Below are positions 1-30,179 of a DNA stretch of 30,179 nt, in pieces. Position 1 is the stretch's first letter. The number at the start of each line of letters is the position of its first letter. Below the pieces are notes generated by a model. The model saw nothing but the letters and a program-made list of their open reading frames with translations, was not told where the DNA came from and did not search any database. The position numbers and the translations under genes are program-made. The stretch is from an uncultured bacterium. GTDB taxonomy: Bacteria > Deinococcota > Deinococci > Deinococcales > Marinithermaceae. Location of the stretch: positions 26,727 to 56,905 of the forward strand of contig CAYODT010000010.1 of assembly GCA_964402875.1 (NCBI GenBank). The letters run 5' to 3'.

Positions 1-37
1 TGCCGGGCCGATCGTCCACTGGGGGAAGAGTACCGCT

Positions 38-1150
38 TTAGGCAGAACGCAGCACTTCGTCGATATCAGCAACATCTATACCGAACGCCTTACCCACCGC
101 ACGGTGGGTAAGGCGACCAGCGTGCGCATTTAGGCCCCGGCCCAAAGCAGGATCCTCTCTGAGCGTCGAGAGGCCGTGCTCTGCCAGCTTCAGCACATAG
201 CCAAGGGTCTGGTTGGTGAGGGCGAAAGTGCTGGTACGCGGTACCGCACCCGGCATGTTGGCCACCCCGTAGTGCACCACACCATCAACCATGTAGGTGG
301 GGTTGTCATGAGTGGTGGGATGAATGGTCTCCACGCAGCCCCCCTGGTCCACCGCCACATCCACAATGACTGCGCGCTCCTTCATCGTAGATAGCATCTC
401 TCGTGTGACCAGCCGTGGTGCCTTAGCCCCGGCAACCAACACTGCGCCGATAAGCAGATCGGCGTGTTGAACCGATAGATTGATGTTGGCTTCGGTGGAA
501 GTCAGTGTAACCAAGCGGCCGCTAAATATATCATCCAGATATTGGAGCCGCTGATGGTCTACATCCAGGACAGTCACTTGGGCACCCATCCCCAACGCTA
601 TCTTGGCCGCGTTACTACCCACTACGCCACCCCCGATCACCACCACCGAAGCCGGGCTCACGCCGGGCACGCCACCCAGCAGAATGCCCCGGCCACCTTG
701 CGGGCGCTCTAGGTACTTAGCTCCTTCCTGGGTAGCCATACGTCCCGCGACCTCGCTCATGGGCGTCAGCAAGGGCAGCGAACCATCGGCGAGCTGGACG
801 GTCTCGTAGGCTACGGCAGTGGTACCGGCCGCCAAGAGCGCCTTGGTCAGGGCCTCATCCGCAGCCAAGTGCAGATAGGTGAAGAGTAGGAGATCTCCGC
901 GCAGGTAGGGGTACTCCGGGGCAATGGGCTCTTTGACCTTGATCACCATCCGCGCGCCCCAAGCCTCTTGCGCACTGACCATCCGTGCTCCGGCGGCTTC
1001 GTATTCGCTATCACTCAAACCGCTTCCTAAGCCCGCACCCCGCTCCACCAAAACAGTGTGGCCCCGTTTAGCCAAACTCTCTGCGCCGCCAGGAGTGAGA
1101 GCCACCCGGTTCTCTGAAACCTTGATCTCTTTAGGTACACCGATGACCAT
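38..1150 (-). CDS. ald: alanine dehydrogenase (NAD-dependent)
   Basis: The translation [22 protein letters not shown]...[15 protein letters not shown] matches the Ald family, with the Rossmann motif [10 protein letters not shown]. The ORF track extends the N-terminus to 1423, but a GGAGG SD sits 7 nt before the ATG at 1148-1150, which is where the Ald homology begins. The upstream extension is Trp/Arg-rich and looks like noise. Confidence 0.9.
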
Positions 1151-1286
1151 AATAACGCCTCCTCTTTTTCCTTTAGAGCATAGGGCCCAACGTATCCCTA
1201 TGGGAAGACCACAGGAATATCCCCTACCCCCTTGCCGGCGGGACCCAAGCATGCCCTCGTTGAAGAGGTAAGCGGGCACAGCGGGT

Positions 1287-2222
1287 CTAGGTTGGTAATA
1301 AAACCCGTTTGATCCGTAGCTTGAAGCCGTCCCCCTCAGCCACCGCCACCAATCGCCGCCGGCCATCCACCAGTGAGACCATACCCTGGGCCGGTACCGG
1401 TAGTGGCACACCCTGCTGGACATACCTAATCTCCGTAGCGGAAAGCTCGAGTACCGGAAACCCCAGAATCTCCGCCTCGTTCAAGGCGTGCTCAGCGTCC
1501 AGAGTATCCGGTATCACGGTACTTCCAAGATCCACACGGCCCACCTGTACCCGCACCAGACCTGAAATAAACCCCACCGTCCCAAGGCGGTTAGCTAAGT
1601 CTCGCGCGAAGGCGCGCACATAGGTGCCAGACCCTACCTCAAGCCTGATCACTGCAGTTAGAAAATTGTCCAGGGGTTCCGGCAGGTTCACCCGTCGTCC
1701 CGCGCGCGTCACCACCGTCCACCCCCCCGACACCGCGGCAATCGCCGCATTACGGAAGGAAGACCCAAAAGAAAGCAGCTCGAGCTTGTTGTATTGCACC
1801 GACCGCGGCTCAAGCTGCAGAACCTTTCCACTGCGGGCCGCCCGGTAAGCCCTAACCCCGCCAACCTTCACCGCGGAATAGGCCGGGGGCACCTGTTCAG
1901 TAACATTCAAAAAACCGGACAGGGCGGTCTCGAGCGCGGACTGGTCGAAGCTGGCTTCAAGGCGGTGTACGATGGGCCCTTCCGCATCCAAGGTTTCGGT
2001 GGTCGCCCCGAAGGAAACCCAGGCCAAGTAGGTCTTCCGCTCACCTACCAGATAGGGCACCAGCTTGGTCGAGGCCTCCGAGGCCAGGATCAATACACCG
2101 GTAGCCAGAGGATCAAGGGTACCGGTGTGCCCCACCTTACGAGTGGAAAGCCGCCGCCGGGCCAACTCGACCACGTCGTGCGAACTCCTGCCCAATGGTT
2201 TATCCACGGCAAAAAGGGCCAT
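1287..2222 (-). CDS. truB: tRNA pseudouridine(55) synthase TruB
   Basis: The N-terminus [18 protein letters not shown]...[17 protein letters not shown] is the TruB catalytic-Asp motif region. The length (311 aa) fits TruB. It is divergent from the next gene. Confidence 0.9.
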
Positions 2223-2384
2223 GCAGCCTGGATTTTATCATCAAGATCGCACAAGTGGTACGGGTATGCTGGAGATCATGAGCCTTCGAGCCTACCAGTC
2301 CCCACAATTCCGGAAACCACAGGAGGGCCAAGACCCTCCAAAGGGAAAGTACCCATCAAGCCTCAAGCAGGAGCTCGAGCTCCG

Positions 2385-3236
2385 ATGACCAGCCCAGCCC
2401 CGCAGGGTGAATATCACACCGAAGAAGTGCGGCTGCAGAAATACCTGGTGCAATCGGGCGCAGCCCCTTCGCGCCGCACTGCCGAAGAGCTCATCCGCGC
2501 TGGCCGGGTCATGGTAGATAACGAAATCGCCACCCTAGGACGCCGGATCCGTCCCGGCGACGTAGTCCACCTAGACGGGCACCGGCTTTCGGCCATAGAA
2601 CAACGCCTGGTACTGGCCTTCAATAAACCCCCCGGGGTCACCACCACACGCAAAGATCCCCACGCCGAGCGCACCGTCTATGAGTTTCTGCCCCAAGTGC
2701 CCGGCCTGCACCCCGTGGGCCGGCTAGACCGCGACTCTGAGGGGCTCTTGCTCTTCACCAACGATGGTACGTTGACCGAGCGTATTACGCATCCCCGCTA
2801 CGGGATACACAAGGTCTACCGGCTATGGTGCCGCGAGGGTACCCTCGGCCCGCAGATCATTCATCTGCTTTCACGCGGAGTGGACCTCGAGGAGGGCCTG
2901 GCCCGCCCGGTATCCGTGGGAGCCAAGCCCGGTGGAGCACTCATGGTACTGGCCGAGGGAAAGAAGCGTGAGATCCGCCGCATGCTGGAGGCTGTGGGCT
3001 ACCACGTGGAGCGCCTCCTCCGCGTGGCAGTGGGGCCGGTGCAGCTTGGCAACCTGGACAGGGGCGCCTGGCGGGAACTGTCCCCTCCAGAGCTCGAGCA
3101 GCTCGGGGCACTGGTGCTCAGGCCGGCCAAGGGCACGGGAATAGCAAGGCAGCCTGGGCGCGACCACAACCGTGGTGCGTCCATGCCCGCAAAGAAACGC
3201 TTTAGTGCACGTAAAGACGGGAAGGATGGAGCATAA
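2385..3236 (+). CDS. RNA pseudouridine synthase, RsuA/RluB family (S4 domain + PUS core, basic C-terminal tail)
   Basis: The S4-like N-terminus EEVRLQKYLVQSGAAPSRRTAEELIRAGRVMVDNEIATLG is followed by the RsuA/RluB core motif GRLDRDSEGLLLFTNDG. The start is taken at the ATG at 2385, which has AGGAG 11 nt upstream. The 1794 start in the ORF track is a spurious extension antisense to truB. Confidence 0.8.
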   Translation: MTSPAPQGEYHTEEVRLQKYLVQSGAAPSRRTAEELIRAGRVMVDNEIATLGRRIRPGDVVHLDGHRLSAIEQRLVLAFNKPPGVTTTRKDPHAERTVYEFLPQVPGLHPVGRLDRDSEGLLLFTNDGTLTERITHPRYGIHKVYRLWCREGTLGPQIIHLLSRGVDLEEGLARPVSVGAKPGGALMVLAEGKKREIRRMLEAVGYHVERLLRVAVGPVQLGNLDRGAWRELSPPELEQLGALVLRPAKGTGIARQPGRDHNRGASMPAKKRFSARKDGKDGA

Positions 3237-3269
3237 AGATACACCCTGCCGTCCAAGTAAGTTCATAGC

Positions 3270-3485
3270 CTACGGCTCGAGCCCCTGAGGTATAAACATC
3301 AAGGTCGCTGGCGCCGGGTTATGGTTCATTTCGGTACCCACATCCGAATAGACCCATAATATCCGCTTCAGTGCCGGTGGGACTACAAAAGGAGCGTCTA
3401 TACCCATGAGTGGTGCCGGGATATGACCGGCGCTGGGATCATCAGCGATGCCCGACATCGGGGTATCGTTCTGGAAACCGGCCAT
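3270..3485 (-). CDS. hypothetical small ORF (71 aa), unsupported
   Basis: This is only an open frame. It has no recognisable homology, no clear SD and non-biased codon third positions. It is listed because it is the only >=60-aa frame in the 560-bp gap between rluB-like and hpt. Confidence 0.12.
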   Translation of the reverse strand: MAGFQNDTPMSGIADDPSAGHIPAPLMGIDAPFVVPPALKRILWVYSDVGTEMNHNPAPATLMFIPQGLEP

Positions 3486-3753
3486 ACCCAGGTACAGCCG
3501 GTATACAAAGTGTCAGCAACGTAGTCAGCCCATATCGCTCGCAAGTTACCGTTACTTAGCTATATGCTCAACCTACTAATCGGTCACCCCCAACCCGGCC
3601 TCACCACAAGACCTAATAAGCTCCGGGGGCAGAAAGACAAATACCGCCCACCATCACTAGGCCCACCACAACCAAATAACACTAGGTGCGGTGAACTATA
3701 GCATCCCGGCACCTCGTTAAGCCCAGCTGCCCTCCCTGTCGCCGCATAAGCAG

Positions 3754-3777
3754 CCACCAGCCCTATAGGGCTGGTGG
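3754..3777. repeat. perfect inverted repeat CCACCAGCCC-TATA-GGGCTGGTGG (10-bp arms, 4-nt loop) 19 nt upstream of the hpt start codon
   Basis: Seen directly in the sequence. There is no flanking U/T tract on either strand, so it is not a canonical intrinsic terminator. It is a candidate operator or RNA structural element in the hpt 5' region. Confidence 0.35.
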
Positions 3778-3796
3778 CCTAGGCTACAATCGGTGC

Positions 3797-4366
3797 ATGC
3801 CTACGCTTATCCAAGGGGGTGGCCAGGTTCAGATCAGTAAGGAGCAGATAGAAACCCGCGTCCAGACCCTAGCCTCGACCATCACCCAGGACTACGCCGG
3901 CGGAAGCCCTCACCTAATCTGCGTGCTGAACGGTGCCTATATCTTTATGGCTGACCTGGTACGGCAGATCGACCTTCCGTTGACCATGGACTTCTTGGCT
4001 CTATCCAGCTACGGCAACACTCATGAGTCCAGCGGTGAAGTGGAATTGATCAAAGATCTCCGGCAGCCCATCGCTGGCCGAGACGTTATTGTAGTGGAAG
4101 ATATCGTCGATACGGGGATAACCCTCACCTATCTGACAGGGTACCTGGAGGCCCGCCGGCCAGCCTCGGTACGAGTAGCTGCATTGCTCTCTAAGCCCTC
4201 AAGACGCATAAGGCCGGTGCGCATCGACTATCTAGGCTTTGAGATCACGGACGCCTTTGTCTATGGCTACGGCCTGGACCGGGCCCAGTTCGACCGTAAC
4301 CTGCCCTTCATCACCTCGGCCACACCGGGCGAAGACACAGGGGCTGAAGCCATAAGCAAGCTATAA
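3797..4366 (+). CDS. hpt: hypoxanthine(-guanine) phosphoribosyltransferase
   Basis: It has the PRPP-binding motif VIVVEDIVDTGITL and an Hpt-like N-terminus (VQISKEQIETRVQTLASTITQDY...LNGAYIFMADL). The length is 189 aa. Confidence 0.9.
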   Translation: MPTLIQGGGQVQISKEQIETRVQTLASTITQDYAGGSPHLICVLNGAYIFMADLVRQIDLPLTMDFLALSSYGNTHESSGEVELIKDLRQPIAGRDVIVVEDIVDTGITLTYLTGYLEARRPASVRVAALLSKPSRRIRPVRIDYLGFEITDAFVYGYGLDRAQFDRNLPFITSATPGEDTGAEAISKL

Positions 4367-4413
4367 GCCCCCTCGCAATATAGAACGTAGTAACATCGGT
4401 CGCGATGATATAC

Positions 4414-4427
4414 GTAGCTATAGCTAC
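4414..4427. promoter_or_regulatory. 14-bp perfect palindrome GTAGCTATAGCTAC, 12 nt upstream of the yhhQ-family start; no SD in between
   Basis: Seen in the sequence. The AT-rich leader (4367-4439) lacks a Shine-Dalgarno site. The palindrome could be an operator or part of a leader RNA structure. I could not match it to the preQ1-I consensus. Confidence 0.25.
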
Positions 4428-4439
4428 TTCGACTTAATC

Positions 4440-5080
4440 ATGGCAGCCTTCGTGGGGGTATTAGCCATCTCCAGCGTTGCCTACACCAAGATCCTGCTGT
4501 TGGGGTCCTTCACCTTCAACAGGGAGATGACACTCTTTCCACCAGCCTATATCTTCGGGGATATTCTCACCGAGGTCTACGGGTACCAGAAGAGCTGGCG
4601 GGTAAATTGGACCAGCCTCTTCTGGGCCTTTACTGCGGCAGCGGCCTTCAGCGCGGTTGGTGCTCTGTCTTCGGCTCCCGGATATGCGCTGGGGGCCGAT
4701 TTCCACGCGATTCTCGGGCAAACCCCGTGGATCATTGCCAGCGACCCACTAGCTTACTTTACCGGTGGGTTCACCAGCAGCTACGTGCCAGCCAAGATGA
4801 AGACATGGGCTTCGGGGCGCCGCCTCTGGACATGCACCATCGGATCCACCCTGGTGGGCGAAGGCCTGGATACCGTGGTGTTTCTAACCGCTGCGCTCCT
4901 CAGATCGTTGCCTGGGAGGTTGCCGGCGGCCGTGTTTATCTCCAACCAACCTTCAAAGTGGGAGTGGAAGCGTTATCGGCACCTGTCACCTACGCCATTG
5001 TTGGCCTTCTCGAGCGGAGCGAGCAGGAGGACTGCCATGACCGCAATACTAACTTCAGCCCCCTCCTGGTGCGGGGATAG
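4440..5080 (+). pseudogene. queuosine-precursor transporter (YhhQ/DUF165 family), apparent +1/-1 frameshift near 4885-4905
   Basis: The frame of 4440 gives family motifs FPPAYIFGDILTEVYGY and GRRLWTCTIGSTLVGEGLDTVVFLTAA, and then degenerates into Arg/Ser-rich junk until 5135. The overlapping frame (ORF 4607-5080) carries the conserved family C-terminus VAGGRVYLQPTFKVGVEALSAPVTYAIVGLLERSEQED. So one gene is split across two frames with the switch around GCTGCGCTCCTCAG (about 4891-4904). Confidence 0.6.
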
Positions 5081-5115
5081 ATATGGATCAGCGACAGTCC
5101 GTGGTGAGGTCTTAA

Positions 5116-8100
5116 ATGGATGCCCTTTGGTATAAAGACGCGGTCATATACGAACTGCTGGTACGCTCGTTCTTCGACGCCAACGGCGACGGTTATGGTG
5201 ATTTCGAGGGACTCAGACACAAGCTGCCTTACTTGGAGCGTTTGGGGGTCGACACCTTGTGGCTGCTACCTTTTTACGAGTCCCCACTCAGAGATGACGG
5301 CTATGATATCTCTGATTACTACAAGATTCTCCCGGTCCACGGCACCTTGGATGATTTCAAGGAGTTCCTAGACGAGGCCCACAGGAAGGGTATGCGGGTA
5401 ATCACCGAACTGGTGCTTAACCATACCTCGGACCAACACCCCTGGTTCCAGGAGTCCCGCCAGCCGGGATCAGCCAGACGCAACTGGTACGTGTGGAGCG
5501 ATACCCCCGAGCGCTACCGGGACGCTCGCGTCATATTCCAGGACTTTGAACACGCCAACTGGACCTGGGACCCGGTGGCACACGCTTACTACTGGCATCG
5601 CTTCTTCTCTCATCAGCCTGATCTCAATTGGGATAATCCTGAGGTAGAAGAAGCACTTAAGCAAGCGTTATTCTTCTGGGCCGACCAGGGCGTGGATGGC
5701 TTCCGCCTGGACGCTATCCCTTACTTGTACGAGCGAGAAGGCACTTCCTGTGAGAATCTACCCGAGACTATCGCGGTGGTTAAGCGCCTTAGAAAAGCGC
5801 TCGAGGAGCGATATGGCCCTACCAAGATCCTGCTGGCCGAGGCCAATCAGTGGCCCGAGGACACGCTTCCTTATTTCGGAAACGGGGATGGGGTACACAT
5901 GGCCTACAACTTTCCGCTCATGCCTCGCATGTTTTTGAGCCTGCGCAGGGAAGATCGCGGCCCTATAGAACAGATGCTCGAGCTCACCAGCGGGATCCCC
6001 GAGACTGCCCAATGGGCCCTCTTCCTACGGAACCACGATGAGCTGACCCTTGAGATGTTGGTGGACGAAGAGCGCGACTATCTGTACCACGAATACGCCA
6101 CCGATCCCCAATATCGCATCAATCTGGGTATACGCCGCAGGCTGGCGCCCCTCTTGGGCGGCGAGCGGCGCCGTATCGAGCTTATGAATGCACTACTTTT
6201 CTCGTTGCCCGGAACGCCGGTCCTTTACTATGGGGACGAGATCTGCATGGGCGATAATCCCTTCTTGGGCGATCGTAACGGGGTACGCACACCCATGCAG
6301 TGGAGTGCAGACCGTAACGCCGGCTTCTCTAGTGCGCCCTTCCATAAGCTATTTCTACCACCGGTTCAGGAGGGGCCCTACAGCTTCAACTTCGTCAACG
6401 TAGAAGCTGAGGAGGCTAACCCCCACTCGTCACTCACTTTTACGCAGCGGCTGCTGGGCATACGCAATCAGTACCGAAAAGTATTCGGTCGAGGCAAGCT
6501 CACCTGGCTGTCGGTGGAGAACCGCGCGGTACTGGCCTTTATACGGACCTATGAAGAGGAATCTGTACTGATAGTAGCCAATCTATCGCGCTATGCACAA
6601 TACGCCGATCTTCCCTTGGACGACTGGCAAGGCCTCGTTCCTTATGAGCTTTTCTCGCAGGGCCCCTTTCCCGACATCAACCAAGACCCTTACCCGATTA
6701 CCCTGGGACCACATGGCTTTTATTGGTTCGTGCTGCGGGACCCGGCCTATTATCCACCACCGGTAAGCGAGGAACCGGAGCTGGAGCTGGCCCCTGCGCC
6801 ACGTGCCCTACCGTGGCTGCGCTTCTACGGCGGCCTGGAAACCATTCTGGTGGAAACCATGGCTAAGGGGGATGCCCGGGTAGCGCTCGAGGCCGAGTTG
6901 CCCGACTTCCTCAAGGCGCAGCGATGGTTCCTGAACACTGGGCAGGAAATAGACAGGGTACGCTTGGCCGACGCAGTGCGGCTAACCACCCAGCCGTTAC
7001 CCATCTATATCAGCACCGTCTATACCGACTATGCCGACCAGACTCAAGAACGCTACCTGTTGCCATTGGCGCTTTCCACCGATAGAGAGCAAACCCGCAC
7101 CTTGCTCAGTGACTATCCCAATTGCGGGGTAGCGTTCGTACGCGCGAACGGTGAGCGCGGCCTGCTGTTCGATGCCACCGTCCTGCCGGCTTTCTGGCAG
7201 GTGCTCTACGAGCGTCTCCTAGCCCGCTGGAAGGGACGCGGCCTTAAAAGTAAATATCGCTTTAGTCCCGCCGGCAGCGAGCTCCCAGCAAGCGGCGCGG
7301 CGCGGATTGCTGACGGAGGCCGGTACAACAGCGCAGCGGTCTTAGGTGAGCAGGTCTTCTTGAAGCTCTACCGGCGGCTCGAGCCCGGCCCTAATCCCCG
7401 GGTGGAGCTACAATCCGCCCTACGTCAGCGCGACTTCCCTTTCGTGCCGAAGCTATATGGTACTTTCGTGGTGCAGCAAGGGGAGCAGCCGGTGCACCTG
7501 GGGATGGCGCAAGCCTACCTGGAGGACCTGCAAAGGGAAACCGACCTATTGCATGAGGAGATCCGCCGGGTGATCGAACGTGCCCGCGGCGTTCTGCCCA
7601 GCGGCGATGAACAGGCCACCGCCTTATGGCTCGAGCACCACGCGGCTGAACTGACCACAACAGCCCTGCAGATCGGCACCCGCACCGGGGAGTTACACCG
7701 CACTCTGGCCCAGGCCGAGGGTCCCGGTATCGACCCTATGCCCACACTCACCGAGAACCTGGCCCAAGTGGCGGCGCGCGCTCGGGGCGCTCTAAACAAG
7801 ATGCGAGCGCACCTATCTACAAAGCAGATCGTAGCCGCCGCACAAATGATCGAGGACCTGCCCATGGAAGGCGGCTGGATGATGATCCGCATTCATGGCA
7901 ACTACGACCCTACGCAACTAGTGAGGAGCTCCGGCGAGCTGTACGTTTTGGGTTTCGAGGGCGAGCCTGGTCACCCGCTGTCTGAGCGGCGCGCACCCGG
8001 GCAAGCACTTTCCGATATGGAACGCATGGCACATGGTCTTTGCTGTACATTGCGAAAGAGTATCAAGCAATATGCAGAGTTCAATGAGTCCTCGTCAGCA

Positions 8101-8331
8101 ACGCACATAGGCGAGCAGTTGATTGAGGCCATGGAAGGGGCATACCGAGAGGCTTATCTTGCCACCGCAGGCCAGGACGCTTCCTTCCTACCAGCCGAGA
8201 CCTCAGCCAGGGATAGGTTGTCGAGAGTGTTCCGCCTCATCTACATCCTGGAGTCACTGACTCCCCCTGCCGACGAGTCCACGGAATCTTGTTATGCCGA
8301 AAAGGACCTGCTCCGGCTGCTTGGCTCGTGA
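5116..8331 (+). CDS. treS: trehalose synthase (TreS) with a long C-terminal maltokinase (Mak/Pep2)-like domain
   Basis: The N-terminal 550 aa match GH13 TreS (LVLNHTSDQHPWFQESR, GFRLDAIPYL, LRNHDELTLE). The C-terminal ~450 aa contain maltokinase-like motifs (IRIHGNYDPTQLV; YVLGFEGEPGHPLSERR). At 1071 aa it exceeds standalone TreS. Its position directly upstream of glgB fits the GlgE alpha-glucan pathway. Confidence 0.85.
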   Translation: MDALWYKDAVIYELLVRSFFDANGDGYGDFEGLRHKLPYLERLGVDTLWLLPFYESPLRDDGYDISDYYKILPVHGTLDDFKEFLDEAHRKGMRVITELVLNHTSDQHPWFQESRQPGSARRNWYVWSDTPERYRDARVIFQDFEHANWTWDPVAHAYYWHRFFSHQPDLNWDNPEVEEALKQALFFWADQGVDGFRLDAIPYLYEREGTSCENLPETIAVVKRLRKALEERYGPTKILLAEANQWPEDTLPYFGNGDGVHMAYNFPLMPRMFLSLRREDRGPIEQMLELTSGIPETAQWALFLRNHDELTLEMLVDEERDYLYHEYATDPQYRINLGIRRRLAPLLGGERRRIELMNALLFSLPGTPVLYYGDEICMGDNPFLGDRNGVRTPMQWSADRNAGFSSAPFHKLFLPPVQEGPYSFNFVNVEAEEANPHSSLTFTQRLLGIRNQYRKVFGRGKLTWLSVENRAVLAFIRTYEEESVLIVANLSRYAQYADLPLDDWQGLVPYELFSQGPFPDINQDPYPITLGPHGFYWFVLRDPAYYPPPVSEEPELELAPAPRALPWLRFYGGLETILVETMAKGDARVALEAELPDFLKAQRWFLNTGQEIDRVRLADAVRLTTQPLPIYISTVYTDYADQTQERYLLPLALSTDREQTRTLLSDYPNCGVAFVRANGERGLLFDATVLPAFWQVLYERLLARWKGRGLKSKYRFSPAGSELPASGAARIADGGRYNSAAVLGEQVFLKLYRRLEPGPNPRVELQSALRQRDFPFVPKLYGTFVVQQGEQPVHLGMAQAYLEDLQRETDLLHEEIRRVIERARGVLPSGDEQATALWLEHHAAELTTTALQIGTRTGELHRTLAQAEGPGIDPMPTLTENLAQVAARARGALNKMRAHLSTKQIVAAAQMIEDLPMEGGWMMIRIHGNYDPTQLVRSSGELYVLGFEGEPGHPLSERRAPGQALSDMERMAHGLCCTLRKSIKQYAEFNESSSATHIGEQLIEAMEGAYREAYLATAGQDASFLPAETSARDRLSRVFRLIYILESLTPPADESTESCYAEKDLLRLLGS

Positions 8332-8394
8332 GCCCGGCCTCTCGGGGGTATCGGCTGCGTTACCGGCCTTAGTATGGATTGTAGGAGGCAGGCC

Positions 8395-10512
8395 GTGAGC
8401 AATCCCATGTCGGATCGTGATGTCTGGCTATGGAGCGAGGGCACTCACCGGGCAGCTTATCTGCAACTCGGCGCACACCCCAGCGACGAAGGCACACGCT
8501 TTGCGGTCTGGGCCCCAAATGCAGATTCGGTTTCGGTGATCGGCGATTTCAATGATTGGAACCCCCGGGCTCATTCGCTGACCAAGGACAACCGCACCGG
8601 AATCTGGCAAGGTTTCATCGGTGAGGCGCGTATCGGCCACCGCTACAAATACCGTATTGCGCGCGGAGCGTTCCAAGCTGATAAGACCGACCCCTACGCA
8701 CGCCACATGGAGCCCCCTATAACCGGTGCAGCCCGGGGGCTCTCCTCGGTAATCTGGAGCACTTGGTACGAATGGGGTGACCGGGCTTGGATGCAGAGCC
8801 GTAAGGGCCCTTCGGGCCTGGGTCAGCCTTTGGCGATATACGAGGTCCACCTAGGTTCCTGGCGCAAGCGGCCCGACGGCTACTCACTCTCCTACCGCGA
8901 TATCGCCCAACCCCTAGCTGACCACGTCCAGCGACTTGGGTTCACACACATTGAACTGATGCCAGTGATGGAGCATCCCTTTTATGGAAGTTGGGGTTAC
9001 CAAGTAGTGGGTTACTATGCCCCCACACACCGTTACGGTACGCCTCAGGACCTGATGTACTTAATCGACTACCTGCATCAGCGGGGCATTGGGGTAATCC
9101 TGGACTGGGTACCCGCACACTTTGCCACCAATCCACAAGGATTGGTCTTTTTCGACGGCAGCCCACTCTACGAATATGGCGACCCTCGGCTAGGGCACCA
9201 CCCCGACTGGGGTACCTACGTATTCGACTATGTCAAACCGGGGGTAAAGAACTTCCTGGTCTCCAATGCGCTCTTCTGGCACGAGCTCTACCACGTAGAC
9301 GGCCTACGCATAGACGCGGTGGCCAGCATGTTATACCGGGATTACTCAAGAGCCGAGGGGGAGTGGCTGGCCAACATGTTTGGAGGGCGGGAAAGCCTGG
9401 AGGCTATTGATCTTCTGAAAGAGGTCAACGAGGCAGTCTACAGCGCCTTTCCCGAATCGATGATGATCGCGGAGGAGTCGACTGCCTGGCCAGGTGTATC
9501 CAAGCCTACCTACGAAGGCGGGCTGGGATTCTTGTATAAGTGGAACATGGGCTGGATGCACGATACCCTGGAGTACATGGCCCACGATCCGGTGCATCGT
9601 AGGTATCATCAGAACGATTTCACTTTCCCCCTTATCTATGCCTTCAGCGAGCATTATATGTTGCCACTCTCGCACGACGAGGTGGTGCACGGCAAGGGCT
9701 CGCTCTGGCAGCGAATGCCCGGTGACGACTGGCAGAAGGCTGCCAACCTACGGCTGCTCTACGGGCATATGCTGGGACACCCGGGCAAGAAGCTGCTATT
9801 CATGGGCCAGGAGTTCGGGCAGGTGGGCGAATGGAGCCATGATCACGGGCTAGAGTGGTCCCTCGCGGACTCGCCGCTACACACCGGCCTCATGCGCTGG
9901 CTCGCGGACGCCCTGTGGTTCTACCGCAAACACCCGGCGCTCTGGAACGACGCGCCCAGCGGGTTCGCCTGGGTGGACTTCTCCGACAGCGGGCAGAGCG
10001 TGGCTAGTTACTTGCGTCGCTCGGAGGAGCATATCTTACTTTTCGTCTTCAACATGACCCCGATACCACGCACGGACTATCGGGTCGGCGTACCCGTGAG
10101 CGGCCGCTGGCTTGAGCGGCTGAACTCCGATGCCGAGGTCTACGGCGGGAGCGGAATGGGCAACCTAGGCAGTGTGGAAGTGGACGAGATTCCCCATCAC
10201 AGCCGGCCGTACTCAATTTCGCTCACCTTACCCCCGCTCGCAGTGCTGGTGCTCGAGCCCCAGGGCCCCATCACCACTAAGCCGGCGCGCAACGAGATTG
10301 AAACAACCTTTGACGCCGAAGCCTTGCGGGCGCTGATCATGAAGCGTAGCGGCCGGCTCTCCCGGGCCGCGGCCGTAGTCGTAGCCGGCCAGGCGCCGAA
10401 AAGCCCCGGAGCGCTACGCGAAGCCGTACGGGCACAGGGTGGGCGCATATCCAAAAAGGGTGCTGAGGCGGTTTTTGTACGTTTGGGGCGCTCCAAACTT
10501 GGAGAACCATAG
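8395..10512 (+). CDS. glgB: 1,4-alpha-glucan branching enzyme GlgB (with unusual ~90-aa basic C-terminal extension)
   Basis: It has a CBM48 N-terminal region ([22 protein letters not shown]), GH13 catalytic regions ([28 protein letters not shown]) and a GlgB-like C-terminal beta domain ([13 protein letters not shown]). The GTG at 8395 has AGGAGG 6 nt upstream. The ORF track start (ATG at 8374) is 7 codons earlier and lacks an SD. Confidence 0.88.
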
Positions 10513-10778
10513 AGACCTTGCCCACAGCGGCCGGGGGAGGCTGAAGTAGACACGTGTGACCTCTGGATGGCTCACAGCTTGTACCGAGCTAAGTTCCCGG
10601 CTGGCTGAGGCCCAAGGGCATATGCCGCCGCCTGCGTCTCCATCTGCCTACAGTCACAACCGGTCCCCACTTACGTATGCCTGAGAGTAAATCTAATAGT
10701 CCTTTATCCCCGGGGGGCATATACAGCTCCGGCAACCGCTACACCGCCCTTTTTGTAGGCACCAGGGCAGGAAATACG

Positions 10779-12068
10779 CTAGCTACTCGCAGCTCGCTGC
10801 TTGAATAGGAAAGCCAGCAGAACAAAGCCTGCGCCCCCTGCGATCACCGAGGCCGCAAGCACCCCTAGCTTGGCCTGGTCCAGGGTTGCCGGGTCGCTAA
10901 AAGCCAGTCCCGCCACGAAGATTGACATAGTGAAGCCGATGCCTCCCAGCACTCCCGCGCCAGCCAGACCGGACCAGCCGACACCGGCGGGCAGCTCGGC
11001 CAGACCCAGCCGGACCGCCAGCCAGGCGGATAGCAGAATACCCAGTGGCTTTCCCAGCAGGAGCCCCAAGAATACCCCCAGTGTCACCGTGCTGAGCCCT
11101 CCGTACGAAACGGCCACCCCGGCGTTAAAGAGCGCGAACAGGGGTAGAACTGCGTAGGCCATCCAAGGTTCCAATAGATGCTCGAGCCTGTGCATGGGAC
11201 TCTGCGCAAGAAGCGCCAGCGACTCCACATCCTCGGCCCGCACCTCTTCCTCCTCGAACCTACCTCTGGTAATCCAGCCGGAAAGCTGCTCCGCTACTTC
11301 CCGCATACTGGCCTTGCGTCCCATGGGCATGGCGAAAGCCAGCAAGATTCCGGCCACCGTGGCATGCACCCCGCTTATCAGCGTAAAATACCAGATCAAA
11401 AGACCCAGCAGGATGTAAATCAGAAGGTTCCGGCCCCCGATACGGCCATAGCCCAGCGCCAAGAGCCAGAACGCCAAAGCCGTAAGAAGCGCCACCAAGG
11501 AGAACTCCTGACGATAGAAAACTGCGATCACGAGTACCGTGCCTAAGTCGTCAATAATAGCCAAGGCGGTCAGGAAGACCTTTAGAGAGGTAGGAATCCG
11601 CTTTCCCAATAAGGCCATCACCCCGAGAGCAAAAGCGATATCGGTAGCCATGGGTACTCCGAAACCGCGTGCGGCTGCACCACCCCCGCCAGCCCACACA
11701 TAAATGAGCGCCGGTATCAACATACCGCCACCCGCAGCAAGCAGGGGCAGGGCGGCCGCCCTGGGATTCTTCAGCTCACCCGCCAGGACTTCTCGCTTAA
11801 TTTCCAAGCCCACCAGCAGGAAGAAGATACTCATCAGCCCGTCGTTGACCCAGTGGAGCAGAGACATTTTCAGGACGAAGCCGCCTACCGAAATGCCCGC
11901 GGAAAGATGCTTGAGCGCCTCATAATCGTGGGAAAGAGGGCTGTTAGCCCATACCAACGCCACCAAGGCGGCTAGGATGAGCACCAACCCGCCGCCGCTC
12001 TCGCTACCCACGAACTGCTGGAAGGGGGCAAGAAACCTGCGGTCAACGGTGCGGATGCGGCTCATCAT
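10779..12068 (-). CDS. nhaA: Na+/H+ antiporter NhaA
   Basis: The NhaA family N-terminus is FLAPFQQFVGSESGGGLVLILAALVALVWANSP, with multiple TM helices and about 430 aa. The start is placed at the ATG-ATG pair (12063-12068), where the homology begins. The ORF track extension to 12143 starts on GTG and has no SD. Confidence 0.85.
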   Translation of the reverse strand: MMSRIRTVDRRFLAPFQQFVGSESGGGLVLILAALVALVWANSPLSHDYEALKHLSAGISVGGFVLKMSLLHWVNDGLMSIFFLLVGLEIKREVLAGELKNPRAAALPLLAAGGGMLIPALIYVWAGGGGAAARGFGVPMATDIAFALGVMALLGKRIPTSLKVFLTALAIIDDLGTVLVIAVFYRQEFSLVALLTALAFWLLALGYGRIGGRNLLIYILLGLLIWYFTLISGVHATVAGILLAFAMPMGRKASMREVAEQLSGWITRGRFEEEEVRAEDVESLALLAQSPMHRLEHLLEPWMAYAVLPLFALFNAGVAVSYGGLSTVTLGVFLGLLLGKPLGILLSAWLAVRLGLAELPAGVGWSGLAGAGVLGGIGFTMSIFVAGLAFSDPATLDQAKLGVLAASVIAGGAGFVLLAFLFKQRAASS

Positions 12069-12415
12069 CCCCAAGCCTACCGCAGTATTCCATTCCAACC
12101 GGGTGCCACAGACGCATTGCGAAATAGTACCTAGAGGAGACACACAGAAGTAGAGGGGCGGCCTTTAGAAATCCCGGATTCCTCATCACCACCTCTCCTA
12201 CGGGCTCGAAGGACCGTTTACGATTGGCTAGCACCATCACGGGAAAAGATATAGCGCATATACCTTCTACAGGGAATAAGGCCAGTTAGCTGGACTCAGG
12301 CAAGCTCGGCAAGGATCATTTATCTTCGCTCTAGGTTCAGGTGCACACGCCCGCCCGGCTGCACCACACCGGTCCATATGTGCCGGGGGCTGCAGAGATC
12401 AGATTTGGATGGTAT

Positions 12416-12440
12416 CAATATGATATCATCCCGGGGTCAA
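12416..12440. promoter_or_regulatory. near-perfect 11-3-11 inverted repeat GGATGGTATCA-ATA-TGATATCATCC abutting the SD of the SPFH gene
   Basis: Seen in the sequence. The arms match at 10 of 11 positions. It ends 1 nt before the AGGAGG SD (12441-12446) of the 12452 start. This is operator-like positioning at the head of the 12452-17391 gene string. Confidence 0.3.
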
Positions 12441-12451
12441 AGGAGGCCTGT

Positions 12452-13330
12452 ATGGTGCGCATTCAAGAAAAGGTTGCATTCCACGTGAACGGCTTCATCG
12501 TGTTGATGGTTGAGCTGGTACTCCTCGTGGTGGGCGTATGGCTGCTGGTAGCTTCGATAGGTAGTGGAGATATCGCTGGGCTGGTTGCAAGCATCATCAT
12601 CCTGCTCACCACGGCTTTGTTGATATCAGGCTTCTTCACCGTACAGCCCAACGAGGCGCGGGTACTTATCTTCTGGGGCCGGTATACCGGCAGCGCACGT
12701 AACGACGGGTTCTGGTGGAGCAACCCCTTTACCTCCAAGCAACATGTCAGTTTGCGGGTACGCAACTTCAACTCCGACAAGCTCAAGGTAAACGATGCCG
12801 GCGGTAGTCCTATAGAGATCGCCGCGGTAGTGGTCTGGCGGGTGGTGGAATCGGCCAAGGCCCTCTTCGATGTGGACGATTACGATCAGTTCGTGAACAT
12901 CCAGGCCGAGACAGCCATCCGTAACCTGGCTACCCGTTATCCCTATGATGCCGCCGGCGAATCCCGCGAGAGCCTGCGGGAAAACCCTGAGGATGTGGCC
13001 ACAGAACTTAAGAAAGAGCTGCAAGACCGGCTCGAGGTGGCGGGAGTCGAGGTAACCGAGGCGCGCCTCACCCACTTGGCCTACACCCCGGAGATCGCCC
13101 AGGCTATGCTGCGGCGCCAGCAAGCCCAAGCTATAGTAGCCGCCAAGAAGCTGATCGTCGAGGCGGCTGTAGGTATGGTCGAAGAAGCCCTAAAGGGGCT
13201 GGCTGAGCGGGGTGTGGTGGATCTGGATTACGAAAAACGCGCCGCCATGGCCAACAATCTGATGGTCGTCCTCACCAGCGAGCAAGCCAGCACACCGGTG
13301 ATCAACACCGGTACACTCTACGGAGGTTGA
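12452..13330 (+). CDS. SPFH/band-7 (stomatin/prohibitin-like) membrane protein
   Basis: An N-terminal TM region (FIVLMVELVLLVVGVWLLVASIG...IIILLTTALLISGFF) is followed by the SPFH core (FTVQPNEARVLIFWGRY...). AAAGGAGG lies 5 nt upstream of the ATG at 12452. The ORF track extension to 12341 lacks support. Confidence 0.85.
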   Translation: MVRIQEKVAFHVNGFIVLMVELVLLVVGVWLLVASIGSGDIAGLVASIIILLTTALLISGFFTVQPNEARVLIFWGRYTGSARNDGFWWSNPFTSKQHVSLRVRNFNSDKLKVNDAGGSPIEIAAVVVWRVVESAKALFDVDDYDQFVNIQAETAIRNLATRYPYDAAGESRESLRENPEDVATELKKELQDRLEVAGVEVTEARLTHLAYTPEIAQAMLRRQQAQAIVAAKKLIVEAAVGMVEEALKGLAERGVVDLDYEKRAAMANNLMVVLTSEQASTPVINTGTLYGG

Positions 13331-13331
13331 T

Positions 13332-14984
13332 ATGCGCGCCCTGTTTGCTGCACTACTATTGGGATTCGCTGGCGCCGCAGCCCAGAACTACCAGATTCTG
13401 CAGGGTACGGCCATTCTCGGAAAGGCCAGCGTGCAGACCGAGAGAACCGTGACGGGCTATGTCTTGCAGGGTTCCGCGGAGGTCCGTGGAGCCTTCAGCT
13501 GGCAGAGCAGCCTTCGACTCAATGCCGCATACCGGCCCACAGCCTATACCTTGACCGGCAAAGTGCGGGGTACGTCTGTAAAGATCAGGGTAGCCTTCAA
13601 GCCGGATAACATCGAGGAGGCTGTCGAGCAGGGCGGGAAGAGCCAGAGCATCAACCTTCCCACCTCCGGCCCGGTCTACCTGGTGGACAACAATCTCATG
13701 AACGGCTGGCAGGCGCTGCTCCTGGCGCTCGACTACCGGGAGCTCTCTGCGCAGCGCTTCAGGGTGTTGATTCCCCAGGTTGCGTCTCTCGGGTGGGTGA
13801 GCTTCAAGGTGGGCAAGCAGGCAACCCACCCGGCCGGTGGGAAGACTTATACTGCCTACCCGGTTGAGGCAGCGCTTGAATTCGGCTCCCAGACCATACA
13901 TCTAAACCTGTGGGCCGAAGTGAAAACGCATACCTTACTCGGACTCTTCCAGCAGCAGGGCCGGGTGCGCTTCTTGCTGAGCGTAGGTAAGGCCGAGGCC
14001 CCCGCTAACCCCCTAGCGGCACGCTTTGCAGGGCAGGAACACTGTTTTACGAGCCTGTCCGTCAAGGTGAACTCGGCCGGGGCCACATTGTACGGCAGCC
14101 TCACCCTGCCCAAGGGCCCGGGGCCTTTCCCAGCGCTATTGCTCATCCCCGGCTCGGGCCCGGTGGACCAGAACGGCAACGTAGCCGGCGTACTCATGGA
14201 CAACACCTATAAGCAACTGGCCCACGAGCTCTCTTGCAATGGCTACGGCGTGCTGCGTTACAACAAGCCGGGTCTTGCGCCCAGCACCGGCGACGGCAAC
14301 CGCGTCACCCTGGAGACCTACGCGGAGAACGTGGCCGCTTGGTTCAAGCTGCTCGCCTCCACCGCGCGCATCGACCCAACCCGTCTGGCTTTGATGGGCC
14401 ACTCCGAGGGCGGGCTGATCGCGCTATTCGCCGCCAAGGAGGGCTACGTGCATCCGGCGGCGCTAGTGTTGCTCGAAAGCCCAGGGCTACCCTTCACGGA
14501 AGTGGTAAAGACGCAAATGGTCTTTCAGGCCGGGCTCAAGGGCGAGTCCAGCGCGCAGATCAAGGGCCTCAAAGCCCTGGTGAACCAAACCTTCTCAGCC
14601 ATCGAAGCCGGCACTTCGGACACCCTGGAGCTAAAAGGCGCACTGGCCGAGAATCCGCTGGCTAGGCTCTTCGCCCACGCGGCCGGGCTGCTCAGAAGCG
14701 AGGCGGAGGAAGATCCCGCGCGGCTGATTCAAGGCCTCGATATGCCCATACTGATCGTTCAGGGAGGAGCCGATATCCAGGTACTGCCGGAAAATGGCCG
14801 AAGCCTGCACCTTGCAGACCCAAACGCCGGCTACGTACTCATTCCCAAGCTTACCCACGGTCTGGTCCGGTGTACCCAGTCGCTGCTTGCCTGCGCGCTG
14901 CCGACCCCAGGTGAGCCGCTCGACAACACCTTCGTCACGAACCTCGGAACCTGGCTGAACACCCATCTCAAGGAAGCGCGTTAG
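13332..14984 (+). CDS. secreted alpha/beta-hydrolase (serine hydrolase, GHSEGG nucleophile elbow) with ~230-aa N-terminal beta-rich domain of unknown function
   Basis: It has a signal peptide (MRALFAALLLGFAGAAAQ). The C-terminal half is an alpha/beta hydrolase (PALLLIPGSGPVDQNG, LALMGHSEGG, ILIVQGGAD). The start is 1 nt after the SPFH stop and has a GGAGG SD, so it is translationally coupled. Confidence 0.8.
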   Translation: MRALFAALLLGFAGAAAQNYQILQGTAILGKASVQTERTVTGYVLQGSAEVRGAFSWQSSLRLNAAYRPTAYTLTGKVRGTSVKIRVAFKPDNIEEAVEQGGKSQSINLPTSGPVYLVDNNLMNGWQALLLALDYRELSAQRFRVLIPQVASLGWVSFKVGKQATHPAGGKTYTAYPVEAALEFGSQTIHLNLWAEVKTHTLLGLFQQQGRVRFLLSVGKAEAPANPLAARFAGQEHCFTSLSVKVNSAGATLYGSLTLPKGPGPFPALLLIPGSGPVDQNGNVAGVLMDNTYKQLAHELSCNGYGVLRYNKPGLAPSTGDGNRVTLETYAENVAAWFKLLASTARIDPTRLALMGHSEGGLIALFAAKEGYVHPAALVLLESPGLPFTEVVKTQMVFQAGLKGESSAQIKGLKALVNQTFSAIEAGTSDTLELKGALAENPLARLFAHAAGLLRSEAEEDPARLIQGLDMPILIVQGGADIQVLPENGRSLHLADPNAGYVLIPKLTHGLVRCTQSLLACALPTPGEPLDNTFVTNLGTWLNTHLKEAR

Positions 14985-14990
14985 GGGGAA

Positions 14991-15173
14991 ATGGCGGAGA
15001 AAAAGCGTCTACTACTAAGGGTCGATCCCAAGGTCCACCAGGCCATTGAGAAATGGGCCGCGGATGATCTGCGCAGTGTGAACGCGCAGATCGAGTTCCT
15101 GTTGAAGCAGGCCCTGAAGCAGGCCCACAGGATTAGAGGCAACGATGAAAAAGATAGTGCTCCGGCGCGATAA
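14991..15173 (+). CDS. Arc/MetJ-type ribbon-helix-helix DNA-binding protein (60 aa)
   Basis: LLLRVDPKVHQAIEKWAADDLRSVNAQIEFLLKQAL matches the Arc-family RHH pattern (beta strand, two helices, and R-S-x-N before helix B). GGGGGA lies 5 nt upstream. It begins 6 nt after the hydrolase stop and overlaps the next gene by 29 nt. Confidence 0.7.
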   Translation: MAEKKRLLLRVDPKVHQAIEKWAADDLRSVNAQIEFLLKQALKQAHRIRGNDEKDSAPAR

Positions 15174-15687
15174 ACCCACAATCTGGCTGCCCCTACTCCT
15201 AATCGTAGTGGATATCTCCAGTCTGGCCGTGCTGGCCGTGCAAGCCCTCGAGAACCCTGGAGCTACGCCCTGGTGGGCCTGGCTGTTGATCATCGTGTCC
15301 TTAGCCGTGGTTTTAGGCAGCTTGTCCTGGATGATGTTGCGCGCCCCTTCGCGCCTGCTGTACTTGGCGCAGGGCCGAAACCTGGTGATTCAGACCTTAG
15401 CGGGCCGGCGCACCATCCGCCGGACCCAGGTGAAAAGTACTGAACGTGTGAACTACAACCTGGGTGCCTATGGCTACCGCCTCGAACCGCTACGAAGCAC
15501 CCTGCCCGGCTACTACGTAGGGTCTTTCTGGCCAAAGGGACTTGGTCGCGTGACGGCCTTCGTGGGGATGCGCAGGGGCGAAGGCCTGTTAATCTCACTT
15601 ACCGGAAATAAACAGCTGCTTTTGAACCCGCAGGATCCCGGCGAAATCCTGGCGCTCTTCGGCCGGGAAACGGGGAGTGGTATGTGA
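15145..15687 (+). CDS. membrane protein: two N-terminal TM helices + bacterial PH-like (bPH) domain
   Basis: After MKKIVLRRDKPTIW come two hydrophobic helices and then a ~100-aa beta-rich domain (LYLAQGRNLVIQTLAGRRTIRRTQV...GLLISLTGNKQLLLNPQDPGEILALFG) that resembles the YdbS/YdbT-type bacterial PH fold. AGAGG lies 7 nt upstream. It overlaps the downstream ABC ATPase by 4 nt (GTGA). Confidence 0.55.
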   Translation: MKKIVLRRDKPTIWLPLLLIVVDISSLAVLAVQALENPGATPWWAWLLIIVSLAVVLGSLSWMMLRAPSRLLYLAQGRNLVIQTLAGRRTIRRTQVKSTERVNYNLGAYGYRLEPLRSTLPGYYVGSFWPKGLGRVTAFVGMRRGEGLLISLTGNKQLLLNPQDPGEILALFGRETGSGM

Positions 15688-16607
15688 ACGGCGCCTTGCC
15701 CACGCTTCGGTACTCCGGCGTGTTCGCGGGTTACGGAACCCGCGCCGTGCTAACCGGCATAGAGCTGGAACTGGGCCCCGGCTTCTACGTGGTCTTAGGG
15801 ACCAACGGCGCGGGTAAAACCACCTTGTTCCGTGTGGGCGCCGGCATCCTCCCTCCTTCCCGCGGCCAACTGCACATCCTGGGTAAAGATCCCTTTACCG
15901 ACCCCTCCATCAAAGCCAAGGTCGGCTACCTGTCCCACCACGCCGGTCTCTACCCCGATCTACGGGTGGTGGACAACCTGCGGTTTTGGGGACGGGTGCT
16001 GGGCTTGAAGGCGGCCCACCTGGAACAACGGCTGGAGATCCTCTCGGGTCAGCTGGATCTGGCCGAGCTGCTCAACAGGCCCGCGCATACCTTGAGCCAA
16101 GGCCAAGCCAGGCGGGCGGGAATGGCTCGTGCACTCTTGAACAATCCCGCGCTGCTCTTTCTGGACGAGCCTACTAGCGGGCTGGATCCCGCAGCGGCGC
16201 GTACCCTGCGTAATCTGCTGAAAAGTCTGGCCACGGACGGACGCACCCTACTTTTCTCCACGCACAACCTTCACGAGGCCAGCGAGCTGGCCACGGAGGT
16301 GGTGGTGATCCGCGATGGCGCCATCTTTGCGCGCGGCCCGGTCGACGAGCTTGCGGCCCGGTTCGCCGATGCCATAACCATGGGCTTCAAGCTGGACTCC
16401 GACCCGTGCAAGGTGCTCACCGGCTTGGGTTTGGCCGCCAAGTACCAGGATGGGTACTGGCAGGTGAGCTTCGGCCGCAAGCAGGACCCGGCCGATACCA
16501 TCCGTGCCTTGGTGGAAGCGGGTATTCGCGTTCGGGAAGCACGTGAAATGGGAAATCCGCTCGAGCGCATCTACCTGGCCCTGGACAAGGAGGAGACCCA
16601 TGCGTGA
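15684..16607 (+). CDS. ABC transporter ATP-binding protein (ABC-2/DrrA-like exporter subfamily)
   Basis: Walker A GTNGAGKTT, Q-loop, signature LSQGQARRAGMA, Walker B LLFLDEPTSGLD and H-loop STHNLHE are all present. It starts on GTG with GGGGAG 6 nt upstream. Confidence 0.85.
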   Translation: MNGALPTLRYSGVFAGYGTRAVLTGIELELGPGFYVVLGTNGAGKTTLFRVGAGILPPSRGQLHILGKDPFTDPSIKAKVGYLSHHAGLYPDLRVVDNLRFWGRVLGLKAAHLEQRLEILSGQLDLAELLNRPAHTLSQGQARRAGMARALLNNPALLFLDEPTSGLDPAAARTLRNLLKSLATDGRTLLFSTHNLHEASELATEVVVIRDGAIFARGPVDELAARFADAITMGFKLDSDPCKVLTGLGLAAKYQDGYWQVSFGRKQDPADTIRALVEAGIRVREAREMGNPLERIYLALDKEETHA

Positions 16608-17391
16608 AATCATGCGGCTCGGCAGGGCGCTGATCTGGCGCACGCGGCGGGAGCAGGGCCGGCGGCTGATAGGCCTGCCCCTGATCTTTGCATTGGCTCT
16701 CCTGGCTATGGTGCTCATTACACTCTACCTGCCCTGGCTACTCACCGGCCCTACCCGCTACGCACTCGCGCGCGCCGCGGAAGCCCGGTTCGGCACCAGC
16801 CTGGGAACCACCGGACTGGCCATGGCCTTGCTGTTTCTGCAAGGGCCCTACCTGCTGGCCATGTTTGCCGCCTACCAAGGCGCCAGTCTAGCCCAAGCGG
16901 CGGTGGGCGGAGAAACCTCCCGGGGTGGGCTCGAGCTACTCCTTTCGGCACCCTTTCTCCCACGCACACTCTTCCTGGCGCTGCTGACCAGCTCCCTGAG
17001 CCTTACCCTCTTCGCTTGGGCGATCATGACCCTGGGCAGCCTGGGCATTGCCGCCGGGGTTCTGCTGGCACTCTCCGTACCCCTGCCGATCTCTGCGGGT
17101 TACCTGGCCACGGCCCTGCTGCTGCCCTTACCCTTGGCGCTGTGGGCTAACACCACCGGGCTTTTCGTGGGCTTAGCCTTCCCGCGCCTGGCCCAGCTCC
17201 GCACCGGCAACACCAACCTTTTACAGCTCCTGGCGATGCTCCCGGCGGGGGCGCTCTTGTTGACGGCCACTCTGTTCCCGGACCTTAATCCTCTTGTACT
17301 GAACGGGGCGGCGCTGGCGCTGGGCCTGGTGGGTGCGGGCTTAGCCGCGAGCCTTCTGGCGCGCTGGTTCCGGGTCGAGGCGGTGCTCTAG
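16600..17391 (+). CDS. ABC-2 family transporter permease (6 predicted TM segments)
   Basis: It is a hydrophobic 264-aa protein. The ATG at 16600 has AAGGAGGAG 5 nt upstream and overlaps the ATPase stop by 8 nt. The ORF track start at 16504 lies inside the ATPase gene and is rejected. Confidence 0.7.
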   Translation: MREIMRLGRALIWRTRREQGRRLIGLPLIFALALLAMVLITLYLPWLLTGPTRYALARAAEARFGTSLGTTGLAMALLFLQGPYLLAMFAAYQGASLAQAAVGGETSRGGLELLLSAPFLPRTLFLALLTSSLSLTLFAWAIMTLGSLGIAAGVLLALSVPLPISAGYLATALLLPLPLALWANTTGLFVGLAFPRLAQLRTGNTNLLQLLAMLPAGALLLTATLFPDLNPLVLNGAALALGLVGAGLAASLLARWFRVEAVL

Positions 17392-17629
17392 GAAACGGCG
17401 CTCCGGGAAGTGTGTATCGGCCCCGAGCCTACCCAGCCCCCGGGCTTCACCTCCCGCACCGCCTCGGAGCTTGAACGCAGCATAGAAACCACCCCGTTTC
17501 GCGGCCATTCCCTCAGGCCCCCATCTCCGGGGTTGGTGGCGGCCGGGCGGCCCTTTTAGCCGGGTGCCCAAAACTGGGAATACGGTGCCTGTCCTTGCCT
17601 ACAGCGTCCCCTCTGGCTATAGTGAGCCT

Positions 17630-17725
17630 ATGTTTACGAAGACCCTCCTGTTTAAGTGGTGGCCCGGCTAAGCCGGGGCGTGTCTTCGTGTACCCCTGGG
17701 GCCACTGGTGTTCCGGGGGTTTTTC
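17630..17725 (+). promoter_or_regulatory. trpL: trp operon leader peptide (MFTKTLLFKWWPG*, 13 codons with tandem UGG-UGG) plus alternative hairpins and an intrinsic terminator (attenuator)
   Basis: The ATG at 17630 opens a 13-codon frame ending in TAA at 17669-17671, with the Trp codons at 17657-17662. Hairpin CCCGGC-UAA-GCCGGG (17663-17677) engulfs the stop. The terminator stem is ACCCCUGG (17692-17699) paired with CCGGGGGU (17713-17720), followed by UUUUU (17720-17724). GCCGGGG (17672-17678) can alternatively pair with CCCCUGG as an antiterminator. It lies directly upstream of trpE. Confidence 0.6.
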
Positions 17726-17745
17726 GATCTTCCTGGGGGTGTGCG

Positions 17746-19152
17746 TTGCCTACAATTGCGATCAAGGAAACCTTATTGGCTGACCTGGAAACACCGGTTA
17801 CGGCCTATCTGAAACTCTCTGAACACGCCGAGGTCAGTTTTCTGCTGGAGTCGGTGGAGGCGGGGCGCCGTTGGAGCCGCTACTCGTTCATCGGGGTGGG
17901 CGCAAACCGCATATTTCGCCTGAAGAACGGCCGGATGACCGTAAATGGTGAGGAGACGCTTACAGACAACCCCCTAGATTCACTGTACCAGGCCATCAGC
18001 CGCAAGGTGGAAAGCGGACCACGGTTGCCTTTCTGGGGCGGCGCGGTGGGCTACGTGGCCTACGACCTGGCGCGCAGCTACGAACGTCTACCCAGCGAGA
18101 ATCCCGACGACTTGAATCTGCCCGAACTGTTGTTCATCGAGCCGCGAGTGGTGGCGGTCTTCGATCATTTCAAGCAACAACTGCACCTGGTGGCCGCCGC
18201 CGAGGCCGGTACAGCCGGAGCGGTTGAGAGCGCCAGGGAGCGGGTTTTAGAAGCTAAGAAGCGGCTCTTGGGACCGCTCCCGGGAGTGGCGGGTACCCGC
18301 GCGGGCGGACGCACGACGTTCACTCCCAATATGAGCAAGGCTAGCTACCAGGAAGCGGTGCAGCGGGCGGTGACCTATATTCGGGCCGGAGATATATTCC
18401 AGGTGGTGCCCAGCCTGCGTCTTTCAGCGCCGCTCCGGGTACACCCCTTCGCCCTCTACCGCGCGCTCAGGAGTATCAACCCAAGCCCCTATATGGGATA
18501 TCTGGATCTGGGTGAGGTCACGTTAGTCTCGGGAAGCCCGGAAAGCCTGCTGCGCTCGGAGCCGGGTGGCCGGGTGGTAACCCGCCCGATTGCCGGCACC
18601 CGCCCACGTGGTGATAATGCGGCCGAGGACGCCGAACTCGCGGTGGAGCTGTTGGCCAGCGAGAAGGAGCGGGCCGAGCACGTGATGCTGCTCGACCTGT
18701 CCAGAAATGACCTGGGGCGGGTCTCGCGTTTTGGCAGCGTACGCGTCACCGAGCAACTGGTAGTCGAGCAGTACTCGCATGTCATGCACCTGGTGAGTAC
18801 CGTCGAGGGCCGCCTAGCCGAGGGCAAAACCCCGCTCGACGCCCTAGCCTCGGTATTGCCCATGGGCACAGTCTCCGGTGCCCCCAAGATCCGGGCCATG
18901 GAGATTATCGAGGAGCTCGAGCCTTGTCGTAGAGGCCCCTACGGCGGGGCCTTCGGCTACCTAGGCTACAACGGCCAGATGGACATGGCCCTCACCCTAC
19001 GCACCTTCGTTATTGCGAACGGGCGGGTACACGTGCAAGCCGGAGCCGGCGTAGTGGCTGACAGCCGGCCCCAACCCGAATACCAAGAGTGTCTTAACAA
19101 AGCGCAAGCGCTCTTAAAGGCCGCCCGTATGGCTGAGGAGGGGCTCGAATGA
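17746..19152 (+). CDS. trpE: anthranilate synthase component I
   Basis: [39 protein letters not shown] and LRTFV are hallmark TrpE motifs. The open frame runs back to 17656 through the attenuator, but no ATG or GTG is available after the terminator. A TTG at 17746 with GGGGGT 4 nt upstream is the most plausible start ([18 protein letters not shown]...). The start is uncertain by +/- ~10 codons. Confidence 0.85.
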
Positions 19153-19724
19153 AGCGTGTACTGGTGATCGATAACTACGATTCATTCACTTATAACCTGG
19201 TGCAGTACCTGGGTGAGCTGCAGGTCGAGCCTTTGGTCTGGCGCAACGATCAGTTTTCGCTGGCGCAGGTCGAGGCGCTGAAGCCGGACGCCATTCTGGT
19301 CTCCCCCGGACCGTGTACACCCAAGGAGGCGGGGCTTTCGGTACCCCTAATTCAGCGCTTCGCACCCGAGCTGCCCATCCTGGGCGTCTGTCTGGGACAC
19401 CAATCGATCGGCGCGGCGTTTGGGGCCAAGGTGGTACTCGCACCGGTGATGATGCATGGTAAGACCAGCCCTATTCATCACGACGGCTCGCCCCTGTTCG
19501 CGGGGCTTTCCAACCCTTTCACCGCTACGCGCTATCACTCACTGGTAGTCACCGACCTGCCTGATGAGCTCCTGATCACCGCCTGGACAGATGAAGCGGG
19601 AGGGCGGACCATCATGGGCCTAGCCCACCGTGACTACCCCACCCAGGGGGTGCAGTTTCACCCCGAGTCGGTGCTGAGTGAAGGCGGCCTGCAACTGATC
19701 AAGAATTTCCTCAACACTTTGTAG
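19149..19724 (+). CDS. trpG: anthranilate synthase component II (glutamine amidotransferase)
   Basis: [21 protein letters not shown], the catalytic region [11 protein letters not shown] and HPES are present. It overlaps trpE by 4 nt (ATGA). Confidence 0.92.
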
Positions 19725-19725
19725 G

Positions 19726-20538
19726 ATGAGGCTTATGGCGCTCGTCTCGGTCATCATACCCACCCACAATCGCCGGGCGCTGCTTTTGCGGAAGCTGCAG
19801 GCGCTGAAGGACCAAGGCACGGATTTCGAAGTGGTGGTGGTCGCAGACGGCTGTACCGATGGAACCGTAGAAGCACTTGCGGCCTACCCGGTCTCTTATC
19901 CCTTGAAGCTCCTGGAAAGCGAGGGCCGGGGTGCCGCGTACGCTCGTAACCGGGGGGCCGAGGCCGCTGCCGGCCAGATCCTGCTCTTTTCCGATGATGA
20001 CATAATACCCAGCCCGGGCTGGGTGGCCGCGCACCGAGCCGCGCACCGAGCCGGAAACGTTGTCGCGGTAGGTAGATTGGTACTGCCCGCCCATCTGCGG
20101 CAAGGGGCTGCATTCCACGGCCCCGGCGCCTACTGGTGGAACGCTACCGGCGCCAACACCAGCCTCCCGCGCGCGCTCTTCTTCTCAGCAGGAAGTTACG
20201 ACGAAAGCTTTTCCGACTACGGTGGTGAGGACCCCGACTTGGGTTGGAGGCTACATTCCTTGGGAGCGCGTTTCAGCTACCGGCCGGACGCGGCGGCCGA
20301 GCACTGGGACGAGGAGTATCCCGCCAACTTCCGCACCAAGGCCTTCGCGGCGGGGCAGGCGCACGTACATGTTTGGAGGAAGTACCATAGCTCCCGGATC
20401 TCTCTGGCGCTGGGGGTACACCCGGTGGTGCTGGCTGTAAAACTTGCCTTTCTTCCCCGGCTCGAGCGACTGCTGGGACCACATGGCAGCTATGAGCTGG
20501 CCTACGCAAGGGGAGCCTGGAAGGCGCTATGGAGCTGA
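19726..20538 (+). CDS. glycosyltransferase family 2 (GT-A fold)
   Basis: VSVIIPTHNR is followed by the DxD motif FSDDDII and is typical GT2. The start is 1 nt after the trpG stop. An alternative ATG lies at 19735. Confidence 0.8.
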   Translation: MRLMALVSVIIPTHNRRALLLRKLQALKDQGTDFEVVVVADGCTDGTVEALAAYPVSYPLKLLESEGRGAAYARNRGAEAAAGQILLFSDDDIIPSPGWVAAHRAAHRAGNVVAVGRLVLPAHLRQGAAFHGPGAYWWNATGANTSLPRALFFSAGSYDESFSDYGGEDPDLGWRLHSLGARFSYRPDAAAEHWDEEYPANFRTKAFAAGQAHVHVWRKYHSSRISLALGVHPVVLAVKLAFLPRLERLLGPHGSYELAYARGAWKALWS

Positions 20539-21368
20539 GCCTCATCATCCCCGCCTACCGGGATGCTGCTCTGCGGCGCAAGCTGGTCTCGCTGGCCGAC
20601 CAGACCTTCAAGGCTGCGCTCTTCGAAGTGATCGTGGTAACCATGGGCGGCGAGGCCCAGACTCTCACCTCGGCCTCGGAACCTTGGCCTTTTACCGTGC
20701 GCCTATTGACGATTCCGGAGGACAGAGCCAAGGGGCACTACCCTATCTCCCAAAAACGCAACTACGGCGCGCTGGTCGCAGAAGGCAAGGTACTGGCTTT
20801 CACCGACGACGACGTCCTACATCCGCCAAACCAGCTGGCTGAGTTGCAGGTGCTTTTTGCGCGGGGGTTCCACGGCATTGCAGTCACTGATTTAGTCTTT
20901 GAGGATCATACGATCTCCCGGCCCGCAAAGGGCCGGTTTGTAGCCTGGACACGGCTGAACGGCTCGCTCATGGCTATGGACCGCCTCACGCATACCCGGT
21001 TGGGCGAGTTCAACGAGGCTACCGGGCGGGGTGAGGACCTCGAGTTCGGTTACCGCGCGATGCGCCTAGGCATACCCATCCTTCGAGTACCCACCGCCCC
21101 GGCGATCCACATCGGTGTGCCACGAACCGACTTCGCCACCGGAAGAACCAGCGGTTACCAGGCCTTCACCACCGCCGAACGCTACGGCTGGCATTATGCC
21201 GCAGCAGTTGGCGTGCACCCCCTACTGCTTCATCTGAAAGCGCTGGCGGTGCGGCTGGGCGTAGACGCCTGGATCTTTCCCCGCCGATACCGAGCCTACG
21301 AACGCGGATACTTGAACGGCGCCCTGGAGGCCTATCGTGAACGAACTAAAAAAAGCCCTACACGCTGA
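20529..21368 (+). CDS. glycosyltransferase family 2-like (divergent)
   Basis: LSLIIPAYRD is followed by FTDDDV (DxD). It lacks the classic DDGSTD, so it is a divergent GT-A. It overlaps the upstream GT by 10 nt and is overlapped by trpD by 32 nt. Confidence 0.65.
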   Translation: MELSLIIPAYRDAALRRKLVSLADQTFKAALFEVIVVTMGGEAQTLTSASEPWPFTVRLLTIPEDRAKGHYPISQKRNYGALVAEGKVLAFTDDDVLHPPNQLAELQVLFARGFHGIAVTDLVFEDHTISRPAKGRFVAWTRLNGSLMAMDRLTHTRLGEFNEATGRGEDLEFGYRAMRLGIPILRVPTAPAIHIGVPRTDFATGRTSGYQAFTTAERYGWHYAAAVGVHPLLLHLKALAVRLGVDAWIFPRRYRAYERGYLNGALEAYRERTKKSPTR

Positions 21369-22344
21369 ACCGCTGAGCCAGGAAGAAGCCAAGCGTCTCA
21401 TGAACCGGATTATGGAGGGCCAGTTAACCCCCGCGCAGACCGCTGGAGTGCTAATGGCCCTGCGCACTCGCGGCGAGACCGTGGAGGAGATCAGCGGCTT
21501 CGCACTGGCCATGCGCGAGCACGCCGTGCACGTTAATGTCGGCCTGCAACCACTATTTGACATCGTGGGCACCGGCGGAGACGGCGCGGGCACCTTCAAT
21601 ATCTCGACTACCGCGGCTTTCGTGCTCGCCGCGGGTGGGCTCACCGTAGCCAAGCACGGTAACCGCGCGGCCTCCTCCAAGTCCGGCTCCGCAGACGTGC
21701 TTGAGGCCCTGGGCGTGAAGCTCGACCTGGACGCACATAAGAACGCAGGTGTCATTCAGGAGGCCGGCATCGGTTTCCTGTTCGCCCGTACCCATCATCC
21801 CGCTATGCGGAACGTCGCCGCGGTGCGCTCAGAGCTCGGCGTACGCACCGCCTTCAACCTGCTGGGACCGCTCACCAACCCGGCGGGCGCTACGCACCTG
21901 TTGCTGGGAGTATTCAGCAGTACCTGGCTACAACCCCTGGCCGAAGTGCTGCGCGCACTCGGTACACAGGCGGCCATGGTGGTGCATGGCGAAGGCACCG
22001 ACGAGCTAACCCTGGGCGAGAATCAGGTAGCCCTACTACGAGGTGGGTCAATCGAGGCCTTCCAGCTTGTACCAGAGGATGTGGGGCTCGAGCAGGCGCC
22101 GCTTTCGGCTCTGCGCGGCGGCGGACCGTCCGAGAACGCCCGGCTCACACGGGCCATTCTCGCCGGCCAGGAACGGGGGCCGAAGCGCGACGTGGTGGCA
22201 CTGAACGCCGGAGCGGGATTTTTCGTCGCCGAGTTGGCGCCAAGCCTGAAAACAGGTGTACGGAAAGCGGAAGAGATCCTCAATACCGGTCTCGGACACC
22301 AGGCACTCTCGCGCCTAGTGCGGCTGAGCAATGCACCGGCCTGA
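21337..22344 (+). CDS. trpD: anthranilate phosphoribosyltransferase
   Basis: GTGGDGAGTFNISTTAAFVLAAGG, KHGNRAASSKSGSADVLEALG and LFARTHHPAM are present. It starts on GTG with GGAGG 7 nt upstream. Confidence 0.92.
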   Translation: MNELKKALHAEPLSQEEAKRLMNRIMEGQLTPAQTAGVLMALRTRGETVEEISGFALAMREHAVHVNVGLQPLFDIVGTGGDGAGTFNISTTAAFVLAAGGLTVAKHGNRAASSKSGSADVLEALGVKLDLDAHKNAGVIQEAGIGFLFARTHHPAMRNVAAVRSELGVRTAFNLLGPLTNPAGATHLLLGVFSSTWLQPLAEVLRALGTQAAMVVHGEGTDELTLGENQVALLRGGSIEAFQLVPEDVGLEQAPLSALRGGGPSENARLTRAILAGQERGPKRDVVALNAGAGFFVAELAPSLKTGVRKAEEILNTGLGHQALSRLVRLSNAPA

Positions 22345-22682
22345 GGAATCACGGGGGTCTGGGGTCTACCCGCAGCCAACCATCGCTGGCATCTACCGCA
22401 TAGCTCCGGGATGGGAGCGCAACGCGCCCCATACCTGAGATCCATCTGGTTGTTGGCGAGCCGGGCTGTCTGGGAATTCTCGGGAACCCGCGTGGACCTT
22501 CTTTAAGTGAGGTCGGCAGTGCCCGCCAAACAACCGCCTGCGTACCGGTACTCCCGCCAGCCTCGTGTGCTCAGCCAAATTGACTTGCTATTCCAACTTC
22601 GCGCCATCTCCTCCATCAACCTCGTGCAAGAGGCTTGCCGGGTAGGGTACTCGGTACTAGACGGTCGGAAACGACGGCAGCC

Positions 22683-23081
22683 TCAAAGGAACCCTAGGCC
22701 GGTCATCAAGGCCCGGCCCGACAGCAGGAAGGCTAGCAGCAACCCCCAAAAGAGATACATGCCCACCCGGGGCGGTGGGTTCGTCAAGGTCCGGTAGAAC
22801 CAGCCGCTTTGGGGCTTGAGTCCTCCCAGGAAATGGAGCAACACTACGGTCAGCGTGCCATAGACCGCATGTAGAGGCTCATTAGGCCGCAGGCCACCCC
22901 AAATCATCAAAAGCCCACTGGCCAATTGTGCTATGGCCAGGTAGGCTAAGTATTGCACCCAGTCAAACCGCCTGGCCGCCGGCTCGCGACGCAAGCTGGA
23001 CAGGTTCAGCAGCCAAAGCACCAAGGCCGCCGCAGGTATTACAAACGCTAGGATTATATGAAGAATCAAGAGTAGGGCCAT
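22683..23081 (-). CDS. hypothetical small membrane protein (about 4 TM)
   Basis: It is hydrophobic and helix-rich (MALLLILHIILAFVIPAAALVLWLL...). It has no recognisable family. The start is chosen at the ATG at 23079-23081. The ORF track start at 23165 is a TTG adjacent to the gyrB SD. It is divergent from gyrB. Confidence 0.4.
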   Translation of the reverse strand: MALLLILHIILAFVIPAAALVLWLLNLSSLRREPAARRFDWVQYLAYLAIAQLASGLLMIWGGLRPNEPLHAVYGTLTVVLLHFLGGLKPQSGWFYRTLTNPPPRVGMYLFWGLLLAFLLSGRALMTGLGFL

Positions 23082-23146
23082 GGCCCTACTCTGCCACACC
23101 AAACACAGCAGGCCGGGCCCGAGAAGCCTGGTATACTGCCTTGTAG

Positions 23147-25087
<1,941 letters not shown>

Positions 25088-25136
25088 CCCCTGCCGGGTG
25101 GCGGTTTCACCCTTCAGGCGATAACCTGATAAGATA

Positions 25137-25781
25137 ATGGCCCGCCGCAAACTGCAATACACGCGCGATAGAATTATCCGGGCAGCTAGGGTATTGGTGG
25201 CGGAGAAGGGGCTGGACAGGACCACTGTGGCCGAAATCGTGGCTGAAGCAGGTGTGGCTCAGGGTACCTTCTACCTATATTTCCGGAGCAAGCGCGACAT
25301 CGCGCCGGCTTTCCTTGAGCAGATGCTGGAAGGGCTTGGGGCACGTATCGCGGATCAGATGGATCCCGCGCGTGTCGACGCGCGGGACCTGGGTAGCCTG
25401 CTGGAATCCATGGTGCATGCGGTCTACGAGGAAACTCAGAGCTACCAGGACGTGTTCGCCACCATCTTCTCCGGCTTGGCTGGCGGTGGTGATATCGAGT
25501 CCTTCCGTCCATTCTTCGAGAGGTTGGCGGAACCCATGAGGGGACTGCTCGAACACGGACAGCGGGTCGGCACGGTCGATACCTCGGTCAACGCCGCGGT
25601 AGCCGCGCGAATTATTGCGAGCACCCTAGACTACCTTGGCCTGGACCTCTTCTTTTTCAAACCCCCGGTTTCCCAGGAAGCCTACATGGCCGAGGTAGTA
25701 CGCTTCCTGAAAGCAGCCCTGGGCATCAAAGACCATCGGACGGCCCGACAGTCGCTTGACAAGCCGCAGCATCGTACATAA
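25137..25781 (+). CDS. TetR/AcrR family transcriptional regulator
   Basis: The N-terminal HTH is RIIRAARVLVAEKGLDRTTVAEIVAEAGVAQGTFYLYFRSK, which is the TetR signature. The length is 214 aa. Confidence 0.85.
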   Translation: MARRKLQYTRDRIIRAARVLVAEKGLDRTTVAEIVAEAGVAQGTFYLYFRSKRDIAPAFLEQMLEGLGARIADQMDPARVDARDLGSLLESMVHAVYEETQSYQDVFATIFSGLAGGGDIESFRPFFERLAEPMRGLLEHGQRVGTVDTSVNAAVAARIIASTLDYLGLDLFFFKPPVSQEAYMAEVVRFLKAALGIKDHRTARQSLDKPQHRT

Positions 25782-25791
25782 GCTGTAATTA

Positions 25792-25816
25792 TTACTGACT
25801 GATTGTCAGTCAGTAA
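25792..25816. promoter_or_regulatory. perfect 11-3-11 palindrome TTACTGACTGA-TTG-TCAGTCAGTAA (candidate TetR operator) between tetR and the downstream ABC operon
   Basis: Seen in the sequence. It lies 11 nt after the tetR stop and 38 nt before the FtsX-like start. The geometry is typical of a TetR-family operator. Confidence 0.5.
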
Positions 25817-25853
25817 CGAGATCAGAGCTATCAGTGGGTGCGGGGGTCGGAAG

Positions 25854-27068
25854 ATGATCATGGTCAGACTTGCCCTACGGAACATATTCAAGCAGCGAAA
25901 GCGGAACGAGTTGCTGCTGGAGGTCGTGGCCTACGCCACCTTGGCCGTGGTAGTCATGTGGGGCTTCACCGATTCGTACGTGAACTCGGCGCGGATGGGC
26001 TTCGCACGATACATCGACGCGCCGGTGCTGGTCACCACTGTCGCGTATCATCAGGATCCCAGCCCCACGCAGGCCCTGCCCTCCACGGACTTCATGCCCA
26101 GGCTGGAAAAGGTTCCAGGAGTTTTGGGGGCTACGCCGGTACTATATTTCTCCGCACTCCTGCAAAGCGCGCAGCGCAGCGCCCCGGTGCAGGTACGCGG
26201 CGTGGATCCCAGCACCTTCGCAAAGACCAGCGGCCTTCCCGGCGCCATCGTTCAGGGAACCATGCCCGCCGGGCCCGGCCAAGTGGCCCTGGGCGAGCAG
26301 TTGGCCAAGAGGCTGGGTTTAGAGCTGGGCGGGCGGGTGGTAATCTCCGCCGCCAGCCCCACCGGCCCCACGGCCACCGGCGCTAAGGTGGTGGGCCTGA
26401 TCAAGACCGGTCTTTCGGCCGTGGATAAGCAGACCGCATTGGTGACCATAGACCAGGCCCGGACGTTAACCGGCGTGTCTACGGCCACCGGTGTGATTCT
26501 GGGCACTGCTCCCGGCCGGGAGGCGGGGCTGGCCCGCAAAGTGGCCAAGCTGCTTCCCGCGGGACTAGGGGCTTACTCGGTGGAAACACTGATGGGTCCG
26601 GTCTGGCGGGAAATACGCGGCGAGGTGTTGGTTTCCATACCCATCTTGCTGCTTTTTTCACTGTTCGCCGCGCTTGCAGTGGTCAGCACGGCACTGGTTG
26701 CGGTGCTCGAGCGCACTCGGGAGTTCGGTCTGTTACTGGCACTGGGCCTCACACCGGGCCGGCTGGCCTGGATGGTGGTGCTCGAAATCCTCCTGGTCAC
26801 CACCGCCGGTTGGCTGCTGGGCCTGATTTTCGGCTATGCCATCACTATAGCACTCGGCCACTGGAACCTGCTCGGCTGGCTAATGGTACGGCCCTTCGAG
26901 TCGGTCTTCGGCATTATGGGTGTCGCCGGCCAACTGCTCACCCCCAGCAAACCCATCTACGCCCTCTATGCCTCAGCCACACTGGCCTTCGCGCTGATCC
27001 TGGCGCTTCTCTTGCCGGTTCGTTATGTCCTTCGCCTACGCCCCGCAAGGGCGCTGACCGCCGAATAG
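25854..27068 (+). CDS. ABC transporter permease, FtsX/MacB/LolC-E family (N-terminal TM, large periplasmic domain, 3 C-terminal TMs)
   Basis: MIMVRLALRNIFKQRKRN...; the periplasmic domain is about 200 aa; the C-terminal FtsX domain is VLERTREFGLLLALGLTPGRL. The ATG at 25854 has GGGGG upstream. The ORF track start at 25803 lies inside the palindrome and is rejected. Confidence 0.8.
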   Translation: MIMVRLALRNIFKQRKRNELLLEVVAYATLAVVVMWGFTDSYVNSARMGFARYIDAPVLVTTVAYHQDPSPTQALPSTDFMPRLEKVPGVLGATPVLYFSALLQSAQRSAPVQVRGVDPSTFAKTSGLPGAIVQGTMPAGPGQVALGEQLAKRLGLELGGRVVISAASPTGPTATGAKVVGLIKTGLSAVDKQTALVTIDQARTLTGVSTATGVILGTAPGREAGLARKVAKLLPAGLGAYSVETLMGPVWREIRGEVLVSIPILLLFSLFAALAVVSTALVAVLERTREFGLLLALGLTPGRLAWMVVLEILLVTTAGWLLGLIFGYAITIALGHWNLLGWLMVRPFESVFGIMGVAGQLLTPSKPIYALYASATLAFALILALLLPVRYVLRLRPARALTAE

Positions 27069-27076
27069 GAGGAAGT

Positions 27077-27784
27077 ATGAGCGCACCTTCTCTACTCCTG
27101 CTGCTGGCATTTTCGCTTAGCCCGTTGGCACTGGCCCAGTCCAGCGCCGAGGCCTTGTTGCAGCAGGCGATAAAAGCCATGACCCCAGCACACACACGTG
27201 CAACGCTCGAGCTCAGCTCGAAGGGCGGCCCGACATACCGTCTACGCTATTTGGCCGAGGGCGGCAAGCGGTTGCTCATTCGTGTTCTGGCCCCAGAAAC
27301 CTCGGCCGGGCAAGCCTTTTTGATTAACGGCCGGACCACCTGGGCCTATGCACCCGGTATGCCCCAGGCGGTCAAACTACCTCCAGGGCAGAAGGCCGGC
27401 CTATTCGGCTCCGGGCTGAGCCTGCAGGATCTTGCCGGGGAGGACCTGACCACTCGTTACACCGCAGCCATGGGCACCGGGCCCCACACCCTGGTACTGA
27501 CGCCCGCGCCCACCACCCCTACCCCCTATGATCGGCTGGTGATTACCCTTACCGCCAACGGCCTGCTCAGCGGCATCGCCTACCAGAGTGGGGGAAGAAC
27601 CCTGCGCACAATCCGTTTCAGCGACTACAGAAAGACTGGGACAGGCTCTGTGCCTCTGCTGGTCGAGGTGAAAGAGGACCGGACAATCGTCCTCAGATAT
27701 CTGAATGCCGACTTTACAAAGCCCGTACCCCGGGCCTGTTTCACCCCGGCGCTCCTGGCCCGGCCCCCGAAGGAGTGCGAGTAG
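27077..27784 (+). CDS. LolA-like outer-membrane lipoprotein-sorting/carrier-fold protein (secreted)
   Basis: It has a signal peptide (MSAPSLLLLLAFSLSPLALAQ). The pattern LRYLAEGGKRLLIRVLAPETSAGQAFLINGRTTWAYAPGMPQAVKLP...GSGLSLQDLAGEDL matches the LolA-like periplasmic partners of MacB/FtsX-type transporters. AGGAGG lies 4 nt upstream. The ORF track extension to 26810 is rejected. Confidence 0.65.
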   Translation: MSAPSLLLLLAFSLSPLALAQSSAEALLQQAIKAMTPAHTRATLELSSKGGPTYRLRYLAEGGKRLLIRVLAPETSAGQAFLINGRTTWAYAPGMPQAVKLPPGQKAGLFGSGLSLQDLAGEDLTTRYTAAMGTGPHTLVLTPAPTTPTPYDRLVITLTANGLLSGIAYQSGGRTLRTIRFSDYRKTGTGSVPLLVEVKEDRTIVLRYLNADFTKPVPRACFTPALLARPPKECE

Positions 27785-27785
27785 G

Positions 27786-29012
27786 GTGCTCTCTTTGGCC
27801 TGGCGCAACGTATGGCGACGCCCGGGACGCAGTTTGATGACTGTGGGCGCCATGGCCCTGGTGGTCTGGTTGCTGATCCTGATGAACGGTATGGCCGGCG
27901 CAGCTCGAAATGGCATCTATCAAAGCCTCACTAACCAACTAGGAGTGTTGCAGGTCTATACCAAGAACCACGCAGCCGCGACCTCCTTCGCCGGTGGGCT
28001 CATTGAACACGCCGGCGCAGCACAGGCCAAGCTGAAGCCCCTGGTAGGCCAAAAAGCAGTAGTAGGCGTGCTGGAAGCTCCTACCTTGGTCACCCGGGGT
28101 CAGCATGCTCAGGGAGCCATGTTGATCGGGGAGGACCTGCCGCCGAACCTCCTCAAATCCTTTGCTGCGCAATACCTATCCAGTGGTAGCATGCCCATCC
28201 CCGGCCTGGTAGCCGGCATCGCCCTGGGCGGGGCCCTCGCCGCCCGCCTGAAGGTTCACCTGGGCAACACTATCACCCTGTTCAGCCCTGGCTCACCGGG
28301 AAGGGGGGTGGGGATATTCAAGGTAGAAGGTATCTTGGATTTTCCCGACCCGCAGATGAACGCAGGGCTGGCCTATACTTCCCTGGCCCCTGCTCAGGCG
28401 CTGGCCGCGCCGGACGCGCTCACCCGTATAGAACTGCGCCCCTCGGGCTTTACGCTGGCTACGGAAGGCGGGCTCACCAAGCTACGAAACCAGATAGCCA
28501 AGGCTCTGGGTGGTTCGCTCGAGGTACAAACTTGGCGGGAGGCCAATCCAATTGCAGACGGCATGCTGCGCCTCCTCACCCCCATGTTCGGGATCTATGG
28601 AGTACTCTTCTTCGTCCTCGCCGGGCTGTTGGTGATGAACACTATGTACCTGAGTCTCATGGAGCGCGTACGTGAGTTCGGCCTACTCCAAGCATTGGGT
28701 ACCAGCAGCGGGCGCCTTCGGGGGCTAGTCTTTCTCGAAAGCCTGATGCTCAGTATCGGGGGGGCGCTCTTGGGCACGGCGCTGGGACTTATAACCGTAG
28801 CCTGGCTGGGCCGGGGTATCTACCTGCCGCACTGGTTGGCTAACGTCTACACCCAGTTCGGCCTGCCGACTACTCTCTACCCGGTAGCCAGTGTAGGCGG
28901 GGTGCTGTTCGCAGCCGCGCTGGCGGTGCTCACCGGGTTGATCGCCGCACAACGGCCGGCACGACAGGCCGCTTCCATCTCGCCGGTGGAAGCTATGCAT
29001 ATCGATACCTAA
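27786..29012 (+). CDS. ABC transporter permease, FtsX/MacB/LolC-E family (second copy)
   Basis: LSLAWRNVWRRPGRSLMTVGAMALV...; the C-terminus VMNTMYLSLMERVREFGLLQALGTSSGRL is the FtsX domain. It starts on GTG at 27786, 1 nt after the LolA-like stop. Confidence 0.8.
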   Translation: MLSLAWRNVWRRPGRSLMTVGAMALVVWLLILMNGMAGAARNGIYQSLTNQLGVLQVYTKNHAAATSFAGGLIEHAGAAQAKLKPLVGQKAVVGVLEAPTLVTRGQHAQGAMLIGEDLPPNLLKSFAAQYLSSGSMPIPGLVAGIALGGALAARLKVHLGNTITLFSPGSPGRGVGIFKVEGILDFPDPQMNAGLAYTSLAPAQALAAPDALTRIELRPSGFTLATEGGLTKLRNQIAKALGGSLEVQTWREANPIADGMLRLLTPMFGIYGVLFFVLAGLLVMNTMYLSLMERVREFGLLQALGTSSGRLRGLVFLESLMLSIGGALLGTALGLITVAWLGRGIYLPHWLANVYTQFGLPTTLYPVASVGGVLFAAALAVLTGLIAAQRPARQAASISPVEAMHIDT

Positions 29013-29045
29013 GCTGCGCGAGAGACCTCTGAGTAAGGAGCACAT

Positions 29046-29723
29046 ATGTCGGAACCTATCCTCAAAACAGAAAACCTGGAAAAGACCTATGGTTCAGGTG
29101 AATTGCGGACCGCAGCGTTGCGCGGCGTGGACCTTGCCTTTATACCCGGCGAGTTCACCGCCATCGTCGGGCCCTCGGGATCGGGCAAGACCACGCTCAT
29201 GCAGCTTATGGGTGGGCTCGACCAGCCCTCAGGGGGACGGGTGATATTGGATGGGGAGGTCGTGAGCCACATGTCCCCTAAGGCCTCGGCTAATCTGCGC
29301 CTTTGGAAGATCGGCTTCGTGTTCCAGGCCTATAACCTGATTCCAGTACTCACCGCACTGGAGAACGCCGCCTTCGTGCTCGAGCTGCGCGGAGAACCCC
29401 CCAAAAAGCGAAACCGGCAGGGCCTGGAAGCCCTGGAAGCCTTGGGTATCGGCCGGTACGCCGGGCATCGGCCCAGCCAGCTCTCCGGTGGGCAGCAGCA
29501 GCGCGTAGCGATGGCCCGGGCCCTAGCCGCACGCCCCCAGGTGGTACTGGCCGACGAGCCTACCGCCAACCTGGATTCGGCAGCCGCCATTGCGCTGATT
29601 GATCATATGAAAGTATTGAACCAGAAGCTCGGCCTCACTTTTATATTTTCCACTCACGACGAGCGGCTAGTCAGCCGCGTGGGCCGGGTGATCCGCCTGG
29701 AAGACGGCCGCGTGTTGGCCTGA
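29046..29723 (+). CDS. ABC transporter ATP-binding protein, LolD/MacB-type
   Basis: [46 protein letters not shown], signature [15 protein letters not shown] and Walker [13 protein letters not shown] are present. AAGGAG lies 6 nt upstream. Confidence 0.9.
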
Positions 29724-29958
29724 TCGTATATTCATCCCTCGGCAGCGGCAAAAACCAGCATATCTCTGCCCTACTCATCCACTGGGTTTTTACAACGGCC
29801 CTCAAAAAAAGGTCCTGAATACCAACAGCCCATATGAACTAGTTGCCGCCGGAAAGGAGGCAATAAAGGTTATTTAGCCACCCAATCTCACCCGGCCCCA
29901 AAAGCGGGGCGGCGAAGGGACGAGGATAACTCCTCAGATAGCCGAATAGGGCACCCTA

Positions 29959-30179
29959 TTATGCGCCTTTATAGGTATCGGCTGGGGTCTTTGCAGATGA
30001 TAACAGCCTACCGGCCAGTTCTGTAGCCTGCTCGTCGGCAAGAGTCGGGTAGGGATAGCCCAAACGCCCCGCCGTTTCCCTCACCAACCACCGGAACAGG
30101 TCCATGGTCACCAGCAGGGCCCGCCAGATATCGTCCTGATCATAATGGGCAAACGCCCTAGGCAATTCCTCCAACACGC
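29959..30179 (-). CDS. C-terminal fragment of aminoglycoside 6-nucleotidyltransferase (ANT(6)/AadK family); gene continues beyond window end
   Basis: HYDQDDIWRALLVTMDLFRWLVRETAGRLGYPYPTLADEQATELAGRLL resembles the C-terminal helical domain of ANT(6) (conserved W, LF..LA.E.A..FGY.YP....D pattern). The first codon in the window is GTG, so this is an arbitrary track start. The true N-terminus is off-window. Confidence 0.45.
   Translation of the reverse strand, partial: VLEELPRAFAHYDQDDIWRALLVTMDLFRWLVRETAGRLGYPYPTLADEQATELAGRLLSSAKTPADTYKGA

What the first reader, a model, noticed from the sequence alone, without database searches (positions are those of the whole stretch)
12416..17391. Six tightly packed genes: SPFH protein / secreted serine hydrolase / Arc-type RHH / PH-like membrane protein / ABC-2 ATPase / ABC-2 permease
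From 12452 to 17391, six genes follow each other with a 1-nt gap, a 6-nt gap, and 29-, 4- and 8-nt overlaps. The whole string is headed by an 11-3-11 operator-like palindrome that abuts the first SD. The composition is unusual. SPFH proteins normally pair with NfeD membrane proteases, but here the partner is a secreted alpha/beta hydrolase that carries a 230-aa N-terminal domain of unknown function. A ribbon-helix-helix regulator sits in the middle of the string rather than at its head, overlapping a 2-TM PH-like protein that is translationally coupled to an ABC-2 exporter. I do not recognise this combination as a described system. It could be a membrane-microdomain or envelope-remodelling / export module with a built-in RHH autoregulator.
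Basis: partly seen in the sequence, partly recalled or inferred. Interest (0 to 1): 0.7.

Follow-up and report, generated by a model that had tools for sequence, protein, structure and literature searches.

The report
Self-repressed SPFH membrane-scaffold operon with add-ons
The six genes are built around a widespread but unstudied two-gene cassette, a membrane-scaffold (SPFH) protein plus its own small Arc-like DNA-binding protein, headed by a control site conserved across bacterial phyla; this lineage has added a secreted esterase-like enzyme, a small membrane protein and an export pump.

Summary
The six genes, their gaps and overlaps and their domain calls are real. The "11-3-11 palindrome" lies at 12407-12431, not 12416-12440, and does not abut the ribosome-binding site.

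The conserved core is SPFH + Arc-like RHH, not SPFH + hydrolase. In 80 SPFH-seeded metagenome loci, 75 carry an RHH homologue downstream on the same strand; 3 of the 5 misses have under 100 nt of downstream sequence.

Upstream of the SPFH gene there is a conserved operator. It consists of TGATATCA boxes spaced exactly 11 bp apart, and the central box overlaps an extended -10. Exact TGATATCA occurs in 58/77 upstream regions against 1/1520 control windows. I infer autorepression by the RHH.

The other genes are accessories:
- The secreted hydrolase recurs in Deinococcota, Sphingomonadales and Bacteroidota, in different gene orders.
- The 2-TM bPH_5 protein recurs in about 9% of loci.
- The ABC-2 pair follows the core only here and in one other locus, and its closest homologues stand alone elsewhere.

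The SPFH family is probably "SPFH6" of Hinderhofer 2009, whose supplement hints at a COG4877 partner. I found no functional study. Physiological role is unknown; envelope maintenance or protection is my inference.

The parts
12410..12439 (+). Operator/promoter. Box 1 is TGGTATCA (12410-12417). Box 2 is TGATATCA (12421-12428); together with the following T it reads TGnTATCAT, an extended -10. Box 3 is degenerate, CGGGGTCA (12432-12439). The period is 11 bp.
   Evidence: Sequence. Box matches. The same three-box arrangement is seen upstream of SPFH homologues in about 60 of 77 loci, and box spacing is 11 nt (90 pairs) or 22 nt (32 pairs) with no other spacing above 4.
12407..12431 (.). It is a by-product of boxes 1 and 2.
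12442..12446 (+). GGAGG ribosome-binding site of the SPFH gene.
   Evidence: read directly from the sequence.
12452..13330 (+). SPFH/Band-7 membrane scaffold of 292 aa, with two N-terminal TM helices and a C-terminal PV[IV]N[AT]GTLY motif. Probably the SPFH6 subfamily.
   Evidence: Band_7 at 5e-26. Alignment A2 has 58% mean column identity across phyla. Profile hits to HflK, stomatin and QmcA structures. TM segments.
13332..14984 (+). Secreted two-domain serine hydrolase of 550 aa: signal peptide, an all-beta N-domain (~17-217) and an alpha/beta-hydrolase domain with a GHSEG nucleophile elbow.
   Evidence: The AF2 model has pLDDT 88. Foldseek top hits are esterases and lipases at E ~1e-14. The N-domain is weakly DUF6134/DUF3108-like.
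14991..15173 (+). Arc-like ribbon-helix-helix protein of 60 aa; the putative autorepressor.
   Evidence: Found downstream of SPFH in 75 of 80 SPFH-seeded loci.
15145..15687 (+). 2-TM membrane protein with a C-terminal bPH_5 domain (180 aa). Its start overlaps the RHH gene by 29 nt.
   Evidence: Orthologues in L004 and L010 start at the same residue and overlap their RHH genes by 8 nt.
15684..16607 (+). ABC ATPase, DrrA-like (307 aa).
   Evidence: ABC_tran at 5e-26. TIGR01188 drrA at 1.4e-46, below the family cut-off.
16600..17391 (+). ABC-2-type permease of 263 aa with about 6 TM helices. It belongs to a small divergent family.
   Evidence: 86 representatives found by exhaustive HMMER. 10 of 30 homologues hit ABC2_membrane_2. 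Homologues directly follow a g5-like ATPase in L169, L170 and L171.

Best explanation
The locus is an operon built on an ancient two-gene cassette. The first gene encodes a membrane-anchored SPFH scaffold, probably with its SPFH domain in the cytoplasm. The second encodes a small Arc-like RHH protein.

I infer that RHH dimers bind a row of 8-bp palindromic TGATATCA boxes spaced one helical turn (11 bp) apart. The central box doubles as the extended -10 element of the promoter, so binding would block RNA polymerase and the operon would repress itself.

In this Deinococcota-like lineage three envelope-directed accessories have been added to the same transcription unit:
- a secreted esterase/lipase-like hydrolase, inserted between the SPFH and RHH genes;
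- a 2-TM bPH_5 protein, translationally coupled to the RHH gene;
- an ABC-2 exporter at the end.

What is shown: gene order and coupling, near-obligate SPFH-RHH linkage, conservation and periodicity of the boxes, and recurrence of the hydrolase and bPH genes in other gene orders.

What is inferred: RHH-box binding, autorepression, co-transcription of all six genes, SPFH topology, and a role in membrane or envelope maintenance or protection.
For: SPFH-RHH linkage:
- 75 of 80 SPFH-seeded metagenome loci carry an RHH homologue downstream on the same strand. Most gaps are 30 nt or less.
- The pair is present in Deinococcota, Sphingomonadales, Bacteroidota, the Bacillus cereus group and an ORF-predicted high-GC contig.

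Operator:
- Exact TGATATCA lies within 150 nt upstream of the SPFH start in 58 of 77 loci, against 1 of 1520 control windows.
- Box-to-box distances are 11 nt (90 pairs), 22 nt (32) and 33 nt (3); no other distance exceeds 4.
- A TTGACA-like -35 sits 16-18 nt upstream of TATCAT in 25 of 60 aligned loci.
- The boxes persist in Bacteroidota. From my own knowledge, promoter consensus differs there.
- Three SPFH homologues without an RHH (L176-L178) also lack the boxes.

RHH identity:
- The RHH family profile matches Arc repressor at E = 3e-8 to 1e-3 over the strand and both helices.

Accessories:
- Hydrolase: order SPFH-hydrolase-RHH in L002, L004, L007, L010, L011 and L013; order SPFH-RHH-hydrolase in L019, L049, L053 and L064.
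- Alistipes L068 reads SPFH-RHH-4TM-bPH_5-hydrolase.
- All 10 bPH hits in 1.6 Mb of fetched loci lie inside SPFH-RHH strings.
- L159 reads SPFH-RHH-ABC ATPase-ABC-2 permease.

Operon structure:
- No promoter-like site lies inside the string, and the only terminator-like site is a weak one within g6.
Against: - No binding or expression data exist.
- In the window only two boxes are good; box 3 has 4 mismatches. No TTGACA-like -35 is evident.
- The single-sequence AF2 monomer of the RHH gave one long helix, not an RHH fold.
- Neither a signal that would relieve repression nor the physiological role is known.
- The ABC-2 pair follows the core only in this species and in L159. Its nearest homologues (45-52% identity) sit beside radical-SAM/SPASM genes with no SPFH or RHH, so it may be a passenger.
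- The hydrolase is absent from the 53 SPFH-seeded loci with enough flank.
- The double box alone is not specific in phage DNA: only 1 of 120 matches lies next to an SPFH-RHH pair.
Confidence: 0.6

Rival explanations
1. Only the SPFH-hydrolase-RHH(-bPH) part is a functional unit. The ABC-2 ATPase and permease form an unrelated exporter, for example a peptide or bacteriocin immunity pump, that landed downstream and is merely read through.
For: - g5-g6 homologues (45-52% identity) occur as a stand-alone pair in L169, L170 and L171 with no SPFH, RHH or bPH. In L170 and L171 they lie next to radical-SAM/SPASM genes.
- Relatives L004 and L010 end at bPH. L002, L007, L011 and L013 end at the RHH.
Against: - 4-nt and 8-nt overlaps link bPH, ATPase and permease.
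- An independent locus, L159, has SPFH-RHH followed directly by an ABC-2 ATPase and permease.
- No internal promoter-like site was found.
Confidence: 0.35
2. The SPFH-RHH pair is a toxin-antitoxin-like, addiction or abortive-infection module. The RHH would be an antitoxin that also represses the operon, and the membrane protein would be the harmful partner.
For: - The RHH is annotated 'HicB family antitoxin' in Bacillus thuringiensis, and it gives weak ParD-like, HicB and FitA hits.
- Copies lie on Deinococcus plasmids beside AbiE toxin-antitoxin genes and IS elements.
- Operator-mediated autoregulation by an RHH is typical of type II systems (my own knowledge).
Against: - There are no PADLOC hits for the SPFH, RHH, bPH or hydrolase proteins.
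- The SPFH protein is a highly conserved scaffold, with 58% mean column identity across phyla.
- The RHH C-terminal tail, which would be the toxin-binding part, is not conserved.
- The pair sits in syntenic chromosomal contexts: dCTP deaminase/kinase/regulator neighbours in Deinococcales-type loci, and pcrA...purD in the B. cereus-group record.
Confidence: 0.1
3. The TGATATCA boxes are not the RHH's operator. They would be a promoter architecture or the site of another factor, and the RHH would act elsewhere or bind protein rather than DNA.
For: - The central box coincides with an extended -10.
- No binding data exist.
- The motif also occurs in phage contigs unrelated to SPFH.
Against: - Three palindromic boxes at a strict 11-bp period are not explained by a promoter alone.
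- The boxes persist in phyla with different promoter consensus.
- They are absent where the RHH is absent.
- The predicted DNA-reading strand of the RHH is highly conserved: L9, R10 and D12 are invariant and F7 nearly so.
- Sphingomonad copies carry RGRP, AT-hook-like tails.
Confidence: 0.08

Closest known systems
SPFH6 subfamily of prokaryotic SPFH proteins (Hinderhofer et al. 2009, PMC2636767)
   Same: - Membrane-anchored SPFH proteins of about 280-300 aa, spread patchily over Actinobacteria, Firmicutes, Bacteroidetes and Deinococcus.
- Additional file 1 annotates some SPFH6 entries 'COG4877 not detected', which implies that a small COG4877 gene was normally seen beside them.
- B. anthracis has three SPFH proteins in that table. 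By elimination, the one matching the purD-adjacent B. cereus-group homologue is the SPFH6 entry NP_842851.
   Different: - The paper's main text says subfamilies 6-12 'contain no documented member proteins' and never mentions COG4877.
- It does not identify the partner as an Arc-like RHH, the operator, or the hydrolase, bPH and ABC-2 accessories.
- My assignment to SPFH6 is by elimination, not by direct sequence comparison.
SPFH-NfeD operons (stomatin/QmcA-YbbJ, FloT/FloA-NfeD, PH1511-PH1510)
   Same: An SPFH scaffold co-transcribed with a dedicated partner gene. The profile of this family matches HflK, stomatin and QmcA structures.
   Different: There is no NfeD here or in any related locus. 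The constant partner is a cytoplasmic DNA-binding protein. The variable partners are small membrane proteins (bPH_5, DUF3592) and a secreted hydrolase.
Arc/Mnt (phage P22), MetJ and CopG ribbon-helix-helix repressors
   Same: The sequence profile matches Arc, including the RSVN helix-B cap. Tandem short palindromic boxes bound cooperatively by dimers are how MetJ works on its 8-bp met-boxes (my own knowledge).
   Different: The box sequence is TGATATCA and the period is 11 bp. From memory, MetJ uses abutting 8-bp boxes and Arc a single 21-bp operator. This protein regulates a membrane-scaffold operon and is encoded at its end.
Bacillus subtilis sigma-W envelope-protection operons yqeZ-floA-yqfB and ydbST
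   Same: An SPFH protein and bPH-domain membrane proteins that protect against membrane-active antimicrobials: sublancin and amylocyclicin (PMC8144471). This is the basis for my envelope-protection inference.
   Different: These are different SPFH and bPH subfamilies, in separate operons, controlled by an ECF sigma factor rather than a local RHH. No homology-based transfer of function is justified.

Membership tests
SPFH / Band 7 superfamily | SPFH domain scoring above Pfam's gathering cut-off | tested here: met
   PF01145 at 92.2 bits against a cut-off of 23.6. The family profile hits HflK, stomatin and QmcA structures.
SPFH6 subfamily (Hinderhofer 2009) | Sequence clustering with the listed SPFH6 members, for example B. 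anthracis NP_842851 | tested here: inconclusive
   There was no access to the listed sequences. The assignment is by elimination among the three B. anthracis SPFH proteins plus the genomic position next to purD.
SPFH6 subfamily (Hinderhofer 2009) | An adjacent small 'COG4877' gene | tested here: inconclusive
   A small conserved gene is adjacent in 75 of 80 loci. That it is COG4877 is inferred, because no COG model was available.
SPFH-NfeD operon | An NfeD-domain gene in the operon | tested here: not met
   None of the six proteins gave an NfeD hit in Pfam or NCBIfam. No NfeD appears in the neighbourhood tables.
Arc/MetJ ribbon-helix-helix superfamily | Significant sequence similarity over the strand-helix-helix core | tested here: met
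   The profile of 13 orthologues matches Arc repressor chains at E = 3e-8 to 1e-3 over residues 1-48. 8 of 13 members hit Pfam Arc or RHH_5 at up to 1e-5. The window protein alone is below cut-off (19.6 against 26; 16.6 against 20.4).
Arc/MetJ ribbon-helix-helix superfamily | Predicted ribbon-helix-helix fold | tested here: inconclusive
   A single-sequence AF2 monomer gave helices 2-8 and 13-55 at pLDDT 83. The fold forms only in the dimer.
Arc/MetJ ribbon-helix-helix superfamily | Sequence-specific DNA binding to a repeated operator | not testable with these tools
   Indirect support only: conserved three-box site and co-absence of RHH and boxes.
Type II toxin-antitoxin system | A recognisable toxin partner and a conserved toxin-binding tail on the antitoxin | tested here: not met
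   No toxin family was found among the neighbours. The RHH tail is not conserved.
bPH_5 bacterial PH-domain proteins | PF10882 scoring above the gathering cut-off | tested here: inconclusive
   The window protein scores 21.0 bits against a cut-off of 22.5. Homologues detected by BLAST or my HMM score 25.0 (L010), 29.0 (L134), 40.4 (L140) and 57.8 bits (L068).
ABC-2 type exporter | An ABC ATPase followed by an ABC2_membrane-family permease | tested here: met
   ATPase: ABC_tran at 92 bits. Permease: no direct hit, but 10 of 30 homologues hit ABC2_membrane_2 (best 3.9e-9), and homologues follow a g5-like ATPase in three other loci.
Alpha/beta-hydrolase (esterase/lipase-like) | Alpha/beta fold with a G-x-S-x-G nucleophile elbow | tested here: met
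   GHSEG, with H357 invariant and S358 nearly so. Hydrolase_4 scores above cut-off. Foldseek hits to lipases and esterases at E ~1e-14, TM-score (normalised to the target) 0.7-0.84.
Known anti-phage defence systems (PADLOC) | A match of the signature proteins to a system model | tested here: not met
   Only generic ATPase similarity for g5; nothing for the other five proteins.

The most novel reading that the evidence does not exclude
The RHH is more than a housekeeping autorepressor. The SPFH cage, alone or with small membrane clients such as the 2-TM bPH_5 protein acting in the place of NfeD, would hold or release the RHH according to the state of the membrane. The cassette would then be a self-contained membrane-status-to-transcription switch, conserved across at least four phyla.
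Probability: 0.15. Interest if true: 0.8.

Novelty: new variant of a known kind. Interest (0 to 1): 0.62.

Why it matters
Bacterial SPFH proteins are widely discussed as organisers of membrane microdomains. Apart from the NfeD and FtsH partnerships, their partners and regulation are poorly known.

This work shows one whole SPFH subfamily, present in Deinococcota, Bacillota, Bacteroidota and Pseudomonadota, that is almost always encoded with its own Arc-like DNA-binding protein. It is preceded by a three-box site conserved across those phyla.

That gives an immediately testable regulatory circuit: gel-shift assays, reporter fusions and deletions in tractable hosts such as Bacillus cereus or Bacteroides. 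It also gives a short list of recurrent accessory genes (secreted esterase, bPH_5 membrane protein, ABC-2 pump) that point to what the scaffold works with.

Tried and rejected
- Word-index homology searches for the bPH protein and the permease found only near-identical copies. Exhaustive HMMER was needed for the permease.
- Exact-sequence look-ups of the window's own proteins found no source contig.
- The repeat finder missed the palindrome because a mismatch splits the seeds.
The single-sequence model was uninformative.
- Foldseek on the full hydrolase model returned only catalytic-domain matches, so the N-domain fold remains unassigned. A profile search against the PDB gave nothing. hhalign against one DUF3108 protein gave only 6% probability.
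- The PADLOC defence scan was negative.
- The Rfam scan of 12100-17800 was negative.
- Literature searches were unproductive: 'SPFH' + 'ribbon-helix-helix', 'Arc family', protein accessions, COG4877 and TGATATCA gave nothing relevant, and SPFH6 returned only the 2009 Hinderhofer paper.
- A motif-seeded scan of viral contigs gave 120 or more matches, of which only one lay next to an SPFH-RHH pair. The count is about what chance predicts in AT-rich DNA, so it is uninformative.
- The FlotP protein of B. anthracis and the PaFlo proteins of P. aeruginosa were checked. FlotP belongs to a different subfamily, SPFH2a. The PaFlo paper reports no RHH partner.

Full report
**1. Observation**

The ORF list confirms six same-strand genes:

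| Gene | Coordinates | Product | Size |
|---|---|---|---|
| g1 | 12452-13330 | SPFH | 292 aa |
| g2 | 13332-14984 | hydrolase | 550 aa |
| g3 | 14991-15173 | RHH | 60 aa |
| g4 | 15145-15687 | bPH | 180 aa |
| g5 | 15684-16607 | ABC ATPase | 307 aa |
| g6 | 16600-17391 | permease | 263 aa, from the ATG inside the longer ORF |

The spacing is exactly as stated: a 1-nt gap, a 6-nt gap, and 29-, 4- and 8-nt overlaps.

The palindrome is misplaced. GGATGGTATCA-ATA-TGATATCATCC lies at 12407-12431 with one mismatch, and 10 nt separate it from GGAGG at 12442-12446. Taken alone it is unremarkable, because mononucleotide shuffles of the window give about 4 hits of that quality.

**2. What each gene is**

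- **g1** is a Band_7/SPFH protein (5e-26) with two N-terminal hydrophobic helices.
- **g2** has an obvious signal peptide (MRALFAALLLGFAGAAAQ), a conserved N-terminal region with no Pfam family, and an alpha/beta-hydrolase domain with GHSEG.
  - Its AF2 model (pLDDT 88) shows an all-beta N-domain at residues ~17-217 and a canonical hydrolase domain.
  - The nearest solved structures are esterases and lipases: 7qjm, lipase TTL 7q4h, feruloyl esterases and PET46, at E ~1e-14.
  - Two of eleven N-domain homologues weakly hit DUF6134 (7.7e-5) and two hit DUF3108 (4e-3).
- **g3** scores below Pfam cut-offs for RHH_5 and Arc. A profile of 13 orthologues matches Arc repressor chains in the PDB at E = 3e-8 to 1e-3 across the strand and both helices.
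  - The only structure prediction allowed was single-sequence and monomeric. It gave one long helix. I treat this as inconclusive.
- **g4** has two TM helices and a bPH_5 match just under cut-off (21.0 against 22.5 bits). Homologues detected by BLAST or my HMM score 25-58 bits.
- **g5** is a DrrA-like ABC ATPase.
- **g6** has no direct family hit.
  - Exhaustive HMMER finds 86 representatives, and 10 of 30 aligned homologues hit ABC2_membrane_2.
  - In L169, L170 and L171 a homologue directly follows a g5-like ATPase.

**3. Which genes travel together**

*Hydrolase-seeded searches*:

| Gene order | Loci |
|---|---|
| SPFH-hydrolase-RHH | Trueperaceae- or Deinococcales-labelled MAGs L004, L010, L013; unlabelled MAG or metagenome contigs L002, L007, L011 |
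| followed by a bPH homologue (33-37% identity) | L004 and L010 only |
| followed by the ABC pair | nowhere except L001, a fragment of the same species |
| full-length hydrolase standing alone | L005/L006, L009, L015, L016, L023 |
| SPFH-RHH-hydrolase, with a short hydrolase form that also has a signal peptide | Sphingomonadales L019, L049, L053, L064 |
| SPFH-RHH-4TM protein-bPH_5 (57.8 bits)-hydrolase | Alistipes L068 |

The same families recur in different orders in different phyla. That argues for functional linkage rather than inherited adjacency.

*SPFH-seeded search.* This was the unbiased test. It returned 80 metagenome loci at 46-68% identity.

- 75 of them have an RHH homologue downstream on the same strand.
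- 3 of the 5 misses have under 100 nt of downstream sequence.
- Most SPFH-RHH gaps are 30 nt or less.
- Among the 53 loci with at least 650 nt beyond the RHH, 5 carry a 2-TM bPH protein, placed either between the SPFH and RHH genes or after the RHH.
- None of the 53 carries this hydrolase subfamily.
- All ten bPH hits in 1.6 Mb of fetched DNA lie inside SPFH-RHH strings.
- One locus, L159, reads SPFH-RHH-ABC ATPase-ABC-2 permease.

*Annotated records* show the pair as follows:

| Record | Annotation of the small gene after 'SPFH domain-containing protein' |
|---|---|
| Deinococcus wulumuqiensis plasmid | 'hypothetical protein' |
| Bacillus thuringiensis | 'HicB family antitoxin' |
| Parabacteroides distasonis | 'Arc family DNA-binding protein' |

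The core is therefore SPFH + RHH. The hydrolase and bPH genes are recurrent accessories. The ABC-2 pair is a separable module: its closest homologues (45-52% identity) sit next to radical-SAM/SPASM genes with none of the other families present.

**4. The operator**

Aligning the DNA upstream of the SPFH start codons exposed a conserved site: a central TGATATCA flanked at -11 and +11 bp by GATATC-like boxes. Examples:

- L090: TTGACTTTGTGATATCGCTATGATATCATTGTGCTATCA
- L148: TTGACAATATGATATCATAATGATATCAATATATAAT
- B. thuringiensis: TTGCTTAAAATGATATAAAAGTGATATCATTTTTATATCAGGAGG

The numbers:

- Exact TGATATCA within 150 nt upstream occurs in 58 of 77 non-redundant loci; 68 of 77 allowing one mismatch.
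- In control windows from the same loci the figures are 1 of 1520 and 33 of 1520.
- Distances between boxes are 11 nt (90 pairs), 22 nt (32) and 33 nt (3). No other distance exceeds 4.
- In the column profile the central box is 92-100% conserved and the flanking boxes 50-88%.
- A TTGACA-like hexamer lies 16-18 nt upstream of TATCAT in 25 of 60 aligned loci. The central box is therefore TGnTATCAT, an extended -10.
- The boxes persist in Bacteroidota loci.
- They are absent upstream of three SPFH homologues that lack an RHH: Vibrio, Pseudomonas amygdali, and Deinococcus proteolyticus next to IS elements.

In the window, box 1 is TGGTATCA (12410-12417), box 2 is TGATATCA (12421-12428) and box 3 is degenerate (12432-12439). 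Exact TGATATCA occurs only twice in the 30 kb, at 12421 and 12621.

**5. Mechanism**

*Shown:*
- tight packing and translational coupling;
- near-obligate SPFH-RHH linkage;
- a periodic palindromic site overlapping the -10;
- co-absence of RHH and boxes.

*Inferred:*
- RHH dimers occupy the boxes on one face of the helix and shut off the promoter, giving negative autoregulation.
- All six genes are one transcript. There is no internal promoter-like site, and only a weak terminator-like site inside g6.
- The SPFH domain is cytoplasmic, from two TM helices with a short neutral or acidic loop between them.
- The hydrolase acts outside the cytoplasm, from its signal peptide and invariant cysteines C238 and C302.

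*Physiological role.* This is not established. I lean to envelope or membrane maintenance or protection, because every accessory is envelope-directed. In addition, in B. subtilis an SPFH operon and the bPH operon ydbST protect against membrane-active peptides (PMC8144471). That is an analogy, not a homology-based transfer of function.

**6. Comparison with what is known**

Hinderhofer et al. (2009) divided prokaryotic SPFH proteins into 12 subfamilies and stated that subfamilies 6-12 have no documented members. Their Additional file 1 marks several SPFH6 entries 'COG4877 not detected'. This implies that they normally saw a COG4877 gene beside SPFH6, yet the main text never mentions it.

B. anthracis has three SPFH entries in that table: SPFH1a, SPFH2a (FlotP) and SPFH6 (NP_842851). 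By elimination, the purD-adjacent B. cereus-group homologue of g1 is the SPFH6 one. So the pair was probably noticed in a supplement. I found no paper on SPFH6 or COG4877 beyond this one, and none on an SPFH-RHH pair or the operator.

The locus is not an SPFH-NfeD operon, because no NfeD is present. It matches no PADLOC defence system and no Rfam family.

**7. Verdict**

The emphasis needs correcting: the unit is an autoregulated SPFH-RHH cassette, and this window shows its most elaborated known form. I rate it a new variant of known kinds (SPFH operons and RHH autoregulation), with interest of about 0.6.

Noticed in passing
window 17595-17730: A classic trp attenuator lies upstream of trpE. 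It has a promoter-like TTGCCT-17-TATAGT, a 13-codon leader peptide MFTKTLLFKWWPG with tandem Trp codons (17630-17671), and a terminator hairpin at 17692-17720 followed by a T-run. The ORF listing start of trpE at 17656 is therefore an ORF artefact.
   Followed up: partly
window 12621-12628: A second exact TGATATCA lies 200 nt downstream of the operator, inside the SPFH coding region. These are the only two exact copies in 30 kb. It could be an auxiliary site or chance.
   Followed up: no
window 86-115, 3752-3779, 23068-23093, 25791-25817: Long perfect or near-perfect palindromes were found by the arm-11 scan, for example CGCCTTACCCACCG-CA-CGGTGGGTAAGGCG at 86-115. Their nature was not examined.
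   Followed up: no
L090 1758-2312, L094 7036-7590, L093 1971-2555, L102 696-1208: A 170-194-aa protein family with no Pfam match and a hydrophobic C-terminus (…EYPWIIMLGF…) sits either between the SPFH and RHH genes or right after the RHH. It is another recurrent accessory of unknown fold.
   Followed up: partly
L019, L049, L053, L064 (RHH C-termini): The Sphingomonadales RHH copies end in K/R-RGRPP-K/R tails that resemble AT-hooks. The Deinococcota copies lack them.
   Followed up: no
L173 (Deinococcus wulumuqiensis plasmid pDrdIV), about 3740-3775: Here the operator is a single 20-bp perfect palindrome, TCAAAGTGATATCACTTTGA, just after a TTGACT -35. The cassette lies among AbiE toxin-antitoxin, Fic and IS5 genes.
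   Followed up: no
L178 (Deinococcus proteolyticus pDEIPR01) 3719-5269: An SPFH homologue (50% identity) has neither the RHH nor the boxes and is followed by three IS elements. It looks like a decayed copy.
   Followed up: partly
L170 (GCA_001748285.1) 6087-11147: The closest homologues of g5-g6 follow a radical-SAM/SPASM gene and precede a PLDc_N protein and a second ABC-2 pair, with a Cas3 gene nearby. This looks like a peptide-maturation and export cluster.
   Followed up: no
L243 (IMG/VR contig) 3245-4487: One contig classed as viral carries the double box followed by an SPFH-RHH pair (37% and 44% identity).
   Followed up: no

Follow-up and report, generated by a model that had tools for sequence, protein, structure and literature searches.

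The trp operon leader (trpL) of Escherichia coli, reportedly described as an attenuator by Yanofsky in 1981, is represented in Rfam by the family Trp_leader (RF00513). TRAP-regulated leaders of the Bacillus type carry 9–11 (G/U)AG triplets at a spacing of 2–3 nt and an overlapping antiterminator. Sato and coworkers (BBA 950:303) are said to have noted in 1988 an "attenuator-like structure" at trpE-trpG of Thermus thermophilus HB8, and we know of no functional test either of that element or of the one described here. For the trpEGD leader peptide of Deinococcus deserti, transcription was mapped by differential RNA-seq to begin 1 nt before the start codon (de Groot et al. 2014, PMC4007540). In Sinorhizobium meliloti, the trpL/rnTrpL attenuator lies upstream of trpE(G), and its released RNA and peptide act in trans (PMC6614838, PMC7298713).

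Here we analyze a locus in a stretch of 30,179 nucleotides (hereinafter the window, meaning its full length) from a Thermaceae bacterium. We conclude with high confidence that a ribosome-mediated leader-peptide transcription attenuator controls its trpE-trpG-(two glycosyltransferase genes)-trpD unit. The element is an ordinary but well-conserved textbook switch.

The trpE-trpG-trpD unit

The controlled unit comprises the following features:

17735–17741, + strand: Shine-Dalgarno-like GGGGGUG for trpE, read from the sequence, 4 nt before TTG 17746
17746–19152, + strand: trpE, anthranilate synthase component I, with a TTG start (TIGR00564, 538.6 bits; cutoff, 517.7)
19149–19724, + strand: trpG, glutamine amidotransferase component II (TIGR00566, 238 bits), overlapping the trpE stop
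19726–21368, + strand: two family-2 glycosyltransferase genes (19726–20538 and 20529–21368), between trpG and trpD
21337–22344, + strand: trpD, anthranilate phosphoribosyltransferase (TIGR01245, 395 bits), last gene of the packed unit

Neighboring genes in this unit overlap or lie 1 nt apart, and the inserted glycosyltransferase pair recurs in the related loci L081, L083, L084 and L090. Translated from TTG 17746, TrpE has 468 aa, the same length as its 95%-identical homologue from L081, which is likewise called from a TTG; TrpE homologues span 460–474 aa. The first-pass annotation had proposed this TTG on the grounds that the reading frame extends upstream with no usable ATG or GTG. The starts and lengths of the homologues favor the proposed start, though in-frame GTGs do exist upstream, at 17656, 17659 and 17680, all of them inside the leader ORF or the attenuator.

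Leader peptide and promoter

Upstream of trpE we recognize a promoter and a short ORF:

17595–17600, + strand: -35-like hexamer TTGCCT of the trp promoter (sigma-70-like site prediction)
17618–17623, + strand: -10 hexamer TATAGT (sigma-70-like site prediction), ending 6 nt 5′ of the leader ATG
17630–17671, + strand: trpL-like leader peptide ORF of 13 codons, MFTKTLLFKWWPG followed by a stop (ATG 17630, TAA 17669–17671)
17657–17662, + strand: tandem regulatory Trp codons UGG UGG (codons 10 and 11), invariant columns in the 15-locus alignment

The tandem Trp codons are followed by two codons (CCC GGC) and the stop, and the 13-codon ORF agrees in length and in the position of its Trp pair with that reported by the first-pass annotation. 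Relative to the window, the leader ORF of L081 carries two changes, one synonymous and one K-to-R. ATG-initiated ORFs of 5–35 codons with a tandem TGG number 2 in the window versus 1.9 ± 1.5 in shuffles, which is not significant; since the ORF alone is not beyond chance, its significance rests on position and conservation.

The promoter, TTGCCT-17-TATAGT, is the sole sigma-70-like site in 17300–17900, where shuffles expect 0.0, and sits between the end of the upstream gene (17391, 240 nt before the ORF) and the leader ORF. Its TTGCCT hexamer is identical in L081, with a spacer to the -10 box that varies, and a TTGC-type hexamer is present 16–18 bp 5′ of the -10 box in 11 of 15 related loci. 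In each of the 15 loci, the -10 box ends 6–11 nt 5′ of the ATG of the leader (6–7 nt in nine of them). Going by the position of this box, transcription is predicted to start at A17630 or an adjacent nucleotide. We found no Shine-Dalgarno sequence ahead of the leader AUG; as the AUG also comes 7 nt past a conserved -10 box, the leader mRNA is probably leaderless, and translation of the ORF would then depend on the predicted leaderless start. This arrangement suggests that the leader peptide is translated from a leaderless mRNA, and the D. deserti trpEGD leader lends such a start indirect support. The -10 box and the probable leaderless start are features absent from the first-pass annotation.

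A longer leader ORF, starting from GTG 17564 or corresponding to a 90-aa "protein" called in L081, was rejected: it would contain the promoter, the upstream frame is not shared between the window and L081 owing to a 1-nt indel, and the added N-terminal part lacks conservation in other genera. That call in a 95%-identical relative illustrates how gene callers can mis-extend a leader ORF. Folding of the region further upstream (17392–17575) is unremarkable (z = 0.40), with no structured element apparent there.

RNA structures and their conservation

The leader RNA offers the following pairings:

17663–17677, + strand: inner 1:2 hairpin CCCGGC-UAA-GCCGGG around the stop codon (centroid structure and RNAalifold consensus)
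17635–17690, + strand: outer 9-bp helix, UACGAAGAC (17635–17643) with GUCUUCGUG (17682–17690) (MFE and centroid)
17673–17699, + strand: antiterminator hairpin (2:3), 17673–17684 with 17690–17699 (MFE with the ribosome stalled at UGG)
17692–17724, + strand: intrinsic terminator (3:4), a 12-bp stem of 17692–17703 with 17708–17720, loop ACUG, U-run 17720–17724

The CCCGGC arm (17663–17668) is segment 1, and the GCCGGG arm (17672–17677) begins segment 2 at 17672. The segment 1:segment 2 duplex has an energy of -17.3 kcal/mol and the 1:2 helix is 93% paired over 15 sequences; the hairpin said to enclose the stop codon is recovered in the consensus structure. In ribosome-free RNA, which folds at -27.2 kcal/mol, this hairpin is lengthened by the outer 9-bp helix; both arms of the latter are identical in L081 and missing from the other relatives, i.e., it is lineage-specific. 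The antiterminator, at -12.6 kcal/mol as the MFE with a stalled ribosome and -13.5 kcal/mol as a duplex, takes up 8 nt of the 12-nt terminator 5′ arm. The terminator arms, ACCCCUGGGGCC (17692–17703) and GGUGUUCCGGGGGU (17708–17720), are followed directly by UUUU(U)CG. This hairpin (-18.7 kcal/mol, z = -2.0) is the sole terminator-like site in 17300–17900; its U-run is short (5 U) and ends 22 nt 5′ of the trpE start TTG 17746. The first-pass annotation had claimed mutually exclusive terminator and antiterminator pairings immediately before trpE, with a terminator that runs into a U-tract and whose stability its reading required. Its terminator pairing stands, as do the stability of that hairpin and its placement next to a gene matching TIGR00564; the antiterminator, which it had left unspecified, is assigned here. 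Taken as a whole, the 136-nt region folds no better than shuffles (z = -0.65).

Our comparison set consists of 15 distinct Thermaceae-type trpE loci, window included, with TrpE proteins 62–95% identical. TrpE-based scans of genomes and metagenomes returned 160 loci, mostly from other phyla, with only 5 new Thermaceae loci among them, and the remaining Thermaceae-type loci came from exact-protein look-ups. All 15 show a short ORF ending in WW(W)-P-G/R/E-stop directly after the -10 box, and 3′ of it three mutually complementary blocks or alternative helices and a U-tract. The tandem-Trp ORF end, on whose conservation in related genomes the first-pass annotation had staked its reading, is thus present throughout, while the N-terminal part of the peptide varies freely. 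The ORF end, the distance from ORF to hairpin and the location of the promoter are conserved across genera at 62–74% TrpE identity, despite differing flanking genes.

The full-length MFE pairs 17690–17699 with 17733–17742 in the Shine-Dalgarno region of trpE. This raises the alternative that control is mainly translational: in read-through RNA the C-rich terminator arm (17690–17699) would pair with the Shine-Dalgarno-like CCUGGGGGUGU (17732–17742), and leader translation or folding would tune trpE translation instead of, or besides, termination. A G-rich Shine-Dalgarno and C4 blocks are indeed found in relatives too (e.g., GGGGGA in T. thermophilus). However, the hairpin with its U-run is kept in all 15 loci and resembles a genuine intrinsic terminator, and most relatives have an AGGAGG-type Shine-Dalgarno that is not complementary to segment 3. 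We therefore regard primarily translational control as improbable; it is in any case compatible with attenuation rather than exclusive of it.

The case for attenuation is strengthened by covariation of the stems. In the 1:2 plus 3:4 structure 92.8% of cells are paired, with 6 compensatory pairs over the 15 sequences, and the pairing is better than in 500 of 500 shuffles and in every slid register. For the terminator helix, pairing is 92.5% and compensatory changes occur at 5 pairs. For the antiterminator, column-wise covariation in a MAFFT alignment was no better than in shuffles, and the +1 register performed equally, because C4G4-type blocks can pair in more than one register and the alignment misplaces L171. 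An alignment-free test of cognate versus non-cognate 2:3 duplexes was used in place of the column-wise count. Cognate duplexes are better by 3.2 kcal/mol, a margin equaled in 0 of 5000 permutations; for the window itself the cognate advantage is only -0.4 kcal/mol. Judged by these duplexes, the antiterminator halves co-evolve.

Segment 1 likewise changes from CCCGG to CCUGAG, CCUAGG or CCUGGG among relatives, and segments 2–4 change to match. These substitutions bear on a second alternative, a nascent-peptide sensor in which WW-Pro-Gly-stop would arrest the ribosome at the stop on free tryptophan in a TnaC-like manner, in lieu of codon sensing of tRNA-Trp. All 15 leaders have Trp-Trp-(x)-Pro adjoining the stop, and in E. 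coli peptide release is slowed by Pro and Gly close to the C-terminus, which we count in favor of such a sensor. Yet what follows Pro is variable (G, R or E), and the Pro/Gly codons (CCCGGA, CCUAGG, CCUGAG, CCUGGG) change exactly so as to preserve segment 1:segment 2 pairing; hence, RNA pairing explains the conservation of Pro-x. Moreover, a ribosome arrested there would cover segment 2 and favor termination at high tryptophan, the same direction as in the classical model. Accordingly, a peptide sensor, which we consider very unlikely, would refine that model rather than replace it.

Relationship to described regulatory RNA families

A covariance model (R1) built from the 15 orthologous Thermaceae trpE leaders scores the window at 61.2 bits (E = 6e-16) as its sole match there, a match that holds by construction since the window is among the building sequences. 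Run against 98 other trpE loci (96 from other phyla), R1 finds nothing comparable, with a best score of 21.6 bits. No Rfam family matches the whole window at the gathering score, and at E ≤ 10 the region 17400–17900 gives only two chance matches to lncRNA models, with no RF00513; neither search recovers a T-box leader. The comparison with Rfam trp-leader models that the first-pass annotation had proposed as a check thus came out negative, which gives no ground for placing the element in either the Trp_leader or the T-box family. This miss concerns family membership and not mechanism. The least probable reading of all is a chance ORF beside a constitutive or upstream-operon terminator, with trpE under a repressor, a TRAP-like protein, a T-box or Rho: the expectation of about two tandem-TGG small ATG ORFs per window, the unremarkable folding of the whole region and the lack of a curated family match all point that way, but the conservation data on the aligned loci already contradict it (ORF end, hairpin distance and promoter kept across genera with different flanking genes), there is no T-box match and no TRAP-type GAG or UAG triplet in 17630–17745, and the upstream gene stops at 17391 with the promoter between that gene and the ORF.

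Ribosome-dependent switching and proposed mechanism

At equilibrium the terminator of the window (-18 to -20 kcal/mol) outcompetes the antiterminator (-12.6 to -13.5 kcal/mol), with a terminator probability of 0.71–0.94. Equilibrium folding with ribosome masks gave no switch for the window or L081, the terminator winning in every state. An attenuator of this kind would therefore have to act kinetically, i.e., co-transcriptionally, and for the same reason we adopted a model of co-transcriptional truncation folding with ribosome footprint masks. In this model the terminator 5′ arm is held by segment 2 with a probability of 0.65–0.88 when the ribosome is stalled at UGG, as against 0.09–0.42 once it sits on the stop codon and 0.09 in ribosome-free RNA. 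The ribosome states keep this order in 15 of 15 sequences, at 37 °C as well as at 60 °C. On this footing, the antiterminator would exclude the terminator at the UGG stall, where its upstream half is free, and would be unavailable with the ribosome at the stop, where that half is masked; without a stalled ribosome, the 1:2 hairpin and the outer helix would sequester segment 2. The ribosome-mediated attenuation architecture that the first-pass annotation had read directly from the letters is thereby upheld by the footprint model, along with conservation in all 15 loci and stem covariation.

We posit the following sequence of events for attenuation. Transcription from TTGCCT-17-TATAGT would begin at or next to A17630, making the 13-codon ORF the 5′ end of the RNA, and a ribosome would translate this ORF while RNA polymerase moves ahead. 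With charged tRNA-Trp plentiful, the ribosome would clear UGG-UGG (17657–17662) and reach the UAA (17669), where its footprint would mask segment 2 (17672 to about 17682). Segment 3 (17692–17703) would then be free to pair with segment 4 (17708–17720), and the 3:4 hairpin with the U5 tract would end transcription near 17722–17726. With tRNA-Trp scarce, the ribosome would stall with UGG in its A site and its footprint would reach only to about 17669–17672; segment 2 (17673–17684) would pair with 17690–17699 before segment 4 is made, the resulting antiterminator would prevent the terminator and the polymerase would read into trpE. In the event of no translation, the long 1:2 helix (17635–17690) would lock up segment 2 and the terminator would form. 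The expected response in vivo is shutdown of the unit in cells well supplied with tryptophan.

A broader idea, which we put forward only speculatively and consider doubtful, is that this represents a "leaderless attenuator" design of Thermaceae, perhaps of Deinococcota, in which 5′-terminal AUG loading and a dual-role WW-P-x-stop replace the pause-and-synchronize step of E. coli. The ribosome may load the 5′-terminal AUG as the RNA emerges, with no Shine-Dalgarno, and Trp-Trp-Pro-x-stop may both form segment 1 and, as a slow-release end, park the ribosome over segment 2.

Comparison with known systems

The textbook picture of attenuation is unchanged by this element, which is of a kind already known, its T. 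thermophilus ortholog reportedly having been noted in 1988. What the analysis provides is a fixed annotation of the locus (trpE start at TTG 17746, an unannotated 13-codon leader gene, a promoter and a regulatory terminator) and, through the 15-sequence comparison, a conserved Thermaceae trp attenuator that starts at the predicted 5′ end of its transcript and is absent from Rfam. It also offers a compact natural test case for leaderless translation coupled to transcription at high temperature.

As in S. meliloti, a ribosome-dependent Trp attenuator precedes a split-off trpE(G) unit and not a whole trp operon. Unlike the leader of the window, that of S. meliloti comes with a Shine-Dalgarno sequence, and nothing in the window suggests action in trans.

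With E. coli trpL the window shares a short leader peptide, of 14 aa there and 13 aa here, whose codons 10 and 11 are a Trp pair, and a 1:2 hairpin, 2:3 antiterminator and 3:4 terminator with a U-run right before trpE. Termination is predicted in both when the leader is untranslated. In both, too, stability favors the terminator over the antiterminator, which would leave the choice between them to kinetics. In contrast, there is no sequence or covariance-model similarity (RF00513 is unmatched at E ≤ 10), and the window leader lacks a Shine-Dalgarno, with leaderless translation predicted. The stop comes 2 codons after the Trp pair (3 in E. coli), segment 1 consists of the Pro-Gly codons, and segments 2–4 nearly repeat a palindromic C4G4-type block. 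The unit controlled is trpE-trpG-GT-GT-trpD (GT, glycosyltransferase) and not a full trpEDCBA operon.

D. deserti, from the same phylum, has the same operon head as the window and, as is predicted for the window, a leader peptide on a leaderless transcript. In the Deinococcales- and Trueperaceae-type loci L087 and L088 the peptide is another one, whose two Trp residues are not adjacent (..SW.GA.GRW..); compared to the Thermaceae-type loci, they show no obvious U-run and no match to R1.

The T. thermophilus locus (L082) harbors the orthologous element: TATCCT, 6 nt, ATG and the peptide MALSPALWWPG, then three CCCCGGGG blocks and a U-run after the leader ORF, with a footprint-dependent switch as in the window. 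The two differ in leader length (13 aa in the window, 11 aa in T. thermophilus), with unrelated N-terminal sequences, and the window lineage has the extra 9-bp outer helix (17635–17643 with 17682–17690), a trpE that starts with TTG and two glycosyltransferase genes between trpG and trpD.

The trpE Leader Element and Its Downstream Genes

Read directly, the sequence of 17400–17950 contains a leader ORF followed by segments that can pair as a stop-codon hairpin (segments 1:2), an antiterminator (2:3) or a terminator (3:4):

17630–17671, + strand: leader ORF, ATG 17630 to TAA 17669–17671, encoding MFTKTLLFKWWPG
17657–17662, + strand: tandem Trp codons UGG UGG, the stop coming two codons (CCC GGC) later
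17663–17668/17672–17677, + strand: stop-codon hairpin CCCGGC/GCCGGG (1:2), a perfect 6 bp with UAA between the arms
17692–17703 with 17708–17720, + strand: terminator (3:4), ACCCCUGGGGCC, continuing into UUUUUCG
17746, + strand: TTG start of trpE, in frame, preceded by GGGGGUG; product of 468 aa
19726–21368: two family-2 glycosyltransferase genes between trpG and trpD, with ends overlapping or abutting

The leader ORF with UGG-UGG two codons before its stop, the hairpin around that stop and the terminator with its U-run, all proposed in the first-pass annotation, hold up. Folded alone, the terminator reaches −18.7 kcal/mol, which dinucleotide shuffles place at z = −2.0; it is the sole terminator-like site found in 17300–17900. 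Tandem-TGG ATG ORFs of 5–35 codons show no excess (the window has 2, shuffles have 1.9 ± 1.5), the whole 136-nt region folds no better than shuffles (z = −0.65), and the suggested Rfam check matched no family, whether the window was searched at the gathering score or the surroundings of the site at E ≤ 10. The case depends on position and comparison. Overall, we consider it very likely that the element is a ribosome-mediated tryptophan attenuator.

As for position, the gene directly downstream of the terminator is indeed trpE (TIGR00564, 538.6 bits, over the cutoff); the maximal ORF aligns from its residue 42 onward. The TTG start proposed earlier agrees with a 95%-identical homologue, likewise of 468 aa and called from the homologous TTG; other homologues span 460–474 aa. 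The Shine-Dalgarno-like CCUGGGGGUGU (17732–17742) ahead of trpE nearly copies terminator segment 4. In the full-length minimum free energy (MFE) structure it pairs with the terminator 5′ arm (17690–17699), a modeled pairing that could hide the trpE Shine-Dalgarno sequence in read-through RNA.

Downstream follow trpG, the two glycosyltransferase genes and trpD, all overlapping or 1 nt apart. The glycosyltransferase insertion recurs in the 95% relative, Marinithermus and Meiothermus (L081 3445–5147; L083 3490–4407; L084 3772–4416; L090 3532–4398), and a Trueperaceae-like contig has a GT2 gene behind trpG (L088 3533–4437); the Thermus order is trpE-trpG-trpD, without glycosyltransferase genes. 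Behind the same attenuator, between trpE and trpG, lie a CM_2 chorismate-mutase-domain ORF in an M. ruber-type locus (L084 2913–3182) and a gene for a class-Ib aminoacyl-tRNA synthetase (tRNA-synt_1b, as large as TrpRS/TyrRS) in Calidithermus terrae (L085 3005–4009).

Conservation and Covariation in Thermaceae

By TrpE comparison the window falls in Thermaceae, with Meiothermus, Thermus and Marinithermus as the best named relatives (70–74% identity); 95% identity is reached only by a single Logan contig (L081). The trpE loci were gathered by a TrpE-based genome scan, exact-protein look-ups and a metagenome scan. All 15 distinct Thermaceae-type loci possess a short ORF just 5′ of trpE ending in WW(W)-Pro-Gly/Arg/Glu-stop, its N-terminal part being freely variable; the comparison of orthologous leaders suggested at first pass thus favors the call.

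Leader peptides of relatives (stop omitted)
T. thermophilus: MALSPALWWPG
M. ruber: MVRTAQVKGWWWPG
Marinithermus: MLQVPFYPWWWPG
T. filiformis: MKVLRSWWRPG
Low-GC lineage (62% TrpE identity): MKFVSASAWWWPE

As the genes upstream differ among genera, the element travels with trpE. A covariance model (R1) trained on the 15 leaders, the window's own among them, finds one site in the window, a match by construction. On 98 other trpE loci (96 from other phyla) it finds nothing comparable, bar one weak match (21.6 bits) in a metagenomic contig (Ga0105107_10002778, L102 ~153–330; TrpE 46% identical). This contig has a WWW-containing upstream frame ending in IWWWRGTHRERFTRR and a stop, then a strong terminator (GGCCGUGGG..CCCACGGCC + U8) ~270 nt before trpE, and is probably an independent Trp attenuator of another phylum.

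In every leader, four segments are complementary to one another: the Pro-Gly codons (segment 1), the post-stop block (segment 2) and both arms of the terminator (segments 3 and 4). Thermus carries them as three copies of the palindrome CCCCGGGG. Changes in one segment are matched in the others: the low-GC lineage replaces CCCGG by CCUGAG with CUCAGG/CCUGAGG/CCUCAGG, and segment 1 variants with matching partners occur in Calidithermus (CCUAGG) and M. luteus (CCUGGG). These matched changes also account for the "conserved" Pro-Gly as an RNA constraint. The RNAalifold consensus (MAFFT alignment A2) comprises the stop-codon hairpin and the terminator; 92.8% of these positions are paired, six pairs are changed on both sides, and the covariation score lies above all 500 shuffles and clearly beats registers slid by ±1–3. 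For the antiterminator, the column-wise count does not stand out: 79% is paired, 203 of 500 shuffles match it and a +1 slide equals it, as the C/G blocks can pair in more than one register and the alignment misplaces one sequence. The picture is clearer without alignment, where cognate segment 2:segment 3 duplexes average −19.9 against −16.7 kcal/mol for non-cognate ones (0/5000 permutations as good); the corresponding figures are 0/5000 for 3:4 and 85/5000 for 1:2.

Between the window and L081 the leader ORF differs by one synonymous and one K-to-R change, while a 1-nt indel farther upstream disrupts a longer frame annotated as a 90-aa protein. That public call (L081 1108–1380) fuses the 13-codon ORF with an upstream extension across the promoter and is an annotation artefact, of a sort that leaders of this kind can cause.

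Some 100 nt farther upstream, GGTTGGTGGCGGCCGGGCGGCCCTTTTAGCCGGG (17527–17560) resembles the leader's end (TGGTGGC..CCGG..TAAGCCGGG); it shares the leader's reading frame (..RGWWRPGGPFS..) and is kept in L081. It is without a start codon or R1 match and folds unremarkably; it may be a duplicated-leader relic or a piece of the upstream operon's terminator.

Predicted Ribosome-Dependent Switching

We modeled the ribosome by masking RNA to 10–13 nt downstream of the A-site codon's first base, the usual footprint extent. At equilibrium over the whole leader, many relatives show the expected switching; in the window the terminator prevails in every ribosome state (0.71–0.94). This is no refutation because the E. 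coli trp terminator also outdoes its antiterminator in stability, the choice being kinetic. We then ended the RNA just before the terminator 3′ arm, the point at which the outcome is decided, and scored capture of the 5′ arm by upstream nucleotides. In the window, the probability of the arm being held is 0.65–0.88 with UGG in the A site, 0.09–0.42 with the ribosome on the stop codon and 0.09 with no ribosome; the stalled value exceeds the stop-codon value in 15/15 sequences, whether folded at 37 or at 60 °C. With the ribosome stalled, the MFE hairpin (17673–17684/17690–17699, −12.6 kcal/mol) occupies 8 of the 12 nt of the terminator arm, in line with the mutually exclusive antiterminator and terminator first read from the sequence. 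In ribosome-free RNA, a long helix (17635–17690, −27.2 kcal/mol) locks segment 2; its 9-bp outer stem (UACGAAGAC/GUCUUCGUG) is restricted to the window and its 95% relative. These values follow the classical logic: Trp starvation would stall the ribosome at UGG and permit read-through, whereas sufficiency would let it reach the stop and cause termination; an untranslated leader would likewise terminate.

Predicted Promoter and Leaderless Start

No Shine-Dalgarno sequence precedes the leader AUG. A promoter-like TTGCCT-17-TATAGT (0.0 such sites expected in shuffles) ends 6 nt 5′ of it, which places A17630 at the canonical +1 position. Both hexamers are unchanged in L081, most substitutions falling in the spacer, and in 15/15 loci a −10 box ends 6–11 nt ahead of the ATG, usually with a TTGC-type −35 box. 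Thus, this promoter-like element just ahead of an AUG that lacks a Shine-Dalgarno sequence predicts translation of the leader peptide from a leaderless, or 2–4-nt-leadered, mRNA. In Deinococcus deserti, of the sister order, 60% of mRNAs are leaderless, and transcription of the trpEGD leader peptide starts 1 nt 5′ of its start codon (PMC4007540); this is a direct precedent for a leaderless leader peptide.

Short ORFs also lie directly past a TATACT box (both ~1385–1445) in a Deinococcales-type (L087, MISPHSWTGALGRWLARA) and a Trueperaceae-type locus (L088, MTVLPSWIGAFGRWRRAVA). They have the motif SW.GA.GRW in common, with two Trp codons apart from each other, and show neither a downstream U-run terminator nor a match to the Thermaceae model. 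The phylum may thus have a second type of leaderless trp leader, unrelated to that of Thermaceae.

Relationship to Known Attenuators

The probable attenuator is of interest for its predicted leaderless arrangement, for its tidy covariation and because no curated model covers its family. It is neither a T-box nor a member of Rfam Trp_leader, and it differs from TRAP-type leaders in having no (G/U)AG repeats (GAG/UAG = 0 in 17630–17745). Its orthologue upstream of T. thermophilus trpE (L082), which we retrieved and analyzed, was reportedly called an "attenuator-like structure" by Sato et al. in 1988. Mechanistically, the window element is like the E. coli trpL attenuator, including the leader length and Trp at codons 10–11.
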